Shown here: positions 1-64,000 of the stretch, piece by piece
Layout of the letters: each line of letters starts with the position of its first letter
Numbering within the stretch: the stretch's first letter is position 1
Translations under genes and position numbers: made by a program
Notes under the pieces: generated by a model
Told to the model about the DNA's origin: nothing
The model's database searches: none
The model's input: the letters and a program-made list of their open reading frames with translations, nothing else
Source of the DNA: Candidatus Entotheonellaceae bacterium
Lineage (GTDB): Bacteria > Tectomicrobia > Entotheonellia > Entotheonellales > Entotheonellaceae
NCBI GenBank assembly: GCA_965238075.1
Contig: OZ250173.1
Span: 1,184,001 to 1,248,000 of the forward strand
Reading direction: 5' to 3'
Length of the DNA stretch: 64,000 bases

Positions 1-1
1 G

Positions 2-184
2 CAGGACGGCAGGTCCATCGTCGGATTCGCGCCGGAGGTGGCCAACGTGTACGTGGCCACCACCCACAGCGGGGTGACGCTAACGCCGTTGATCGGCGCC
101 TTCGCAGCGATTGAAATCGTGCACGGGGCGCGGGTGGAGGTGCTGGCGCCGTTTCGGCCGGAGCGATTCGGAAGCCCGGTGTGA
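2..184 (+). CDS. FAD-dependent oxidoreductase (DAO/glycine oxidase family), C-terminal fragment cut by window edge
   Basis: Manual translation QDGRSIVGFAPEVANVYVATTHSGVTLTPLIG...LAPFRPERF* matches the DAO-family C-terminal pattern; not in ORF track. Confidence 0.75.
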   Translation, partial: QDGRSIVGFAPEVANVYVATTHSGVTLTPLIGAFAAIEIVHGARVEVLAPFRPERFGSPV

Positions 185-275
185 CGGGCCGTCTGGACCT
201 GATAGCCTGAGACGCTTATACTGGCGTCCCTTTTTTGCAGCCTCCCCCCACGCCCCAAACGGAGAACCCGACCCC

Positions 276-3875
<3,600 letters not shown>

Positions 3876-3960
3876 TCCGAGGCGTGGGGGCTGGCAACCA
3901 GGAATCTCCCCCGGCACCGTTGGGGAAGCGGATTGAAACATTCACACCGGAGGTAAGAAA

Positions 3961-4812
3961 ATGACCACAGAAGGCTACGCCCACCCCGAGCTTCTTTGCG
4001 ACACGGAGTGGCTGGGGGACCATCTGGACGACCCCAACGTGCGCGTCGTGGACTGCGACCAGTTCATGGAGTATCGCCGCGGGCATATCCGCAACGCCGC
4101 GGCCATCATGGCCCCGCATCACTACGTCAAAGAACTCGGCTATGAGCGGGCTCCGAAGACGCACCCGCTGGTCATGCCGCAGGAGCCCTTCACCGACCTG
4201 ATGATGCGCATGGGCATCGACGACAACACGACCGTCGTCACCTACGACCAGTCGGCCAGCCTGTACGCCACGCGCTTCTGGTGGGTACTGGGCCTCTACG
4301 GCCACACCAACGTCAAGGTGCTCAACGGCGGCTGGCGCAAGTGGTTCGACGAAGGGCGGCCGCTATCCATCGATTCGCCGCCGGCCCGCGACACCAAGTG
4401 GGCACCACAGCGCCAGCGGGACTGGGTCTGCACCCTTGAGGACGGGCTGGCCGCGGTTGGCGACCCAGACACCATCTTCCTGGACGTGCGCTCGCCGGCA
4501 GAATGGGACGGCAGCAACGACCGCGGCAACAGCCGGGCCGGACGTATCCCCGGCGCCGTTCACCTGGAGTGGACGGACCTGATGGACACCGACCGCGCCC
4601 GCAACTTCCTGCCCGCCGACAAGATGCGGGTCATCCTGGCGGAGCGTGGCGTGACGCCGGACAAGAGAATCATTACGTATTGACAAGGTGGCATCCGTGC
4701 GGCGCACGGAATGTTTGTGTTGAGGCTTCTCGGCTACCCGCATGTTCGCAATTACGACGGCTCCATGAACGAATGGGCCAACCGCGACGACACGCCGCTG
4801 GTGCTCGATTAA
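3961..4812 (+). CDS. Tandem-domain rhodanese/sulfurtransferase (SseA-like), probable selenoprotein (TGA 4681-4683 = Sec), 283 aa
   Basis: Rhodanese motifs GHI..A, A.RFWW.L, LNGG, DVRS, GRIPGA; frame continues past TGA as [12 protein letters not shown]...[16 protein letters not shown] to TAA 4810-4812. Confidence 0.85.
4684..4718 (+). promoter_or_regulatory. Putative bacterial SECIS hairpin
   Basis: TCCGTGC-GGC-GCACGGA stem-loop (4694-4710); G-leading loop starts 17 nt after the UGA; further pairing possible below the stem. Confidence 0.7.
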
Positions 4813-4845
4813 CGGACGTGTTTCGGAATCTTCTATGCGGATTAT

Positions 4846-4878
4846 GTGGGTCGGATTAGCCGCAGGCGTAATCCGACA
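4846..4878 (+). repeat. GTAG-type REP-like palindrome
   Basis: GTGGGTCGGATTAGCCGCAGGCGTAATCCGACA hairpin between convergent genes; related copy at 11207-11236. Confidence 0.65.
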
Positions 4879-4887
4879 TTGCGCTGA

Positions 4888-5487
4888 CTACACCCCACCG
4901 TCGAGGCAGCGTTGCCGCTCGGCGGCGGCGAAGGCTTGCAGCTTGGGAAAATAGTCGTGAAAGTCCTCGACAAAGTCGGGGAGTTGCGCGTCGAGGAGCG
5001 AAGCGAGCTTGGGGCTGAGATGGGTGATCCGCAAGCGGCTCAGGACGTACTGCAGCGCGCGGTCGCGCACGGCTGGCTCGGCATATCGCACTAGCAGGTC
5101 GGTGTCGATCATGCGCTCGATGAACGGCCTGCCTCTGTCGGGCACGTACGCATCGAACCGGCGCAGAGCAGTATAGACCTCGGCGGTGAAGTCGGTGAGG
5201 GCGACGCTGGCGTAGCGCGGCCACGTCAGCGCGAGGCAATGATCAGCCACGATGTCGAGCAGCACGGGCGCGGCCCGTCGCAACTCGACGTCGAAGCGCG
5301 CGATGCTGGGTTTCATGTCAGCCAAGCGGTTGGAAAACGCGTCGATGCGCCGGTGCAGGCGAATGCCGGCGCGCAGCTCGGTCGGCAGCGACTCGGGCAC
5401 CCTCCCCTTCACGAAATCGCCGAGCACCCCGCCGGCGATCCAACCCTGGCCGGGCCAGGCCAACAGGCAATGGGCGAGAAAGTTCAT
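4888..5487 (-). CDS. acpH: Acyl carrier protein phosphodiesterase
   Basis: MNFLAH...LGDFVKG...GIRLHRRIDAF...DHCLA motif series of the AcpH family. Confidence 0.85.
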   Translation of the reverse strand: MNFLAHCLLAWPGQGWIAGGVLGDFVKGRVPESLPTELRAGIRLHRRIDAFSNRLADMKPSIARFDVELRRAAPVLLDIVADHCLALTWPRYASVALTDFTAEVYTALRRFDAYVPDRGRPFIERMIDTDLLVRYAEPAVRDRALQYVLSRLRITHLSPKLASLLDAQLPDFVEDFHDYFPKLQAFAAAERQRCLDGGV

Positions 5488-5529
5488 ACGGTTAACGCCT
5501 GGGATTTGATTATCTTACCGGCGACTCCA

Positions 5530-6666
5530 CTACAAAGCCGGCCGGCTGGAAGTGCCGTAGCCGGTGAGTTCCACATAGCCCTTGCCCACCGGTAGGCCGT
5601 CCTGTAACAGCTTCACGGCCCCTTCCCAGTAATGTAGCGTGCCGATCAGGCTGCTGCGGTTCTCCTGGTCGGCCATCTCGACCACTATTTCCAGATCAAG
5701 CTGCTCCCGTGGAATGGTCAGGCGCCAGCGCGACGGGTAAACGCCTTCGGTGTGCGGGCTTTTCCAGCGTGCCTGACTGGTGACGGTGAAGGTTCCCCTG
5801 TCAAGGTACGTGGCGCTGCCGTCCGGGTACACGACCGTGCCGCTGGCGAAGTCGGTGGTGCCGTCCTCGCGCCGCAGGAGGAAGAGCATGACCTCTCGCC
5901 GGTCGTCGAGTTGCAGGCTGAACCAGTCCCAGCCGAGCTGGTGCGGCGCCAGAACGCTGGTGAAGAATTCCTTGTCCATCCAGCTTTCGCCGCTGACCTG
6001 CCACGTCTGGCCATCGAGGCTCAGGTGGCCGCTGGTTTGCAGCCGGGTGAAGCTGTAGTACAGGCTGGCGCCGCTGCCGGATTGCGTTTTGCGGCTGTAG
6101 CCGTTGGGGCCTTGGAAGACGAGAGGTTTGCCGGGCTGCGTGGACAGTGAGAAGGCCATACCCTGCGCGTCGTCGCGCATGTCGAAATCGAAGCCGCTGC
6201 CGTTCCACGATAGCCGCCATTGGCCGGGGGTGCCGGCCGGCGCTTGGCTCCAGGCGATCAGCGGCAAACTCGCTTCGCTCGCTCGCTGTGGCCAGTCCCC
6301 GAAGCCGCCCAACAGCGGGACGGCGCGGTAGATCACCTCGCTGAAGCGGTGCTCGTTGCGGTCCAAGTCGCTGACCGCGGCGTGGCCCATGATCAGGCCG
6401 CGGGCCGCCCAGGCGGAATCCGCATCGGGTGCCGTTGGCAGCACGCCGACGCGGAAGAACGTGAACTGGTAGCCGAAGCGCCGCCCGTCGTCGGCCTGCA
6501 AATGGCCGGTGAAGTACCACCATTCCGTTTTGTAACCCTCGTGCGCCCAGTGGTCGCGGGGGAACGACCAAACATAGTCCGGTTGCGCCGTTTTCCAGTC
6601 GTTGGCTGCCACCGGGTTCAAAACGCCGAGGATCAGCAGCGCGATGAGTACCCGTTTCATCGTCAA
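5530..6666 (-). CDS. Secreted lipocalin-like/AttH (carotenoid 1,2-hydratase-like) protein
   Basis: Signal peptide; FPRDH..H..Y.TEWWYFTG, YYSFTR, WMDKEF, GWDWF, YWEG, GYVELTGY motifs. Confidence 0.8.
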   Translation of the reverse strand: MTMKRVLIALLILGVLNPVAANDWKTAQPDYVWSFPRDHWAHEGYKTEWWYFTGHLQADDGRRFGYQFTFFRVGVLPTAPDADSAWAARGLIMGHAAVSDLDRNEHRFSEVIYRAVPLLGGFGDWPQRASEASLPLIAWSQAPAGTPGQWRLSWNGSGFDFDMRDDAQGMAFSLSTQPGKPLVFQGPNGYSRKTQSGSGASLYYSFTRLQTSGHLSLDGQTWQVSGESWMDKEFFTSVLAPHQLGWDWFSLQLDDRREVMLFLLRREDGTTDFASGTVVYPDGSATYLDRGTFTVTSQARWKSPHTEGVYPSRWRLTIPREQLDLEIVVEMADQENRSSLIGTLHYWEGAVKLLQDGLPVGKGYVELTGYGTSSRPAL

Positions 6667-6675
6667 TCCTCCTCG

Positions 6676-9243
6676 CTACAAATCGTCCCGGCTCAACGCC
6701 GCCGCGCCTCGGGCTACCAAGCTTTGTCCCGCCCACCCTACGCGGAACGCCGGATACAGGCTCGCCAGCACGGCAGCGCCGAGAATGGTCGCCGCCTGCT
6801 GAGCGATCAGGCCCCAATCCACGTACGGCTGAATCGTCCAGCCAAAATAGGCGCGGTTGATGACGTAGATCAGCAATCCGGCCAGCAGCACCCCGCCGAT
6901 GCTGCCCAGCGCCAGGCCCATGACGCCCATGCTCAGGCCCTTGCCCACGAAGACGCCGAAGAGTTGCCGCCCCCTGGCGCCGAGCGAGCGGCACAGCGCC
7001 AGTTCCGAGACCTGCTCGCGCGCCAGCACCAGCAGCATGAGGGCGATACCGCAGACGGCGATGAGCAGGCTCATGAACTGCAGCAGGCGTGTAATCGCGA
7101 ACGTCTGGTCGAAGATGGCCAGCACCTCCTCGCGCAGGCGGCGATTGCTCCGCACCTCGAGCGGCGCATTCGCTAGCGCGGCCTGCAGTTCCGCTACCAC
7201 AGCGGCCACGTCGGCGCCGGGGCGCAGGTACAGGGCGGTGCTGCTGACAGGACCCGGGCCGAACGCCTGCGCCATGGTGCGCAGGTCCATGGCCGCGGCG
7301 CCGTCGCCAGCGCTGTAATCGTAATACACGGCCGCGACGGGAAAGCGCTGCACGCCGGTGGGCGTGTGAATGGGCAGGACGTCGCCGACCCACACGCCGG
7401 CCTTGCGGGCCAGCGTCTCGCCGACGAAAACGCCGCGGCGCTCGCGCACCGCCTCGTACGGATTGGGCAGCGCGCCGGGAAGAAAGGGAAAGCGGCTGAG
7501 CCCTTGCGCCAAGCCCATCTCGACGCCGGAAATGGTGATGCGCCGGACGGTGGCCGTCTGCCAGTCGCCCGTGTAGCCGTGAAATCGCCGCAGGCGGTCG
7601 ACGGCCTGCACCGCTGGATGGCCCGTGACGCTGGCCATGACGTGCGGCTCCAGGCCGCCGTCGCTTCCGGTGCCACGCCACGAAGCCGGGGCGATGTACA
7701 CGTCTGCCTGGATCGAGGTGCCGATCCACACGCTGAGGGTCTGGCGAAAGCTGCCGATCATCAGGGTGATGCCGATCAGCATGCTGACCGCCACCGCCAG
7801 CGACGCCACCGCCACCGAGGTCGTCTGCAGCCGCACGCCGAGCCCCTTCAGGCTGTAGCCGAGACCGAAGCCCCGCACCCGAATACGGGCGCACAACTCG
7901 CGCACCAGCAGCGGGGTCAGCAGCGGCAGGGTGAGCAGCAGCACCACGGCGAGCACGAACCCGGCGTGCTGCCAATGGCGGCCGTGCAGACCGTACCAGG
8001 CGGCGGCCGTCAGCGGCAGCGCCACGCCGAGGGCGAACAGGCGCGGCGCCAGGCTGCCGACGGTTTCGTGCAGCGTGAAGGCCGACAGCAGCGCTCGGGT
8101 ATCGCGGCGCGCCATGTCGAGGGCGGGCAGCAGCGCCCCGACCACGGCGCCGCCGATGCCGATGCCGATGCCGAGGACGTACAGCCACGTCGTCATCTCC
8201 AGGCGGGCGATTTCTTCCAGCAAATAGAGATTGCTGAGCGTGGCGCTGACCACGCGCACGTTGGCCTGCGCCACGCCGTAGCCCAGCGGTAGGCCGAGGG
8301 CGGCGCCGAGGCCGCCCAGCAGGCCGACCTCGGTGATGATGAGTGCAAACACCTGGCGGCGCGTGGCCCCCAGCGAGCGCAGCAAGCCGAATTCCTCGCG
8401 CCGCCGCACCAGGGCCGCCTGGGTGCTACTGTAGACGAGAAACACGCCGACAAACAGGCTGATAAGGCTGAGTGCGGTGAGATTGAGCTGAAACGCCGAC
8501 AGCAAGCCCTTGGCCTGCGCTTCCCGCTGTTCCGGCGTCACCACCCGCACGGCCGGGCCGAGGCGCTCTTGCAGGCGCGCCCGCATGGCGGCGGTGTCGG
8601 CGCCGTCGATGAGTTTGACGTCGATCTGATGGATGGCGCCGGCATCGCCGAACAGACTCTGTGCCTGGGCGATGTCCATGACCGCCAGTTTGGGACTGGC
8701 CAGCGGATTGAGGGCGTGAAAATCGACCAACGCGCCGACCGTCAGATGCACCAGCCGGGAACCCCACGACACCGTGAAGGCGTCGCCGACGCGCCAGCCC
8801 ATTTGCTCGGCCAGGAGCGGTGTCAGGGCCACCCAACCCGGTTGGCTGAGGGCCGCCGCCGGGTCTCCCGGCTCGCCTTGCCAGGGGATGTCGACCGGCG
8901 TGAAGAAATCGACGCCGATGAGGTCGAGCATGCCGTCATCACGGCCGGATAAGGCCACGGCGGCACGCCACAGCGGCCAGGCCGCCTGCACGCCGGGCGT
9001 GGGCAGGACGCGCGGGTAGAGGTCTTCGGGGAAGCTCGGTGTGTAGCCGAGCACGCTGAGGTCGGCCTCGCCGCTGACCGCCTTGACGCTGCCCGCGAAG
9101 GCGGCGATGGCGTTGCGGTTGATGATCTGGATCGACAGCACCGCGGCCACGCCGAGGGCCACACCGAGAATGGTGAGCAGGTACAGGCTGCCGCCGGCTC
9201 GCAGGTGGGCCGCCATGGCGGTGACGAAATAGCGCCGCATCAT
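6676..9243 (-). CDS. FtsX/MacB-like ABC permease (AttF/G-like, duplicated)
   Basis: 855 aa, two MacB/FtsX-type halves, RREEFGLLRSLGAT motif. Confidence 0.8.
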   Translation of the reverse strand: MMRRYFVTAMAAHLRAGGSLYLLTILGVALGVAAVLSIQIINRNAIAAFAGSVKAVSGEADLSVLGYTPSFPEDLYPRVLPTPGVQAAWPLWRAAVALSGRDDGMLDLIGVDFFTPVDIPWQGEPGDPAAALSQPGWVALTPLLAEQMGWRVGDAFTVSWGSRLVHLTVGALVDFHALNPLASPKLAVMDIAQAQSLFGDAGAIHQIDVKLIDGADTAAMRARLQERLGPAVRVVTPEQREAQAKGLLSAFQLNLTALSLISLFVGVFLVYSSTQAALVRRREEFGLLRSLGATRRQVFALIITEVGLLGGLGAALGLPLGYGVAQANVRVVSATLSNLYLLEEIARLEMTTWLYVLGIGIGIGGAVVGALLPALDMARRDTRALLSAFTLHETVGSLAPRLFALGVALPLTAAAWYGLHGRHWQHAGFVLAVVLLLTLPLLTPLLVRELCARIRVRGFGLGYSLKGLGVRLQTTSVAVASLAVAVSMLIGITLMIGSFRQTLSVWIGTSIQADVYIAPASWRGTGSDGGLEPHVMASVTGHPAVQAVDRLRRFHGYTGDWQTATVRRITISGVEMGLAQGLSRFPFLPGALPNPYEAVRERRGVFVGETLARKAGVWVGDVLPIHTPTGVQRFPVAAVYYDYSAGDGAAAMDLRTMAQAFGPGPVSSTALYLRPGADVAAVVAELQAALANAPLEVRSNRRLREEVLAIFDQTFAITRLLQFMSLLIAVCGIALMLLVLAREQVSELALCRSLGARGRQLFGVFVGKGLSMGVMGLALGSIGGVLLAGLLIYVINRAYFGWTIQPYVDWGLIAQQAATILGAAVLASLYPAFRVGWAGQSLVARGAAALSRDDL

Positions 9244-9983
9244 GACGGGTGAGGGGCGGCGGGCGCCTCGGCCTCGGCGTGCGGACTCAGGACACCGCTG
9301 TGCAGACGCCAGACCTCGTCCGCCAGGGCAGACACCTCGCGGCTGTGGGTTACGAAGATGAGCGTGCCGCCTTCCTCGGCGACCAGCGACAGCATCAACT
9401 CCATGACGCGCCAGCCGTTCTCGTCGTCGAGGTTGCCGGTGGGCTCGTCGGCGAGCAGCAGGTGGGGTCGGCGCATCAGGGCGCGGCAGATGGCGACGCG
9501 CTGCATCTCGCCGCCGGAGAGCTTTTGCACCCGTTCGTGGGTGCGGTCACTCAGGCCGACACGGTCCAGAAGCTGCGCCACGCGGGGCTCGAACCGTCGC
9601 GGTTTGTCCCCGGCGATGAGGGAAGGCAGGGCGACGTTGTCATGCACCGACAAGTGAGGCATGAGGTAGAAGAATTGGAAGACGAGGCCGACGTGATCGC
9701 GCCGCAGGGTGGTGCGGGCGGTTTCGGACATTTCAGCTAGGGAGCGGCCCATGACCCGGACGTCGCCGCGGGTGGGGACGTCGATGCCGGCGGCGAGGTG
9801 CAGCAGGGTGGACTTGCCGCTGCCGCTGCGGCCCACGATGGCGATGCGGCGGCCCTCCGGCACCGCGAACGACAGGTTGTGCAGAACGTGCCGCTGCTCG
9901 CCGCTTGGGGCCGCGTAAGCCTTGCTCACAGCGTCGAACGCGAGGACTGCTGTCGAGTTGTCGGCCACGGGCTGGCTTTCCAT
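9240..9983 (-). CDS. ABC transporter ATP-binding protein (LolD/AttE-like)
   Basis: GRSGSGKS, LSGGEMQRVAI, LLADEPTGNLD. Confidence 0.9.
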   Translation of the reverse strand: MESQPVADNSTAVLAFDAVSKAYAAPSGEQRHVLHNLSFAVPEGRRIAIVGRSGSGKSTLLHLAAGIDVPTRGDVRVMGRSLAEMSETARTTLRRDHVGLVFQFFYLMPHLSVHDNVALPSLIAGDKPRRFEPRVAQLLDRVGLSDRTHERVQKLSGGEMQRVAICRALMRRPHLLLADEPTGNLDDENGWRVMELMLSLVAEEGGTLIFVTHSREVSALADEVWRLHSGVLSPHAEAEAPAAPHPS

Positions 9984-10001
9984 GCGAGGCGGGCGCTTGG
10001 G

Positions 10002-11057
10002 CTACGGGTAGCAGGCGTAGACAGTGTTCATCTGGTCGTGCGGATCGGCCACCTCAACGCGGGTGAATCCCGTCTCAGCCAGCATGCGGCGGGCCAACTG
10101 CTCGCCCCACACGGTGCCGAGCCCGGCGCCGTCGTGGGCCAGCGACACGGTCATGCAGTGCATCACGCTGACGGAGTAGAGCGCCGGCGCGACGGACATG
10201 CCGATGTTGTCGGCGAGATCGCTGGAGGCTTTGATGTCGAGCATCAGAAACGTGCCGTCGGGGGCCAGGGCGTCACGAATCTGGTTCAGCACGCCCCGGG
10301 GATCGACCTGATCGTGGATGGCGTCGAAGGCGGTAATCAGATCGAACTTCGGTTCCGTGGGGAAGTGGCGCACGTCCTGCACGTCGAAGCTGGCGTTGTT
10401 CAGGCCGCATGCCTGGGCCTCGTCGCGGGCGCTTTCGATGGCGTCCTGGCCGATGTCATAGCCGACGAAGGTGGAGGCCGGGAAGGCTTGCGCCATCAGG
10501 TTGGCGGCGTGGCCGGTGCCGCAACCGACGTCGCAGGCGCGCAGGCCGCGGCTGAGGCGCTCCGTGAGGCCGGGCACCGCCGGCAGGTAGTTGCTGAGCA
10601 GAAAGCGGTCGTGCCGGCGACGGCTACCGAGGTTCTGGAAGGTGGTGAAATCAGGCCGAAAGGCGGTATACGGCACGCCGCCGCCGTTCTTGAAGGCTTC
10701 GGTGACGCCTTGCACGTGTTTGGTGAACAGCACGGTGCGGTGCGCGAAGGCGGTCACGTTGTCGATGCCGGTGAGCAGGCCGGCGTGTTCAGGTGGCAGG
10801 GTGTAGGTGAGGGTGTCGGCATCGTATTCGAAGATGCCGCCGGTGACCATGGCGCCGAGCCATTCGCGCACGTAGCGTTCCTGCAGGCCGGCGCGCTCGG
10901 CGAGCTGCTGGCTGCTGGCCGAGCCCTGGGCGGCGGCGTCGAAGAGGCCGAGATCGTCGCCGATCTTCAGCATCAGGTTGAGCATGCCGCCGTTGTTAAT
11001 GCCCGCCAAGGTGTGCCGAAAGGTGCGTAGCTTTTGTTGATCGAGGTTCGCCGCCAT
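10002..11057 (-). CDS. SAM-dependent methyltransferase with N-terminal wHTH (Rv2258c-like)
   Basis: ERYVREWL helix, DVGCGTG SAM motif, FDAIHD, LGTVWGE. Confidence 0.85.
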   Translation of the reverse strand: MAANLDQQKLRTFRHTLAGINNGGMLNLMLKIGDDLGLFDAAAQGSASSQQLAERAGLQERYVREWLGAMVTGGIFEYDADTLTYTLPPEHAGLLTGIDNVTAFAHRTVLFTKHVQGVTEAFKNGGGVPYTAFRPDFTTFQNLGSRRRHDRFLLSNYLPAVPGLTERLSRGLRACDVGCGTGHAANLMAQAFPASTFVGYDIGQDAIESARDEAQACGLNNASFDVQDVRHFPTEPKFDLITAFDAIHDQVDPRGVLNQIRDALAPDGTFLMLDIKASSDLADNIGMSVAPALYSVSVMHCMTVSLAHDGAGLGTVWGEQLARRMLAETGFTRVEVADPHDQMNTVYACYP

Positions 11058-11206
11058 TGCCTGTCTCCCCTGGTTGTCGTGCCGCTCAAAGCCCCCTGGT
11101 CAAAGGGCGAGTATCGACGATTGCCGGGCGGAAGACAAGGCATAGTCACGCGCCTGGACCGTTGCACGGGGCGTCGGGTGCGGTGATAATGTCTTGCTGC
11201 TTGGCA

Positions 11207-11236
11207 TGCCGGATTACGCTGCGCGAATCTGACCTG
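11207..11236 (-). repeat. Degenerate GTAG-type REP-like palindrome
   Basis: TGCCGGATTACGCTGCGCGAATCTGACCTG resembles the reverse complement of 4846-4878. Confidence 0.5.
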
Positions 11237-11265
11237 TTTTCATATCCATACTAAGGAATTAAAAA

Positions 11266-12018
11266 ATGAGTGGTGGCTACGATATCGAGTTTTTCTGGGA
11301 TCCGGTGTGCCCCTTTGCGTGGATCACCTCGCGGTGGGTGGAGAAGGTGGCGGCGCAGACGGGTTACCGGGTGGATTGGCGTTTCATCTCGCTGCGGCTG
11401 CTGAACAAGCACAAGGACTATGCAACCGAGTTCCCACCCGATTATGAGCATTTCCACGGCGCCGGGCTGCGCATGCTGCGGGTCGCCGCCAAGGTACGGG
11501 CCGAGTTGGGCCGCGAGCACATGGGGCCGCTGTACGCGGCGTACGGCCAAGCCTATTGGGAGCAGGAGAAGGGCTCCGGCATGCGCCAGCGGCTGGGCAC
11601 CGCGGCGCACATCAGCGACACCCTGATCGCGGCCGGGCTGCCCACGACGTTCGCCGCCGCGGCTGACGACACCGGCTGGGACGCGGAGCTTGAGGCCGAG
11701 ACCGACCTGGCGCTCAGCCGCACCGGGCGCGACGTCGGCACCCCCATCATCACCTTCGAGCCGCCCGATGGGCTGTCGTTCTTCGGCCCGGTGATCTCGC
11801 GCGTGCCTAGCGATGCAGACGCCGTGACGCTGTGGAACGCCGTCATCACCCTGGCGCGGTTTCCCGGCTTTGCCGAACTCAAGCGCAGCCTGCGCGAAGT
11901 GCCGCAACTACGCCTGCTGGGCGCCCTCAGCGATGCCCCGGAACAGGAGGACTGGCAAGGCGGCCATCGTGCCGACGCGCTGCCGGGCGCGCAGGATGAG
12001 GGTAAAGACAAGGAGTGA
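11266..12018 (+). CDS. DsbA-like thioredoxin-fold protein (Rv2466c-like)
   Basis: FWDPVCPFAWITSRW, DVGTP, FFGPVISRVP, FAELKRS. Confidence 0.8.
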   Translation: MSGGYDIEFFWDPVCPFAWITSRWVEKVAAQTGYRVDWRFISLRLLNKHKDYATEFPPDYEHFHGAGLRMLRVAAKVRAELGREHMGPLYAAYGQAYWEQEKGSGMRQRLGTAAHISDTLIAAGLPTTFAAAADDTGWDAELEAETDLALSRTGRDVGTPIITFEPPDGLSFFGPVISRVPSDADAVTLWNAVITLARFPGFAELKRSLREVPQLRLLGALSDAPEQEDWQGGHRADALPGAQDEGKDKE

Positions 12019-12022
12019 CGCC

Positions 12023-12661
12023 ATGGCCCTGTCGACGAGCGACATGACGGTTGCTGATCTGCTGGAGCGCTTCGGCCCGATCCCTGCCGCGCGCATTCGC
12101 ACCGATCCGCCGCCGGGCACCGCCACCGAGCAGGACGTGATCGACATCGAGAACCGGGAGTCCCGTCTCTGCGAGCTGGTGGACGGCGTGTTGGTGGAGA
12201 AAACTGTGGGTTATTACGAATCGTATCTGACTGTGCGGCTTATCTTGTTGATCGGTGCGTTCGTGGAACAACACAATCTCGGTTGCGTAACTGGCGCAGA
12301 CGGTATGATGCGCCTTGCGCCGGGCCTGGTGCGTATCCCCGACGTTTCGTTCGTCTCGTGGAATCAGTTGCCTGGGCGTCGTGTTCCACGAGTGCCGATC
12401 GCCGAACTGGCGCCGGATTTGGCAGTGGAGGTGATCAGTCCAAGTAACACAGCCCGGGAAATGGAACGAAAACTCCAGGACTTCTTGACCGCTCGCGTAC
12501 GGCTGGTGTGGTATGTGCTGCCGGTGCCTCAGGAGGTCCACGTGTACACCGCTGAGCGGCATGACGTTTTGACCATTGACCAGGAGCTTTCCGGCGGCGA
12601 CGTGCTGCCGGGGTTTGCGCTGCCGCTGCGGCGGCTGTTTGAAGAATCGGAGGATAGGTAA
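12023..12661 (+). CDS. Uma2 family (PD-(D/E)XK) endonuclease-like protein
   Basis: ELVDGVLVEK, RIPDVSFV, PDLAVEVISPSNT, GGDVLPGF. Confidence 0.85.
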   Translation: MALSTSDMTVADLLERFGPIPAARIRTDPPPGTATEQDVIDIENRESRLCELVDGVLVEKTVGYYESYLTVRLILLIGAFVEQHNLGCVTGADGMMRLAPGLVRIPDVSFVSWNQLPGRRVPRVPIAELAPDLAVEVISPSNTAREMERKLQDFLTARVRLVWYVLPVPQEVHVYTAERHDVLTIDQELSGGDVLPGFALPLRRLFEESEDR

Positions 12662-13518
12662 TGCAGGCCGAAACGCTGGGTGTTTGGTACGGCGCCGACA
12701 AGCTGGAACCGGCGCAGTGGATCGACTTCGTGACGACGGTGGAGCGGCTGGGCTACGATACGCAGTGGTATTCCGAGGCGATGGGGTTCGAATCCATGGC
12801 GTTCGGGAGCTTTCTGCTGGCTAACACGCAGCGGCTGAAAATTGGCAGCTCGATTGCCAACATCTATGCCCGCGACGTTGTGGCCTCGCGCAACGGGCTG
12901 AAAACGCTGGGGCGCATTTCGAATGACCGCTACGTGCTGGGTCTGGGCGTCTCGCACGTGCCGCTGGTGGAGCGCTTTCGCGGCCACACGTATGGCAAAC
13001 CGGTGGCGGCCATGCGCCATTACCTCGAACAGATGCGCGCCGAGCAGCCCGACGCCGATACCTGGCCGGTGGTTATCGCGGCTCTGGGGCCTCGCATGCT
13101 GGAACTGGCTGCCGAACTGACCCAGGGCGCCATTCCCTACAACGTGACGCCCGAGCATACCGCGCAGGCACGCTCGATCCTCGGCCCGGACAAATGGCTG
13201 GCCGTGGAACAGAAATTCTGCCTGGAGAGCGACCCCGCCAAGGCGCTGGAACTGGCACGTACCGAATTGTCGCGCTACATGGTGCTGCCCAACTATACCA
13301 ACAACTGGCGGCGCCTCGGCTTCAGCGGATCCGACCTGCAGGACGGCAGCAACGCCCGCTTTCTGAACGCCATGGTCGTGTGGGGTGACGAGGCCGCCGT
13401 CCGCGCCCGTATCCGGGAGCACTTCGACGCCGGCGCCACGCAGGTCTGCCTCCAACCCGTCCATCCCCAGGGCGACCTTGCCGGCGCCAAGGCGATGCTC
13501 ACCGCGCTGGCGCCGTAA
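12661..13518 (+). CDS. LLM-class (probably F420-dependent) oxidoreductase
   Basis: IANIYARD, LGLGVSH, AALGPRML, HFDAGATQVCLQ. Confidence 0.8.
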   Translation: MQAETLGVWYGADKLEPAQWIDFVTTVERLGYDTQWYSEAMGFESMAFGSFLLANTQRLKIGSSIANIYARDVVASRNGLKTLGRISNDRYVLGLGVSHVPLVERFRGHTYGKPVAAMRHYLEQMRAEQPDADTWPVVIAALGPRMLELAAELTQGAIPYNVTPEHTAQARSILGPDKWLAVEQKFCLESDPAKALELARTELSRYMVLPNYTNNWRRLGFSGSDLQDGSNARFLNAMVVWGDEAAVRARIREHFDAGATQVCLQPVHPQGDLAGAKAMLTALAP

Positions 13519-14032
13519 TAGTCATTATCCGATACGCTTAAAAATGCTGTGCGATCTGTTGGCCGTGTGTGGCCGAATCTTCGTCGGCCACTCGCCCTTT
13601 TCCGACTCCGCCAGCCAGGCGTCGCTGCTCGGCGTTTCCGGCGAGTCGATGTGATACACGGCGGCATACCTGGCCATGCCCTCGGCATTGCTCGACTCCA
13701 GCCGATACCGGTCGCAGCCGTGCACCCCCGGCGCTTTCAGGATATTGGGCACGTGCTCGGTGTCGTATACCCGGTTGAACTCGTCCTCCATCTCCGCCGG
13801 AATGTCCATCTGCACGAGATAAACGTAGTCCGCCATAGCGCCTCCATGATCTGACCTGAAAGGTTTGATTTGCTGGGAGTAAACGGGCACTGAGGTCGGT
13901 ATGGTAGCACCCGCCCGACATGGCAACAACAGCGCGAGGGGCAAGGTTCAGCGTCAATGTCCAGGAGCGTAACTGTCAGAATTGCCGCCAGGCGTTGATC
14001 CGTTCTCCCAGTGGGACGAGGAACTCGGCAAG
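13334..14032. repeat. Direct repeat copy 1 (LLM 3' end + small gene + ATPase C-terminal tip)
   Basis: Near-identical to 18970-19511 up to ~13871, then diverged but alignable to ~14032/19703. Confidence 0.9.
13525..13836 (-). CDS. Small dimeric alpha/beta-barrel protein (EthD/DUF4286-like), copy 1
   Basis: MADYVYLVQMDIPAEMEDEFNRVYDTEHVP.ILK.PG; GGAGG RBS. Confidence 0.75.
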   Translation of the reverse strand: MADYVYLVQMDIPAEMEDEFNRVYDTEHVPNILKAPGVHGCDRYRLESSNAEGMARYAAVYHIDSPETPSSDAWLAESEKGEWPTKIRPHTANRSHSIFKRIG

Positions 14033-15198
14033 CTCGGGCTGGCTGTCCTGGGTTTCCCGACGCCCGGCGATTCTGGCAATTCCAGGGCCGGTTTGACTCA
14101 ACTCTGCGGCGAATGCCTCGAGCGCGGCCTTTGAGTGATCGCCTTGCCGAACCATGCCTGTCATCATCTGATCAATGTCGCGCATTTTCCGGTCCATGTC
14201 CTGTGGCGACAGGCCTAGCAGCGGCGCGTACACGTCTCTCCGACGCCTCAGCGTTTGCCAGATCCAGCCTTCTGGCGGCTCGTTACCCAGCAGGAACAAC
14301 GGTTGCACGCTGCGATCGTCGCGGTCGAGGAAGATTCTCGCCTCCGGTGGCACGCTGTCCAGCACCACAGGACTGTGCGAAGCAACGATGATCTGCAGTT
14401 GTTGCCGCAGTGCGATGCGCTGCAACTCCAGCATGACTTGCTGTTGCGTGTAAGGGTGCAGACCCGTATCCACCTCATCAATCAGGATCAGAGCGTCATG
14501 GAGGCCTGAAACATCCTTTGAGATACGCAGAATCGCCCGTTCCCCGGAGGACATGTGGAACTCCGAGTAGCGCGTGTCCTGGTTTGTCTCCACCTCGGCA
14601 AACAGCAGGTCACGGCTCTGGGCGCTGATGAAGGAGAGGTTGCGGTACCGCTGGCGTAGGATATGGCGGGCGAAGACCAAAAGGTTGGGGGTCAGCGTAT
14701 CCGCCTGGTACTGCTTACGACCAAGCTGCAGGATGCCTCGAACCTCGGACGGATTGGCGAGATTGGCCAGGGTGCGCAGGTATACGTTGCGTTCCGGTTG
14801 CGTGCCGCCCTTGCGGCCCATGAAGCTGCGATTCCATGATTTGTTGCGCTTCCAGGCCAATGGACAGGCGCTCGTTATTGTGCAGGTAGTAAAAGGCCAG
14901 TTCCGTTTGCGCTGCGGTATCGGAGAGCGAGCCTCCTTGCCGATCTGTGAAATTGGGAAACAGGCTGCTCCCGCGATCCCCTGCCCGGTACGCGCAGGCA
15001 CAAGCGAACAGCACCGTGGATTTGCCGCAGCCGTTTGGCCCCGCCAGCACGGATACCGGATAGCCGAACGGCACACGCAAGTACCCTGATGCCCCGGAAA
15101 TTCCGAATGTGGACTTCCTGTAGCATGTCGCGACGCTGCGGCATGCTGGCACGCATGGCCTCCCATACCTTCTGCAGTTCTCTGACGATCAGTGACAT
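13976..15198 (-). pseudogene. ABC/AAA ATPase (OLD/AbiEii-like) pseudogene
   Basis: Three frames join: IRNFRGIR | LAGPNGCGKST (Walker A) | MSSGE...LIDEVDTGLHP...ASHS; frameshifts near 15085 and 14860; probable internal deletion after ARIFLDRD. Confidence 0.8.
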
Positions 15199-15385
15199 GC
15201 TTGGCATCCTCCCCTACCGGGCCGGCGTGCGTAAGCCTCGTCCCCGTAAGCAGCATGCGACCCGCGCTTATGGCCTGATTCAAGGATTGGGAAGGCGTTC
15301 GCTTGATGGTGAGGATCCTAAACCGAAATTCTCCTGACTTGGACTTGGGAGAGCATCCGCCGAGACGAATTGAGGAAGACCGCCT

Positions 15386-15475
15386 GACTTCATCCCCGCC
15401 TGTGCGGGGAACACGCATCGAAGACTGGGAAAAGGCATTGGGAACGCGGTTCATCCCCGCCTGTGCGGGGAACAC
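15386..15475 (-). CRISPR. Type I-E mini array: 2 repeats, 1 spacer
   Basis: 29-bp repeat GTGTTCCCCGCACAGGCGGGGATGAACCG (minus strand, 15447-15475); second copy with 3 terminal mismatches (15386-15414); 32-nt spacer 15415-15446; cas3 nearby. Confidence 0.9.
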
Positions 15476-15535
15476 TCGGCGACGGACGGGCAGCCAAGCG
15501 GCGTTGATCAGATTGAAGACGTCGGGCTCACACAT
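15476..15535 (-). pseudogene. casA: 5' stub (20 codons) of cas8e/casA (cse1)
   Basis: MCEPDVFNLINAAWLPVRRR resembles the CasA N-terminus (FNL...W.PVR); downstream of and co-oriented with cas3; abuts CRISPR repeat. Confidence 0.7.
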
Positions 15536-15673
15536 GACGCGTCTCGGTGGACACAGTACGCTGGACAGGTGGCAAGGCCGTCCGTCGATCTTGCCTCAAC
15601 AGGGAAAATCCGACAAACTCCCGAACGAGTCAAGCCCTATATACTGCACTAGACGATTCGTTGGGGGGATGAC

Positions 15674-15937
15674 ATGAATCTGTACCGGTTACGATCCGTT
15701 CTGCGGGAACCGTCGGACGAAACTGAGGGCAAGTACCTGGCCGAGATACCCGATTTGCCCGGTTGCCGGGCGTGGGGCGACACCGCTGCACAGGCTTTGG
15801 AAAGCCTGCAATGCGTTGCGGCAGCGTTCATCGAATCATACCGCGATCGCGGCGATCCTCTTCCGCCTCAAGTGGCCGCCGCTGTCGTTGACGCCAGCGA
15901 GCATCAAGGTTTCAGTGAAGTCATGGTCGCGGTTTGA
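15674..15937 (+). CDS. hicB: HicB-family antitoxin
   Basis: YLAEIPDLPGCRAWGDT...ALE motif. Confidence 0.8.
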   Translation: MNLYRLRSVLREPSDETEGKYLAEIPDLPGCRAWGDTAAQALESLQCVAAAFIESYRDRGDPLPPQVAAAVVDASEHQGFSEVMVAV

Positions 15938-16143
15938 GATACAGCGAACTCACACGCAAGCTGCATCGACTCGGATGCGTCCTGGACAGACGCGCTCGTG
16001 GCGATCACGAGATCTGGATTCGTCCATCGACGGGCGGCAGAACGACCATTCCAAATTGGGGCGGCCGTGAACTGAAAACAGGAACCGTCAGAGCGATCCT
16101 ACGGGACTTGGGTGTCACCCGCCAGGAATTCGACCGTGCATGA
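15934..16143 (+). CDS. hicA: HicA-family mRNA interferase toxin
   Basis: 69 aa; RGDHEIW (conserved His), TTIP, ELKTGTVRAILRDLG; overlaps hicB stop. Confidence 0.8.
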   Translation: MRYSELTRKLHRLGCVLDRRARGDHEIWIRPSTGGRTTIPNWGGRELKTGTVRAILRDLGVTRQEFDRA

Positions 16144-16201
16144 ACGGCTCCTTGAAGCTGCCGACGGGAAGTAGTCTTCCGGGCATGGCTTGCCTTACCC
16201 C

Positions 16202-18925
16202 TCATCGTTCTTTCTTGTCGGTCGTCAAACCGCGCTGCGGACTATAGCTGAGCCGGACGTCCGTCGGCGTCTCGCCGCCCGACATTGCCGTTCCAGACCA
16301 GGTTTGATCCCCGGCCTCGGACTCCTCAAGCACCACCAGAATCTTGTCCGCATCGAACCGCGTCCAGTCCATCTTTGCCGCGCGGACAGCATCGGCATGT
16401 TCAGACGGCACGGCTTCGCCACCGACACGTCGCGCAGAAATGTTCACCTCGCTGAGCCGCCATGCCCGCCACGGCTCGCTCGGTTCGACATGGGGCGCGT
16501 AAGGCTCGATACGGTCACCGCGGACCCGTGCGAGCCGTAGCGTGACTTGCAGGTCGTCAACGAGCCGGGTTGGCGTGCGTACGTCGCTGTCCCAGGCACC
16601 GCCGTCTCTCACATAGCCCTTGGTAAGATCAAGTACGTTGGTGTTGGCCACCCCACGCTCGGCGCCCGCTCTGCCCTCTGCATCGAAGAAGCTGCCTTGC
16701 AATGCCTCTGGGACGGCCAGTTCGGCATCATCGCCGTATACGGCCTCAATGAGCGCCCGCAAACCGCCAGGGCTTTCGATGCTGCCGGCGTCAGCCAACG
16801 TTTTAGCCGTCAGCCAGAGGCGGGCGTGATCCTTGTAAACATACGCGGCGCGTGGAAAAGCCCGGCTGAACCACTTTTCGTCCGCGTCGGCGATGGGTTC
16901 CGGTCCCACCACGAGCAATTCCGGCTGCCCTTCACGTTCGGGGCGGTGGTGTCGCCACAGCCTGCCCGCACGTTGGATCAGCAGGTCAATCGGCGCGAGA
17001 TCAGTGATCAGGGCATCAAAGTCCAGATCCAGCGATTGCTCGACCACCTGCGTGGCGATCAGCACCTTGCCGGCTCGCTGCGTGGAGGTGCTGAGCTTAC
17101 CGAACGTCGCAACCACCCATTTCTCGATTCGCAGGCGGTCGACAAGCGCGAAGCGAGCGTGGAAGACCTCCGCAGCGAACCCTCTGGCCGTCAACGCGGC
17201 ATGGGCTTCGAGAGTGTCATCGACCGTGTTGCGAATGTAGAGCACGGCTTGGCCGCTGTGAGTTGCCTGTTCGACTGCGGTCAGCGCCTCCTCCGGGGTG
17301 CCGAGGAATCGCATCGGAAGCCTGCGCGCCCGCCCGGACTGTCCAAGAACCTTCATGGATGTGCGGACGTTGGCTCCACAGACCGTGGCCAATGGGTAGT
17401 CCATGTCGCTGATGACCGATCTGTGTGTTATCTCTTCGTTTCCCAACCCTTTCGAGAAAGCGCTGGCCAGCCGTTTACGGACCGAAAGGGGAAGAGTGGC
17501 CGACAGCAGGATCGCACAGCCACCCAGCCCTGCCTGGAATTCGAGCAGCCGCTCGATCTCGCGCTGCATATAGGCATCGTAAGCATGCACCTCATCGAGA
17601 ATGAGAACACGGCGCATGAGGCCCAACAGCCGCAGCGATTGGTGCCGACTGGGCAGAATCGACAACAATGCCTGATCCACCGTGCCGGCGCCCGCATCGG
17701 CCAGAAAGGCGCGCCGCCTGTCGTCGGCAATCCAGGCCGCGCAGGCTGCCGAGGCAGTCGTTTCAGAACCCTCCCCCCGACTCCCGGTTTGTGAATAGGG
17801 AGTCTCGTTGCGCCCGGCCGGCAGCACCGCCGACCGGAAACCGTCGTGCATGTCGCGCCCGCCGTGAGCCAGGGCAATCGAGGGGAAGGCGCCTGCTGAG
17901 AACAACTGCCGATACGCGGCGGCGAGCCGATCGAACATGGCGTTGGCCGTGGCCATGGTGGGCAGTGCCACATACAGACCGTCTGCCTGGCCGGACGCCA
18001 TCAGTCTGTGGGCGAGCATCAGGGCCGCCTCGGTCTTGCCGCTGCCCGTTTCGTCTTCGATCATGAACAGCGCCGCACCGTCCGGCAGTTCGACGCATTT
18101 AGCCCAGTCCTGCATCGGAGTTGGGGTCGCATCCGCCCCAATCAAGGCGCCGTAATCGAGGTGGTTGTTACTTTCGGCCGGCAGGACGCCCGACGCTTCA
18201 ACGGCGCTCTTCGCTTGTTCGCGGGCATGGTTCCAGTATGCCTGGAGGTCTTGAATCGGTTCGCAGTACGGAAACCATTCCTGCCTGGAGCCGATCCAGT
18301 CCGCCAGCACAGCAAAGCCGGCGAGGGCGAAAGACGCGCGCCGTACGCCTTCGCGTTCGAGCGGCGGCAACGCCTGCGGCAAGGCGAGCAGGTCGCGAGT
18401 CTGTTGGACGAACATATCGGCAGCCTCAATGCCTGCCTTGCCGAAGTCGGGCCGTAAGGTGACACGGTTCTCGCCGATAACCGGCTGCGGTGGGGCACCG
18501 TGATGCCCGACGACCGCCGAGACCAAGAGTCGCCAGACACGGTGGCTCGGTCCGCTAGGCAAATGGAAGAGGCCGTCATCTGCATCGAATAGGCGCAGCC
18601 CGCCAGCGCCGTGGTCGTAGCGGTCTGGAACAGAGGCGGGATCGTCACCGAGACAGCCGGGGTACAGTGCCGGCTCCTTTGCCTGAAATTTCTTGGCGAA
18701 CTTGCCGATGTCGTGCAGGCACAGAAGGAAGCAAAGGACGGGAATGAAGTCTTCACTGGGTAGGCCCAGTAAGTCGAGCAGGCTTTGTCGCAGGCCACGA
18801 TGCCGGGTCATCAGTGCCTCGCCGACCGCGGCGACATCGAGGCAATGGTACGGCAATGGGTGCCATTGGGGGCGGCGGTCGGGGTCGAGAGGCCGCGCCT
18901 TGCCCCAGAACGAGAGCTCATTCAT
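16202..18925 (-). CDS. cas3: CRISPR-associated helicase/nuclease Cas3 (type I-E)
   Basis: HD domain (LPYHCLDVAAV, LHDIGK), TGSGKTEAA, GTVDQ, DEVH, SAT, TQVVEQSLDLDFD, QRAGRLWRH; 907 aa, uninterrupted. Confidence 0.95.
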   Translation of the reverse strand: MNELSFWGKARPLDPDRRPQWHPLPYHCLDVAAVGEALMTRHRGLRQSLLDLLGLPSEDFIPVLCFLLCLHDIGKFAKKFQAKEPALYPGCLGDDPASVPDRYDHGAGGLRLFDADDGLFHLPSGPSHRVWRLLVSAVVGHHGAPPQPVIGENRVTLRPDFGKAGIEAADMFVQQTRDLLALPQALPPLEREGVRRASFALAGFAVLADWIGSRQEWFPYCEPIQDLQAYWNHAREQAKSAVEASGVLPAESNNHLDYGALIGADATPTPMQDWAKCVELPDGAALFMIEDETGSGKTEAALMLAHRLMASGQADGLYVALPTMATANAMFDRLAAAYRQLFSAGAFPSIALAHGGRDMHDGFRSAVLPAGRNETPYSQTGSRGEGSETTASAACAAWIADDRRRAFLADAGAGTVDQALLSILPSRHQSLRLLGLMRRVLILDEVHAYDAYMQREIERLLEFQAGLGGCAILLSATLPLSVRKRLASAFSKGLGNEEITHRSVISDMDYPLATVCGANVRTSMKVLGQSGRARRLPMRFLGTPEEALTAVEQATHSGQAVLYIRNTVDDTLEAHAALTARGFAAEVFHARFALVDRLRIEKWVVATFGKLSTSTQRAGKVLIATQVVEQSLDLDFDALITDLAPIDLLIQRAGRLWRHHRPEREGQPELLVVGPEPIADADEKWFSRAFPRAAYVYKDHARLWLTAKTLADAGSIESPGGLRALIEAVYGDDAELAVPEALQGSFFDAEGRAGAERGVANTNVLDLTKGYVRDGGAWDSDVRTPTRLVDDLQVTLRLARVRGDRIEPYAPHVEPSEPWRAWRLSEVNISARRVGGEAVPSEHADAVRAAKMDWTRFDADKILVVLEESEAGDQTWSGTAMSGGETPTDVRLSYSPQRGLTTDKKER

Positions 18926-18969
18926 GGCCGTGTCACCCCTCAATTCGGCGCTTGCAGCGGAAATTGGAC

Positions 18970-19158
18970 ACCTCCAGGACGGCGGCAATGCCCGCTTCCT
19001 GAACGCCATGGTCGTGTGGGGCGACGAGGCCGCCGTTCGTTCGCGCCCGCGTCCGGGAGCACTTTGACGCCGGCGCCACCCAGGTCTGCCTCCAACCCGT
19101 CCATCCCCAAGGCGACCTTGCCGGCGCCAAGACGATGCTCACCGCCCTGGCGCCGTAG
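18970..19158 (+). pseudogene. 3' fragment of the LLM oxidoreductase (duplicated, frameshifted)
   Basis: Matches 13334-13518 but lacks the 5' part and has a TTCG duplication. Confidence 0.85.
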
Positions 19159-19164
19159 CAAGCC

Positions 19165-19476
19165 TTACCCGATGCGCTTGAAAATACTGTGTGACCGGTT
19201 GGTCGCGTGTGGCCGAATCTTCGTCGGCCACTCGCCCTTTTCCGACTCCGCCAGCCAGGCGTCGCTGCTCGGCGTTTCCGGCGAGTCGATGTGATACACG
19301 GCGGCATACCTGGCCATGCCCTCGGCATTGCTCGACTCCAGCCGATACCGGTCGCAGCCGTGCACCCCCGGCGCTTTCAGGATATTGGGCACGTGCTCGG
19401 TGTCGTATACCCGGTTGAACTCGGCCTCCATCTCCGCCGGAATATCCATCTGCACGAGATAAACGTAGTCCGCCAT
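19165..19476 (-). CDS. Small EthD/DUF4286-like protein, copy 2
   Basis: 103 aa, 3 residues different from copy 1. Confidence 0.75.
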   Translation of the reverse strand: MADYVYLVQMDIPAEMEAEFNRVYDTEHVPNILKAPGVHGCDRYRLESSNAEGMARYAAVYHIDSPETPSSDAWLAESEKGEWPTKIRPHATNRSHSIFKRIG

Positions 19477-19646
19477 AGCGCCTCCATGATCTGACCTGAA
19501 AGGTTTGATTTACTTGCAATAAACGGGGATGTCCTCGAACGCAGTCCAGCCCTGCGCGCCCGAGGGTCGGCATGGTAACACCCGTCCGGTACGGCAACAA
19601 ACAGGATAAGGCGCGTCATCAGCGCCAATATGCAGAAATGTAATCG

Positions 19647-19860
19647 TCAGGGTTGCCGCCAAGCGTTGATCTGCTCTTCCATCGGAACGAGGAACCCGGC
19701 AAGTACGAAGAGGAAATCCTGCAGCGTGCCGAACCTGCCAAGCATCCGAATGTGGGCCGGAAACTCTGCCTGCCCGGTGTTCCTGCCGATGACGAAGTAT
19801 TCATGCCAAAGGTCCAAGTGGGCGTTCAACACGTCCAGGACGCCGAGGATTACCCCGCCG
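19647..19860 (-). pseudogene. Second remnant of the ATPase gene
   Basis: Ends LAGFLVPMEEQINAWRQP* versus copy 1 LAEFLVPLGERINAWRQF*; preceded by a segment absent from copy 1. Confidence 0.65.
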
Positions 19861-19934
19861 GCGCAGCGGTCGGGCGTATGTCGGGCCAACAGGTCCCCTG
19901 GATCCCCGCGATGGGGTTGGGGTGCTGAGCCGCT

Positions 19935-20200
19935 GTTCCTACGTGGCGGACAATGGTTTCTTTAGGCCGTGGTGGCAGTCGCATTGGCAAAGGCCCTGCG
20001 ACGCCTGCGTCCTGACGCCCAAGAACTATCCGGGAGATGGCGGTTGTGCAGCGCGCCGCCGACACGCCGGCTGGCGGCAACTTGTGGAGACCATCAACGG
20101 GCATCTGGAACAGAGCCTTTGGTTTGCACTTTACTTTCCTGGCGCCCGCAGCTTGTGGGGTCTGCAAAGCCGGATAGCCGCCAAATTGACGGCCTTGAGC
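19935..20200 (+). mobile_element. IS982-like DDE transposase C-terminal remnant
   Basis: YVADNGF...RQLVETINGHL...ARSLWGLQSRIAAKLTA pattern; no N-terminus or terminal repeats seen. Confidence 0.6.
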
Positions 20201-20249
20201 CCTGAATCAAGTAGCGCAGGCTCTGGGCTGCTTTGGAAACGGGGAACGG

Positions 20250-20534
20250 CTACTGCCGGTAGACGGTGTGAACGGGCCGGTCGCTCAGAATTTGCTCCGC
20301 ACCCCAGTTGACCACTTTCTTGAACTGATCCGACTGGATAAATGACTGGAAGGCGTCTTCCGAAGACCACTCGGAGACGATGAGGTAGGATTGGCCGTCC
20401 TGGACGTCTTTGTAGAGGGCCGACTTCGCGTGTCCTTCCATCGTTTGCAAGCTTTCCAGAACATTCGCGAAGACCTTTTCAAACTGAACCTCTTTGCCCT
20501 GCAAAACCCTGTAATTCATACCCACGGTAATCAT
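20250..20534 (-). CDS. Antibiotic biosynthesis monooxygenase (ABM) family protein
   Basis: 94 aa; GKEVQFEK, YLIVSEWSSEDAFQSF. Confidence 0.8.
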   Translation of the reverse strand: MITVGMNYRVLQGKEVQFEKVFANVLESLQTMEGHAKSALYKDVQDGQSYLIVSEWSSEDAFQSFIQSDQFKKVVNWGAEQILSDRPVHTVYRQ

Positions 20535-20658
20535 CTATCCCGATCCCCTTCACGGGTCCTGTTCGGTGCTTCGTTGCCCAGCGGCTATTCTTTGGCCAGC
20601 CTACCATGAAGTCGCCGGGCATGTCACTGGCGTCGTCCACGGGCAGGGAGCAGCCATT

Positions 20659-20695
20659 CCCTCCCCCCGCCGATGGGGAGGGCCAGGGAGGGGGG
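20659..20695 (+). repeat. Single C-rich/G-rich palindrome (same family as 44589-44697)
   Basis: CCCTCCCCCCGCCGATGGGGAGGGCCAGGGAGGGGG. Confidence 0.55.
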
Positions 20696-20816
20696 CATGA
20701 CCCGCTCCGGCGCCTCACCTTGTACCCTGCCGGGGCGCGTGCTAAGGTTTTATGCCCTACCGCGCCGCTGATTCACAGGCGGTATACGAAGCAATCCCAT
20801 ACATGAGGAAGTTGTC

Positions 20817-21995
20817 ATGGCGCTCGTGGAGCGGTTGACGTTCGGAATCTTCCTGGCTCCCTTCCACCGGCTTGGCGAGAATCCCACCCTGGCTCTGGAA
20901 CGCAATCTCGAATTGCTTCAATGGCTCGACCGCCTCGGCTACGACGAAGCCTGGATCGGCGAGCACCACAGCGCCGGATGGGAAACCATCGCCTCGCCCG
21001 AGGTGTTTATGGCCACGGCGGCCGAACGCACCCGCCACATCCGCCTCGGCACCGGCGTCGTCAGCTTGCCGTACCACCACCCGCTGATGGTCGCCAACCG
21101 CCTCGTCCTGCTCGACCACCTGACGCGCGGCCGCGTGATGCTCGGCGTCGGCCCCGGCGCCCTGATTACCGACGCCCACATGCTAGGCCTCAATCCCGCC
21201 CGGCAACGCGACATGATGGACGAATCGCTGACCGTCATTAAACGCCTTCTGACCGAGCCCGAACCCATTACCTACAAGAGCGACTGGTTTGAGTTGCGTG
21301 ACGCGCTCCTGCACCTGCGGCCTTACACCCAGCCGCACTTCCCCATCGCCGTCGCCAGCGTCCAGTCGCCCGCCGGCGTCGAATTAGCCGGCAAGCACGG
21401 CGCCGGCGTCCTTTCCCTGAGCGCCTATGCAGGCGTGCGGGGCGTCGTGGCGCTGCCCGAGCAGTGGAAGATCGCCGAGGAAAGCGCGGCGCTGCACGGC
21501 AACACCATGGACCGCCGGGGCTGGCGGCTGGTGATGCCGATTCACATAGCCGAAACGCGCCAGCAAGCCTTCGACGAGGCGCGGCACGGGGCCGCCGCGT
21601 GGCTGCAGGAGTATTTTCGCGACACATTGGGGCAGCCCTTGCCGCCGGATACCGCGCCGGACGACCTCATCGAGGTGATGAGCGAAAATGGCGCCTGGCT
21701 GGTCGGCACACCGGACGACGCCATCGCCACCATCGAACGGCTCGCTAACATCAGCGGCGGCTTTGGCGGCCTGCTGGGCCTGGCGCACGAGTGGGCGCCG
21801 CGTGAAAAGATTCTCCACAGCTACGAATTGCTGGCGCGCTACGTCATACCGCGCTACAACGGCTCCCTGGCCGGTATGGTCGGTTCCAATGCCTGGGCCC
21901 GCAGCGCGCGTGAGGAGTTGGGCGTCCAGCGCCAGCAAGCCATCGAAACGGCCCACGCCGAGTACGAGGCGCGTCAAGCCGCATCCACCAGGTAA
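20817..21995 (+). CDS. LLM-class flavin-dependent monooxygenase (limonene 1,2-monooxygenase-like)
   Basis: FGIFLAPFH, WIGEHHSAGWE, LGTGVVSLPYHHP, DHLTRGR. Confidence 0.85.
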   Translation: MALVERLTFGIFLAPFHRLGENPTLALERNLELLQWLDRLGYDEAWIGEHHSAGWETIASPEVFMATAAERTRHIRLGTGVVSLPYHHPLMVANRLVLLDHLTRGRVMLGVGPGALITDAHMLGLNPARQRDMMDESLTVIKRLLTEPEPITYKSDWFELRDALLHLRPYTQPHFPIAVASVQSPAGVELAGKHGAGVLSLSAYAGVRGVVALPEQWKIAEESAALHGNTMDRRGWRLVMPIHIAETRQQAFDEARHGAAAWLQEYFRDTLGQPLPPDTAPDDLIEVMSENGAWLVGTPDDAIATIERLANISGGFGGLLGLAHEWAPREKILHSYELLARYVIPRYNGSLAGMVGSNAWARSAREELGVQRQQAIETAHAEYEARQAASTR

Positions 21996-22055
21996 TGGCG
22001 GCTGAGTCTGAGCCCGCCAACCGGTCCTTCCAGGCACCAGGAGAAGGTCTACTAC

Positions 22056-23989
22056 ATGCCTGAATCCTATGACGCCGCAGCCATTGAGGTCCTCAGCGGC
22101 CTTGACCCCATCCGCAAACGCCCCAGCATGTTCACCGACACCACCCGTCCCAATCACCTGGCCCACGAAGTCATCGACAACAGCGTCGACGAAGCCATCG
22201 CCGGCCACGCCAGGCGCATCGACGTGACCCTGCACGAGGACAACTCCCTGGAGGTGCGCGACGACGGGCGCGGTATGCCCGTGGACTTGCACCCCGAGGA
22301 GCAGGTGCCGGGCGTGGAAGTCATCCTGACGCGCCTGCACGCCGGCGGTAAATTCTCCAACAAGAACTACCGCTTCTCGGGCGGCCTGCACGGCGTCGGC
22401 GTGTCGGTGGTCAATGCCCTTTCTCTACGCCTGGAAGTCGGAGTGCGGCGCGACGGTCAGGAATACCGCATGACGTTCGCCAATGGGGAAAAGACGTCGG
22501 AACTGGAAGGGGTGGGACCTTGCGGCCGCCGCACCGGCACCACCGTGCGCTTCTGGCCCAACGCCACGTACTTCGAAACCGTCAACTTCTCCCTGCCGCA
22601 CCTGCTGCACATCCTGCGCGCCAAGGCCGTCCTGTGCCCCGGCCTGCAGGTAAAATTTCGCAACGCCAAGACCGGCGAGCAGATGGCGTGGCATTACCAG
22701 GACGGCCTCCGGGCGTACCTGCTCGACACCCTGGACGGCTCGCCCTGCCTGCCGGAGAATGCCTTCGTGGGCCGCATGGCAGACGCGCAGGAGACGGCCG
22801 ATTGGGCTGTCGCGTGGCTGCCGGAGGGCGGCGTCCCACAGCGAGCGCCGGCGAGCGTATTAGATGAGTCAGGGCAAGCGCAGCAAGCGGTGACGGAGAG
22901 CTACGTCAACCTGATTCCCACCCCGCAAGGCGGCACGCACGTCAACGGTCTGCGCACCGGGCTCACCGAAGCCATCCGCGAGTTTTGCGAGTTTCGCAAC
23001 CTGCTGCCGCGCGGCGTGCGCCTGGCCCCCGAGGACGTGTGGGAATCGTGCAGCTACCTGCTGTCGGTCAAGCTGCACGATCCGCAGTTCACCGGCCAGA
23101 CCAAGGAACGCCTCGCTTCGCGCCAGTGCGCCGCCTTCGTTTCCGGCGCCGTCAAGGACGCCCTCAGCCTGTGGCTGCACCAGCACACCGAGGTCGGCGA
23201 GCAGGTGGCGCTGCTGGTCATCCGCAACGCCCAGAAACGCCTGCAAAGCAGCAAGAAAGTGGTGCGCAAGCGCATCACCACCGGCCCCACTCTGCCCGGC
23301 AAGCTGACCGACTGCACGGCGCAGGACCTGGCGCGCACCGAGTTGTTCCTGGTCGAGGGCGATTCCGCCGGCGGCTCCACCAAGCAGGCGCGCAACAAGG
23401 AATTCCAGGCCGTCATGCCCCTGCGCGGCAAAATCCTCAACACCTGGGAGGTCGATCCCGCCCAGGTGCTAGGCTCGCAGGAGGTGCATGACATCTCCCT
23501 GGCCATCGGCGTCGAGCCGGGTTCGCACAACCTCGACGATCTGCGCTACGGCAAGATCTGCATCCTCGCCGACGCCGACTCCGACGGCGCCCACATCGCC
23601 ACCCTGCTGTGCGCCCTGTTCGTGCGTCATTTCCGGCCGCTGGTCAGTGCCGGCCACGTCTACGTCGCCATGCCGCCGCTGTACCGTGTCGACGTGGGAC
23701 AGGATGTCTTCTACGCCCTCGACGCCGCCGAGCGTGACGGCATTCTCAACCGCATCGCCGCCGAACGCCCCAAGGGCAAGCCAACCGTGCTGCGCTTCAA
23801 GGGCCTCGGCGAGATGAACCCCCTGCAATTGCGCCACACCACCCTGAACCCCGACACCCGCCGCCTGGTGCAGCTCACCATCGAGCCGGGCGACGACACC
23901 TCTTCCCTCATGGACATGCTCCTGGCCAAGAAACGCGCCGCCGACCGCAAGGCGTGGCTGGAGCACAACGGCAACCTGGCGGAGGTGTA

Positions 23990-23990
<1 letters not shown>
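22056..23990 (+). CDS. parE: DNA topoisomerase IV subunit B
   Basis: [56 protein letters not shown]. Confidence 0.95.
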
Positions 23991-26308
<2,318 letters not shown>

Positions 26309-26404
26309 CCGAACTTTGTGATACCATGCCCCGCCTAGTCGATGCTTGGGTATGGGAAACGCTGTGGCGGTCGCGGAGAATCTTTTGACCAGGGGAGAGA
26401 TGGA

Positions 26405-27604
26405 ATGATGCGATGGTTGCTCGTGGTGCTCGGCATCCTGGCGATGCTGCCAACGTGGACGGCGGCCGAGGAGCCGACGCTGACCGTGACGATGCGGTTG
26501 GCGGAGGCCGAGTGGGAGGTGATGCGGCGGGACATCCTGCCGACGTTCGAAATCCTTTGCGCTTGCAAGGTGCGCGCCATCGACGTGCCGCCGGAGGCCC
26601 TGGTGCAGCGGCTGAAGGCCATGCAACAGGCCGGACGCATGGACATTGACCTCTTCGCCCAGGACAACATGCGGCTGCAGGAACTGGTAGACGCCGGGTT
26701 GGTCTCCCCCCTGACGGATGAGGAATCTGAGATGTCTGAGGCGGTGTACCCGGCCTTGAAGGCCGCCGGCGTCATCGACGAGCAGCGCTACTTCGTTCCC
26801 TTCCGGCCCAACGTGCAGATCGCTTACTACAACGCCGACAAGTTCGCCGAGTACGATCTGCAGCCGCCGCGCACCTGGCCGGAGCTCCTCGCCGTGGCGC
26901 GTGCCTTCGCGGAGCGGGACGGCATCGGCAGGGTGCTGTTCAAAGGCGCGGGTGGGGCGCCGACGACCACCCAGCTCTACGAATGGATCGTTGCCGGTGG
27001 CGGTGACCCGTTTGACTTTGCCCATCCCGGCACCGTCGCCACGTTCGAGTTTCTGGCGTCCTTGCGCCCCTACCTTTCTCCTGAATCGCGCCGCGCCAAG
27101 TGGGACACGACCAACGACGCCCTGGCCCAGGACGCCGCCTTTCTGGCCCAGAATTGGCCGTTCGGCGTGCCGCTGCTGGTGAAGGATTACGGCAAGACGG
27201 CCATTCGCACCTATAGCGGTTGGGCCGGCCCGGCGCGGCAGGCGCACGTCATCGGCGGCGACGTGCTGGGCATTCCGGTCGGCGCTGGTAATCGGCGGCT
27301 GGCCCTGGCGATGATCCAATTCCTGCAAAGCCACATGGTGCAGGAAGCGCTAAGCGAGCGGCTTGGCTGGCCCAGCCTGCGTTCGGACGTTCGCACCGCC
27401 ACCGAGGCGTGGATGCGCCCGCACGCCGAGTCCGTCCAGGAAGCCCTGAGCCACGGCGTTTTTCGCGCCAACGTTGGCTACTGGGCCGATTACGAACGCC
27501 TCGCTAATGAGGCCGTACAGCGCATCCTGTGGCGCGCCGAGGCCCCTGCAACGGTGCTGCCGCCCCTCGCCGCACGCCTTGACGCTCTGAGGAAGCGTGA
27601 GTGA
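26405..27604 (+). CDS. Carbohydrate ABC transporter substrate-binding protein
   Basis: Signal peptide; YYNADK, PPRTWPEL, NWPF, IGGDVLGIP. Confidence 0.85.
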   Translation: MMRWLLVVLGILAMLPTWTAAEEPTLTVTMRLAEAEWEVMRRDILPTFEILCACKVRAIDVPPEALVQRLKAMQQAGRMDIDLFAQDNMRLQELVDAGLVSPLTDEESEMSEAVYPALKAAGVIDEQRYFVPFRPNVQIAYYNADKFAEYDLQPPRTWPELLAVARAFAERDGIGRVLFKGAGGAPTTTQLYEWIVAGGGDPFDFAHPGTVATFEFLASLRPYLSPESRRAKWDTTNDALAQDAAFLAQNWPFGVPLLVKDYGKTAIRTYSGWAGPARQAHVIGGDVLGIPVGAGNRRLALAMIQFLQSHMVQEALSERLGWPSLRSDVRTATEAWMRPHAESVQEALSHGVFRANVGYWADYERLANEAVQRILWRAEAPATVLPPLAARLDALRKRE

Positions 27605-28503
27605 AATGGCGTCATCACTCGCTGACGCTCGTGCCGGCATTCAATACGCCCCGCCGACGCTCGTTGACTCGCTACGCGGGGCTGTGCCTCGGCTTGGCGC
27701 CCCTCACCCTGTACCTCGCTGCTCTGACCCTCGTTCCCGTTATCTCCACCCTGCTGCTCAGCCTGCAAACGCCGCAAGGCGACTGGGGGCTGGCGGCCTA
27801 CCGCGCTATCATCTCGCACTACCAGTTCGGCGAGGCCGTTGCCAACACGCTGCTGGTGACGGCCCTCGGGCTCAGCCTGGAATTGGCCCTCGGCTTGGCC
27901 GCGGCGCTGGCCTTGGCGGAACGCCGGCGCGCCCAGGGATGGGTGCGCGTCGCCTTGCTGGTACCGCTGGGGGTGCCGACGATCGTCGCCGCCTCGGCAA
28001 TGCGATACATTTTTGGCACCGTCGGCTATCTGAATGAGGTACTGTACCGCCTGGGGGTGATCGACCTGCCCATCGACTGGACCGGCAGCCGCTGGCTGGC
28101 CGTGGCCACGGTGGCCGTAGCCGACGCCTGGAAGGTCACGCCCCTGGTCATGCTCATCCTGCTCGCCGGCCTGCAAGCCATCCCCCGCCAGTTCTACGAA
28201 GCCGCCCGCACCGACGGCGCCACGCCGTGGCAGCAATTCCGCCGCATCACCCTGCCCCTGCTACGGCCTGCCATCACCATGGCGCTGATCGTACGCGGCG
28301 TGGACGCGTTCCGCATCTTCGCCCTGCCGCTGGCGCTGACCGGGCGCAGCCTGCCGGTCCTGTCCACCTATGCCTACGTCGAATACCTGGAGTACGGCAA
28401 CCCGCACACCGCGGCGGCGAGCAGTACCCTGCTATTGCTGATGATTCTGGTGGCCGTGGCCGCTTACCTGAAGCTCGCCGGACGCGAGGACGTGCTGCGG
28501 TGA
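27601..28503 (+). CDS. Carbohydrate ABC permease
   Basis: DAWKVTP...LAGLQAIP...YEAARTDGA EAA loop. Confidence 0.85.
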   Translation: MKWRHHSLTLVPAFNTPRRRSLTRYAGLCLGLAPLTLYLAALTLVPVISTLLLSLQTPQGDWGLAAYRAIISHYQFGEAVANTLLVTALGLSLELALGLAAALALAERRRAQGWVRVALLVPLGVPTIVAASAMRYIFGTVGYLNEVLYRLGVIDLPIDWTGSRWLAVATVAVADAWKVTPLVMLILLAGLQAIPRQFYEAARTDGATPWQQFRRITLPLLRPAITMALIVRGVDAFRIFALPLALTGRSLPVLSTYAYVEYLEYGNPHTAAASSTLLLLMILVAVAAYLKLAGREDVLR

Positions 28504-29297
28504 GGCGTTTGCGGTTGCCGTTCCTGCTGGTGCTGGTGCTGTTCGCCGCCGCGCCGCTCTACGGGCTGCTGAAAATTTCGCTGAGCCCGCCGGCCGAGGT
28601 GATGACCGCGCACCCGACGCTGGTGCCGCACGATCTCACGTGGCGCCACTGGCAGCGCGTGCTCGAGGGCGGCCAGATTGGTGCGCCGCTGCGCAAAAGC
28701 CTACTGGTAGCCACCGTTACTACCGCGCTGGCGCTGCTTCTGGCCGGTCCGGCGGCGTACACTCTGGTGCAGTTGCCGCTGCGCTGGCGCTACGGGGTTC
28801 TGACTGGCCTGTTTCTCTGCCGCATGCTGCCGGAGGTCAGCGTGGCCATGCCCATCGCCGTGGTGTTCTTGCGCTGGGGTCTGATGGACACCGCCCTCGG
28901 CCTCACGCTGGCCCACCTGCCGATGGCACTGCCGGTCGCCGCCTGGGTTCTCACCACCGCCTTCGGGAACATCCCGCGCGACGTGGAAGAGGCCGCCGCC
29001 TTGGACGGCTGCAACCTGTGGCGCACCCTGGCGTACGTCATCATCCCCCTCGCCCTGCCCGGTGTCATCGTCGCCGCCCTGCTCGTCTGGCTGCTGTCGT
29101 GGGAGGAGTTCGTGCTGGCCACCTACCTTACCCTCGGCGATAAAACCATGTCGCTGCAGGTCTACTACTACCTATACCAGGGCAACGCCTTCGTCACCGC
29201 TGTCGCCGCCGTGATCATGACAGTCCCGGTGCTGCTGCTCAGCGCGCTGCTGCAGCGCTTCGTCCGGGAAACGAGTCTGGCGGGCGTGGTACGGTGA
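28500..29297 (+). CDS. Carbohydrate ABC permease
   Basis: IPRDVEEAAALDGC EAA loop; GTGA overlap with upstream gene. Confidence 0.85.
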   Translation: MRRLRLPFLLVLVLFAAAPLYGLLKISLSPPAEVMTAHPTLVPHDLTWRHWQRVLEGGQIGAPLRKSLLVATVTTALALLLAGPAAYTLVQLPLRWRYGVLTGLFLCRMLPEVSVAMPIAVVFLRWGLMDTALGLTLAHLPMALPVAAWVLTTAFGNIPRDVEEAAALDGCNLWRTLAYVIIPLALPGVIVAALLVWLLSWEEFVLATYLTLGDKTMSLQVYYYLYQGNAFVTAVAAVIMTVPVLLLSALLQRFVRETSLAGVVR

Positions 29298-29489
29298 GTC
29301 AGCCACATTTCCTGACCTCTCTGTGTGTCCTGTTCAGGGGCACGATTTGTTTTGCAGCAATGGGGCCTTGATCGTACACTGCGGGCGTGACACAGACCCT
29401 CATCGGCAACACCCGCTGCTCCGCCGACAAGCAAGACCTCAGTGCCCAGCGGCGGGCCCTGTGGGACCTCGGCGTTTCTCCCAATCACA

Positions 29490-29699
29490 TCGCTACCGAC
29501 CACGGTCTGACCGTGACCAGCCGCGCTCGCCCGCGCCCCCGGCGTTAACCGGGTTCAGATCGTAGAAATCGAGGCAGGCCGCAACAGCAGCTCGGTTCAC
29601 ATTCTTCGTAAGCTGGCCGATGCTCTCGGGATCACTGTGGACGACGTGATTCCGGTGGCAGACGGCGAGGCTTGCCAAAACAAGGACGTAACACGCTGA
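29490..29699 (+). pseudogene. XRE-family HTH regulator remnant
   Basis: Manual translation AALARAPGVNRVQIVEIEAGRNSSSVHILRKLADALGITVDDVI; frame broken just upstream at a TGACC duplication. Confidence 0.6.
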
Positions 29700-29709
29700 G
29701 GTGATCGTC

Positions 29710-29907
29710 ATGACCAACAAGGAAACCCTGCGGTACCTGGTAACGGAAATGGCCGGCGCGACACTGTCGGAAGCGGAATGGGCGCAGGTGGAGACGCAGG
29801 CGGAAGTGTTGCAAACCGGGTTGAGGGCATTGGATGCGCTCGACCTAAGCGCGGCCGAGCCTGCGGTCGAGTTTGACTGTTCTGAGGAAAACGGCCATGG
29901 CGAATGA
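29710..29907 (+). CDS. Small acidic protein, putative amidase accessory subunit
   Basis: 65 aa ending LDLSAAEPAVEF; overlaps amidase start. Confidence 0.55.
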   Translation: MTNKETLRYLVTEMAGATLSEAEWAQVETQAEVLQTGLRALDALDLSAAEPAVEFDCSEENGHGE

Positions 29908-31315
29908 AGAATTGACCAGCGGGACGATTGCGGACATGGCGGCGCGCCTGCGCCAGGGCGAGGTGTCGCCGGTGGAAGTGACCGTCGCGCATCTGGCGCG
30001 CATCGAACGGCTGAACGAGACGCTGAAGGCGTATCTGACGGTGTTGCCGGAGCGCGCCATGGCCGCGGCGCGCCGGGCCGAAGCGGAAATACGGGGCGGC
30101 CAGTACCGGGGGCCATTGCACGGTGTGCCGGTGGCGGTGAAGGACCTATACGCCATCAAGGGCGAGCGCATGACCTGCGGCTCGACCATCATGGCGGAGC
30201 ACGTCGCCGAGCAGCAAGCAACCGTGAATCAGCGGCTGGAGGACGCCGGCGCTATTTTGCTGGGCACGCTGAACATGCACGAATTCGCCTGGGGCGGCAC
30301 CTCCATCAATCCGCACTACGGCACGCCGCGCAACCCGTGGGACGGCGAGCGCATTCCGGGCGGCTCCAGCGGCGGCTCAGGAGTGGCCACGGGGGCAGGA
30401 TTGGCCATGGCCACGCTGGGTTCGGACACCGGCGGCTCGATACGCATTCCGGCCTCGCTGAGCGGCGTGGTGGGCCTGAAACCGACTTACGGACGGGTGA
30501 GCCGCCACGGCGTTTACCCGCTGTGCTGGTCGCTGGATCACCCCGGCCCGCTGACCCGCAGTGTCGCCGACGCCGCGCTCATGCTGCAGGCCATCGCCGG
30601 ACACGATGCCAACGACCCTACCACCAGCCGCCTGCCCGTGCCGGATTATGCGCAGCAACTCACGGGCGACGTGCGCGGTTTGCGCGTCGGCGTGCCGCGC
30701 GCGCTGTTCTTTGATCAGATCGACCCGCAGGTGGCCGCGGCGGTGGAAGCCGCGGTGGCCGCATTGGACGGCCTCGGCGCCGCCTGCGTGGACGTGGACC
30801 TGCCGCTCATGCGCCACGTTCCGACCGCCTCGCTGACGTTAATGGTCGTGGAAGCATACGCGGTGCACGAAACCCTGCTGCGCAACCACTCGCAGGCATA
30901 CGGCTCCGATGTCCGCGTCCGCCTGGCGCTCGGCGCCACGGTCACCGGCGCGCAATACCTCAAGGCGCAGCGCTTCCGCTCGCTCCTGACCCAGGAGGTC
31001 TCGGAAGTCTTGCAGTCGGTGGACGCCCTCGTTACCCCCACAACCCTGATGACCGCCGCCCGCGTCGATGAGCCCGTGGTGCGCATCGCCGGGGAGGATG
31101 TCGTGGTGGCCGCCAACCTGGCGCGCTTCACCCGCGCCTTCAACATGACCGGCTCGCCGGCGCTGTCGCTGCCCTGTGGATTTGACGACAGGGGCCTTCC
31201 CATCGGCCTGCAGATCGTCGGGCGGCCGTTCGACGAGGGCACCGTGCTGCGCCTGGCGCACGCCTATGAGCAGCACACCCCATGGCACCAGCGGGCGCCG
31301 GTTCTGCCGGGGTGA
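29897..31315 (+). CDS. Amidase-signature family amidase
   Basis: LHGVPVAVKD, GGSSGGS, GSDTGGSIRIPAS. Confidence 0.9.
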   Translation: MANEELTSGTIADMAARLRQGEVSPVEVTVAHLARIERLNETLKAYLTVLPERAMAAARRAEAEIRGGQYRGPLHGVPVAVKDLYAIKGERMTCGSTIMAEHVAEQQATVNQRLEDAGAILLGTLNMHEFAWGGTSINPHYGTPRNPWDGERIPGGSSGGSGVATGAGLAMATLGSDTGGSIRIPASLSGVVGLKPTYGRVSRHGVYPLCWSLDHPGPLTRSVADAALMLQAIAGHDANDPTTSRLPVPDYAQQLTGDVRGLRVGVPRALFFDQIDPQVAAAVEAAVAALDGLGAACVDVDLPLMRHVPTASLTLMVVEAYAVHETLLRNHSQAYGSDVRVRLALGATVTGAQYLKAQRFRSLLTQEVSEVLQSVDALVTPTTLMTAARVDEPVVRIAGEDVVVAANLARFTRAFNMTGSPALSLPCGFDDRGLPIGLQIVGRPFDEGTVLRLAHAYEQHTPWHQRAPVLPG

Positions 31316-31332
31316 CCGGGGAGGGAGGCGTC

Positions 31333-32280
31333 ATGAAAGCCGTCTACGTCGAGCAAACGGGCCCGCCGGAGGTGCTGATTTACGGCGACTTGCCGGCGCC
31401 GAGGCCGGGGCCGAACGACGTGCTGATCGGTGTGGCCGCCACATCGCTGAACCGCCTGGACATTTTCATGCGGGAAGGGTCGCACGGCACCCGCATCAGC
31501 CCGCCGCATATCCTGGGACGGGACATCGCCGGCGAGGTGGCGGGGCTCGGCTCCGAGGTGCAGGGCTTCCAGATCGGCGACCGCGTCGTCGCCAGCGGCA
31601 CCGGCAGTTACGCGGAATACGCCGTGGCCCCCGCCGAGCGCACCTTTCATCTCACGCAGAACTGTTCGTACGACGAGGCCGGGGCGCTGCCCACGGCGGG
31701 GCTGACGGCGTATCAGATGCTGATCAACCGCGCCCGCGTCCGGCCTGGGGAAAGGGTGCTGGTGATGGCCGCCGGCAGCGGCGTCAGCAGCTTCGCCGTG
31801 CAGATCGCCAAGGCCGTTGGCGCGCGCGTCATCGCCACCGCAGGGAGCGGCGACAAGCTGAGCCAGGCGCGTCTGATCGGTGCCGAGGCGGTGATCAACC
31901 ACTACACGGAGGACGTGAGCGCACGGGTACGGGAACTGACCGACGGCGAGGGGGTGGACGTGATCATCGAGCACGTCGGCGCCGCGGTGTGGCCGGCCTG
32001 CTTCCGCAGCCTCGCCGTGAACGGTCGCCTGGTGACCTGCGGCGTCACTGCCGGTCATCGCGTCGACTTGCATCTGGGACAGGTGTTTACACGCGCTTTG
32101 AGCATCATGGGGGTTGGGCGCGGCTCACCCGACGACATGCGCGAACTGCTGCGGCTCGTCGATCTGGGCCGCATACGTTCGGTCATCCACCAGCGTTTTC
32201 CCCTGCGGGACGCCGCGGCGGCGCACCGCCTGCTGGAAAGCTCCGCGTTTTTCGGCAAGGTGGTGCTCAACCCGGCGTGA
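31333..32280 (+). CDS. MDR-family NADPH:quinone oxidoreductase-like protein
   Basis: GPPEVL, HILGRD, AAGSGV, GKVVL. Confidence 0.85.
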   Translation: MKAVYVEQTGPPEVLIYGDLPAPRPGPNDVLIGVAATSLNRLDIFMREGSHGTRISPPHILGRDIAGEVAGLGSEVQGFQIGDRVVASGTGSYAEYAVAPAERTFHLTQNCSYDEAGALPTAGLTAYQMLINRARVRPGERVLVMAAGSGVSSFAVQIAKAVGARVIATAGSGDKLSQARLIGAEAVINHYTEDVSARVRELTDGEGVDVIIEHVGAAVWPACFRSLAVNGRLVTCGVTAGHRVDLHLGQVFTRALSIMGVGRGSPDDMRELLRLVDLGRIRSVIHQRFPLRDAAAAHRLLESSAFFGKVVLNPA

Positions 32281-32341
32281 TGCGCTGCAAGGCCGCTTTT
32301 ATGGGCCTTTGCTCAAGACGCGTGAAAGGAGAGAAAGACGG

Positions 32342-35300
32342 ATGCCGAAACGGGACATTGAGACCTACGCGCATGCCGATAAGGAGCGCGTCAACAACCC
32401 GCCTGTCGGCTTGGTCACGCCGGAGACCGACCGCGACGCGGGTCGCAGGACCTACGCCCACGACCCGCACCTGGACCCGCAACTCTCCTGGGCCGGCAAG
32501 GCGGAGCATACGTCGTTCGAGGTGCCGACCGTGTCGCTGCACGTGCACGAACGGATCGACCCGCGCACCATCGTCGAAGCGGTGCGCAAGCGCAACGGCG
32601 TGCAACCGCAGATGTCCTTGTTCGCCGCGCCGAAGGACAACCCGCCGCTGCGCCCGGCTATCGAGTTCTACCGGCACCGCCACAACTGGAGCAACCGCCT
32701 GATTGCGGGCGACAGCCTGCTAGTCATGAACGGCCTGATCGAGAAGGAGGGTCTCGGCGGGCAGGTGCAGACGGTCTACCTCGACCCGCCCTACGGCATC
32801 CGTTACGGCTCCAACTTCCAGCCCTTCGTAAACCGGCGCGAGGTCACCGACGGCAAGGACGAGGACCTGACCGGCGAGCCGGAGCAGATTCGCGCCTTCC
32901 GGGACACCTGGGAACTCGGCATTCACTCCTACCTCGCGTACCTCCGGGACCGCTTGCTGCTGGCACGCGAGTTGCTGCACGCGAGCGGAAGCTGTTTCGT
33001 GCAGATAGGCGATGAGAACGTCCATTGCGTTGGCATGGCCATGGACGAGATCTTCGGGGCCGAGAACAGGGTGGCTACCATCTCCTACGCGACCACGGGC
33101 GGCAGTTCAGCCAACACGCTCCCGCAGGTGGCCGACTATCTGCTGTGGTATGCCAGGGATCGGAGGCGCGTGAAGTATCGGCAATTGTATGAACCTCTGA
33201 CGCGAGCCGAAGTGATCCAATTTTTCAGTTCATATGTCATGGTTGAGCTGCCCGGCGGAGAGTGCCGCAAACCGACCCTGGAAGAGTGTTTCGACCCAAA
33301 TAGTTATCTGCCGGAAGGGACGCGCATCTATCGCCGCATGCCTTTGTTATCGCGGGGCGGCTCCACGACCGGCCGCTCAGAGCCCTATGAGTGGAACAGT
33401 CAAGTCTTTCATTGCCCAACGGGTCAGCAGTGGCGGGTATCAAATCCGGAAGGGCTGGACCGGCTGGCTGAGTTAGGCCGACTGGATGCTGCTGGAGCCC
33501 AAAGTTCCTTAAGTTGGAAACGATACGAAGACGAGGTTCCCGGTCGGCGCATCAACAATATCTGGGCGCCGCCGATGTCGCCTAAAGACAAGCACTATGT
33601 AGTCGAAACCGCAACCAGCGTCATCCAGCGCTGCATCCTGATGACTACTGACCCCGGCGACCTAGTATTCGATCCTACCTGCGGCTCCGGCACCACCGCC
33701 TATGTCGCCGAACAATGGGGCCGGCGCTGGATGACCTGCGACACCTCGCGGGTAGCTATCGCTATTGCCCGGCAGCGGCTGATGACCTCAAATTACGACT
33801 ACTACGAGCTGGCCCATCCCGACGAGGGTGTCGGCGCCGGGTTCCGCTACCGCAGCGTTGCCACCGTCTCGGCGCGGATCCTGGGCTACGACGAGCCGCC
33901 CAATAGAACCCTGCTCTACGACCAGCCCCATAGCGACCGCAAGAAGGCCCGTGTCACCGGTCCGTTCACCGTGGAGGCGGTGCCGGCTCCCGTCGTCACG
34001 ACGGTAGACGAGATCATGGATGCTCCTCCTGCCCCTGACGTAAGCACCGCCGACCTGTCCATCGCCCGCTCCGGCGAAACCCTGCGGCAAAGCGACTGGC
34101 GCGACGAATTGCTCAAGACCGGCATTCGCGGCAAAGCAGGGCAGCGCATCTCGTTCGCGCGGCTGGAACCATTGCCGGGAACCCGCTGGCTGCACGCCGA
34201 GGGCGAGACGCACCCGGACGCCGCCGGCGCCGACCACGTGCATGAATCCGCCACCGCCTACGCGCCCACGCCTCTTGTGGTCTCGTTCGGGCCGCACCAC
34301 GCACCGCTGGAGCAGCGGCAGGTCGCCCGTGCCATCGAGGAGGCGCAAAGCCTCGTCCCGAAGCCGAAGATCATCATCTTCGCGGCGTTTCAGTTCGACC
34401 CCGAGGCGGCCAAGGACATCGACGAGACCCACTGGCCGGGCGTCACGCTGCTCAAGGCGCAGATGAACGCCGACTTGCTGACCGAGGACCTGAAGAAGAA
34501 GCGGGCAAGCAACGAGAGCTTCTGGCTGATCGGCCAGCCGGAGGTGGAAGTTTCGAGTTTTCAGTTTTTTGTTTTTGGTGAGGGGCAGCGGAGGATTGGC
34601 GAATATGGAGCGTTCAAGAAGCTATCGGGACTTGATCGTCTGGAAGAGATCAATCGGCTTGATTGGCAAGCTCTATTCCTATACGCGCTCCTTTCCCAGG
34701 GAAGAGACGTATGGCATTACCTCGCAGATACGCAGGGCTGGGATTTCGATAGCGGCCAATATCGCGGAAGGCCAGGCCAGAAACACGAGCGGGGAGTTCC
34801 GGCAGTTTCTTGGAATAGCCCAAGGCTCGTTGGCGGAATTGGAAACGCTACTGACGATCTCGCAGAATTTGGGATATATGACCTCGCCGGAGGCCGAAGG
34901 GTTATTCAGCGACTGCGAGGCGATCGGCAGGTTGTTGGCAGGCTTGCAGAAGTCGCTGAAGCCCTGAATTTTCCCATCCAACCCCGCACTCAAAACTATC
35001 AACTCAAAACTCAAAACTTGCACAGCCTCGCCGTGCACGGCTTCGACTACTACAACACCAAGACCGGCAACGTCGAATCCGGCGGCTCGGAACGTATCGC
35101 CCTGTGGATGCTCGACCCGGACTATGACGGGCGCAGCCTGTTTCCGCGCCAGGTGTTCTTCCCCACGGCCGGCGGCAATGGAGGCTGGGCGAGATTGGCC
35201 CGCCATCTCAAGGCCGAGATCGACGAGAGCCGGATGGAAGCCTATCGGGGCACCGTCTCGCTGCCGTTTGAGGCGGGGGAGCATCGACGGGCGGCGGTGA

Positions 35301-35353
35301 AGATTGTGGACGACCGCGGGATCGAGAGTTTGAAAATCGTGGAGTTGGGGTAA
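32342..35353 (+). CDS. Type III R-M DNA methyltransferase (Mod) with ~156-codon internal insertion
   Basis: NRLIAGDSL, YLDPPYG (motif IV), FDPTCGSGTT (motif I), C-terminal AVKIVDDRGIE; res downstream. Confidence 0.9.
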   Translation: MPKRDIETYAHADKERVNNPPVGLVTPETDRDAGRRTYAHDPHLDPQLSWAGKAEHTSFEVPTVSLHVHERIDPRTIVEAVRKRNGVQPQMSLFAAPKDNPPLRPAIEFYRHRHNWSNRLIAGDSLLVMNGLIEKEGLGGQVQTVYLDPPYGIRYGSNFQPFVNRREVTDGKDEDLTGEPEQIRAFRDTWELGIHSYLAYLRDRLLLARELLHASGSCFVQIGDENVHCVGMAMDEIFGAENRVATISYATTGGSSANTLPQVADYLLWYARDRRRVKYRQLYEPLTRAEVIQFFSSYVMVELPGGECRKPTLEECFDPNSYLPEGTRIYRRMPLLSRGGSTTGRSEPYEWNSQVFHCPTGQQWRVSNPEGLDRLAELGRLDAAGAQSSLSWKRYEDEVPGRRINNIWAPPMSPKDKHYVVETATSVIQRCILMTTDPGDLVFDPTCGSGTTAYVAEQWGRRWMTCDTSRVAIAIARQRLMTSNYDYYELAHPDEGVGAGFRYRSVATVSARILGYDEPPNRTLLYDQPHSDRKKARVTGPFTVEAVPAPVVTTVDEIMDAPPAPDVSTADLSIARSGETLRQSDWRDELLKTGIRGKAGQRISFARLEPLPGTRWLHAEGETHPDAAGADHVHESATAYAPTPLVVSFGPHHAPLEQRQVARAIEEAQSLVPKPKIIIFAAFQFDPEAAKDIDETHWPGVTLLKAQMNADLLTEDLKKKRASNESFWLIGQPEVEVSSFQFFVFGEGQRRIGEYGAFKKLSGLDRLEEINRLDWQALFLYALLSQGRDVWHYLADTQGWDFDSGQYRGRPGQKHERGVPAVSWNSPRLVGGIGNATDDLAEFGIYDLAGGRRVIQRLRGDRQVVGRLAEVAEALNFPIQPRTQNYQLKTQNLHSLAVHGFDYYNTKTGNVESGGSERIALWMLDPDYDGRSLFPRQVFFPTAGGNGGWARLARHLKAEIDESRMEAYRGTVSLPFEAGEHRRAAVKIVDDRGIESLKIVELG
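34549..35018. mobile_element. Four-helix-bundle element bounded by 37-bp heptamer-periodic imperfect inverted repeats
   Basis: Left 34549-34585 AGTTTCG AGTTTTC AGTTTTT TGTTTTT GGTGAGG GG; reverse complement of right 34982-35018 AGTTTTG AGTTTTG AGTTGAT AGTTTTG AGTGCGG GG (29/37 identical). Confidence 0.75.
34605..34967 (+). CDS. Four helix bundle protein (23S rRNA IVP/Avd-like), nested in +1 frame within mod
   Basis: SYRDLIVWKRS...FPREETYGITSQIRRAGISIAANIAEG...FLGIAQGSLAELETLL; GGAGG RBS at 34590-34594. Confidence 0.9.
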   Translation: MERSRSYRDLIVWKRSIGLIGKLYSYTRSFPREETYGITSQIRRAGISIAANIAEGQARNTSGEFRQFLGIAQGSLAELETLLTISQNLGYMTSPEAEGLFSDCEAIGRLLAGLQKSLKP

Positions 35354-36135
35354 TGGCGCAAACGAAAAAAGGCAAGGCGCTTGAACGGTTGCGGAAAGCG
35401 CTGGATGAAATGCCTGAACTGAAACAATTTCGGCTGGACTCGCCATCATTCAAAAAATGGCGAAGAGATACAGAGGTGGCCATCACCAACACGTTTGATA
35501 GCGAATCAAGCCACATCAACGATTTCCAAAAAGAGATCCTTTCATATGTTAATGACGCATCCGATGCAGAGGTTCGGGAATCAGTGAAGGCGATACTCGA
35601 ATCCATGGTTGATGAGATCAACAAGTACTGGGGAGATGAAAGCGAGGCGTCGCGGTCTTCCGATAGTCACAGGGATGGACAGATAAACACGAAAGAAGTC
35701 TTCATTGTTCACGGCAGGAACAAAGGTGCCCGTGAAAAGGTAGCGAGGTTTCTGGAAAGGTTGGAACTCAAACCCGTGGTGCTGCACGAACAGCCGAATG
35801 AAGGCCGCACAATTATCGAAAAGTTTGAGGATTTTGCGCATGTCGGGTTCGCCGTGGTTCTGCTGACGCCGGACGACATAGGCAGGCTGCAAGACGATGC
35901 GGGCGACTTCAGACCTCGCGCAAGGCAAAACGTCATTTTCGAGTTCGGGTACTTTATCGGAAAACTCGGTCGGGAGCGTGTCTGCGCTTTGGTGAAAGGG
36001 AACGTGGAAAGGCCGTCGGACTACGATGGCGTTGTTTACGTTCCATTGGACGACCTGGGTGGGTGGGAAATGAAGCTTGTCCGGGAGTTGACAAGCGTTG
36101 GATACAAGATCGACCTGAACCGGTTAGTGACATGA
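35353..36135 (+). CDS. TIR-like nucleotide-binding domain protein
   Basis: VFIVHGR, TIIEKFE, FAVVLLTPDD, RARQNVIFEFGYFIGKLGR, PSDYDG. Confidence 0.85.
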   Translation: MAQTKKGKALERLRKALDEMPELKQFRLDSPSFKKWRRDTEVAITNTFDSESSHINDFQKEILSYVNDASDAEVRESVKAILESMVDEINKYWGDESEASRSSDSHRDGQINTKEVFIVHGRNKGAREKVARFLERLELKPVVLHEQPNEGRTIIEKFEDFAHVGFAVVLLTPDDIGRLQDDAGDFRPRARQNVIFEFGYFIGKLGRERVCALVKGNVERPSDYDGVVYVPLDDLGGWEMKLVRELTSVGYKIDLNRLVT

Positions 36136-36443
36136 ACGCACGTATCGACATACCGTCTGACAAAATCGCTGCCTTCTGTCAGCGTTGGCAGATCACGCGC
36201 CTTGCGCTGTTCGGATCGATATTGCGCGACGACTTCGGGTCCGATAGCGATATTGATGTTCTCGTTAAATTCAATGAAACGGCGCACCCCACGCTGTTCG
36301 ACATGAGCCGAATGGAAGCAGAGTTGAAGGCGATTCTGGGGCGCGAGGTCGATCTCGTCAGCCAGCGCGGTGTAGAGAGGAGCCGCAATTTCCTGCGCCG
36401 AAAAGCGATATTGGAATCCGCGGAACTCGTCTATGGATCGTGA
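36132..36443 (+). CDS. MNT (minimal nucleotidyltransferase) antitoxin
   Basis: LFGSILRDDF..DSDIDVLV (GS..DxD), GREVDLVS. Confidence 0.85.
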   Translation: MNARIDIPSDKIAAFCQRWQITRLALFGSILRDDFGSDSDIDVLVKFNETAHPTLFDMSRMEAELKAILGREVDLVSQRGVERSRNFLRRKAILESAELVYGS

Positions 36444-36774
36444 TACCGGATCTATTCTCGATATCCTCGAATCGGCCCGGACGATAATGGCCTATGTCAC
36501 AGGCGTTACGCGCCAGGAGTTTTTGCGGGCTACTCAAATTCAGGATTCCGTCATTCGTCGCCTTGAGATCATCGGCGAGGCAGCGGGACGCATCTCACCG
36601 GGATTTCGCGACACGCATCCGGAAATTCAGTGGTCCGAAATAAGGGGAATGCGAAACCGGATGACCCATGGATACGACGACATTGATATGGATATCGTGT
36701 GGGACACTGTTGAGCGCGATATCCCGCATCTCATTCAAATTATTGAATCACTTGCACCACCGAAGACCGAATAG
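36433..36774 (+). CDS. HEPN/DUF86 ribonuclease toxin
   Basis: LEIIGEAA, RNRMTHGY (RX4HXY), IVWDTV. Confidence 0.85.
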   Translation: MDRDTGSILDILESARTIMAYVTGVTRQEFLRATQIQDSVIRRLEIIGEAAGRISPGFRDTHPEIQWSEIRGMRNRMTHGYDDIDMDIVWDTVERDIPHLIQIIESLAPPKTE

Positions 36775-39590
36775 TGGCCCAAACGACCATCGATCGCCTG
36801 ATCGTCAACTCGCCCTACGAAGAGCCGGCGAAGCACTGGCAGTACGACCGGGTCACGCGCTCGTTCGGCCTTGCGGAGGGCCGGCGACCGGCGGGGTATG
36901 TTGTCGCTTCCCAAGACTCCAAGGCGTTTGACGACCCCGGTGTGTTTGTCGAAATTCCCTTGGTCAATCAGATCCGGCCGCGTGTCAAGGCATGGCGTGA
37001 AGCCGGGTATCCGGGCGTCACCGGCATGACCAAGCGGCTGCTGGCGCACTGGACCGACCCGGAGGAGTTTGACAGCCGGCGGTTCTTCTTCTGCCAGCTC
37101 GAGGCGGTGGAGACGCTCATCTGGCTCATTGAGGCGCCGGCGGCTGAAAAGGTGGGCGTGCAGATTCCTTCCGCTGGCGGCGCGTTCAGGCGACTGTGCG
37201 CGAAGATGGCCACCGGCTCAGGCAAAACCGTCGTCATGGCAATGGTGGCGGCGTGGCACATCCTGAACAAGGTGACATCGCCCCAGGACACCCGATTCGC
37301 CAGGCACATCCTGGTTGTCGCGCCGGGGCTCACGGTCAGGAACCGCCTGGCGGTGTTGGAGCCGTCCCACCCGGAGAACTATTACGACGCCTTCCGAATC
37401 GTGCCGTCAGCCTTGCTTGACAAGCTGCGGCAAGGCAAGGTCGTGATCCGCAACTGGCACGCGCTCAACTGGGAGGGTGGGGGCAAAATCGCCGCCAAGC
37501 GCGGCGTGGACAAGCGCGGCGCCAAAAGCGACGAAGCGTATGTGCGCGACGTGCTCGGAGACATGGCGCGGGCGCGGAACATCCTGGTCATTAACGACGA
37601 GGCGCATCACGCCTGGCGCGTTCCCGCCGAATCCAAGATGAAGGGCGTGGCGAAGGCCGACATCGACGAGGCTACCAAGTGGATTGGCGGCCTCGACCGC
37701 ATCCACAGGGCGCGGGGCATTCTGACCTGCTACGACTTCTCGGCCACCCCTTTCGCGCCGTCAGGCAAGCGGAGTTCCGAGGAGGCGTTGTTCGGCTGGA
37801 TCGTGAGCGACTTCGGCCTGAACGACGCCATCGAATCGGGTCTGGTCAAGACCCCGCGCGTGGTGATCCGGGACGACGCGGTGCCCGATGCCAAGACTTA
37901 CAGATCCCGCCTCTATCACATCTACAACGATGCGGAGGTCAAAGACGACCTGAACCGCCACGCCAAGACGGAAGAACCGCTGCCCGATCTGGTCCTGAAC
38001 GGTTATTACCTGCTCGGCTACGACTGGCGCGAGACGGCGAAGGACTGGAGCGACAAGGGATTCCAGACCCCGCCGGTCATGATTACCGTTGCCAACCGCA
38101 CGGAGACGGCAGCTCGCATCAAGTACGCGTTTGGCCACAAGAGGGTCCATATCGAGGAACTATGCGACCCGGCGCGCACCCTTCACATCGACTCGAAGGT
38201 GCTCGAAGCGGCTGAGGCTGCTGAAGAAGTTTTAAGTGGCAAGTTTTCAGTGGATGCCAGCAAGGACGGTCTAAAAACTGAAAACGTAAAACCGCCAACC
38301 AAGAAGCAGCAAGCCGAGCTGCTGCGCCGGCAGGTGGACAGCGTGGGCCGGCTTGGCAAGGAGGGCGAGCGGATACAGAACGTGATTTCCGTTGGCATGC
38401 TCTCCGAGGGATGGGACGCAAAGACCGTAACCCACATCATGGGATTGCGCGCGTTCACCAGCCAGCTTCTCTGCGAGCAGGTGGTCGGCCGCGGCCTGCG
38501 TCGCACCTCCTATGAAGTGGACCCGAGTAGCGGTCTGTTCAAGCCGGAATACGTCAACATTTTCGGCGTGCCCTTTACGTTTCTGCCCCACGAGGGGGGA
38601 ACGGACGGCCCACCGCCGCCGCCGGAACCAAAGACGGCTATCGAGCCGGTAGCGGACCAGGCGGGTTTCGAAATCTCCTGGCCGAACGTGATCCGCATCG
38701 ACCACGGCTTCCGTCCGCACCTGTCCCTGGATTGGCAGGCGCTGCAGCCCCTGGAACTCGACGCCAGCCAGACGGCCAGGCTCGCCGAGCTTGCTCCGAT
38801 CGTCGAAGGCAAGCCCGACGTGTCGAAGATCGAGGCGATCGACCTGGGAAAGCTGGCGACAGAGTTTCGTACGCAGCGCATCGTCTTTGAGACGGCGCGG
38901 GACGTGTACGATCTGATGCAGCCGAACTGGCCGGGCGGCAAGGCGTTGCTGCTGGCCCAGCTGGTGCGGTTGATCGAGCAATTCATTCGCTCGGATAGCA
39001 TCAGGATTACCCCGGCCCTGTTCCGGCATGACGATCTCAAGCGCCGCCTCATCATCACGCTCAACATGACCAAGGTTGTGCAGCATGTCTGGGAGGGCAT
39101 CCGCTTCGAGAATACCGAAAGACTGGAGCCGGTGTTCGACCGGGACCGGCCCATCCGTTCTACGGGTGACATGGCGACGTGGTACACGGGCAAGCCGTGC
39201 GAACGCGCGGCACGCAGTCACATCAACTTCTGCGTCTACGACGGCACCTGGGAGGCAACGGAGGCCTTCGCCCTCGATCATGCCGACGAGGTGGCTGCCT
39301 GGGTGAAGAACGATCACCTCGGTTTCGAGGCGTTCTACGTTCACCGAGGCGTGGTGCGGAAGTACCGCCCGGATTTCCTGATCCGGCTCTCCTCGGGCGA
39401 CATGCTGGTTCTGGAGGTCAAGGGGCAAGACAGCGATCGGGACCAGACCAAGCGCCGATTCCTCGACGAATGGGTACGCGCCGTCAATGCCCATGGTGGC
39501 TTCGGTCGCTGGGCCTGGGACGTGTCGAAATCTCCCAGCGACATTCGCGACATCCTCGCAAAGCGCGCCCATGCGGCGTCTACTGCTTGA
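36774..39590 (+). CDS. Type III restriction endonuclease (Res)
   Basis: KMATGSGKT, NDEAHH, SATP, EGWDA, EQVVGRGLRR, C-terminal YRPDFLIRL...LEVKG nuclease motif. Confidence 0.9.
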   Translation: MAQTTIDRLIVNSPYEEPAKHWQYDRVTRSFGLAEGRRPAGYVVASQDSKAFDDPGVFVEIPLVNQIRPRVKAWREAGYPGVTGMTKRLLAHWTDPEEFDSRRFFFCQLEAVETLIWLIEAPAAEKVGVQIPSAGGAFRRLCAKMATGSGKTVVMAMVAAWHILNKVTSPQDTRFARHILVVAPGLTVRNRLAVLEPSHPENYYDAFRIVPSALLDKLRQGKVVIRNWHALNWEGGGKIAAKRGVDKRGAKSDEAYVRDVLGDMARARNILVINDEAHHAWRVPAESKMKGVAKADIDEATKWIGGLDRIHRARGILTCYDFSATPFAPSGKRSSEEALFGWIVSDFGLNDAIESGLVKTPRVVIRDDAVPDAKTYRSRLYHIYNDAEVKDDLNRHAKTEEPLPDLVLNGYYLLGYDWRETAKDWSDKGFQTPPVMITVANRTETAARIKYAFGHKRVHIEELCDPARTLHIDSKVLEAAEAAEEVLSGKFSVDASKDGLKTENVKPPTKKQQAELLRRQVDSVGRLGKEGERIQNVISVGMLSEGWDAKTVTHIMGLRAFTSQLLCEQVVGRGLRRTSYEVDPSSGLFKPEYVNIFGVPFTFLPHEGGTDGPPPPPEPKTAIEPVADQAGFEISWPNVIRIDHGFRPHLSLDWQALQPLELDASQTARLAELAPIVEGKPDVSKIEAIDLGKLATEFRTQRIVFETARDVYDLMQPNWPGGKALLLAQLVRLIEQFIRSDSIRITPALFRHDDLKRRLIITLNMTKVVQHVWEGIRFENTERLEPVFDRDRPIRSTGDMATWYTGKPCERAARSHINFCVYDGTWEATEAFALDHADEVAAWVKNDHLGFEAFYVHRGVVRKYRPDFLIRLSSGDMLVLEVKGQDSDRDQTKRRFLDEWVRAVNAHGGFGRWAWDVSKSPSDIRDILAKRAHAASTA
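38228..38292. repeat. Short heptamer-periodic inverted repeat in frame within res
   Basis: AGTTTTA AGTGGCA AGTTTTC AG ... CTAAAAA CTGAAAA CGTAAAA C; AT-rich patch in a GC-rich gene. Confidence 0.65.
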
Positions 39591-39648
39591 AAATTCGGAG
39601 GGTTGACCGACTGCTTGCGCTGGAGGTCCTGGAGGTAGAATCAATCCC

Positions 39649-39894
39649 ATGATCGACTTGAAATACGACCTAGTCATTGAAGCTACGGCCGACCCGAACT
39701 TCTTCGGGTTTTATTCTCCGGATTTGGAAGGGTTCACCGGGGTGGGACACTCGATAGAGGATTGCCTTTATAAGGCCAGATGGGGCATGGAAGAGCATGT
39801 TGGGTTGCTGCGCGAACAAGAAATGCCTGTCCCTGATATGAACGCTGCCCCGACGATCATCATCCGAAATGAGCCTGAGAAGGCTGTGGTATAG
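39649..39894 (+). CDS. HicB-like antitoxin (orphan)
   Basis: FYSPDLEGFTGVGHSIEDCL...LREQEMPVP. Confidence 0.65.
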   Translation: MIDLKYDLVIEATADPNFFGFYSPDLEGFTGVGHSIEDCLYKARWGMEEHVGLLREQEMPVPDMNAAPTIIIRNEPEKAVV

Positions 39895-39924
39895 CCCGCA
39901 AGATCAAGTTGAATATCACTGCCC

Positions 39925-40773
39925 TCACGATTTGTCTGCCTGCAGAAAGCGGCGCAATTCGGACGCATCCATGACGTAGCTATGTGCCCCTGCCGGAAAT
40001 TCTCCCGCTTCCACCTCGCACCTGAACGCCTGCAAGGCTTGCAACATCGGCTCGCGCAACTGGGCGAATTGCTTGACGAATTTGGGCACGAAGCCGTCGA
40101 AAAGCCCCAGGACGTCATGGAACACCAGCACCTGCCCGGCGCAGCCCGCACCGGCGCCGATACCGATCGTGGGAACGCTCAGCTTCTCGGTCACCGCCTG
40201 CGCCACGGCGGACGGGACGGCTTCCAGCACGACGGCGAAACAACCCGCCTCCTGAAGGGCGAGGGCATCGTCGCGCAGCTTCAGGGCCGCCCCAGCGGTG
40301 GTCGCCTGCACCTTGTAGCCGCCCAGCTTGGTGGCCGTTTGCGGCGCCAGCCCCACGTGTCCCATCACCGGCACCCCGGCTGCGACGATGGCCCGCACGG
40401 TTTCCGCCACCTCGACGACGCCCTCCAGCTTCACCGCGTCCATGTGCGCTTCCTTCATGTAGCGCCCAGCGTTGCGGACTGCCTCTCGCCGGCTGACCTG
40501 GTAGGACATGAACGGCATATCGCCCACCAGCAAGGCGCGCGAAGCCCCGCGAGCCACGGCCTTGCAGTGATGCAGCATGTCGTCCACCGTCACCGACACC
40601 GTGTCGCGGTGACCCAGCACGGTCATGGCCAGCGTGTCGCCCACCAGAATGGCGTCCACACCGGCCTCGTCGACCAGCTTGGCCGCCGGGTAATCGTAGG
40701 CGGTGAGCATGGTAATCGGCTGGCCCTTGTCCCGTTTGCGCTGCAGGTCGTGGAGGGAAACTTTTCGTGGCAT
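39925..40773 (-). CDS. panB: 3-methyl-2-oxobutanoate hydroxymethyltransferase
   Basis: MLTAYD, ILVGDT, DMPFMSY, VKLEG, GHVGLAPQ, IGIGAG..C.GQVLV.HD. Confidence 0.95.
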   Translation of the reverse strand: MPRKVSLHDLQRKRDKGQPITMLTAYDYPAAKLVDEAGVDAILVGDTLAMTVLGHRDTVSVTVDDMLHHCKAVARGASRALLVGDMPFMSYQVSRREAVRNAGRYMKEAHMDAVKLEGVVEVAETVRAIVAAGVPVMGHVGLAPQTATKLGGYKVQATTAGAALKLRDDALALQEAGCFAVVLEAVPSAVAQAVTEKLSVPTIGIGAGAGCAGQVLVFHDVLGLFDGFVPKFVKQFAQLREPMLQALQAFRCEVEAGEFPAGAHSYVMDASELRRFLQADKS

Positions 40774-41043
40774 GTGACGGCACCTTGCTGGAAGCAATTC
40801 GGTCGGCGGTTTATGGGAGTTGTTTCGGCGCAACCGTACCCCATCCGCTCCGGTGTGTCCAGACGGCGAGCCCGCTGCCGCAAGCCGCGCCGCTACCTTG
40901 ACATCAAAACACCGATAGCTTAATAGGTGGGACTTTCACGACGCATCCGAACGCGGTGGCGTACACACCGCAAGATAGCCCACAGGCAGCAACCGGCCGG
41001 CAGCAGGGAGGTCCATCGCTGCCCGGTCGGGAGGAAAGGAACG

Positions 41044-42660
41044 ATGAGAGGCGTACCCGAGATACATGCACCAGGGGTCGAGTTGAGTCGGCGGGAATTC
41101 GTGGCCGGCGCCGGCGGCGCCGTGGCTGGGCTATCGGCCCTGGGTCTGCCTGCCACCGGCGTCGAGGCGGCTACGCCGCAGCATGGGGGCTCGGTCAAGA
41201 TCGGTTTGCGGAGCGACGTCAGCCGCCTCGACCCGCATCCCCTCTTTCCCCCTTACCCTACGTCCAACGCTGCGGCGCTGCTCTACAACGGCATCACCGA
41301 GGTGGACGCCGACGCCAACATCGTCCCCGCTCTGGCGCATGCCTGGGAGGTCTCCGAGGACGGCCTGACGTGGACCTGGCACATCCGCAAGGACGTGACC
41401 TTTCACAACGGCCGCCCGATGACCGGCACCGACATCAAGGCCAACCTCGAGCGGGTGCTCAATCCCAGAGTCGGAGCGATCATTCGCGGCGAGTTGGACA
41501 TCATCGACCGCATGGACATGCTTGATGACTACACCCTGCGCATGACCCTGAAGTACAAGTACTACCCTCTCCCCTCCGTCCTGTCCAACCGCTGGCTGCC
41601 CATCCTCGACCCGCAAAGCTTCGACACCGCCAAGCAGCACCCCGTCGGCACCGGGCCGTTCAAGCTCGTCTCCTGGAAGCGCCTGCATACCACCGAGATG
41701 GTTCGGCACGAGGGGTATTGGGAAAAGGACGCCGACGGCAATACTCTGCCCTACCTCGATGAGCTTATCGGCAAGCCCTTGGCCGACGACACCGTGCGCC
41801 TCACGGCCCTGCGCACCGGCGAGGTGGACGTGGTTGACGCCGTCAGTTACCGCGACTTGGCGCGCTTCATGCAGGAGTGGACGGACCAGTTTGACACCTA
41901 CCTGATCAAGGCCATCGGCACCACCTGGTACTGTTTCAATACCCAGAATCCGCCCTTCGACGACGTGCGGGTGCGCCGCGCCGCCGCCCTGGCGCTGGAC
42001 AAGCAGGCCATTCTGGACAAGACCCTCTTCGGGCACGGCGAGATTATGAATCAGTACTACCCGCAAGCCTCGCCGTGGCATCTGCCGGTCGCGTCGTCGC
42101 GGGAGCAAGATGTGGAGGAGGCCAAGCGTCTGCTCGAAGAGGCGGGCGTCAAGCCGGGCACGCATCTCACCATGGTCACTTATGCGCGGTACAACTATGT
42201 GAAAGAGTCCAGCCAGATTTTCCAGCAGAACCTGCGCAATCTCGGCTTCTCCGTAGACCTGAAAATCCTCGATGCCGGCCCCCTGCGTTCCGCCCTATCC
42301 GGCCGCAGATTCCACATCTCCGGCCTGGGCACCGAACATCGCATGGACCCGCACGAGTACTATTTCAGGGAATTGAGCTCCAAGAGCCCGATACAGAAAC
42401 GGTTCTACAGCGCTTGGGTGAACCCGGATTATGACAAGCTGATCTACGAAGCCCGGCGCACCGCCGGCCGTGAGGCGCGCATGCAACTCTACGCCGAGGC
42501 CGAAAAACTCATCCAGGCGGATGTGCCCACCGTGCGCGTGATCAGCGCCCACACCCTGTCTGCCTGGCAGAACGGACTGCAGGGATACAGCCCGAATGTC
42601 GCCGGCAACATGACCTACAACCACGGAGGGCTGCGAACCGCCTGGCTCAAAACCGGCTAG
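41044..42660 (+). CDS. ABC substrate-binding protein family 5 (peptide/nickel), Tat-exported, paralog 1
   Basis: SRREFV Tat motif, VPALA..WEVSEDGLTWT, VTFHNG, PVGTGPF. Confidence 0.85.
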   Translation: MRGVPEIHAPGVELSRREFVAGAGGAVAGLSALGLPATGVEAATPQHGGSVKIGLRSDVSRLDPHPLFPPYPTSNAAALLYNGITEVDADANIVPALAHAWEVSEDGLTWTWHIRKDVTFHNGRPMTGTDIKANLERVLNPRVGAIIRGELDIIDRMDMLDDYTLRMTLKYKYYPLPSVLSNRWLPILDPQSFDTAKQHPVGTGPFKLVSWKRLHTTEMVRHEGYWEKDADGNTLPYLDELIGKPLADDTVRLTALRTGEVDVVDAVSYRDLARFMQEWTDQFDTYLIKAIGTTWYCFNTQNPPFDDVRVRRAAALALDKQAILDKTLFGHGEIMNQYYPQASPWHLPVASSREQDVEEAKRLLEEAGVKPGTHLTMVTYARYNYVKESSQIFQQNLRNLGFSVDLKILDAGPLRSALSGRRFHISGLGTEHRMDPHEYYFRELSSKSPIQKRFYSAWVNPDYDKLIYEARRTAGREARMQLYAEAEKLIQADVPTVRVISAHTLSAWQNGLQGYSPNVAGNMTYNHGGLRTAWLKTG

Positions 42661-42687
42661 AACCGATTCGGGTCATAACGGCCTATG

Positions 42688-42788
42688 GTCACTCTGGCGA
42701 AAGCCGGAGTCCAGAAGTTCGTCCGGGATAAGAACCTGCCACGAACTGGCTCCGGGACCGCTGGATTCCGGGTCAAACCCGGAATGAC
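42688..42788. repeat. Inverted REP doublet (GTCA...TGAC type)
   Basis: GTCACTCTGGCGAAAGCCGGAGTCCAG ... CTGGATTCCGGGTCAAACCCGGAATGAC; inner AGTTCGT/ACGAACT pair. Confidence 0.7.
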
Positions 42789-42927
42789 GCTTTGGCACAC
42801 TGGATGGTTCATTCAGAGCCGAAAACGATCTAGGAGACCCTTGGCCCGCGTTTCCAGCAAACATGCAGATTGGTTCAGCGTACCGCCGCTACCGCCCTGC
42901 ACCCGAACGTGGCCGCAGAGGAGAATC

Positions 42928-44550
42928 ATGATGAAGGACCTGTCTGAAACACACGTGCCAGGAACCGAGTTCAGTCGGCGTGAGTTCGTGGCTGGCGCCG
43001 GCGGCGCCGTGGTTGGAATGTCGGCTCTGGGTCTGCCCGCCGGCAGCGCCGAAGCGGCGACGCCGAACTACGGCGGCTCGATCAAGATCGGCTTGCGGAG
43101 CGACATCAGCCGCCTCGACCCGCATCCCCTCTTTCCTCCTTACCCCACCTCCAACGCCATGGCGCTGCTCTACAACGGCCTTACCGAGGCGGACGCCAAC
43201 ACCAACATCGTCCCCGCTCTGGCACACGCCTGGGAGACCTCCAAGGACGGCCTGACGTGGACCTGGCACATCCGCAAGGACGTCACCTTTCACAACGGCC
43301 GCCCGATGACCGGCGCCGACGTCAAGGCCAACCTCGAGCGGGTGCTCACCCCCAAGGTCGGCTCCGTCATTCGCGGCGAGCTGGAAATCATCGACCGCAT
43401 GGACATGCTCGATGACTACACCCTGCGCATGACCCTGAAGGACAAGTACTACCCCCTCCCGGCCATGCTGACCAACCGCTGGCTGCCTATTCTCGACCCG
43501 CAGACCTTCGACACCGCCAAGAGACACCCCATCGCCACCGGGCCGTTCAAGTACGTCTCCTGGAAACGCCTGCACACCACCGTCATGGCCCGGCACGAGG
43601 GATACTGGGAAAAGGACGCCGACGGCAATACCCTGCCCTACCTCGACGAGATCATCGGCAAGCCGCTGGCCGACGACACCGTGCGCCTCACCGCCCTGCG
43701 CACCGGCGACGTGGACATGATCGACGCCGTCAGCTACCGCGACCAGACCCGCTTCATGCAGGAATGGACCGACCAGTTCGACACCTATCTGATCAAGGCC
43801 CTCGGCACCATCTGGTATTACTTCAACGCCGAAAGGCCGCCTTTCAACGACGTGCGGGTACGCCAAGCCGCCGCCCTGGCGCTGGACAAACGCGCCATCC
43901 TGAACAAGACCCTCTTCGGGCACGGCGAAATCATGCACCAATACTACCCGCAGGCGTCGCCGTGGCGGCTGTCCGGCACGTCGCCGTGGGAGCACGACGT
44001 CGACAAAGCCAAGCAACTGCTCAAGGAGGCGGGCGTCAAGCCGGGCACCAAGCTCACCCTGGTCACCTTCGCGCGCTACAACTACATCAAGGAGGGCGCG
44101 CAGATTTTCCAGCAGAACCTGCGTCAGCTTGGCTTGTTCGTGGACCTGAAAATCCTCGACGCTGGCCCCATGCGCGTCGCCCTGAAGAGTCGCGAGTTCG
44201 ACATCTTCGGCCTGGGCAGCGAGCACCGCATGGACCCGCACGAGTATTACTTCAAGGAACTGAGCTCCAAGAGCCCGGTGCACAACCAGTTCTACAGCGG
44301 CTGGGTGAACCCGGACTATGATCAGCTGATCGAAGATGCCCGCCGTACCGCGGACCGGGAAACCCGCAAGCGCCTGTACGCCGAAGCCGAAGGGATTATC
44401 CAGGCGGAAGTGCCCAAGGTGCGCTCGATAAGCGCCCACAATCTGTCTGCCTGGCAAAACGGTCTGCAGGGCTATCGCCCGAACGTCGCCGGCAACCTCA
44501 CCTACAATCACGGCGGCTTCCGCACGGCCTGGCTCAAAAACAGTGGCTAG
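42928..44550 (+). CDS. ABC substrate-binding protein family 5, Tat-exported, paralog 2
   Basis: Collinear and highly similar to 41044-42660. Confidence 0.85.
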   Translation: MMKDLSETHVPGTEFSRREFVAGAGGAVVGMSALGLPAGSAEAATPNYGGSIKIGLRSDISRLDPHPLFPPYPTSNAMALLYNGLTEADANTNIVPALAHAWETSKDGLTWTWHIRKDVTFHNGRPMTGADVKANLERVLTPKVGSVIRGELEIIDRMDMLDDYTLRMTLKDKYYPLPAMLTNRWLPILDPQTFDTAKRHPIATGPFKYVSWKRLHTTVMARHEGYWEKDADGNTLPYLDEIIGKPLADDTVRLTALRTGDVDMIDAVSYRDQTRFMQEWTDQFDTYLIKALGTIWYYFNAERPPFNDVRVRQAAALALDKRAILNKTLFGHGEIMHQYYPQASPWRLSGTSPWEHDVDKAKQLLKEAGVKPGTKLTLVTFARYNYIKEGAQIFQQNLRQLGLFVDLKILDAGPMRVALKSREFDIFGLGSEHRMDPHEYYFKELSSKSPVHNQFYSGWVNPDYDQLIEDARRTADRETRKRLYAEAEGIIQAEVPKVRSISAHNLSAWQNGLQGYRPNVAGNLTYNHGGFRTAWLKNSG

Positions 44551-44588
44551 AGCAATTTCGGACCAAGCCAGCTTACAATGCGACGTTC

Positions 44589-44697
44589 TCCCCCTCACCC
44601 CAACCCTCTCCCGCCAGGGGAGAGGGAGCAGACTCCCTTGGCGAGGGGAGATTCAGCCCCCTGTCCCTCCCCCTCCGCGGGGGAGGGACAGGGAGAG
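44589..44697 (+). repeat. ~110-bp composite C-rich/G-rich palindromic element, copy A
   Basis: CCCCTCACCCCAACCCTCTCCCGCCAGGGGAGAGGG...; near-identical reverse complement at 57347-57457. Confidence 0.85.
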
Positions 44698-44878
44698 ACG
44701 GTCATCGAACGCACCGGCGGCAAGGGAGGGGCGGCATGAGCAAACGCGCGGACCACAGCTCACCGGAGCGTAGCGAAGGTGAACGTATAAGATCAGGCAA
44801 CGCGAGCGTCAGCGAGCGATGCACGGCGGATCGCCTGACGCTGGCGCGCATGCGAACCGCGTGAGGAGCGCCACGCCC

Positions 44879-46063
44879 ATGTCACGCCGCGCCTTCCGGC
44901 TCCTCAAGGCTTTCGGCCGGCGTTTGCGGCGCCGGGAGGCGAGAGAGCAGCTTATCGGGTACCTGTTCACGGCGCCCGCAGTCGCGATCATCGCGCTGTT
45001 CGGCCTGTTCCCGTTGGGTTATGCCTTCTACATGAGCTTTTACGCCTGGCGGGTGCGGCAGGGACCTTTCCGGGGTCTGCGCAACTACGGCAAGGCGCTG
45101 GGCGAGCCGCAAGGTATCCTCATCTTTGCCGGCGCCGTTGCTCTGCTGGCGCTGGCCGCGTGGATGTGGAGGCGGGCTCGCCAGACAGTTCCCGGACGTC
45201 GGCTGCCTGGCCTGCTGGCCGCCGTCGTGTTGTTGGCGGCGGCCGGTGCGGCAGCGGTCACCGGCTGGGGCCGCATGCTGGAAACGGGCGACGTGAAGTT
45301 CCTCAACGCCCTGCCCGTCACCGTCTACTACGCCCTCGGCAGCATCCCCCTGCAACTCGCCATCGCCCTGGCGTTGGCTTGCGTGCTGTTCCAGAACCTG
45401 CGCGGCAGCGCCTTTTTCCGCATGGTCTTCTTCCTGCCGTACGTCATGCCGACCGTCGCCACCGCCACCGTCTTTCGCAGCATATTCAGTTCGCGCGACA
45501 CGTCGATGGCCAACCAGTTTCTGGCGCTGTTCGGCCTCGAACCCCAGCAGTGGCTGGCCGAATCCCGGCCGGTCCTTGAAATCCTCTTCGGCTGGCAACT
45601 AGGGGGGGCGGAACCAGGCTTGCCAGCCACGGGCGGCCCCAGCCTGGCCCTGGTGTCCATCATTCTCTTCGGCGTCTGGACCTTCGTGGGCTACAATGTC
45701 GTCATCTTCCTCGCCGGCCTCGGCTCCATCTCGGGCGAGTTGTACGAAGCCGCCGAGCTCGACGGCGCCAACCGCTGGGACGTGTTCCGCCATATCACCT
45801 TTCCGCTGCTCTCGCCGGTCACCTTCTATTTGGCGCTCATTGACTTCATCGGCGCCCTCAAGGCGTTCAATCATATTTTCGTGATGCGCTCGCCGCTGGC
45901 GCAGGGCACGGTGAACACCGCCAGCATGGTTATTTTCGACACCTTTTACCTGGCCAACCAGTACGGCTACGCGGCGGCGCAAGTCGTCCTGCTGTTCCTG
46001 ATGATCCTGGGCGTGACGTACGCGCAGAACCGCGTTTTCGGAAGGAGCGTGATCTATGATTGA
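44879..46063 (+). CDS. Carbohydrate ABC permease (UgpA-like)
   Basis: FFLPYVMP, IFLAGL.SI..ELYEAAELDGA. Confidence 0.85.
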   Translation: MSRRAFRLLKAFGRRLRRREAREQLIGYLFTAPAVAIIALFGLFPLGYAFYMSFYAWRVRQGPFRGLRNYGKALGEPQGILIFAGAVALLALAAWMWRRARQTVPGRRLPGLLAAVVLLAAAGAAAVTGWGRMLETGDVKFLNALPVTVYYALGSIPLQLAIALALACVLFQNLRGSAFFRMVFFLPYVMPTVATATVFRSIFSSRDTSMANQFLALFGLEPQQWLAESRPVLEILFGWQLGGAEPGLPATGGPSLALVSIILFGVWTFVGYNVVIFLAGLGSISGELYEAAELDGANRWDVFRHITFPLLSPVTFYLALIDFIGALKAFNHIFVMRSPLAQGTVNTASMVIFDTFYLANQYGYAAAQVVLLFLMILGVTYAQNRVFGRSVIYD

Positions 46064-46940
46064 GAGCGCCGTGCAACGGCGGGGCGCCCCGCAATCCAAG
46101 ACGGCGCGACTGCATGTCGGGCGCCTAAGCCTGTATCTCGTTTTGATAGCAGGCGCGGTGGTGGTGGCGCTACCGTTTTGCTGGATGGTCTCCACCTCGC
46201 TGATGACCCTGGGCGAGACAATCAACCGGCAATGGCTGCCGGGCACGCCGCGCTGGCAGAACTACCAGACGGCCTGGACGGAGGCGCGCTTCGCGGTCTA
46301 CTTCATGAACAGCGTGATCATTACGGTCACCTCGCTCGCGGGGCTGCTGACGACCTCCATCCTGGCCGCCTACGCCTTTGCGCGCCTGCAATTCGCCGGC
46401 CGCGAGATCATTTTCTTCGGCCTGCTGAGCACCATGATGATCCCCGAGGCCATGACCCTGCTGCCCAGTTTTCTGGTCATCCGCGGCGACGTCATCCCCC
46501 TGCCGGGCGGCTCGTGGCTGAACACTCTGCAAGGGCTGACGGTGCCGTTCATGGCCAGCGCCTTCAGCATTTTCCTGCTGCGGCAGTTCTTCAGACGCCT
46601 GCCCGTGGAGTTGTGGGATGCCGCCTGCATCGACGGCTGCGGCCACCTGCGCTTTCTCACCACCGTGGCGTTACCGCTCAGCAAGGCGCCGCTGCTGACG
46701 GTGTCGCTGTTCGGCTTCATTGCCTCGTGGGACGCCCTGCTGTGGCCGCTGCTCGTCACCACGCGCGAAACCTGGCGCCCCCTCATGGTGGGCCTGTGGT
46801 CGCTGGTCACCGAAGCGGGCCCGGAAACCCAGCTTTTCATGGCCGGGGCCACCATCACCCTGCTGCCCATCCTCGTGATCTACTTCCTGGTGCAACGACA
46901 GTTCACCGAGGGCATTATGACCTCGGGTCTCAAGGGATGA
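46056..46940 (+). CDS. Carbohydrate ABC permease (UgpE-like)
   Basis: AAYAFARL.F.GR, FSIFLLRQFF..LP.EL.DAA.IDG. Confidence 0.85.
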   Translation: MIESAVQRRGAPQSKTARLHVGRLSLYLVLIAGAVVVALPFCWMVSTSLMTLGETINRQWLPGTPRWQNYQTAWTEARFAVYFMNSVIITVTSLAGLLTTSILAAYAFARLQFAGREIIFFGLLSTMMIPEAMTLLPSFLVIRGDVIPLPGGSWLNTLQGLTVPFMASAFSIFLLRQFFRRLPVELWDAACIDGCGHLRFLTTVALPLSKAPLLTVSLFGFIASWDALLWPLLVTTRETWRPLMVGLWSLVTEAGPETQLFMAGATITLLPILVIYFLVQRQFTEGIMTSGLKG

Positions 46941-46975
46941 CCTGACAACGTTCAATCGAAGGAGTGCCGTACCCC

Positions 46976-48325
46976 ATGCCACACCGCATCATACTGTCCC
47001 TGACAGCCACTATTGCACTCACCGTCAGCTTTCTCGTTATGCCGGCCGGCGCGCAGTCCGACCCGTGGGCCAAGGTCGATCCGAGCAACCAGAGCCTGGT
47101 GTTCTGGCACAACCACACCCGCAGCCGTCAGGATGCCCTGCAAGCCATCGTGGAGACCTTCAACGAAAGCAACCCTTACGGCATTACCATCGCCCAGGAA
47201 ACCCAGGGCGCCTATGCCGACATTTTTCGCAAGATGCTGGGCCTACTCGGCACACCGGAGGTCCCCGACCTGGTGGTGGCCTACCAGAACCAGGCGGCCA
47301 CCTACCAACTGCGCGACGCCCTCGTCGACATGACCTCGCTGATGCAAAGCCCGAAGTGGGGGCTGTCGGCGGAGGAACAGGCCGACTTCTTCCCCGCCTT
47401 TTTCCGGCAGGATATCTTTCCCCTGTTCGATAACGCCCGCCTGGGCCTGGCGCCGAACCGCTCGATGGAGGTCCTGTATTACAACCGCGACTGGCTGGCG
47501 GAGCTCGGCTACGACGAGCCGCCGAGCACGCCGGAGGCGTTCAAGGCCGTGGCGTGCAAGGCCGCCCACACACCCTTCAGCAAGACCGCCGGCAGCGGCA
47601 CAATGGGCTATCAACTCAGCCTCGACGCCTCGCGCCTGGCAAGCTGGACCTTTGCCTTCGGCGGCGACATTTTCGATTACCAGACGCGCCTGTACACATA
47701 CGACAGCACCGCCACCCAACAGGCCATGGCGTTCCTGCAAGACCTGTATGCCGAGGGCTGCGCGAGACCGGCCAGCGAACGCGGCGGTGCCCTGGCCGAT
47801 TTCAGCACCGGACGCCTGCTGTTTACCTCGGCGTCCAGTTCGGGCCTGCCATTTTTCAAGGCGGCCGTCGGCGCCGGCGCCAAGTTCGACTGGAGCGTCG
47901 CGCCGCTGCCGCACACCACGGCGACGCCCGTCACGAACGTCTACGGCGCCAGCGTCAGCATGCCCAAGAGCACCCCGCAGCGCGAGCTGGCAACGTGGCT
48001 GTTCATCAGGTATTTCACCAGCCCGGAGGTGCAGGCGGGTTGGGGACAGGCGGCCAATTACTTTCCGGTACGGCAGAGTGCCGCGCAGCGTCTGGGTGAC
48101 TATTTTCAGCGTCACACTGCCTACAAAACCGCCTTTGATCTGCTGCAATACGGCCGCCACGAGCCGCCGGTGCCGGGCTACGACTTCGTGCGCGCCATGG
48201 CCGAGGAAGCCCTGGCTGCAATCTTCGCGCAGGGCCGCGACGTGGAGAAGACCTTGATCAGACTGAATCGGAATGCCAACGTCAGCCTCAGGGAGCAGCT
48301 GGAGTATCTGCCGTCAGCGCAGTGA
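46976..48325 (+). CDS. Carbohydrate/glycerol-phosphate ABC substrate-binding protein (UgpB-like)
   Basis: Signal peptide; FWH, NRSMEVLYYNRD, YFPVRQSA. Confidence 0.8.
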   Translation: MPHRIILSLTATIALTVSFLVMPAGAQSDPWAKVDPSNQSLVFWHNHTRSRQDALQAIVETFNESNPYGITIAQETQGAYADIFRKMLGLLGTPEVPDLVVAYQNQAATYQLRDALVDMTSLMQSPKWGLSAEEQADFFPAFFRQDIFPLFDNARLGLAPNRSMEVLYYNRDWLAELGYDEPPSTPEAFKAVACKAAHTPFSKTAGSGTMGYQLSLDASRLASWTFAFGGDIFDYQTRLYTYDSTATQQAMAFLQDLYAEGCARPASERGGALADFSTGRLLFTSASSSGLPFFKAAVGAGAKFDWSVAPLPHTTATPVTNVYGASVSMPKSTPQRELATWLFIRYFTSPEVQAGWGQAANYFPVRQSAAQRLGDYFQRHTAYKTAFDLLQYGRHEPPVPGYDFVRAMAEEALAAIFAQGRDVEKTLIRLNRNANVSLREQLEYLPSAQ

Positions 48326-48341
48326 GGGCGTGGCAGGGAGG

Positions 48342-49583
48342 TTATTCCGCAACGTGTTTTTGCGGGCAGGCGAGCCAGAAGATTCCCGACAGCACCAGCA
48401 GGCCACCGCTGACGACGGCCAGGGTGCGGGGCGTCAGCGCGGCGGAATCCAGCCCCCAGGCGGTGGCCAGGATGGACAGCGTCATGATGACGGTGAAGAG
48501 CATGAAATCGGCCGCGAAGACCCGTCCGCGGTAGGTATCCGGAACGCTGATCTGCAGCAGCGTTGAACTGAACACCCACAGCACGTTGGACGCCATCGTC
48601 CCCATGAAGAGCGCCAACGCAGCCCAGGCCAGGGTCGGGGTGGCGCCAAACAGCACGTAAAACCCGCCGGTCATCACAAAGGCCGCGCCGATGGTTCCCA
48701 CCATTGTTTGCGGCTCCTCGCCGACCAGCCGCCGGGCCAGCAGCGGTCCGAGCAGCGCGCCGAGGCCGCGGGCCATGAACAGCATTCCCATGCCGATGGC
48801 GCCCGCCTCGAAAATGTTCTCGGCAAACAACGCGATGAGAATCACCATGCCGCCGGCCAACCCGACGCTGCACGCCTTCACGGAAAGCAGCCGCAGGACA
48901 TAGGGCCGCGCCGCCATATAGCGTATGCCGCCGCGAAACGTCTGCCAGCCGGTATGACCCGCGTCCGATGCAGCGGCGGCGGGCGGAATGGCCACCCGCA
49001 TGATGCAGCCGGCCGACACCATATAGCTGAAGGCATCGATCAGAAACGCCTCGGTGGTGCCCAGCCAGGCGGTCACGAGGCCGCCGAGGGCCGTGCCGAT
49101 GGCCAGCATGGCGGCCCAACTGGCGCTGCCCAGGGCGTTGGCTGCCACGAGCTCCCGGCGCGTGGTGATGTTGGGAATGGTGGCCGCGTAAGCAGGGTGG
49201 AAGAAGGCCGAGACCGACATCATGACCGCGGTCAGCGCATACACCAGCCACAGCCGTTCCGCCGAGGTGATGAACAGGAATCCGAGCGCCATCACCGCCC
49301 GCACCAAATCGGCCCCGACCATGATCCGCTTACGGCTGAAGCGGTCAGCCGCCACGCCGGCCACGGGGCTGAGCACGAACAGTGACGCCGTCTGCGCGAT
49401 CATGACGCCGCCCAGCGCCAGACCGGAAGCGCCGGTGAGTTTCAGCACCAAGTGATACAGCGCCATGGTGCGGAACCAGTCGCCGATCATGCTGGCAGCC
49501 AGTCCCAACCATAGGCGCCGGTAGCTGGGGTTGTCGCGCAGCAGCGCCCAGTAGCCTGCGGACTCGGTTACGAACAGGGCCAT
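48342..49583 (-). CDS. MFS transporter (DHA3/macrolide-efflux-like)
   Basis: RRLWLG...GDW, GVAADRFSRK, VPDTYRGRVF; multiple TM segments. Confidence 0.85.
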   Translation of the reverse strand: MALFVTESAGYWALLRDNPSYRRLWLGLAASMIGDWFRTMALYHLVLKLTGASGLALGGVMIAQTASLFVLSPVAGVAADRFSRKRIMVGADLVRAVMALGFLFITSAERLWLVYALTAVMMSVSAFFHPAYAATIPNITTRRELVAANALGSASWAAMLAIGTALGGLVTAWLGTTEAFLIDAFSYMVSAGCIMRVAIPPAAAASDAGHTGWQTFRGGIRYMAARPYVLRLLSVKACSVGLAGGMVILIALFAENIFEAGAIGMGMLFMARGLGALLGPLLARRLVGEEPQTMVGTIGAAFVMTGGFYVLFGATPTLAWAALALFMGTMASNVLWVFSSTLLQISVPDTYRGRVFAADFMLFTVIMTLSILATAWGLDSAALTPRTLAVVSGGLLVLSGIFWLACPQKHVAE

Positions 49584-49625
49584 GGCTCGCTCCCACTCGC
49601 CTGGCTTGGCGCGCCGGGCGCGCCC

Positions 49626-50900
49626 CTAGGCCAGATGCGGGTGCATCCAGGCGGCCACGGCTAGCAGATGATCGTCGGCGCCGAGCGGTCCTACGGCCTG
49701 CACGCCGACGGGCAAACCCTGCGGCCCGCTGAGGCCGGGCAGACTGATGACCGGGGTGTGCAGCAACGTCCACATGCGGTTGAACAGCGGATTGCCGGTG
49801 GCCCCCAGGCCGGCGGGCGCTTCGCCGGGCGCGCTGGGCACCAGCAGGACATCGTGCGCGGCGAACACGGCGGGCAGCGCACGGCGGCAGGTTTCGGCCA
49901 GCTGCAGAGCCGCCTTGTATTCGGTGTACGACAGCCTTTCCCCCGGCTCCAGCAGTTGCTGCGTGCTGGAGCTCAACTGGTCGCGGCGCTGTGTCAACTC
50001 ATAGGCGCAACAACGCACGCCCTCGAATATCTGCACCGTCGTTTGCGCCTCTACCAATCCGTCGAACTCGGCGGGCAGCGTCACCTCCTCCACTTGCGCC
50101 CCGGCGTCGGCGAAGCGCCGTGCGGCCATTTCCACTGCCTCCTGCGTGGCGGCCGTTGCCTGCGGCCATTGCGGCGTGCGGCACAGGCCGATGCGCGGCG
50201 GCTCCGTCAGCACCGTCAACTGTGGCGGACTGCCCATCAGCACCGCCCGCAGCAGCGCCAAGTCCTGCACGCAGCGGGCGAAGCCGCCAAGCGTATCCAG
50301 CGTCTGCGACAGCAGCTTGATGCCGGCCAGTGAGAAATCGCTGTGCGTCGGCTTGTAACCCACCACGCCGCAGAACGACGCCGGGCGCACGATGGAACCG
50401 GCCGTCTGGCTGCCCAGCGCCAGCGGCACCATCTCCGCCGCCACCGCCGCCGCCGAGCCGCTGGACGAACCGCCCGGCGTGTGCGCCGGGTTGTGCGGAT
50501 TGGCCGTCTTGCCGGGCTCGTACATGGCGAACTCGGTGCTCACGGTCTTGCCCATAACCACCGCCCCGGCCTGCCGCAGCAGCGCCACGCAGGCGGCGTC
50601 CCAGGCCGTTTGATGAGCGGCGTAAATCGGCGATCCGTAGGTCGTCGGCATATCCGCGGTATCGATGATGTCCTTGATGCCCACCGGCACGCCGTGCAGC
50701 GGCCCGCTCGCAGGTGCACGATCGCGGTCGCGGGCTTGTGCCAACGCCTGCTCCGGGTCGAGATGGGTCCAGGCTGCAATCGCAGGGTCGCGCTCGTCGA
50801 TGCGCTCCAGGCAGGCGCGCACCAGCGCTTCGCTCGTCAGGTTGCCGGAGGCGATGGCCTCGGCGGCTTCCCAAGCGTTCAGGGTATGGCTTGATGGCAT
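49626..50900 (-). CDS. Amidase-signature family amidase
   Basis: LHGVPVGIKD, PGGSSSGS, GSQTAGSIVRPAS. Confidence 0.9.
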   Translation of the reverse strand: MPSSHTLNAWEAAEAIASGNLTSEALVRACLERIDERDPAIAAWTHLDPEQALAQARDRDRAPASGPLHGVPVGIKDIIDTADMPTTYGSPIYAAHQTAWDAACVALLRQAGAVVMGKTVSTEFAMYEPGKTANPHNPAHTPGGSSSGSAAAVAAEMVPLALGSQTAGSIVRPASFCGVVGYKPTHSDFSLAGIKLLSQTLDTLGGFARCVQDLALLRAVLMGSPPQLTVLTEPPRIGLCRTPQWPQATAATQEAVEMAARRFADAGAQVEEVTLPAEFDGLVEAQTTVQIFEGVRCCAYELTQRRDQLSSSTQQLLEPGERLSYTEYKAALQLAETCRRALPAVFAAHDVLLVPSAPGEAPAGLGATGNPLFNRMWTLLHTPVISLPGLSGPQGLPVGVQAVGPLGADDHLLAVAAWMHPHLA

Positions 50901-50989
50901 GGCGAATCCTCACGCTTCAGGGTGTCTGCAGCAATTGGGGTGCCACCATAGCGCATTCCCAAGGCACGGGTCCAGGACACGGTGCTGGT

Positions 50990-53900
50990 TCAATGCCAGT
51001 CGTGCGCCTCGGGCATGCGCGCGCGGGTGTCGATGGCCTTCAGGTCGGAAACGATGACGTTGGGGGTGCCGTCGTAGCGCGACACCACCCCCTTGACCAG
51101 CACCACCTGGCTGCGCAGCTGGCGCCGGCAGCGCTCGGCCACGTCGGCCCACAGGGTAACCTGCTGGTCGCCGTGCTCGTCCTCGATAGTCACGAACACC
51201 ACGCCGTTTTTGCCCCTGGGGTGCTGCCGGGCCACCGGCCAGCCGGCCACCTGCACCTCCTCCCCCTCCTTGCACGCTTCCACCGCTACGGTCGGCAGCA
51301 CCTTTTTGCTCAGCCGCGGCCGGATGAATTCCATCAAGTGGCCGCGTGGATAGATGCCCATGACGCGGTACTCGCCGGCCATCTTTTCGTAATCCGTGAA
51401 GTCCGCCAGCCCGTCAACGCGCTCCTCCGTCTTCAGCGCCAGCCCCACCTGACCCTCGTGCGACGGACGCACCGCCAACCCGGCCTCCCACAACGCGGCG
51501 CGGCGGTTGGAATTGAGGCCGTCGAACGCCCCGGCCCGCACCAGCGACAGCACCGCCTGCGGCTTGAGGCCCGTGCGCCGCACCAGATCACCGGCGCTGC
51601 CGTAGCTGCCGCCGCGCTGCCGCTCTTCCACGATCAGCCGGGCAGAACTCGTACCAACGTCCTTGATGAACCGCAGGCCCAGCCGCAGGGCGCCCGCCTC
51701 GGGCACGCAATCCGCCTGGCTGAGGTTCACGCAGGGATTGCGGAAGGCGACGCCGAAGCGACGCGCATCCTGCTTGAGTGTCTCCAGGGGGTAAAAGCCC
51801 ATCGGCTGGTTGTTGATGAGGGCGACGAAGAACGCCAGCGGGTAGTAGCACTTCATCCAGGCCGCCTGGTAGGCCGTAATGCCAAAGGCGAAGCTGTGCG
51901 ACTCGGGGAACATGTAGTGCCCGTTGATCTTGCCGAATATCTTCTCGCCGACCTCCTTGGGCACGCCGCGCTGCCGCGCCTGTTCCAGAAAGCGTTGGCG
52001 GTGCGCGGCGATGAGGTGCCGGTTGTTCGGCTTGGCGAAGGCGCGGCGGATTTCGTCGGCCTCGGCGGCGCTCATGCCCGCCACGTCCATGATGAGTTGC
52101 ACCACCTGCTCCTGCCACACGATGATGCCGTAGCCGCGCTCCAGGGCGCGCTTTTCAAGGGGGTGATCGTAGTCCCACGGGGCGCCGTGGCGGTAGCGCT
52201 CGACGAAGTTGGACACCGCGCTGCCCTGCGTGCCCACGCCGGGGCGGATGAGGGCAACCTGATAGGCCAGGTCCAGCAGGTTGCGCGACCGCAGGCGCTG
52301 GCCCATCTTGAGTTGCGCCGGCGATTGCAACAGGAAGACGCCCTTGGAGCGGCCCGCGTTGATCAGGTCGTAAACCTTGGGGTCGTCCGGGTCGATGCGG
52401 CTGAGATCCGGGCGCCGGCCTTCCTTCGCCTCGATCAGGTCCAGGGCTTCCTCCAACTGGTCCAGCACCGGCAGGGAGAGCAGGTCGATCTTGGCAAAAT
52501 GGGCGTCCGCCACGCTGTCCTTGTCCCAGTCCATGATGAAGCGCCCCCGCGTGGCGCCGGCGCGCACGGGCACCATGTCCGGGATCGGCGAGCTGCTCAG
52601 CACCATGCCGCCGACGTGCTGGCTGAGCAGCTTGGGAGCACCCATGAGTTGCGGCGCCAACCGCAGTAGGTCGCGCCAGCCGGGAGCACGCATGCGACCG
52701 CGAAAGGTGTCGAGCGCCAACATCTCCCGCCGCAGGTCGGAAGCGTCGCGAGAGTGCAGTTGCTTGGAAAGATGCGACAGTTCCTTGCGCGGCAGCCCGA
52801 GGGCCTTGCCGAGGTCCTGGATAATGCCCTTCACGGTGTAGGTATGGATGGCGCCGGCGAGGACGGCAAAGTCCGGCCCGAAATGGCTGTGCACCCGTTC
52901 GATCAGCGCCTCGCGCAGGCTGCGGGGGAAGTCGAGGTCGATGTCCGGCAGGCTCGTCATGTCCTCGGAGATGAAGCGCTCCAGCGTCAGGTTCCACTTG
53001 AGCGGATCGACGTGGCTGATACCGATCAGGTAGCCGACCAGCAGGGACACCGAAGAACCGCGCCCGCGGCCTGGCGTGCGCTCCTCCAGAGGCGTTTCCG
53101 GGAGCGTGAGGCCGCGCTCCTGCATCAGTTGCTGGGCGATGAGTACGATCTCCCGGTACAGCAACAGGAAGCCGGCCAGATGGTGCCGCTGGATGAGGCG
53201 CATTTCCTCTTCGAGGCGTGCCTCCAGCTCCGGGGTGATGGAACCGTAGCGCCGGATGGCGGCTTCGAGGCAAAGCTGCTTCAGGTAGCTCTGCGGGGTG
53301 TAGCCCATGGGCACGTCGGGCTCGGGGAGGGCGTAGCCGAGGTCGGTGCTCAGGTTGAAGGTGCAGCTTGCGGCGACATGCGCGCTATTGGCAAGGGCCT
53401 CAGGGCAATCGCTGAACAACTCGGCCATCTGCGGCGGCGATTTCAAGGACAGGTGCGGATTGGGGCTGATGAACGGCAGGGCCTGGTCGATGGTCAGGTT
53501 GTGTTTGGCGGCGACCAGGGCATTTTGCAGCCGGTAGCGCTGTGGGGCGTGGTAATGCACGTCGTTGCTGGCAATCAGGGGGACGCCGTGCTCGCGGGCC
53601 AGGCGGCTGAGTTCGCGGTTGCGGGCGGTATCGCCGCGCAGGAAGTTTTGTTGCAGTTCCGCGTAGACCGAGCCGCTGCCGTACCATGCCAGGCAAGCGC
53701 GAAGCAGGCGCGCGGCCTCCTGACGACGGCCTTCCTGCACCAGATGCGAGAGGCGCCCGCCGCGCCCGCCGCACAGCAGCACGACGCCTTCGGCATGCGC
53801 CGGCAGATGCTCGGGGTCGAGCCGCGGCTCACGACGGTCGACGGCGCTGGCCAGGGTGAACAGGCGTGAGATGTTGGTGTAGCCCCGTCTCGTCTTGGCG

Positions 53901-54136
53901 AGCAACGTCAGACGCGAGCCGTCCTGCAGGGTGAACTCGCCGCCGGTGATGGGCTGAATGTCCAGGGAATTGGCCAGGCGGGCGAACTCGAGGGCGCCGC
54001 ACAGGTTGGTGTCGGTCAGGGCCAGGGCGCGGTAACCGTGCGCCTTGGCCTGCGTCAGCAATTCGTGGACGTGCGAAGCGCCGAGACCGAACGAGTAAAA
54101 GCTCTTGGCGTGCAGTTCGACGTACGCGGCACCCAT
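50990..54136 (-). CDS. dnaE2: Error-prone DNA polymerase III alpha (DnaE2/ImuC)
   Basis: PHP domain, GRGSS, PDIDLDF, SQHVGG, KIDLL, FPESH, NNQPMGFY, OB fold; downstream of imuB-like gene. Confidence 0.9.
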   Translation of the reverse strand: MGAAYVELHAKSFYSFGLGASHVHELLTQAKAHGYRALALTDTNLCGALEFARLANSLDIQPITGGEFTLQDGSRLTLLAKTRRGYTNISRLFTLASAVDRREPRLDPEHLPAHAEGVVLLCGGRGGRLSHLVQEGRRQEAARLLRACLAWYGSGSVYAELQQNFLRGDTARNRELSRLAREHGVPLIASNDVHYHAPQRYRLQNALVAAKHNLTIDQALPFISPNPHLSLKSPPQMAELFSDCPEALANSAHVAASCTFNLSTDLGYALPEPDVPMGYTPQSYLKQLCLEAAIRRYGSITPELEARLEEEMRLIQRHHLAGFLLLYREIVLIAQQLMQERGLTLPETPLEERTPGRGRGSSVSLLVGYLIGISHVDPLKWNLTLERFISEDMTSLPDIDLDFPRSLREALIERVHSHFGPDFAVLAGAIHTYTVKGIIQDLGKALGLPRKELSHLSKQLHSRDASDLRREMLALDTFRGRMRAPGWRDLLRLAPQLMGAPKLLSQHVGGMVLSSSPIPDMVPVRAGATRGRFIMDWDKDSVADAHFAKIDLLSLPVLDQLEEALDLIEAKEGRRPDLSRIDPDDPKVYDLINAGRSKGVFLLQSPAQLKMGQRLRSRNLLDLAYQVALIRPGVGTQGSAVSNFVERYRHGAPWDYDHPLEKRALERGYGIIVWQEQVVQLIMDVAGMSAAEADEIRRAFAKPNNRHLIAAHRQRFLEQARQRGVPKEVGEKIFGKINGHYMFPESHSFAFGITAYQAAWMKCYYPLAFFVALINNQPMGFYPLETLKQDARRFGVAFRNPCVNLSQADCVPEAGALRLGLRFIKDVGTSSARLIVEERQRGGSYGSAGDLVRRTGLKPQAVLSLVRAGAFDGLNSNRRAALWEAGLAVRPSHEGQVGLALKTEERVDGLADFTDYEKMAGEYRVMGIYPRGHLMEFIRPRLSKKVLPTVAVEACKEGEEVQVAGWPVARQHPRGKNGVVFVTIEDEHGDQQVTLWADVAERCRRQLRSQVVLVKGVVSRYDGTPNVIVSDLKAIDTRARMPEAHDWH

Positions 54137-54147
54137 GCGTCCTGCCC

Positions 54148-55440
54148 TTATGCGCCCTGACGGTACCAGCCGTTGTCCCTGTGGTTGCGGAACACCGTCA
54201 GTTGCCTGCCGTCACCGGGACTCATGCGGTAATAGGTTCGCGTCAACGGTTCTGGCAGCCACCACAGGTCGAACGACCAGCGGTCATCGATGCGGGCCAC
54301 CGGGCACCATTGCCGCTCCAGGCGAACTGCCAGCGGCTGCCGGTTCGGGCCTTCGCGCACCGCCACCGGGGTCGGCAGCGCCAGGGGCTTGATGGCGTCC
54401 TTACCCGCCGGGTCGATGGGGATTTGCAAGGCACGCCTTTCCGGCGCCGGATGCCAGGGGGCCACCGTGACCACGCGGTACAGCGCGTGACGACCCTGCA
54501 TGCGGAAGCGCAGACACCGTTCCGCCTCCAGCAGGCGGCGCTGGCGGTCCGCGTGCGGGGTCGGCAGCAGGCTCAACTGCACGCCCATCGCCGTGGTGAA
54601 GTCGGAAAGCGCCAGCTTGACCGCCTCGACCGGAGCATACGGCGGGTTACCCTCGACCTGATGGTTGACGATGAAAGCGGCGCGCTCCAAAGCGAGGATG
54701 TTTTCCTTGAAGTGGATGGTGTGCGTCCACGGCGGGGCGTCGCTGACAGCGCATTCCAGGTCGGCCCGACCCGGGCAGCGGCCGCGCATGCGGGGGTTCG
54801 CATAGGCCCGGCGCAACAGCGTGTCGACGGCGGCGCGCAGGACTTGCAGGGAAGTGGTGTGGAAGGGCAGCGACAGGCATTCGACGATGGGCTCCTCGCG
54901 CTTGAGCGGTATCACGGGGCTGTCGTCGATACCGCGGCACAGGCGCCACGCCCGCCGGCCGTCGAGGCCGAACTGGTCCAGGAGCTGCCCCTCTTGCAGG
55001 GCCGCCACGCTGCCCAAGGTGTGCAGGCCAAAGCGGCTAAGGCCGTCGCGCACCTCTTCGGGAACCGGTAGCAGATCAACGGCGTACGGCGCCAGGAAGC
55101 CCGGCGCGTCAGCGGGGACAGTGGTCACGCCCGTGCTGCTGCTCGCTGCCACAAAGGCGGGGAATTTGCCGTTTGCCACGCCGACGCGCAGTTCCAGTCC
55201 TTGCGGGATGGCGTCGAGCAGCGCCTTCAGCAACTGCGCCTCGCCGCCGTACAGCTTCTCCAGGCCGTCCAGCCGCACGTACGCGATGCCAAGCGCCGCT
55301 TCGACGCGGTCACTGATCGCTGCGAAACCGTCCACCACTTGGCTGAACACCTCACAGTCGTAGGACGCGTCGGTGTCCGGCATGGTGCGCTTATCGGCCC
55401 TGGCCTGCAGATGCGAAATGACGATACAAGCAACCCTCAT
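54148..55440 (-). CDS. imuB: ImuB-like inactive Y-family polymerase with C-terminal DUF6504-like segment
   Basis: Y-family-like core (L...G.HTLG.VA, QFG..G..AW.LCRG.D); C-terminal W..D.WW....RTYYR; precedes dnaE2. Confidence 0.7.
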   Translation of the reverse strand: MRVACIVISHLQARADKRTMPDTDASYDCEVFSQVVDGFAAISDRVEAALGIAYVRLDGLEKLYGGEAQLLKALLDAIPQGLELRVGVANGKFPAFVAASSSTGVTTVPADAPGFLAPYAVDLLPVPEEVRDGLSRFGLHTLGSVAALQEGQLLDQFGLDGRRAWRLCRGIDDSPVIPLKREEPIVECLSLPFHTTSLQVLRAAVDTLLRRAYANPRMRGRCPGRADLECAVSDAPPWTHTIHFKENILALERAAFIVNHQVEGNPPYAPVEAVKLALSDFTTAMGVQLSLLPTPHADRQRRLLEAERCLRFRMQGRHALYRVVTVAPWHPAPERRALQIPIDPAGKDAIKPLALPTPVAVREGPNRQPLAVRLERQWCPVARIDDRWSFDLWWLPEPLTRTYYRMSPGDGRQLTVFRNHRDNGWYRQGA

Positions 55441-55492
55441 GATACCCACCCGTTGATGGTTCAGCGTCTGTCATAGAAAACCGAGGGGTAAA

Positions 55493-55522
55493 ATGATAAT
55501 GAACATTTGTGCAGTATGTCAA
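55493..55522 (-). promoter_or_regulatory. sigma70 promoter with overlapping LexA-like box
   Basis: Minus strand TTGACA (55522-55517), 18-nt spacer, TATCAT (55498-55493); GAACATTTGTGC at 55501-55512 is a 1-mismatch GAAC-N4-GTTC. Confidence 0.65.
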
Positions 55523-55674
55523 ACAGATTCGACGAGGGTTGTGTCAGATATCGGGTTCCAGAGGATGGACGATAAACCGCAGGTTTACGGACACAGATGA
55601 TCGGGATGTTCAAGGGGTGTCATCGGGCGAGAGAATTCAAGGCGCGATATTCTGAAAGGATCAAAGAGCTCCCC

Positions 55675-57255
55675 TCAGTCCCTCTTGCGCAATTGAAAAC
55701 GTTGGATTTTACCCGTCGCCGTCTTGGGCAGATCGTCGACAAAATGAATCCAGCGGGGGTACTTGTAGCGTGCCAAGCCGTCCTGGCAGTGCGTCGACAA
55801 CTCATTCGCCATGGCGTCACTGGCATCGCCGGCGTCACGCAACACGATATAGGCCTCGGGCTTGATGAGGTCGTCGTCATCGGCACGGCCGACGACCGCG
55901 GCTTCGAGGACTTTGGGATGCTCGACGAGGCGGCTCTCGATCTCCACCGGGGAACACCAGATGCCGCCGACCTTCAGCATGTCGTCGCTGCGCCCGCAGT
56001 AGACGTAGTAGCCCTCGTCATCCTGCAAATAGGTATCGCCGGTGTTGACCCACTCGCCGCGCATCGTGGCCGCCGTTTTTGCCGGGTTGTTCCAGTAACA
56101 GCGCGCCGCCGAATCGCCTTTGACCAGTAAGCGACCCACCTCACCCGGCGCTACCGGGGCATCATTCTCATCGACAATCTGCATCTCATAACCCGGCACC
56201 ACCCGGCCGCTGCAGCCCGGCTTGTAGTCCTCAAGACGATTGGAAATAAAGATGTGCAACAGCTCCGTGGAACCGATTCCGTCCAAAATAACGAGGTTCG
56301 TCAGGGCCTGCCAACGGCGAAAAATATCAGGCGGCAGCGCCTCTCCGGCTGAGACGCAGAGGCGCAGCGACGACACGTCGCGCGGCGTCTGCTCCAGCTC
56401 TCGCAGTTGGGCGGCGTAGAGCGTCGGGACGCCAAAATAAAGGGTGGGCTTAAAACACTCGATAAGATCGAAGGTCACCTCTGGGGAGGGGCGCTGATCA
56501 CTCAACACCGCCGTTGCCCCAGCCCAGAGCGGAAAGGCCATGGCGTTGCCCAGACCGTAGGCAAAAAACAATTTCGCGGCGGAAAAACAGATATCCCCCT
56601 CGCCCATGCCCAGCGTATCCACCGCGTAGTGCACACACGTGACCACGATATCGCGATGCCGGTGCACGGCGCCTTTCGGTCGTCCCGTGGAGCCGGAGGA
56701 ATAGAGCCAAAAGCAGTCGTCATCCGCCGCCGCGGCGACCGCATCAAGCGCCGTCGAGGCCCGCGCCAAACGCGCCTGAAGCGCGGCATCATCACCTGCG
56801 GTCGCAAAGACTTGCGGACGCCGGGCGGCGGAGGCAAGGGCCGGCACCGCTTCCGCCGCATACTCCGGTGAATAGACGACTGCCGCACACGCCGAATCAT
56901 CGATCATGTATTGATAGTCGGGCGCGCGCAGCAGGGTATTGACGGGCACCGGTACGACCCCGGCCTTGATCGCCCCCCAGAACAAGTAAAAGAACTCAGG
57001 GCAATCCTTGACGATCATCAGCAGGCGATCACCCGACACGAGCCCCATCTCGCGCAAGACATTGCCACAACGGTTGACCTGCTCGGCGAGCTCGCCGTAA
57101 GTCACGTCGCCCGCAACGGTGCGAATGGCCGCCTTCTCCGACCGTCCTTCTGAGAGGTGACGGTCAATGAAGGGAACCGCCACGTTAAAGATCGGCGCAA
57201 ACGCGATCGTAGACGGCGTCGGGGCGCGATCAGCAACGACGGTATGGTCCTGCAC
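55675..57255 (-). CDS. Benzoate-CoA ligase family protein
   Basis: WLYSSGSTGRPKG, AKLFFAYGLGN, SAGEALP, DGIGSTE, LPKTATGKIQRF. Confidence 0.9.
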   Translation of the reverse strand: MQDHTVVADRAPTPSTIAFAPIFNVAVPFIDRHLSEGRSEKAAIRTVAGDVTYGELAEQVNRCGNVLREMGLVSGDRLLMIVKDCPEFFYLFWGAIKAGVVPVPVNTLLRAPDYQYMIDDSACAAVVYSPEYAAEAVPALASAARRPQVFATAGDDAALQARLARASTALDAVAAAADDDCFWLYSSGSTGRPKGAVHRHRDIVVTCVHYAVDTLGMGEGDICFSAAKLFFAYGLGNAMAFPLWAGATAVLSDQRPSPEVTFDLIECFKPTLYFGVPTLYAAQLRELEQTPRDVSSLRLCVSAGEALPPDIFRRWQALTNLVILDGIGSTELLHIFISNRLEDYKPGCSGRVVPGYEMQIVDENDAPVAPGEVGRLLVKGDSAARCYWNNPAKTAATMRGEWVNTGDTYLQDDEGYYVYCGRSDDMLKVGGIWCSPVEIESRLVEHPKVLEAAVVGRADDDDLIKPEAYIVLRDAGDASDAMANELSTHCQDGLARYKYPRWIHFVDDLPKTATGKIQRFQLRKRD

Positions 57256-57346
57256 GACGTCTCTCCATGGCCAATGGCCCTTTGACGTTGCCAGAGCATT
57301 TCCGTTTCAGATTGCATCAGGAAGATATTCGACAGCCCATACGCCC

Positions 57347-57457
57347 CCTCTCCCTGGCCCTTCCCCGCGGAGGGGGGAGGGGACGGAGGGCTGAACTCCC
57401 CTCGCCAAGGGAGTTTGCTCCCTCTCCCCTGGCGGGAGAGGGTTGGGGTGAGGGGGA
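57347..57457 (-). repeat. ~110-bp composite palindromic element, copy B
   Basis: Reverse complement of 44589-44697. Confidence 0.85.
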
Positions 57458-57494
57458 AATCCCGGATGACACGCCGTTTTGATTCGAAAGTGCT

Positions 57495-58922
57495 CTAGGA
57501 GGCAAAGCGAACGTAATCAAAATCAATAGGTTGGCCGTTAATGCCACGTGACGGGAGGCCGATCCAACTTGCCATCTCGCCCGGCGCCGTCACCGGTTTC
57601 ATGAGCGACTCGACAAAGCCGTGATCCGCATCTGACGGCAGCCAGTCATGGGTCTGACGCGCCCAGGCATCGGCCGACACAATGTTCCCGGCCGGGGAGA
57701 CTTCGATATCGGCAAACACGCCAATGCGACGGTTGAAGCCGCGGTGCGGCAAGGTTAATTGATAATCGACGCCACGCTGGGTAATGGCTCGATTCCACCG
57801 GTCGATGCCGCGCTGGCTATCGACGATAAACGCATCCCGCAAGCGCTCGTTGAGCGCCAGCAGCGCGGGCTGATCTTCACGAACAATCGTTCCATCTTGC
57901 GGCACATACACGGGCCACAGGTCCTCGGTCAGCCGGTGATCGTCATCAATGCGCGTTTCCTGAAACCGCCCTTTGAGCCCGGTGGTGAAATAATTGGCGG
58001 CATTGGTCGAGCGCTCCTGGCCAAAGAGATCGAGCGAGACGCTGTAGTGAAAATTCAAGAAACGCTGAATGGTGGGTAAATCAATGACGCCGGCGGCCCG
58101 GATCCGTTCAGGATCATCGGTTTTGAGCGCGGCCATGACATCGCACGTGCGTTCGACGACGCGCCGAATTCCCGTCTCGCCAACGAACATGTGATGCGCC
58201 TCCTCCGTCAGCATAAACTGACAGGTGCGCGCCAGCGGATCGAACCCGGACTCGGCCAGTGAGGCGAGCTGGTATTTGCCATCACGGTCGGTGAAATAGG
58301 TAAACATGAAGTACGCTAGCCAATGCGGCGTTTTTTCATTAAACGCCCCCAGGATGCGCGGTCGATCGGGGTCCCCCGAGTGACGCTGCAGCATCTCCTC
58401 CGCCTCTTCTCGGCCATCGCGGCCAAAATAGGCGTGCAGCAGATAGACCATCGCCCACAGGTGCCGCCCCTCTTCGACATTGATTTGATACAAGTTACGC
58501 AGGTCGTAGAGCGACGGACACGTCGCGCCCAAGTGGCGCTGCTGCTCCACCGAGGCCGGTTCCGTATCACCCTGGGTGACGATGAGACGGCGCAGCGCAC
58601 TGCGATATTCCCCCGGAACTTCCTGCCACGCCGGCTCCCCTCGGTAGTCGCCGAACGCAATGGTGCGCTCCGCCTGCGGCCTGGCAAGAAAAATCCCCCA
58701 GCGATAATCCGGCATCTTGACGTAGCCAAAATTCGCCCAGCCATCGCTTTCCACGCTCATCGCCGTGCGTAGATAGACATCATGGGTCAGGGCGCCTTCC
58801 GGCCCCAGCTCATGCCACCAGCGCAAATAATTCGGCTGCCACGACTCCAAGGCGCGCTGCAGGCGACGGTTGTCCGCCAGCGACACGTTATTGGGAATGC
58901 GTTCGCTATAATCGATGGACAT
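57495..58922 (-). CDS. boxB: Benzoyl-CoA 2,3-epoxidase subunit B
   Basis: IPNNV.L, VKMPDYRWGIFL, QGDTEPASVEQQ, EEGRH and EEAHH di-iron motifs. Confidence 0.92.
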   Translation of the reverse strand: MSIDYSERIPNNVSLADNRRLQRALESWQPNYLRWWHELGPEGALTHDVYLRTAMSVESDGWANFGYVKMPDYRWGIFLARPQAERTIAFGDYRGEPAWQEVPGEYRSALRRLIVTQGDTEPASVEQQRHLGATCPSLYDLRNLYQINVEEGRHLWAMVYLLHAYFGRDGREEAEEMLQRHSGDPDRPRILGAFNEKTPHWLAYFMFTYFTDRDGKYQLASLAESGFDPLARTCQFMLTEEAHHMFVGETGIRRVVERTCDVMAALKTDDPERIRAAGVIDLPTIQRFLNFHYSVSLDLFGQERSTNAANYFTTGLKGRFQETRIDDDHRLTEDLWPVYVPQDGTIVREDQPALLALNERLRDAFIVDSQRGIDRWNRAITQRGVDYQLTLPHRGFNRRIGVFADIEVSPAGNIVSADAWARQTHDWLPSDADHGFVESLMKPVTAPGEMASWIGLPSRGINGQPIDFDYVRFAS

Positions 58923-58924
58923 CC

Positions 58925-60625
58925 CTACACTCTTCTTTTGTCGAATGACGTCTTTTTTCCGGTGCCATACAGCGTCAGGGCACCGCCCTCGCCCACGGCG
59001 TTGGGCCGTTGGAAAATCCAGTTTTGCCACGCACTCAAACGGCCAAAAATCTTGCTTTCCATGGTTTCCGGGCCGGCAAAGCGCAGGCTCCCCTCCATAC
59101 CCGTCAACGCGTCCGGCGAGAAACTCGCGCGCTCCTCCAATGCTAAACGCACCTCGTCTTCCCAATCGATATCGTCGGGGATAAACGTCACCAGTCCAAG
59201 CGCATCGGCTTCTTCCGCGTCGATCGCTTCTCCGGCCCGCGTTTGCAAATACGCGACGTGCTCGGGAGCGGACAGAAAACGGCTTTGTAGCCGCGTCAAG
59301 CCATTCACCGTCGGGAAAGGCCCGAAATTCAGTGGGGAAAGTCGTATCGCAGCCGGGGGAAACTCGCTCTCTTCAAAAACCCCGTCAAGCATATAAACGC
59401 GGTCCGCCGCAAGCACCAATTCCAGCAACATTCCGGCAAAACAACTGCCGGGCTCGACCAAGGCCATCAGGCTGCGCGAACTGACCTCCAAGCGTTTTAG
59501 CGTTCGCTTCCAGTACAGCAGAATTTCACGCACCAGCCAGTCGTCAGGTTGCTCGATCAGAACCTTCTCCATCGCTTCCACCGATGCGTGCGCCCCCTCA
59601 CTGCGAAACACCCACGTGCCAATGTCGCCTTCGTTCAGGCGCAGATGCAGAATGGCGTCATCGAGCGTCCGCGTCATGGCCAATGGCCACCAATACACGC
59701 CGGCCTGGCGCATCGTCTCCAGCGTTGCCGGGGCAGCTTTGGCCGGCGCCTGGATCGTCAACGTCGCCGCGGCCAATTCCCGATCGATGTCAACGGTCAA
59801 GGTGTCATAGCAGATACGGTCGGCCTCGATGGTACGCGACAAAGGCGTGAGCGTGATGCCCGTCGCATCGGCCGGCCGGTTCGATTGTGCGGCGCGTTCG
59901 AGGGCCCGCGCACGCACCACCTCGTCAAACCGGGAGCGCGGCGCCAGGGCATCTACAAGTCTCCACTCCAGAGCCCGCTGGCCCCGCAAGCCCTCGGACG
60001 TGGTACAGAAAAAATCGGCGCGATCATGCCGGACACGACGTTTGTCAACGAGCCGTGTCAACCCGCCCGTCCCAGGCAGCACCGCCAGTAGCGGCAACTC
60101 CGGAAGAGACACCGCACTCGCGCCATCGTCAATGAGAATGATGTCGTCACACGCCAGGGCAAGCTCATAGCCGCCCCCCGATGCCGTGCCGTTCACGGCG
60201 CAGAGGTACGTCTGCCCCGAGTGCTCAGTGGCGTCTTCGATGCTATTTCTCGTTTCGTTGGTGAATTTGCAAAAATTAACTTTATGGGCGTGCGATGCGC
60301 TGCCAAGCATGCGAATGTTTGCCCCGGCACAAAACACCTGCGGCTTGGCGGATACGATGACCACGGCCGCAACTTCCGGGTACTCGAAACGCAGGCGCTG
60401 TACGACATCGTAAAGCTCGATATCCACCCCGAGGTCGTACGAATTGAGCTTGAGCTCATACCCCGGAACGAGCGGCGCCTCTTCTTGTACATCCAGCGCC
60501 AGCGTCGCCACCCGACCGTCAACCGTGAGCGTCCAGTGCCGATAGTGATCGGGATGCGTGCGGAAATCGACGAACGGCTCTTGTCGTGCCGATGGCGTCT
60601 GGGTGAGGCTATCGCGGGTCGCCAT
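58925..60625 (-). CDS. boxC: 2,3-epoxybenzoyl-CoA dihydrolase
   Basis: YELKLNSYDLGVDIEL, FCAGANIRML, KVNFCKFTNETRN, GRLSAWQNWIFQRPNA. Confidence 0.92.
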   Translation of the reverse strand: MATRDSLTQTPSARQEPFVDFRTHPDHYRHWTLTVDGRVATLALDVQEEAPLVPGYELKLNSYDLGVDIELYDVVQRLRFEYPEVAAVVIVSAKPQVFCAGANIRMLGSASHAHKVNFCKFTNETRNSIEDATEHSGQTYLCAVNGTASGGGYELALACDDIILIDDGASAVSLPELPLLAVLPGTGGLTRLVDKRRVRHDRADFFCTTSEGLRGQRALEWRLVDALAPRSRFDEVVRARALERAAQSNRPADATGITLTPLSRTIEADRICYDTLTVDIDRELAAATLTIQAPAKAAPATLETMRQAGVYWWPLAMTRTLDDAILHLRLNEGDIGTWVFRSEGAHASVEAMEKVLIEQPDDWLVREILLYWKRTLKRLEVSSRSLMALVEPGSCFAGMLLELVLAADRVYMLDGVFEESEFPPAAIRLSPLNFGPFPTVNGLTRLQSRFLSAPEHVAYLQTRAGEAIDAEEADALGLVTFIPDDIDWEDEVRLALEERASFSPDALTGMEGSLRFAGPETMESKIFGRLSAWQNWIFQRPNAVGEGGALTLYGTGKKTSFDKRRV

Positions 60626-60787
60626 TACTTCAAGGTCCCTTTCTCATGCTGAACGCAATTCGTCTATGAACCCGAGAAAACCCTGTCCAACCGGTCTCCC
60701 CGATGAGCAGGGGGACGTGCTCAAGCCCATGTTACCACCCGATCAGCCAAGAGGACCAAAAACAGCGTGTCGTTATTTTGAAGTATT

Positions 60788-62098
60788 TCAGGCTTGGGTC
60801 GTGCGGAGGGGGGAGGGAGTTTCGACGACTGGTGCAGACGCCGCGGCCTGGGCTCTTTCGTTCTGCGCCATCAGGTCCATGGCCAGCAGCGCCGACACCA
60901 GCCCGGCGGCGAAGCTGATCATCCAGGAGACGGCGTAGCCGTTCGAGATATCGTAGAGATAACCGCCGAGGAAGCCGCCGGTGGCCATGCCCACCATCGC
61001 AAAGCACATCTGGCCCGAATAGCCCGGCCCGAAGCCGCGCGACCCGTATATTTCGCGCGCTACCACGCCGTATTGCGTGTTCACGCCGCCATAGCCAAAA
61101 CCCCAGAACACCGCGTACAGGAAGAAGATCGCCGGGTCCTCGGCGTTAACCAGCCACAGAACCAAGGTGCCCTGTATGAACAGGGTGAAAATGAGTGTCA
61201 GGCGTGCGCCATGGCGGTCGGCGAAAACGCCCCAGGCGACCCGCCCGGCCACCGCCGACAGCGACATGAGGCCCAGCACCCAGGCCGAGGCGAAGGTGGA
61301 GAGGCCGGCGTGCTGGGCGAACACCACGATGTGCACCAGCGGCACGGAGTGACACATGCAGCAGAAGAAGTTAATGACGGCGAGGGTCCAGAAGCCCTCC
61401 ATGCGCAGGATGTCGCGCCACACCGAGCCCAGCGAGCGGGTGGGCCGCTTGCTGCTGGCTGTCGTCGACGCGGCGTCCGAAGCGGCGCCGAAGGGCACCA
61501 GGCCCATCTCGTGCGGATAGTTGCGGATGAACAGGCAGGCCAGCACCGATGCGGACGTTACCGTCAGGCTCAGCATCACGAACGCCGTCTGCCAGTCCCA
61601 GCGCAGAATCACCCAGGTGACCAGGGGCGAGAAGATAAACGGCCCCAAGCCGTTGCCGGCCATTGTCAGGCCCATCGCGAAGCCTTGGCGCTTTTCGAAC
61701 CAGCGGGCGATCAGAGCAGCGGTCGCAATCAGGAACACGCTGCGGCCCACCGAGGTCACCAGGCCGTACCAGAAATAAAAGCCTTCCACCGTGGTCACGG
61801 TGCTGGTGGCATACAGGCCGATGCCGTGAATCAGCGTGCCGAGCAGCAGCAGCTTGCGCACGCTGTGGGTGTGCATCAGCGATCCGACTCCCAGGATACC
61901 GAGGCCGCTGACGATGGCCGAGAGGGCATAGGTGAACGACAGGGCGCTGTGCGACCAGCCCATGTCGTCGGCCATCGGGTTGATGAACACGCCGAAGGCC
62001 ATCATGGTGCCGGAGGCCAGGAAGGTGATGAGAAAGCAGGCGGCCAAGACGATCCAGCCAAAGAAGAGTCGCTCGGTGGGGGCAATCTGGGGTGCCAT
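60788..62098 (-). CDS. MFS transporter (OFA/monocarboxylate-like)
   Basis: FFGWIVL, RWFEKRQGFAMG, PHEMGLVPFG; multiple TM segments. Confidence 0.85.
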   Translation of the reverse strand: MAPQIAPTERLFFGWIVLAACFLITFLASGTMMAFGVFINPMADDMGWSHSALSFTYALSAIVSGLGILGVGSLMHTHSVRKLLLLGTLIHGIGLYATSTVTTVEGFYFWYGLVTSVGRSVFLIATAALIARWFEKRQGFAMGLTMAGNGLGPFIFSPLVTWVILRWDWQTAFVMLSLTVTSASVLACLFIRNYPHEMGLVPFGAASDAASTTASSKRPTRSLGSVWRDILRMEGFWTLAVINFFCCMCHSVPLVHIVVFAQHAGLSTFASAWVLGLMSLSAVAGRVAWGVFADRHGARLTLIFTLFIQGTLVLWLVNAEDPAIFFLYAVFWGFGYGGVNTQYGVVAREIYGSRGFGPGYSGQMCFAMVGMATGGFLGGYLYDISNGYAVSWMISFAAGLVSALLAMDLMAQNERAQAAASAPVVETPSPLRTTQA

Positions 62099-62322
62099 TC
62101 ACATTATCCTATATTCACAGCGGGCTGCGGCGTTGGCAGTGTGGAACCGTCATTCGCCCGTGGCGCAGGGAGCGAGCATACAGGGCCGCAGCGCGCCCGT
62201 CAAACGGCGATACCGGCGCCATTTGACCGCCCCGGCGGACACCCCTTACAATCCTCTGATCCAATCCGAAAGCCCACAGACTGCCTTGTGCAAGGCCGGG
62301 GCATCTCTCCTGGAGTTTCTCG

Positions 62323-63084
62323 ATGAAGCTGATTTCGTGGAACGTGAACGGCATCCGCGCGGTGCTGCGTAAAAACCTTTTCCTGCCGTTCGTGGCGGAC
62401 CACGACCCGGACGTCATCTGCCTGCAGGAGACCAAGGCGCACCCGCAGCAGGTGGAGCTCGAGCTGCCGTCCCACCCCTACCAGTACTGGCACAGCGCCG
62501 AAAAGAAAGGCTACGCCGGCACGGCGATTTTCTCCAAGCGCGAGCCGGTGTCCGTGAGCTACGGCATCGGCGTGGCATCCTTCGACAGCGAGGGGCGCCT
62601 GGTCGCCGCGGAGTTCGACGACTTCTACGTCGTCTCGGTGTACGTGCCCAACTCCAAGCGCGACCTGAGCCGCCTGGATGAGCGCCAGGAGTGGGACCGC
62701 GCCTTTCTCGCCCATTTGAAGGGTCTGGATAAGCACAAGCCGGTCGTATTCAGCGGCGATTTCAACGTCGCGCACACCGAGATCGACCTCGCCCGGCCCA
62801 AGGAAAACGAGGGCCATCACGGCTATACTCGGGAAGAGCGCAGCGGCTTTGAGGGCTTCGTCAGCGCGGGCTTCATCGACACGTTTCGCCGCCTGCACCC
62901 CGACGAGCGTCACCAATACACCTGGTGGCGGCAGATGGGCGGCGCGCGTGAACGCAATGTCGGCTGGCGTATCGATTACGTCATGATATCTGCCGCCCTG
63001 CTGCCTCGCCTGGAGTCCGCCTCGATCCTGTCGGACGTATACGGATCGGACCACTGCCCGGTCGGCATTACATGGAGTCAATAG
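62323..63084 (+). CDS. xth: Exodeoxyribonuclease III
   Basis: SWNVNGIRA, CLQETK, YVPN, GDFNVAH, GWRIDY, SDHCP. Confidence 0.95.
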   Translation: MKLISWNVNGIRAVLRKNLFLPFVADHDPDVICLQETKAHPQQVELELPSHPYQYWHSAEKKGYAGTAIFSKREPVSVSYGIGVASFDSEGRLVAAEFDDFYVVSVYVPNSKRDLSRLDERQEWDRAFLAHLKGLDKHKPVVFSGDFNVAHTEIDLARPKENEGHHGYTREERSGFEGFVSAGFIDTFRRLHPDERHQYTWWRQMGGARERNVGWRIDYVMISAALLPRLESASILSDVYGSDHCPVGITWSQ

Positions 63085-63123
63085 CACCTTTATACCCGCA
63101 TCGCCTCTTGAGGAGAAAATGAC

Positions 63124-64000
63124 ATGCGAATCGTTGTCCACGGTCAACAAGCCTTCGGCAAAGGCATTCTGGAAGCGCTGCTGAACCGCGGCGAGGACGT
63201 CGTTGGCGTGTTCTGCGCCCCGGCTGCCCCCGGTGGGCGCGTCGATCCGTTGCAGGAAGCCGCTGAGAGCCACAACTTGCCGGTGTACCAACCCAAGTCG
63301 TACCGCAAGCCGGAAGTGCGGGACACCTTTGCAGCACTGGAAAGCGACCTGTGCGTGATGGCCTACGTGACGCTGTTCGTCCCCGAAGAGGTGTTGAATC
63401 TGCCGCGCCTCGGCACCATTCAGTACCACCCGTCGCTGCTGCCGCGCCACCGCGGGCCGAGTTCGATCAACTGGCCGATCATCTGGGGCGAGAAGCGGAC
63501 AGGCCTGACGATTTTCTGGCCGGACAACGGGCTTGATACGGGGCCGGTTCTGCTGCAGAAGACCGTCGATATCGCCGATACGGATACGCTGGGAAGCCTC
63601 TATTTCGACCAGCTTTACCCCCTGGGGGTGGAGGCGATGCTGGAAGCGGTGGATCAGGTCCGGGATGGTACGGCGCCCAAAATTCCGCAGAATGAGACGG
63701 ACGCCACCTACGAAGGCTGGTGCCGCAAGGAGCAGGTCGAGATCGACTGGAGCCAGCCCCTCGACGCGGTTTGGAATCTCATCCGCGGCGCCGACCCGCA
63801 GCCCGGCGCCTGGAGCACGCACGCCGGACAGGAGGTACAGATCCACGATGCCCGCAGACTCCCCGGCACATCCGCCAGCCATCCCGGCGAAGTGACCGCC
63901 GTGGATGAAAACGGCATCACCGTTGCCGCTTTAGGCGGCCACCTTGCCATCCAGCGCGTCAGGCCCGCCGGCGGCAAGAAAATGGCCGCCGGCGCCTTTG
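63124..64000 (+). CDS. Formyltransferase (Fmt/10-formyl-THF hydrolase fold), runs off window end
   Basis: Manual translation MRIVVHGQQAFGKGILEALL...QYHPSLLPRHRGPSSINWPI...DNGLDTGP; GAGGAG RBS; missing from ORF track. Confidence 0.85.
   Translation, partial: MRIVVHGQQAFGKGILEALLNRGEDVVGVFCAPAAPGGRVDPLQEAAESHNLPVYQPKSYRKPEVRDTFAALESDLCVMAYVTLFVPEEVLNLPRLGTIQYHPSLLPRHRGPSSINWPIIWGEKRTGLTIFWPDNGLDTGPVLLQKTVDIADTDTLGSLYFDQLYPLGVEAMLEAVDQVRDGTAPKIPQNETDATYEGWCRKEQVEIDWSQPLDAVWNLIRGADPQPGAWSTHAGQEVQIHDARRLPGTSASHPGEVTAVDENGITVAALGGHLAIQRVRPAGGKKMAAGAF

Follow-up and report, generated by a model that had tools for sequence, protein, structure and literature searches.

The question raised by this locus is whether a rhodanese gene annotated as ending at a TGA codon does end there, or whether the TGA is decoded and encodes the catalytic residue of a longer enzyme. 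The locus lies in a stretch of 64,000 nucleotides (contig OZ250173.1, GenBank assembly GCA_965238075.1, Candidatus Entotheonellaceae bacterium), referred to here as the window, and all coordinates are given in it. We consider it very probable that positions 3961–4812 (+ strand) encode a 283-residue, two-domain rhodanese with a selenocysteine (Sec) nucleophile, inserted at the UGA at 4681–4683 under the direction of a hairpin.

Reading frame and fold of the rhodanese

The gene consists of one reading frame of 283 codons followed by TAA (3961–4812, + strand), with a single in-frame TGA (4681–4683, +) in the context IITY*QGGIRAA. A Shine–Dalgarno-like GGAGG was read from the sequence at 3949–3953 (+), 7 nt upstream of the ATG at 3961. 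In the open reading frame list prepared with translation table 11 the gene ends at the TGA and encodes 240 amino acids, and public gene calls likewise stop at 4683. Past the TGA, the frame continues for 42 further codons to the true stop, TAA (4810–4812, +), which was also read from the sequence. The match to the full-length protein in its own genome was 100 %, with one in-frame TGA. The initial annotation had placed the TGA within ITY*QGGIRAA and had followed the frame through 42 codons and a C-terminal signature to a TAA; the sequence agrees with it on both points. A REP-like inverted repeat, GTCGGATTA-N10-TAATCCGAC, was read at 4850–4877 (no strand assigned), 38 nt past the stop. Its pattern occurs in 37 copies genome-wide, one of them in the window, and it may serve as a terminator or mRNA end that is not specific to this gene.

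The translated protein matched the Pfam rhodanese family (PF00581) with 133.2 bits in two stretches, and a phmmer search of the PDB returned the Thermus thermophilus rhodanese 1UAR (E 1.4e-49) as well as 3HZU and 1E0C. An AlphaFold model built from an alignment (pLDDT 93.5, pTM 0.92) matched the folds of 1UAR and 1E0C with a TM score of 0.86 each. From Pfam, the model, the fold match and Asp96 (see below), two rhodanese domains were recognised: a catalytically inactive N-terminal domain (approximately 3994–4365, +, residues about 12–135; PF00581 and model) and a catalytic C-terminal domain (4447–4782, +, residues 163–274), which holds the best PF00581 stretch and the alignments to 1UAR, 3HZU and 1E0C (TM 0.86). 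Residue 241, encoded by the UGA, aligned in the phmmer alignments with the Cys of CRIAERS, CRIGERS and CQTHHRS in the solved enzymes; the Cys that opens the active-site loop in these three proteins is the catalytic one. In the model, residue 241 sits in a strand–loop–helix cradle between strand 236–240 and helix 245–256. Model and PDB alignments together place the nucleophile at the first position of a six-residue active-site loop that leads from strand to helix. Its counterpart in the N-terminal domain of the model is Asp96, directly after strand 91–95. In the family described below, 73 of 75 Sec forms retain this Asp (the other two have gaps), as do all 15 Cys forms; judged from the model, an Asp at this position fits the expectation for an inactive domain.

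The Cys-containing enzymes 1UAR, 1E0C (RhdA of Azotobacter vinelandii) and 3HZU (SseA of Mycobacterium tuberculosis) share the fold, the domain order and the position of the nucleophile with the protein studied here, but have Cys instead of Sec, active-site loops of the sequences CRIAERS, CQTHHRS and CRIGERS instead of UQGGIRA, and only 33–36 % identity. The initial annotation had called the protein SseA-type. That description stands insofar as the protein matched SseA models over its full length: the alignment to the NCBIfam equivalog model for 3-mercaptopyruvate sulfurtransferase (NF008557) covered residues 12–281. The score was 127.7 bits against a cut-off of 250, and the nearest structures were 1UAR and 1E0C; the protein was therefore assigned as a COG2897-type tandem rhodanese and not as an SseA equivalog. 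Escherichia coli SseA (NF008557; PDB 1URH) can be aligned over the full length and has the same fold, but its loop is of the CG[ST]GVT type, the motif of 3-mercaptopyruvate sulfurtransferases in the rhodanese literature, and is unlike the loop found here. A Cys-type paralogue with a CRIGERS loop and 37 % identity is encoded in the same genome. The match to the NCBIfam model for a "rhodanese-related (seleno)protein" (NF041203) was weak (37.5 bits, cut-off 115).

Conservation of the TGA and of the codons beyond it

Orthologues were compared in 61 related genomes, own genome included. One in-frame TGA was present in the close orthologue of the own genome and of five out of five other genomes of the same genus (90–95 % identity), so that the TGA is not private to one assembly, as well as in three genomes from two other genera of the family (56–57 % identity). 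A fourth family member (L026) carries the TGA together with a frameshift upstream of it. The translations place the TGA at the identical column in all these orthologues, and homologues of 43 % identity or less have Cys at this column. In a wider scan of contigs (one genome per species), 513 relatives were confirmed; among the best 80 of these, 65 have TGA and 15 TGC at the column, and each of the 80 loci continues in frame for 40–46 further codons. Two of the 65 TGA loci were missed by the search motif and were assigned by direct reading of the sequence. The contigs are titled Dehalococcoidia/SAR202, Binatia, Gemmatimonadetes, Methylomirabilota, "Deltaproteobacteria" bin and Entotheonella, among others. 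The combined tally is 75 TGA loci (72 distinct coding sequences) and 15 TGC loci, and the TGC forms share the surrounding motif with the TGA forms. The pairing of Cys and TGA in homologues, which had been proposed as a check, was thus found at the exact column.

Public protein records reflect the TGA in another way. The protein of the window is recorded in NCBI/ENA as a 240-residue call, relatives in NCBI named "sulfurtransferase" are 239–240 residues long, and most close relatives are stored at 239–241 residues. Among the best 120 clusters from a collection of 5.8 billion proteins, 80 stop exactly one residue short of the Cys column, 39 have Cys at the column in the shared motif, and one is a mis-joined call.

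The codons past the TGA were compared by codon position. For codons 251–283, pairwise differences at first, second and third positions were 0.035/0.009/0.134 within the genus and 0.22/0.21/0.53 among all Sec genes; the corresponding values for the 240 codons upstream were 0.039/0.030/0.163 and 0.33/0.26/0.57. The bias of the downstream differences towards third positions indicates translated, constrained sequence.

These data bear on two readings in which the TGA has no function. If the TGA were a nonsense mutation, the locus would be a pseudogene and the 42 downstream codons its decaying remnants; the public gene calls that end at the TGA would be in keeping with this, as would the frameshift in L026. 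A decaying gene is, however, hardly to be reconciled with a TGA that occupies one and the same column in 75 loci (72 distinct coding sequences) spread over several phyla, with downstream substitutions that are biased towards third positions as they are upstream, or with 42 residues that keep the C-terminal motifs of rhodaneses and are modelled confidently to the end, and we give this reading next to no weight. The probability that the TGA was produced by an error in sequencing or assembly is smaller still, to the point of being negligible: nothing was found in its favour, the codon and its flanking 30 nt are identical in six assemblies of the same genus, and dozens of unrelated assemblies carry the TGA as well.

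For the history of the column, a tree of 88 family members and three outgroups was calculated by using IQ-TREE (LG+G4, SH-aLRT support only) with the Sec column coded as C and without the two copies that carry frameshifts, L026 and L108. The tree needs just two changes between Sec and Cys. Fourteen Cys genes, from Tepidiformaceae and relatives, form a clade (support 99) nested in the Sec genes (support 100), and one Cys gene is basal; rooted with the outgroup, this quick tree suggests one early gain of Sec and one reversion. The genus of the window groups with a record titled Candidatus Entotheonella, apart from the other Entotheonellaceae, a split that hints at transfer or at unresolved branches. 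ORF clustering at 84 loci gave no gene neighbourhood conserved across the family, and the clusters were mostly spurious frames overlapping the rhodanese gene. The only real genes that recurred beside it were one that is arylsulfotransferase-like, at 13 Sec loci, and one for a DPP-IV-type peptidase, at 11 mostly Cys loci. Both are absent from the window, where the upstream gene encodes a fused ABC exporter, and the neighbourhood was set aside as a clue to function.

Candidate SECIS element 3′ of the UGA

The mRNA can form a hairpin at 4694–4710 (+), predicted to be the SECIS element. It has a perfect 7-bp stem (4694–4700 with 4704–4710, UCCGUGC/GCACGGA) and a GGC loop (4701–4703). The stem starts 10 nt 3′ of the UGA; within its outer U–A pair (4694/4710) lies a conserved 6-bp core (4695–4700 with 4704–4709, CCGUGC-GGC-GCACGG), which starts 11 nt 3′ of the UGA. 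As the initial annotation had noted, the loop leads with G and begins 17 nt 3′ of the UGA. The hairpin spans the codons Ile245-Arg-Ala-Ala-His-Gly250. The single-sequence fold of the 60 nt after the UGA was not significant (z = −0.88; 41 of 200 shuffled sequences fold as well), and of the 16,990 TGA read-through contexts that the genome contains, 270 (1.6 %) are followed by a hairpin of the same geometry; significance therefore comes from the comparison with relatives. An Rfam scan of 4600–4900 gave no match at E values up to 10, and Rfam seems to be without a model that catches this hairpin.

For this comparison, 66 nt from the UGA on were aligned for the 75 TGA loci, which provide 70 distinct sequences. 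The RNAalifold consensus of the 70 sequences is exactly the 6-bp hairpin, with columns 15–20 paired to columns 24–29; in its 7-bp version, 97.3 % of the cells are paired. None of 500 shuffles reached the observed pairing values, and controls slid along the alignment pair at 15–71 %. Covariation is thin, with compensatory changes in three sequences at two pairs, because the stem is almost invariant: the pair 15–29 is C:G in 67 sequences, A:U in two and U·U in one, and the pair 19–25 is G:C in 69 and U:A in one. All six pairs form in 74 of the 75 TGA genes and in none of the 15 Cys genes, which belong mostly to one clade and are not 15 independent controls.

The same contrast is seen at silent sites. 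The codons CGT-GCG-GCG-CAC, within the stretch that encodes IRAAH, are found in 75, 74, 73 and 74 of the 75 Sec genes, respectively. Arg246 is thus encoded by CGT in every Sec gene, whereas the Cys genes use CGC, CGG and CGT in eight, six and one cases; at the next two codons the Cys genes use GCC/GCG/GCA (5/9/1) and GCC/GCG (7/8). Among the 72 distinct coding sequences, third-position entropy is zero only at codons 246–249; it is 0.29 at Ile245 and about 0.5–2 bits at other conserved residues. In the stem, the GG of the codon for residue 250 is paired to the CC contributed by the codons for Ile and Arg. Of the 75 Sec genes, 71 encode Gly at this residue and the remaining four Val (GTA), three of the four with a compensating silent change from ATC to ATA in Ile245; 14 of the 15 Cys genes encode Ala, Ser or Thr here.

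The SECIS-like character that had been claimed for the hairpin was borne out by its distribution between TGA and Cys genes, by the consensus fold and by the freezing of silent sites. In comparison, the hairpin behaves as a SECIS element, to which SelB would be predicted to bind. In the SECIS element of E. coli fdhF, an apical hairpin with G/U in its loop follows the UGA at a short, fixed distance. The hairpin described here resembles it in lying inside the coding sequence, with the core 11 nt after the UGA, and in its G-rich loop; it differs in the shorter stem (6–7 bp), the 3-nt GGC loop and the lack of an evident bulged U, and the alignment gives no support for a lower helix. Such a helix, formed by CAGGG... 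with downstream codons, was frequent in single-sequence folds; it is absent from the alignment consensus and was discarded.

Probable Sec decoding, proposed mechanism and family placement

The genome, searched as one contig of 3,352,321 bases, encodes the complete machinery for Sec, as the initial annotation would require: selA (512.6 bits), selD (318.8 bits), the wing-3 domain of SelB (77.8 bits), which adjoins selA, and tRNA-Sec (73.9 bits, above the Rfam tRNA-Sec threshold), which was also called by ARAGORN as tRNA-SeC with anticodon TCA. All four of selA, selB, selC and selD scored above curated thresholds. The SelD of this genome is an unusual oxidoreductase–SelD fusion. A search for SelB was extended to the whole genomes of 35 of the 64 TGA-form loci from other genomes and of all 15 Cys-form loci. 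This search detected wing-3 in 31 of the 35 TGA-form and 11 of the 15 Cys-form genomes, completeness not being given for these; one of the four TGA-form genomes that gave no match is a 0.8-Mb bin. The presence of SelB in genomes with either form is consistent with decoding as Sec and does not separate Sec from Cys forms.

Further Sec candidates were sought in the same genome. The scan comprised 16,990 TGA read-through frames, of which 495 had a GC3 coding signal on both sides of the TGA and 125 of these also a hairpin; 26 candidates were run against Pfam with the TGA read as U. A Pfam domain extends across the TGA in five short proteins and one long protein of the UGSC family, in a MoeB/ThiF protein that has a rhodanese domain at its N-terminus, in a single-domain rhodanese of 120 amino acids (TH-U-GGENR) and in an Ldi-like protein. 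A further four genes are GrdB-like, two of full length and two shorter, and have the TGA immediately past the end of the Pfam GRDB model. Eleven of the 26 candidates had no Pfam match. The CoA-transferase and NAD-synthase-like candidates proved to be ordinary TGA stops, and formate dehydrogenase was rejected as a second selenoprotein, the FdhA homologues of the genome having no in-frame stop. Most of the supported genes have a stem of 6–9 bp and a loop that starts 18–19 nt 3′ of the UGA (in two genes, 20 and 23 nt), and the rhodanese hairpin, with 7 bp and the loop at 17 nt, fits this local style of geometry. The host genome, that of an Entotheonella relative, appears to be rich in selenoproteins.

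With the machinery and these genes at hand, two readings that accept a function for the gene can be weighed. The UGA might be read as an amino acid other than Sec, either as Cys by a Sec-like recoding tRNA, Cys being the residue at the column in the TGC forms, or as Trp or Gly in a variant code. A variant code is opposed by the ordinary genes that end at TGA in this genome, among them the Cys-type paralogue, which stops at TGA with a conserved C-terminal end; the canonical Sec synthesis genes selA and selD, the ARAGORN call and the tRNA-Sec score above the Rfam threshold also speak against non-Sec decoding, as do the classical UGSC and GrdB-like families, which carry TGA with the same hairpin geometry. 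We regard decoding as another residue as very unlikely. Even less likely, in our estimate, is that the 240-residue product is the main functional form and read-through a rare event. In bacteria, insertion of Sec competes with release factor 2, from which some truncated product is expected; such a product would, however, have neither the catalytic residue nor the active-site loop nor the helix and strand that complete the domain, and the selection seen both in the hairpin and in the codons past the UGA indicates that it is the full-length protein which is preserved.

The reading of the gene as that of a Sec-dependent sulfur or selenium transferase, put forward in the initial annotation, is supported by the machinery, the conservation of the TGA, the pairing with Cys and the comparison of hairpins. 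From these we infer a mechanism in which the hairpin at 4695–4709, made from codons of the active-site loop, would recruit SelB and Sec-tRNA(Sec) when the ribosome reaches the UGA at 4681, with insertion of Sec in place of termination. The selenolate of Sec241 would presumably replace the thiolate in the usual ping-pong cycle of rhodaneses: sulfane sulfur, or possibly selenium, would be taken from the substrate onto Sec241 as an Se–S(−) or Se–Se(−) intermediate and would then be passed to an acceptor. A more far-reaching proposal, which we put forward as doubtful, is that SECIS stem and catalytic loop are one object, near-identical across at least five phyla, in which the RNA dictates the protein sequence; the nested Cys clade would then have reverted and so have shed both constraints, and the Sec enzyme might act in the trafficking of selenium and not in plain sulfur transfer, as an Se–Se/Se–S carrier feeding the oxidoreductase–SelD fusion.

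A family of this kind has been described before. The Sargasso Sea selenoproteome of 2005 lists a "Rhodanese-related sulfurtransferase, COG2897" with three Sec sequences and a predicted SECIS element (PMC1088965), and the GOS study of 2008 lists eight sequences under cd01449 (PMC2398784); two reviews include it among predicted families, one under the name "Rhodanase-related sulfurtransferase COG2897 (SseA)" (PMC9312934), the other under "form 4, UxxG" (PMC13188914). As far as the accessible parts of these sources go, the published family shares with the protein studied here the two domains, Sec on the catalytic Cys position, the UxxG motif (here UQGG), a SECIS element directly 3′ of the UGA, many Cys homologues and an occurrence in marine and uncultured bacteria, and is known from prediction only. 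The copy described here differs in its Tectomicrobia/Entotheonella-related genome, and nothing in the comparison with these sources defines a new kind. Placement in the published family is by the UxxG motif and by the COG/Pfam assignment (COG2897 architecture); the published example accessions were not among the database cluster members listed. Judged by the accessible parts of the cited papers, the protein adds to a predicted selenoprotein family that is already known, in a phylum to which they do not point. The selenoprotein had been called hidden, which is apt for public annotation, where the protein stops at the TGA, and does not hold for the family, which was already catalogued. Single-domain Sec-rhodaneses (COG0607; NF041203) also combine a rhodanese domain with Sec, but have one domain, about 120 amino acids and other motifs.

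For the biology of these bacteria, the consequence is that most of the close relatives are stored without the catalytic residue, and that inference of sulfur metabolism for SAR202/Dehalococcoidia, Binatia and Tectomicrobia misses the active enzyme where it relies on such records. A search for literature on selenoproteins in SAR202 found none, and no biochemically characterised Sec-rhodanese was seen in the accessible part of the literature on Sec rhodaneses. What is gained from a selenolate in sulfane-sulfur transfer is the question that the Sec-rhodanese family raises. In addition, the family offers an RNA signal that freezes silent sites within a coding sequence, together with a natural Cys control, and could help to train selenoprotein finders and serve as a teaching example.

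Genomic context of the rhodanese gene

The rhodanese gene (window 3961-4812, + strand) is directly preceded on the same strand by a fused tandem ABC exporter of 1254 aa (window 111-3875), which carries two membrane and two ATPase domains and on which the CydD, CydC and MsbA models all scored above cut-off. A 405-aa gene call from a relative (P0075) joins the ATPase end of the ABC exporter to the start of the rhodanese. Downstream, genes for an acyl carrier protein phosphodiesterase (window 4888-5487), a CrtC-like lipocalin protein (window 5530-6666) and a MacB/FtsX-type permease with its ATPase (window 6676-9983) all lie on the - strand, and no evident link of the rhodanese to these opposite-strand genes (window 4888-9983) was found.

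In other genomes, an arylsulfotransferase-like gene (PF05935/PF14269) was located just downstream of the Sec-rhodanese at 13 Sec-form loci (L048, L050 and 11 more from Dehalococcoidia) and after the rhodanese at none of the Cys-form loci. The orthologue at locus L026 of a family-level relative (G006:C1; locus L108 lies in the same genome) retains both the TGA and the hairpin, but its reading frame shifts about 12 codons 5' of the Sec codon, either through an error in the assembly or because the gene recently became a pseudogene. One in-frame TGA also occurs in a more distant homologue of the rhodanese (G016:C623:11256-12065, + strand; 35% identity), which comes from a relative of the same class.

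Other cysteines and repeated hairpins

Cys32 (window 4054-4056) was present in 66 of the 75 Sec forms and in all 15 Cys forms. Cys157 (window 4429-4431) was found in 52 of the 75 Sec forms, whereas none of the 15 Cys forms carries it (Ala in 14), a pattern that is confounded by phylogeny. Subject to that caveat, Cys157 could serve to resolve a Se-S bond.

The rhodanese stop is followed, 38 nt further on, by a REP-like inverted repeat (window 4850-4877) of the form GTCGGATTA-N10-TAATCCGAC. The pattern occurs in 37 copies in the genome, one of which imitates a SECIS element 3' of an ordinary TGA stop (G000:C1:2445110-2446285; G000:C1 is the single contig of this genome). Elsewhere in the window, the hairpin ACGTCCTTGCGGATGT is identical in two small read-through frames on the - strand (about 41283-41519 and 43170-43406); because these frames are of equal length and share the hairpin at a distance of 1.9 kb, a local duplication is suggested.

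SelD, and selenoprotein candidates elsewhere in the genome

SelD forms the C-terminal portion of an ORF of 754 aa (L001:1390-3654, about G000:C1:1156211-1158475, - strand), the N-terminal 300 residues of which match pyridine nucleotide-disulphide oxidoreductase (PF07992). This ORF is located upstream of the rhodanese gene, at a distance of about 30 kb.

Four GrdB-like genes (G000:C1:600341-601699, +; 1388492-1389841, -; 2325425-2326432, +; 2947150-2948346, -) carry an in-frame TGA just past the point where the Pfam GRDB model ends. In each, the frame continues 3' of the TGA for a further 97-237 codons; two are full-length and two contain the C-terminal part of the model only. In-frame TGA codons within the Pfam match were also detected in an Ldi-like protein (PF18566; G000:C1:3256279-3257817, +; codon 228) and, within the ThiF match, in a MoeB/ThiF protein whose N-terminal domain is a rhodanese (G000:C1:2435313-2436503, +; codon 308). 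MoeB is listed among the selenoprotein families of the Sargasso Sea selenoproteome (PMC1088965).

Five genes of the UGSC family (PF24696) outside the window are candidate selenoproteins: four short ones (G000:C1:1107274-1107813, +; 2942306-2942872, +; 2110849-2111373, -; 2668164-2668688, -) and a long one of 566 aa (G000:C1:189693-191393, +). Each has an in-frame TGA within the Pfam match, followed 3' by a short-looped hairpin of 6-9 bp. In a single-domain rhodanese of 120 aa (G000:C1:1342532-1342894, -), codon 80 is a TGA (TH-U-GGENR) that lies inside the Pfam Rhodanese match (21-113); this gene is a candidate for a second Sec-rhodanese in the genome.

Follow-up and report, generated by a model that had tools for sequence, protein, structure and literature searches.

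A cas8e start joined flush to a CRISPR repeat: a probable deletion remnant of a type I-E CRISPR-Cas locus in a Candidatus Entotheonellaceae bacterium

The DNA analysed here, a stretch of 64,000 nucleotides from a Candidatus Entotheonellaceae bacterium (contig OZ250173.1; hereafter the window), contains what is very probably a dead remnant of a CRISPR-Cas system of type I-E, produced by a chromosomal deletion and deprived of the functions of the system. Read on the minus strand, codon 20 of a cas8e stub ends at 15476 and a CRISPR repeat begins at 15475, with no nucleotide between them. The deletion took cas8e from codon 21 onwards, cse2, cas7, cas5, cas6e, cas1, cas2, the leader and all spacers but one. 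Taken as a whole, our best explanation of the locus (a dead type I-E remnant, formed by deletion, with a join made by illegitimate recombination) is probable; for the mechanism by itself we lean, with moderate confidence, towards ordinary RecA-independent illegitimate recombination at short homologies. We compared the locus with five relatives of the same genus (G001 to G005), whose Cas3 proteins are 82-92% identical to that of the window. The parts of the locus are listed below in window coordinates.

16202..19009, minus strand: cas3, 935 aa, intact and orphan; Pfam Cas3_HD (E 2.1e-40) and Cas3-like_C_2 (E 2.5e-31)
15934..16143, plus strand: hicA; Pfam HicA_toxin (E 9.7e-18)
15674..15937, plus strand: hicB; Pfam HicB_lk_antitox (E 1e-07)
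15536..15673: intergenic DNA, 138 nt, between the divergent starts of hicB and cas8e; about 92% identical to G005 and collinear with it; the presumed site of the cas8e promoter
15476..15535, minus strand: cas8e (casA/cse1) stub of 20 codons; the ATG at 15535 opens MCEPDVFNLINAAWLPVRRR
15447..15475, minus strand: CRISPR repeat 1, the consensus type I-E 29-mer GTGTTCCCCGCACAGGCGGGGATGAACCG
15415..15446, minus strand: sole spacer, 32 nt
15386..15414, minus strand: terminal repeat GTGTTCCCCGCACAGGCGGGGATGAAGTC, with GTC in place of CCG as its last 3 nt
14910..15385, minus strand: trailer, orthologous to the G005 trailer by blastn
13976..15207, minus strand: pseudogene of a defence-type AAA_21 ATPase (PtuA/AriA/HEC-04-like), in three frames

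The two adjoining genes with HicB and HicA domains (Pfam) form a hicBA toxin-antitoxin pair between cas3 and cas8e. G005 and G001 have this pair as well; in G002 and G003 the alignment covers hicB alone, and in G004 it covers almost nothing.

The stub was identified by comparison with the relatives. Searched alone against Pfam it gave no match up to E 10, 20 amino acids being too short for the profile. In each of the five relatives, however, 17-18 of its 20 residues are identical to the N-terminus of Cas8e, and the gene after cas3 in all five begins MSEP(A/N/-)VFNLI(N/Y)A(A/T)WLPVRRR and extends past codon 20, continuing with ...SGAVEHI.... The 558-aa Cas8e of G005 matches PF09481 (Cse1) with E 2.8e-106, the profile starting at residue 9, and a tblastn search with residues 1-21 of this protein found the stub (E 2.7e-04) as the sole match in the window's genome. 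The stub carries the alleles Cys2, Asp5 and T at 15482. DNA identity to G005 and G001 is 91-93% from cas3 to exactly 15476/15477, where it stops, and it resumes at the repeat or the trailer; the stub-repeat join is therefore not a matter of chance. The assignment of the stub to cas8e in the preliminary description of this DNA is confirmed by the shared residues and by the collinearity of the DNA from cas3 to 15476.

On the other side of the join, a repeat search found an array of two repeat copies at 61-nt spacing with a single spacer. The repeat carries a 6-bp palindromic stem (CCCCGC/GCGGGG) and is the consensus array repeat in all four relatives for which downstream DNA was retrieved (G005, G001, G002 and G004). 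Window positions 15475..14910 aligned by blastn with positions 12620..13201 of the G005 locus (L015) at 90.5% identity, and the GTC-ending terminal repeat and 60 nt of trailer are common to both; the presence of the same trailer in G005 agrees with the earlier reading of the retained repeat-spacer-repeat unit as the trailer end of an array. Preceding the first repeat, the same four relatives have a conserved AT-rich leader (...AAAGTCTTTATTTTTTAG...GAGAAGA), and this leader was not found at the window locus. The retained spacer is unlike the last spacer of G005, and none of the relatives' 165 spacers is held in common with the window. It had no second match anywhere in the window's genome and no exact match in genome_contigs, metagenome_contigs or viral_contigs, these searches returning neither a sister strain nor a target. 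The trailer pattern had no match in metagenome_contigs and the junction pattern none in genome_contigs, a set that possibly excludes the window's own genome records. An Rfam search of 15000..16300 found no CRISPR family; its one match, to nadA, stayed below threshold with 17.7 bits, the gathering score being 37.5.

The extent of the loss was read from the relatives. Four of them share the locus order cas3-cas8e-cse2-cas7-cas5-cas6e-cas1-cas2-leader-array. In G005, Pfam confirmed each of the seven cas products that follow cas3 ahead of the array; in G001, G002 and G004 the order was read from ORF order, size and N-terminal sequence. Their arrays hold 35 (G005), 4 (G001), 73 (G002) and 58 (G004) repeats. 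Window positions 19636..15476 correspond to positions 1..4158 of the G005 locus at 92.6% identity, and both flanks of the junction are collinear with G005. In G005 coordinates the missing interval is 4159..12619, or 8.46 kb, when the join is placed at the position homologous in G005; if instead the first repeat was the place of the join, the array having shrunk in a separate event, it is 4159..10208, a loss of at least 6.05 kb.

The genome that holds the window is a single 3.35-Mb contig, and the CRISPR repeat is present in just two copies in the whole of it. Profile searches of this genome with PF09481 (Cse1) and PF01867 (Cas1) gave no match. A tblastn search with nine G005 proteins (eight Cas proteins and the ORF inside the G005 array) found cas3 and a 21-aa stub only, with no match in the window's genome to the G005 Cse2, Cas7, Cas5, Cas6e, Cas1 or Cas2 queries. 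No other CRISPR-like array was found there by a crude scan for 18-mers recurring at 45-90 nt, which elsewhere in the genome picked up protein-coding or tandem repeats only. The preliminary description had called the locus a type I-E deletion remnant and had given the lost gene order, and both points hold, the order being that seen in the relatives and the two flanks being collinear with G005. The loss of the leader, cas1 and cas2 is likewise borne out, by the absence of the leader and by empty searches with PF01867 and with G005 Cas1 and Cas2. Its proposal of one deletion is the most economical reading, though an equally good fit is given by two steps, a deletion reaching to the leader-repeat edge and a collapse of the array.

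The reality of the join was assessed in public sequencing runs. A sequence search returned 24 runs, mostly sponge-associated metagenomes, with X1 containing all of the sampled words and X2 containing 93% of them. Four of the 24 runs (X1, X2, X3 and X8) were examined, in the form of Logan contigs (k=31) and not of raw reads. The junction is spanned by an exact 63-nt contig over 15450..15512 in X1, at depth 110, and by an exact 64-nt contig over 15449..15512 in X2, at depth 17.6. Exact 90-nt contigs over 15385..15474 had depths of 107.9 (X1) and 25.7 (X2), and the flank depths in X1 were 148.6 and 154.4. In each junction contig the cas8e part is 37 nt, more than the length of a spacer, and it is joined to 26-27 nt of repeat. 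The stub-repeat join is present in the DNA of these two samples and is not an assembler's join. Read support over 15476, named in the preliminary description as a check, was obtained in part: exact junction contigs exist in X1 and X2, but they fall short of the bridging rule, by which both sides need 31 letters. Since the repeat, 29 nt long, is present in multiple copies in the sample and k is 31, no contig is able to tie the stub to this particular spacer; that stub, repeat, spacer and trailer lie together on one molecule is taken from the assembly.

It is highly improbable that the join is an assembly artefact, that is, a false join or a repeat collapse in an organism whose locus is really intact. 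The shortness of the junction contigs speaks for an artefact, as does the presence, in all four examined runs, of contigs that run from 15476 into intact cas8e and of contigs with a leader-repeat join. However, collapse at a repeat would give a repeat-repeat join and not one between cas8e codon 20 and a repeat; the exact junction contigs come from two samples, at the depths given above, with a cas8e part that exceeds a spacer; and the single contig of the genome has no second copy of any Cascade gene. The intact-cas8e contig of X2, moreover, belongs to another lineage. It differs from the window by one letter in 15476..15512, and the contig break point implies that this letter is 15482, a position with T in the window, G003, G002 and G004 and C in G005 and G001. 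On account of this one-letter difference, placed at 15482, the intact-cas8e contigs are read as related lineages living alongside, and not as the window's strain.

Two further readings of these data were considered and rejected. Polymorphism of the deletion within one strain might be seen in the X1 junction depth of 108-110 against flanks of 149-154, but Logan contigs simplify variants; the one-letter difference of the X2 intact contig also argues against it, and the X1 contigs break at the same place. Derivation of the T at 15482 from a lost spacer was rejected, since the intact cas8e genes of G003, G002 and G004 have the same T. The one RNA-library run, X8, yielded contigs of other variants only at this site and is uninformative on transcription of the stub.

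Judged from its gene content, the remnant is predicted to be unable to acquire spacers, to process crRNA or to interfere: with no Cas6e, no crRNA could be made, and Cascade is missing. The retained cas3 has no stop codons and no sign of decay. Among 916 aligned codons, the changes unique to the window cas3 are 8 non-synonymous and 16 synonymous; the same counts (non-synonymous:synonymous) in the five relatives are 7:20, 13:25, 15:29, 33:43 and 12:10. These numbers are compatible with a fairly recent date for the loss as well as with constraint that has continued; they are too small for a choice between them. The preliminary description proposed that the oldest spacer would now be under casA transcription signals. 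A consensus scan of 15150..16250 for sigma-70-like promoters found no site, against a mean of 0.3 in shuffled sequence, and two terminator-like sites, against a shuffle mean of 1.0, were found in the same interval, of which one is made up of repeat 1 together with the spacer; both scans are uninformative. The locus offers a base-by-base record of how a bacterium of sponge-associated metagenomes lost its adaptive immunity and kept an intact cas3.

By the mechanism that we favour, the join would have been made by end joining or by template switching on a few shared bases. The flush appearance of the junction would then be either a coincidence or the result of shared bases at the 3' end of the repeat's lost neighbour, for which there are two candidates: a spacer ending in ...CGCCGA, and the leader, which shares its final dinucleotide, GA, with the stub. 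Palindromes promote template switching beside them, and the palindromic repeat may have favoured a template switch at the join. One X1 spacer (depth 22.1) has as its last 7 nt TCGCCGA, identical to the last 7 nt of the stub (joint stretch 15482 to 15447), another X1 spacer shares 6 nt with the stub end, spacer 53 of G002 has the same terminal 7 nt as the stub, and the leaders of all four relatives end in GA, as does the stub. In the window's GC-rich genome TCGCCGA has a frequency of 3.3e-4 per position, from which about 0.12 chance ends are expected among the approximately 350 repeat-bearing contigs/spacers of X1 and 0.05 among the relatives' 165 spacers. We regard the 7-nt match of the X1 spacer, G002 spacer 53 and the leader GA as weak leads to a short homology. 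There is no microhomology on the repeat side, as intact cas8e goes on with A (AGCGG or AGTGG) and the repeat starts with G. The prior for a flush join at the 5' edge of a repeat is approximately 1 in 61 per array period, which makes pure coincidence an uncomfortable explanation of it.

The preliminary description had offered Cas1-Cas2 integration chemistry as a source of the precise edge. In type I-E integration, the chemistry links an incoming 3' end with the repeat strand at its 5' end. It is unlikely that this integrase made the join. It could have done so by inserting the 3'-OH end of the cas8e coding strand at the 5' edge of the repeat; in a second version, a normal integration intermediate, nicked where leader and repeat meet, broke and became joined to DNA upstream, the locus thereby deleting its own genes, and the array fell to one spacer in a separate step. 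The join starts flush at the repeat's first base, with no base shared on the repeat side, and its polarity fits, an incoming 3' end being placed onto the 5' end of a repeat strand; a join of this position and polarity is necessary for integration and not specific to it. In G005, a foreign piece of 430 nt occupies exactly the place of a spacer, flush at both edges, and may be a further irregular integration. On the other hand, every model leads to the same product; integrase-made deletions were not reported in any of the titles and abstract openings covered by a non-exhaustive literature search; and the X8 contig in which a repeat edge meets the ATPase, with 5 extra letters in between, looks like untidy end joining. 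Join polarity is the sole argument that integration chemistry has of its own, and the suggestion has found no support. The broader claim that a CRISPR integrase destroyed its own locus, either by capturing the cas8e end at a repeat edge or through an intermediate that broke at the leader-repeat edge, we consider quite unlikely. Were the integrase reading true, repeat edges would be enzyme-made hot spots for the loss of CRISPR-Cas systems, and the G005 insert in the spacer slot would be a second trace of irregular integration in the genus.

Distinctly improbable is a homologous recombination of cas8e with a spacer that the locus had taken from its own cas8e codons 10-20, with autoimmunity also selecting for the loss. 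An identity of 32 nt ending at the 3' end of a spacer predicts a join exactly flush with the next repeat, and a reason for selection would come with it: self-targeting spacers, and loss of the cas operon as an escape from them, are described in the part of PMC6990116 considered here. The sequence speaks against it in several respects. The type I-E PAM is AAG, but the protospacer that this model needs is preceded by TGA if it has 32 nt, and by CTG if it has 33 nt; in the relatives, no spacer out of 165 has a match of 20 nt or more in the 5' region of cas8e; and the prior for any one spacer to derive from this exact 32-nt stretch is very small. Escape from self-targeting, also put forward in the preliminary description, found no support, as the retained spacer matches only itself in the genome and the relatives' spacers do not match the 5' end of cas8e. 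The product alone cannot separate the mechanism models.

The window resembles the type I-E system of Escherichia coli K-12 in the domain make-up of cas3, in its 29-nt repeat with a 6-bp palindrome and a CCG end, in its 32-nt spacer length and in the gene order shared by its relatives. It differs from the K-12 type in keeping just cas3, 20 codons of cas8e and one repeat-spacer-repeat unit, and in having hicBA between cas3 and cas8e. Loss of cas operons and of spacers is a known outcome in the portion of PMC6990116 consulted, and the window is like the self-targeting escapes described there in that effector and adaptation genes are deleted and parts of the locus are kept, but unlike them in that no self-targeting spacer is seen. 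The escapes described in that portion proceed by repeat-repeat recombination, IS elements or deletions around the target, and no cas gene flush to a repeat appears among them.

Off-target integration of spacers by Cas1-Cas2 would explain how a sequence other than the leader comes to abut a repeat edge exactly. Such integration adds a spacer and duplicates a pseudo-repeat, and it is not known to cause kilobase deletions. The window is unlike it also in that its repeats are canonical and lie at an orthologous trailer. No title in the non-exhaustive literature search describes a cas gene flush to a repeat, and we make no claim that such a case is absent from the literature. Losses of this kind are known, and the remnant adds a further case, whose unusual detail is the tidy junction. 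The flush junction matters only if such joins are commoner than chance would make them, in which case the integrase or the repeat hairpin would be implicated.

The remnant is part of a defence island whose decay takes several forms and is seen in several lineages. Sister species keep the full system, and other lineages have been damaged independently, as seen in the nonsense codon of G001 cas8e and in the differing deletions of the ATPase gene. In G001 cas8e, TGA replaces Trp codon 17 (L016, approximately 4470-4480), and the array (L016 10529-10740) has 4 repeats, the last of which is perfect and abuts a truncated ORF and not the trailer of G005 and the window; the G001 locus is an independent decay of the same locus. 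The C-terminal part of the ATPase pseudogene matches Pfam AAA_21 (E 7e-13) and PADLOC HEC-04 (E 1.9e-20), and its PADLOC likenesses comprise HEC-04, PtuA, AriA and ATPase-Toprim-like. Its frame changes near 15083 and 14859, where the X3 and X8 contigs are without a letter at 15083, and X3 also at 14859. G005 lacks window positions 14910..14312 in the ATPase (a 602-nt skip also found in X8), and in G001 the whole stretch from the trailer onwards to 14314 is missing. The X8 contig mentioned above joins the 3' edge of a repeat (15447) to the ATPase at 14969 with 5 other letters between them, its shorter side being 29 letters and its depth 28.4; it is a further array-edge rearrangement in a related strain.

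An open frame of 519 aa (13976-15535, minus strand) runs from the cas8e ATG through both repeats and the trailer into the C-terminal half of the unrelated ATPase; it is an annotation trap and not a gene. A direct repeat of approximately 735 bp (18970-19703 and 13334-14032; 85.8% identity, with a 554-bp core at 93%) brackets the island from cas3 to the ATPase. Each copy holds a DUF4286 ORF (19165..19476 and 13525..13944, both on the minus strand), and the same bracketing is present in relatives. The bracketing repeat could serve whole-island excision, or could mark the arrival of the island.

Insertions were also observed at the relatives' loci. The 430-nt piece of G005 lies near the trailer end of the array (L015 12190-12619), exactly in a spacer slot and with full repeats flush on both sides. 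Within it lies an ORF of 128 aa whose start resembles a signal peptide and which had no match in Pfam or PHROGs, and no other copy of the piece was found in G005 or in the four other genus genomes searched. G002 (L017 9806-11062, minus strand) and G004 (L018, same position) each have an extra gene of 418-433 aa between cas6e and cas1; the G002 copy has matches to Schlafen AlbA_2 and HATPase_c_4 and shows PADLOC similarity to pAgo-associated proteins.

Follow-up and report, generated by a model that had tools for sequence, protein, structure and literature searches.

Closest described systems

The elements that most resemble the locus described here are the intervening sequences (IVS) of 23S rRNA genes. 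Warrier et al. (2016, PMC4990558) described the IVS of Coxiella burnetii, a 428-nt element with an ORF of the S23p family and a terminal stem. According to that report, RNase III cuts the element out at the first heptamer, its tandem GACAGAT repeats vary in copy number among strains, and its ORF is decaying and probably unexpressed.

We analysed a 64,000-nt stretch of DNA (the window) from a Candidatus Entotheonellaceae bacterium (GenBank assembly GCA_965238075.1, contig OZ250173.1, positions 1,184,001 to 1,248,000), in which a Type III-like mod gene carries a cassette with a nested four-helix-bundle (4HB) gene. Compared with the rRNA elements of Coxiella burnetii and Leptospira, the cassette has an ORF of the same family (PF05635) and a similar size (428 nt there, 432–482 nt here). 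Both kinds of element have complementary arms that give a long stem, heptamers between the stem and the ORF start, a GC content below that of the host, and no mobility gene. Both are sporadic and horizontally spread in highly conserved host sequence, and both replace the tip of a hairpin, which is an rRNA helix in one case and a protein beta-hairpin loop in the other. The mod cassette differs in that it sits in a protein-coding gene and not in helix 25 or 45 of 23S rRNA, has no stop in one host frame and a length divisible by 3, and seems to be translated as part of the host gene instead of being cut out. Its ORF is conserved and has a good Shine-Dalgarno (SD) sequence, whereas the Coxiella ORF is described as decaying. 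By the features that define an IVS, the cassette has the S23p ORF within stem-forming arms and the heptamers upstream of it; it lacks the 23S location. To our knowledge, no function has been assigned to the S23p proteins of 23S rRNA intervening sequences for about 30 years, and the nested cassettes offer a tractable system for studying the role of the 4HB protein.

The first-pass annotation of the locus linked the inner protein both to the 23S rRNA IVS proteins and to the DGR accessory protein Avd. The former link is borne out by Pfam, and the heptamers reported for Coxiella add weight to it. The latter comes down to a distant four-helix-bundle resemblance (PF22296 bAvd, E = 3.8e-08; NF033474, E = 2.4e-04) that stays below the cut-offs (34.2 vs. 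40 bits and 21.4 vs. 80 bits, respectively). No reverse transcriptase is found among the ORFs listed for 31–39 kb of the window.

Rickettsia palindromic elements (RPE) are likewise transposase-free palindromic inserts lying in frame within ORFs, and they are reported to be translated with the host protein and judged compatible with its fold (PMC10969869); for the mod cassette, translation is deduced from selection on the frame. An RPE is about 150 bp long, has no independent gene and occurs in many unrelated metabolic genes of one genus. The mod cassette, in contrast, holds a complete second gene in another frame, and such cassettes occupy homologous sites of defence methyltransferases across phyla. 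There is also no many-copy dispersal within the genome, which has just two PF05635 genes.

Inteins and homing introns resemble the cassette in being present or absent at an exact position within a conserved gene, in preserving the host frame and in spreading by flank homology. Inteins as a rule have a nucleophile as the first residue, a terminal H-N followed by C, S or T, and Hint domain blocks. The read-through peptide starts with V/S-S and ends with Q-N followed by L, and so has no intein junction residues. The cassette contains no splicing domain and no homing endonuclease, and no Rfam intron, nor any other Rfam family, is matched in 34300–35300 at E ≤ 1. Moreover, its inner gene is in a frame different from that of the host. 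A MITE or IS-type element was considered and rejected: there is no transposase ORF, the 4HB gene being the sole ORF of the cassette, and an 11-codon loop is replaced rather than a target duplicated.

Overprinted genes on the same strand are comparable in that about 120 codons are used in two frames, both of them kept across deep divergence. In bacteria, few same-strand overlaps of about 120 codons are kept across phyla, and those proposed are often disputed. The present overlap differs from them in moving as a mobile unit between host genes instead of having arisen within one gene.

Host gene and cassette

The host ORF (32339..35353, + strand; 1004 codons, the cassette counted in) ends at 35353 and likely starts at the ATG at 32339 (N-terminus MPKRDIETYAH...). 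Its protein matches PF01555 of Pfam with E = 5.9e-25 and the PADLOC model MTase_III with E = 3.4e-145. The top Foldseek match is EcoP15I Mod (4zcf_A, E = 1.2e-16), and residues 121–474 resemble beta-class N6-methyltransferases in VIA-align with Z of about 19–20. The res gene of the same Type III-like system is located at 36774..39590 (+ strand; PF04851 ResIII; PADLOC REase_III, E = 8.4e-08). With a beta-class N6-adenine methyltransferase domain, similarity to EcoP15I and res in the operon, the host is, as judged from these matches, a Type III restriction-modification (R-M) Mod. Whole-model fold searches of Mod returned lists filled by methyltransferase and nuclease-like domains, none of which is informative on the read-through segment. 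A 256-codon antisense ORF overlaps the cassette region.

The cassette spans 34550..35017 in the Mod frame (+ strand; 468 nt, 156 codons) and contains no stop in that frame, in agreement with the earlier reading of the sequence. It is framed by a left inverted-repeat arm of AGTTTTN heptamers (34544..34585, + strand) and a right arm of NAAAACT heptamers (34982..35023, + strand). The first-pass annotation had described imperfect inverted repeats of 37 bp (29/37 matches) built from AGTTTTN heptamers. The repeat search recovered both arms, at a slightly greater length of 42 nt and with 79% complementarity. Each heptamer array comprises 3–4 imperfect units; the tandem heptamers upstream of the 4HB ORF (34549–34576) read AGTTTCG, AGTTTTC, AGTTTTT and TGTTTTT. 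The GC content is 0.52–0.56 in the insert vs. 0.65–0.70 in flanking mod. The source genome has one array of two AGTTTTN units, plus its mate, and nine arrays of at least four AGTNNNN/NNNNACT units vs. about 0.05 expected per strand. The second PF05635 gene of this genome is found between hsdR (EcoEI_R_C) and hsdS; both of its PF05635 genes are within R-M operons.

Alignment of Mod to its homologues, which had been proposed as a way to define the empty site, located it. The cassette turned out not to be a plain insertion, as it replaces an 11-codon loop ('KRVTEGEDEGK'-like) of the empty homologues at a hairpin loop of Mod. Relative to these homologues, the true junctions are within about 2 codons of 34553 and 35017, with the junction residues ...PEVEV/SSFQ... 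on the left and ...KTQN/LHSL... on the right. Many homologues are filled, but the closest ones, 99% identical upstream of the cassette, are empty; the segment is therefore a cassette and not a native domain. Mis-assembly, also raised at the outset, is contradicted by a contig of run X1 that covers 34513–35068 with zero differences and by RNA-library contigs that bridge the region.

The nested gene

The 4HB gene (34605..34967, + strand) encodes 120 aa plus a stop and lies in the +1 frame relative to mod. Its GGAGG Shine-Dalgarno-like motif is found at 34590..34594 (+ strand), 10 nt upstream of the ATG; of the 25 mod-nested cassettes that were aligned, 18 have an SD-like motif before the start. 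The product matches PF05635 with E = 2.6e-35 (121.3 bits, cut-off 33.8; profile positions 1–105 of 106), TIGR02436 with E = 8.5e-35 (119.3 bits, cut-off 24) and NF008911 with 138.6 bits (cut-off 137). The sequence and the PF05635 match agree with the initial description of a 120-aa four-helix-bundle ORF with its own GGAGG inside mod, and by these profiles the product is a PF05635/TIGR02436 family member, above the curated cut-offs over the full domain. PADLOC has no model for this gene, and gene callers give either one long methylase, missing the inner gene, or the reverse.

Mean column identity of the 4HB protein is 75% among 10 nested copies, vs. 30–40% identity in the Mod frame for the same pairs. 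This difference indicates that purifying selection acts on the 4HB gene, the frame of which is open for at least 120 codons in 24 of 26 locus rows. Four of the 26 rows are damaged. Stops occur in both frames of L032, within the 4HB frame of L085 and in mod downstream of the cassette of L100. The fourth, L040, is the closest cassette relative (4HB 92.5% identical); it retains an intact 4HB gene, and 14 extra nt (two heptamers) in its right arm put the Mod C-terminus out of frame.

Openness of the host frame

The first-pass annotation put the chance of the Mod frame staying open at about 6e-4. Synonymous-codon shuffling of this copy, with the 4HB protein and codon usage fixed, leaves the frame open in 3.5% of shuffles, which is less extreme for a single copy; the non-random character of the openness is nonetheless confirmed by comparison of many copies. 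A metagenome search by the 4HB protein gave 80 loci. Over the length of the 4HB gene, all 16 loci nested in mod keep an open −1 frame, as do 4 loci within other long ORFs, and 59 free-standing loci have it closed; an open +1 frame occurs in none of the 80.

Among distinct mod-nested 4HB genes found by DNA search, 23 of 23 have 0 stops in the Mod frame, vs. 2.26 expected from synonymous shuffling. None of 54 free-standing genes is stop-free in the corresponding frame (mean 4.28 stops, at least one each), and the same is true of the subset with GC ≥ 0.5 (0/33). T-ending codons before AA/AG/GA codons are absent from nested genes (0/611) vs. 231/1474 in free ones. The inserts measure 432, 438, 456 or 468 nt, each divisible by 3, with one exception of 482 nt. 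Since all 23 nested genes are stop-free vs. none of the 54 free ones, the open Mod frame is evidently not due to chance and the host frame is, on this comparative evidence, under selection. Thus, the scoring of host frames over other intragenic copies, suggested together with the original claim of selection, comes out clearly in its favour.

Distribution and spread among Mod genes

Of the top 120 protein homologues, 86 match the insert at 30–100% identity and 33 have only a short loop there. A DNA search independent of gene calling found the site filled in 10 of 79 evaluable species genomes and empty in 69. The gap at the site is 33 nt in 61 of the 79 evaluable homologous loci vs. 432–482 nt in the 10 filled ones, and in these the 4HB gene is read without exception in the +1 frame of Mod.

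On an 88-row Mod tree (FastTree topology, insert columns excluded; the gene itself is mosaic), at least 27 changes are needed among three states: empty, type 1 and type 2. A filled protein, P0004, and an empty one, P0040, are identical at 482 of 482 positions over residues 251–733 and at 97 of 108 after the cassette, and this pair provides one clear case of a recombination breakpoint at the cassette. Because of these state changes and the break in this pair, the cassette is regarded as mobile among Mod alleles. Judging from the one clean protein pair and the FastTree topology, homologous recombination in the conserved flanking sequence is its probable means of spread, an active insertion mechanism being a less likely alternative. 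The scatter of filled and empty homologues over the tree is in line with the initial idea of a small mobile element without transposase that is tolerated in an mRNA.

Terminal stem and RNA libraries

Folding of the RNA, recommended from the start, does produce a long terminal stem: the left and right arms pair in both the MFE and centroid folds (z = −3.5; none of 100 shuffles does as well). Compensatory changes in the arms are seen between cassette types, e.g., at columns 43:539, where 16 rows have GC and 6 have UA. RNAalifold applied to 25 cassettes gives just the inner 15 stem pairs, in a register shifted by whole heptamers vs. the best pairwise register; the register is ambiguous because of the heptamer periodicity.

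All three RNA libraries, which come from a single study, yield contigs that run across both junctions and the entire cassette and so represent the unprocessed form; these data are assembled contigs, in which DNA carry-over is possible and RNA ends are invisible. Libraries X5 and X8 additionally show three 'skip' joints from 34547/8/9 to 35036/9, with sides of at most 30 letters and 92% likeness. Loose ends at these positions carry the sequence of another cassette type or of empty loops; splicing or excision was therefore rejected as a reading of the joints, which we take to stem from further Mod alleles present in the community. Four runs were examined for arm length variants, and none was found.

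Read-through peptide and other hosts

Wobble entropy in nested 4HB genes is 1.03 vs. 1.48 bits (60 sites, Wilcoxon p = 4e-10), a lowering that is partly expected from the closer relatedness of the nested set. The constraint is site-specific and concentrated at 4HB codons 6–19, 27, 62 and 89; examples of fixed codons are Tyr7 (TAT in 23/23) and Arg8 (CGG in 20/21). At equal protein identity, synonymous third-base identity is 0.48–0.56 for nested pairs vs. 0.39–0.41 for free pairs. An initial AlphaFold2 run with 16 rows had a mean pLDDT of 49. Repeated with an 88-row alignment, it gave pLDDT of 72–86 at residues 731–800 and 69–79 at residues 841–900 of the read-through peptide, along with a predicted beta stalk (E735-745/E888-898). 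The first-pass annotation proposed that the insert could be translated as a junk loop. Translation through the insert is backed by the frame evidence; the word 'junk' is perhaps too dismissive, as the wobble constraint and the predicted pLDDT may point to a peptide with a function, or to a constraint on the RNA, more than to mere junk.

Two sites of BREX-1 PglX and a site of an MmeI-like enzyme also carry this cassette, with its frame relation unchanged, and the motif LSG.D.L.E[IV].G is common to the read-through peptides of the Mod, PglX and MmeI hosts. A helix-hairpin-helix identity considered for the motif LSGxGxLxEI was dropped: Pfam at E ≤ 10 on eight read-through peptides gave no family, save one chance-level match (0.049) to an unrelated one, and the ESM Atlas search with such peptides gave no usable match. 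A search with a read-through peptide profile gives 549 protein clusters at E ≤ 1e-3, and 69 of the best 150 clusters (≥430 aa) were scanned with Pfam. Forty-one of these 69 hosts have a Pfam family, and in 38 of the 41 it is a Mod-type or Eco57I/MmeI-type methyltransferase. This strong preference for defence methyltransferases is left unaccounted for by a purely selfish model. Close free-standing relatives are mostly located in housekeeping operons, not in defence loci.

Possible explanations

We consider it likely that the locus holds a selfish cassette of the IVS kind (4HB/S23p), which persists in mod because it is translationally transparent and spreads via recombination in its flanks. Such a cassette would occupy a loop in the beta-sandwich at the C-terminus of Mod. 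As the comparative data suggest, ribosomes on mod would pass along it in a frame that lies one base upstream of that of the 4HB gene, giving Mod with about 146 additional residues on an extended beta-hairpin, and selection would remove stops and frameshifts from the read-through frame. Internal initiation on this mRNA, at the SD and ATG of the 4HB gene, would presumably yield the 4HB protein. Transfer between alleles and species would proceed by homologous recombination through the conserved host flanks, as is clear in one case and assumed in the others. The homes of relatives, rRNA genes and conserved operon junctions, would present the same situation of conserved flanks.

Several other explanations have to be weighed against this one. 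The cassette may be a domesticated dual-coding module, kept for its benefit, with the peptide as a folded, functional insertion domain and/or the 4HB protein as an accessory factor in R-M and BREX systems. This seems to us unlikely, even though the wobble constraint is site-specific, nested synonymous identity exceeds that of free pairs, the segment 731–800 has a pLDDT of 72–86, a beta stalk is predicted, the motif is kept in three types of host, 38 of the 41 Pfam-annotated hosts are defence methyltransferases, and both PF05635 genes of the genome are in R-M operons. Near-identical Mods work without the cassette, empty alleles are in the majority (69/79), and cassette type and presence switch frequently; the peptides are without a Pfam family or usable ESM Atlas match, and the close free-standing relatives belong mostly to housekeeping operons. 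In addition, the lower wobble entropy stems partly from closer kinship, and pLDDT follows conservation, which the overlapping 4HB gene imposes. Processing in the manner of an IVS, which we hold to be rather improbable, would mean that RNase III cuts the stem, frees the 4HB mRNA and splits or down-tunes mod, so that read-through comes from the unprocessed fraction only. The stem of the folds and the compensatory arm changes are compatible with it, and so is the RNase III excision reported for the same-family Coxiella IVS (PMC4990558). Efficient processing would, however, hide the Mod frame from selection, and this frame is stop-free in 23/23; RNA-library contigs bridge both junctions in 3/3 runs, though partial cleavage is invisible in contigs, and the skip joints look like other alleles.

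Simple repeats in other Type III mod genes switch Mod on and off, and slippage of the 7-nt heptamers, which are not a multiple of 3, might make the cassette a phase-variable switch of this sort. L040, where two extra heptamers shift the Mod frame and leave the 4HB gene intact, looks like an example, and the heptamer copy number of the Coxiella IVS is reported to vary by strain (PMC4990558). Yet L040 is one case in 26 locus rows and, coming from a metagenome-assembled genome, may reflect an assembly error; arrays of 3–4 imperfect units are short for frequent slippage, and the four runs contain no arm length variants. We therefore think such a switch quite improbable. A chance open frame, a native Mod domain or a mis-assembly has, in our estimate, a practically negligible probability. 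GC-rich DNA does often carry long open off-frames, such as the antisense ORF mentioned above, but chance would not account for 23/23 vs. 0/54 open genes or for the Pfam match of the inner ORF at E = 2.6e-35, and the empty alleles and the X1 and RNA-library contigs speak against the other two.

A bolder reading, put forward tentatively and with less than even confidence, is a two-frame mobile module that consists of the 4HB protein and a folded 'passport' peptide on a beta-stalk, and that forms one transposase-free element class with the copies in rRNA and at operon junctions. If this is true, the peptide lets the element live in Type III Mod, BREX PglX, MmeI-like enzymes and a few other proteins, is under its own selection at the amino-acid level and might alter methylase behaviour, and elements of the class settle in transcribed sequence of high conservation, with homologous recombination as their means of movement. 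The data link 23S rRNA intervening sequences and S23p proteins to insertions in protein genes and operon junctions, which suggests that all of these copies are one element class with one life-style. The contrast of 23/23 vs. 0/54 is statistical and comparative evidence for both frames and a clean test case for long overlaps. The permissive beta-hairpin site could be of use in methyltransferase engineering. Within the scope of our literature search, the open full text of PMC and bioRxiv as distinct from subscription journals, no description of a 4HB gene nested in a methylase gene was found.

Flanks of free-standing relatives

The flanks of free-standing cassettes were compared by duplex folds of 90–100 nt. 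Long interior loops dominated the output. Some of these cassettes, several next to trpE among them, have no complementary flanks. In others the complementarity of the flanks is strong, as in L113 (z = −12.3) and L111 (z = −8.3).

A four-helix-bundle gene nested in mod

The host gene, mod, runs on the forward strand from a probable ATG at 32339 to 35353 and encodes a Type III-like Mod (PADLOC MTase_III, E=3.4e-145; best Foldseek match, EcoP15I Mod), the res gene of the same system lying at 36774–39590 on the same strand. Nested in mod is a cassette, 34550–35017, that is stop-free in the Mod frame over 156 codons. It contains a 120-aa ORF in the +1 frame relative to mod, with its ATG at 34605, its stop ending at 34967 and a GGAGG upstream at 34590–34594. 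Both the inner ORF and the open host frame had been described in the first-pass annotation and were confirmed. The ORF matches PF05635 (23S_rRNA_IVP) with E=2.6e-35 and TIGR02436 (four helix bundle protein, 4HB) with E=8.5e-35, and lies barely over the cut-off of NF008911. Of the two kinships proposed for it, that with 23S rRNA intervening sequence (IVS) proteins holds by the PF05635 match and that with Avd is a distant resemblance, the Avd models scoring under their cut-offs.

The inverted-repeat bracket of AGTTTTN heptamers, given earlier as 37 bp, was found with arms of 42 nt instead: AGTTTTN heptamers at 34544–34585 and NAAAACT heptamers at 34982–35023, 79% complementary to each other. GC is 0.52–0.56 within the insert vs. 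0.65–0.70 in the remainder of mod. The RNA of 34540–35027 was predicted to fold with −179.7 kcal/mol (z=−3.5; equalled by 0 of 100 shuffles), its arms pairing in both the MFE and the centroid structures; Rfam gave no match to 34300–35300 at E≤1. Ten nested 4HB proteins share 43 invariant columns and a mean column identity of 75%, while the Mod-frame reading of the same DNA shows merely 30–40% identity between cassette types. Of 25 cassettes aligned, 18 have an SD-like motif ahead of the 4HB start. On these comparisons, the inner gene is real and primary.

Contigs of three metatranscriptome libraries from one study cover 34460–35068, 33908–35068 and 34460–35065 and bridge both cassette junctions. 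From one more run, whose type is unrecorded, a contig spans 34513–35068 with zero differences. The contiguous, unprocessed form is present in RNA libraries, with the caveats that DNA carry-over is possible and that contigs do not reveal RNA ends.

Empty and filled alleles

Mod residues 560–1004 were compared with a collection of 5.8 billion proteins, and of 8000 proteins scored, the top 120 were examined. In 86 of these, BLASTP aligned the 156-aa segment to the corresponding position, with 30–100% identity. Among the other 34, 33 have about 12–16 residues between the flanks, and in one (P0094) the flanks enclose about 153 residues without a match. The alignment defines the empty site, as had been suggested: empty alleles read ...FWLIGQPDIEI-KRVTEGEDEGKY-HISVQGFDYYNTKTG..., so the cassette substitutes for a short hairpin loop and does not simply interrupt the gene.

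Since protein databases contain open frames only, the survey was repeated on DNA, with the Mod alignment searched against one genome per species and the top 80 among 538 confirmed loci analyzed; one locus, cut by a contig end, was excluded. The gap between the Mod flanks is 33 nt in 61 of the 79 evaluable loci, 21–93 nt in 8, and 432–482 nt with a 4HB gene in 10. Every filled locus has its 4HB gene in the +1 frame relative to Mod, and in 9 of the 10 the insert length is a multiple of 3 (432, 438, 456 nt). The insert of the tenth, locus L040, measures 482 nt and is the cassette most closely related to that of the window (4HB 92.5% identical, gene intact). Two extra heptamers (14 nt) in its right arm, at about 9230–9284, put the Mod C-terminus out of frame; the cause is slippage of the heptamers, possibly an on/off switch, or else an error of assembly. 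Another locus, L032, is decaying, since there are stops in its 4HB frame and in Mod three codons past the cassette.

Selection for an open host frame

An independent survey compared the alignment of the 10 nested 4HB proteins with metagenomes, and in the top 80 among 551 confirmed loci, both other same-strand frames were checked for stops over the whole 4HB match. Of these 80 loci, 21 have the frame one base upstream, that of Mod, open and 59 have it closed; none has the other frame open. Of the 21, 16 have Mod flanks, 4 lie within other long ORFs, and one (L105) is a short Mod-type remnant. Among the 16, L090 and L108 repeat first-survey loci (L057 and L026, respectively) and were removed from later counts.

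The comparison set comprised 23 distinct mod-nested and 54 free-standing 4HB genes; four genes in other hosts, L105, two broken 4HB genes, the two duplicates and the second copy in the window's genome were left out, six more having been excluded beforehand for a stop within the match. All 23 nested genes are stop-free in the Mod frame, with a mean of 0 stops where synonymous shuffling predicts 2.26, vs. 0 of 54 free-standing genes, with a mean of 4.28 stops against an expected 5.89. Free-standing genes with GC ≥0.5 are no exception (0 of 33 stop-free, mean 2.88 stops). A Mod-frame stop arises solely from a T-ending 4HB codon followed by one starting with AA, AG or GA; before such codons, T-ending codons number 0 of 611 in nested genes and 231 of 1474 in free-standing ones. 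Elsewhere in nested genes they number 369 of 2069. The shuffle probability of an open frame in the window's own copy is 0.035. Selection for an uninterrupted host frame, raised earlier as plausible from a random-codon estimate, is well supported by these sequence counts, so read-through of the cassette must matter. The host frame reaches at least 115 codons beyond the 4HB gene in 24 of 26 locus rows (exceptions L032, L100), being open but shifted in L040, and the 4HB frame is open for at least 120 codons in 24 of 26 (exceptions L032, L085).

A tolerated loop or a constrained peptide

At equal 4HB identity, nested pairs share 0.48–0.56 of synonymous third bases vs. 0.39–0.41 in free-standing pairs, and 0.31–0.42 of Mod-frame residues vs. 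0.21–0.28. Wobble entropy per site is 1.03 bits in nested and 1.48 bits in free-standing genes (60 comparable sites, Wilcoxon p=4e-10), the nested set being more closely related than the controls. Tyr7 TAT (23/23), Arg8 CGG (20/21) and Leu10 TTG (19/20) are near-fixed in nested genes; the wobble positions of Gly56, Gly74 and Ser75 are as free as in the controls. An AlphaFold2 model of Mod built on an 88-row alignment (mean pLDDT 61.7) predicts that the native hairpin is lengthened into a long beta stalk, E735–745 with E888–898. Its pLDDT is 72–86 for residues 731–800 and 69–79 for 841–900, with low confidence for 801–840. Compared by coordinates, constrained wobble sites fall in the confident part and free ones in the low-confidence part, with the caveat that pLDDT tracks conservation, itself imposed by the overlapping 4HB gene. 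Together, the wobble constraint and the predicted structure argue for a read-through peptide that may be more than tolerated. A constraint acting on the RNA instead of the peptide would look the same at the wobble sites. No Pfam family or ESM Atlas match was found for the peptide.

Relation to intervening sequences

According to the account of the Coxiella IVS in Warrier et al. 2016 (PMC4990558), that element is selfish, 428 nt long and located in helix 45. It carries an S23p ORF preceded by three heptamers in tandem (GACAGAT), in a copy number that differs between strains; RNase III cuts its terminal stem, and its GC content is under that of the genome. In the features described there, the cassette resembles it in its similar size, S23p-family ORF, terminal stem, heptamers of variable copy number and lower GC; it differs in lying in the mod ORF and not in helix 45. 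Its stem may be processed as well. The best-supported mechanism is an IVS-type selfish cassette that is tolerated in mod via translational read-through, expresses its 4HB protein by internal initiation and spreads by recombination. The nested arrangement is real, non-random and general; no published description of it was found in the full text of open PMC and bioRxiv.

Arm sequences vary by cassette type (AGTTTTN; AGTGGTT/AGTGGAT; GGGAAGT in PglX) with complementarity kept. RNAalifold finds 7 pairs with double changes (e.g., columns 43:539, GC in 16 rows vs. UA in 6), in a register made ambiguous by the heptamer periodicity. The suggested genome search for heptamer arrays returned 5 on the forward strand and 4 on the complement with at least 4 AGTNNNN/NNNNACT units, where about 0.05 are expected per strand; several form short hairpins. 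Those of AGTGNNN heptamers, 59–95 nt, lie at 1342917–1342975, 1347210–1347274 and 2251852–2251946 of the genome's contig, mostly at gene ends. A 64-nt heptamer hairpin is also found in frame inside res, at 38229–38292 (AGTTTTA AGTGGCA AGTTTTC AGTGGAT; arms of 22 nt, 73% complementary), where it takes up an acidic, hypervariable linker. Res homologues have a linker just as long, so the hairpin leaves the length of Res unchanged. It might be due to chance, or be a relative of the cassette arms without a 4HB gene.

Mobility and other hosts

A FastTree phylogeny was built from 88 of the 120 Mod homologues, near-full-length and picked by eye (32 fragments or near-duplicates dropped), with insert columns removed. 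By the motif of the arms, 21 rows were scored as empty, 28 as type 1 (AGTTTT-like), 32 as type 2 (AGTGG-like) and 7 as other. At least 27 state changes are required on this tree, where 3 is the lowest number possible and shuffled states average 44.4; the count is a rough one from a quick tree of a mosaic gene, in line with the mobile element first supposed. Starred branches by themselves force no fewer than 6 changes in the empty state, 12 in type 1 and 14 in type 2. The sister pairs that are strongly supported locally include filled/empty ones (P0004/P0040, P0003/P0064, P0043/P0112) and type 1/type 2 ones (P0010/P0050; P0047 within P0036/37). P0004 and P0040 are identical at 729 of 736 residues before the cassette (482/482 over residues 251–733) and at 97 of 108 after it, which points to a gain or loss of the cassette together with the 3′ end of mod by homologous recombination; this is one clean case.

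The non-Mod hosts of this survey number four: a BREX-1 PglX in L127 (ORF 2417–6679; NF033452, 1440 bits), the PglX C-terminal region at a site other than that of L127 in L124 and L153, and an MmeI-like enzyme in L089, where the 4HB gene has a stop and the 1471-codon host frame is intact. The L127 PglX has two more short in-frame segments, GSGKWEV...TSHSPL and GSGEWEV...TSHFPL, which look like arm-only, 4HB-less hairpin inserts of GGGAAGT heptamers.

A profile of 21 read-through peptides, run against 1.84 billion cluster representatives, gave 549 matches at E≤1e-3, 184 at E≤1e-10 and 22 at E≤1e-30. Among the best 150, 69 of the 75 proteins of at least 430 aa were scanned with Pfam; 28 have no family at E≤1e-6 and 41 do. 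Mod-type proteins (PF01555, or the DUF559/MTES_1575 fusion at the N-terminus known from this Mod family) account for 16 of the latter and Eco57I/MmeI/N6_Mtase-type proteins for 22; the other three are a DUF1156 protein, a hybrid histidine kinase and a DUF3516 protein. In the histidine kinase (P0220), the peptide occupies residues 311–456, between HisKA and HATPase_c, and in the DUF3516 protein (P0209) residues 21–140; these two are rare non-methylase hosts.

Across 97 ORFs flanking 60 non-nested loci (59 free-standing plus L105), neighbors are mostly housekeeping genes on the same strand, with restriction genes at only two loci (L117, L125). A chorismate-binding/anthranilate synthase component I gene adjoins the 4HB gene in 8 loci (L103, L104, L109, L110, L118, L120, L122, L132), with a glutamine amidotransferase gene on the opposite side in L104, L110 and L122; several of these copies have no complementary flanks. 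It is a recurrent operon-junction site, possibly old. Other sites are recJ beside a cytidylyltransferase-like gene, gyrB/parE-like beside topoisomerase subunit A, isocitrate or isopropylmalate dehydrogenase pairs, and threonine synthase beside GHMP kinase; PFOR subunits, MacB/FtsX, RseP and LolA also occur as neighbors. The 4HB family thus colonises DNA that is both conserved and transcribed: rRNA (in the literature), operon junctions and ORFs. The genome search first suggested found just two PF05635 genes here, both in R-M operons: the one nested in mod, and one (L002 1453–1845; about 882876–883268 on the contig) between Type I hsdR (EcoEI_R_C) and hsdS (Methylase_S), overlapping the ends of both.

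The insertion site and neighboring genes

VIA-align on the 88-row model assigns Mod residues 121–474 to a beta-class MTase (Z 17–20) and residues 578–718 (34070–34492) to a predicted PD-(D/E)xK-like nuclease fold (NucS 2vld_B, Z=10.3, rmsd 2.6, 103 aligned; AF1548, Z=10.0; LlaBIII, MspJI and FokI cleavage domains, Z 6.8–7.7), with D686, E688, D692, K705 and Q707 invariant. Such a C-terminal domain is unusual for a Type III Mod. Residues 730–1003 give weak beta-sandwich matches (Z ~6), and the cassette is placed by the model in a hairpin of this domain. The loop is a permissive site, since unrelated in-frame palindromes occupy it in L073 (93 nt, ~8209–8301) and L078 (66 nt, ~8197–8262); the latter is of 'PSPQPSPTGRGS' type, with a look-alike in the window's genome at ~1584638–1584726. 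An N-terminal DUF559/MTES_1575 (Vsr-like endonuclease) fusion is found in P0005, P0006, P0008, P0016, P0018, P0062, P0074, P0085, P0088 and P0126, some with the cassette and some without.

The mod–res junction is a variable cargo slot, since the gap in 64 homologous same-order loci is 3–6 nt in 14 vs. 119–4947 nt in 50. In the window, this interval (35353–36774; GC 0.45–0.55) holds three small defence-type genes, encoding a TIR-domain protein (PF10137; PADLOC candidate PDC-S35, E=5.9e-85), a nucleotidyltransferase (MNT; PDC-S09) and a HepT-like RNase.
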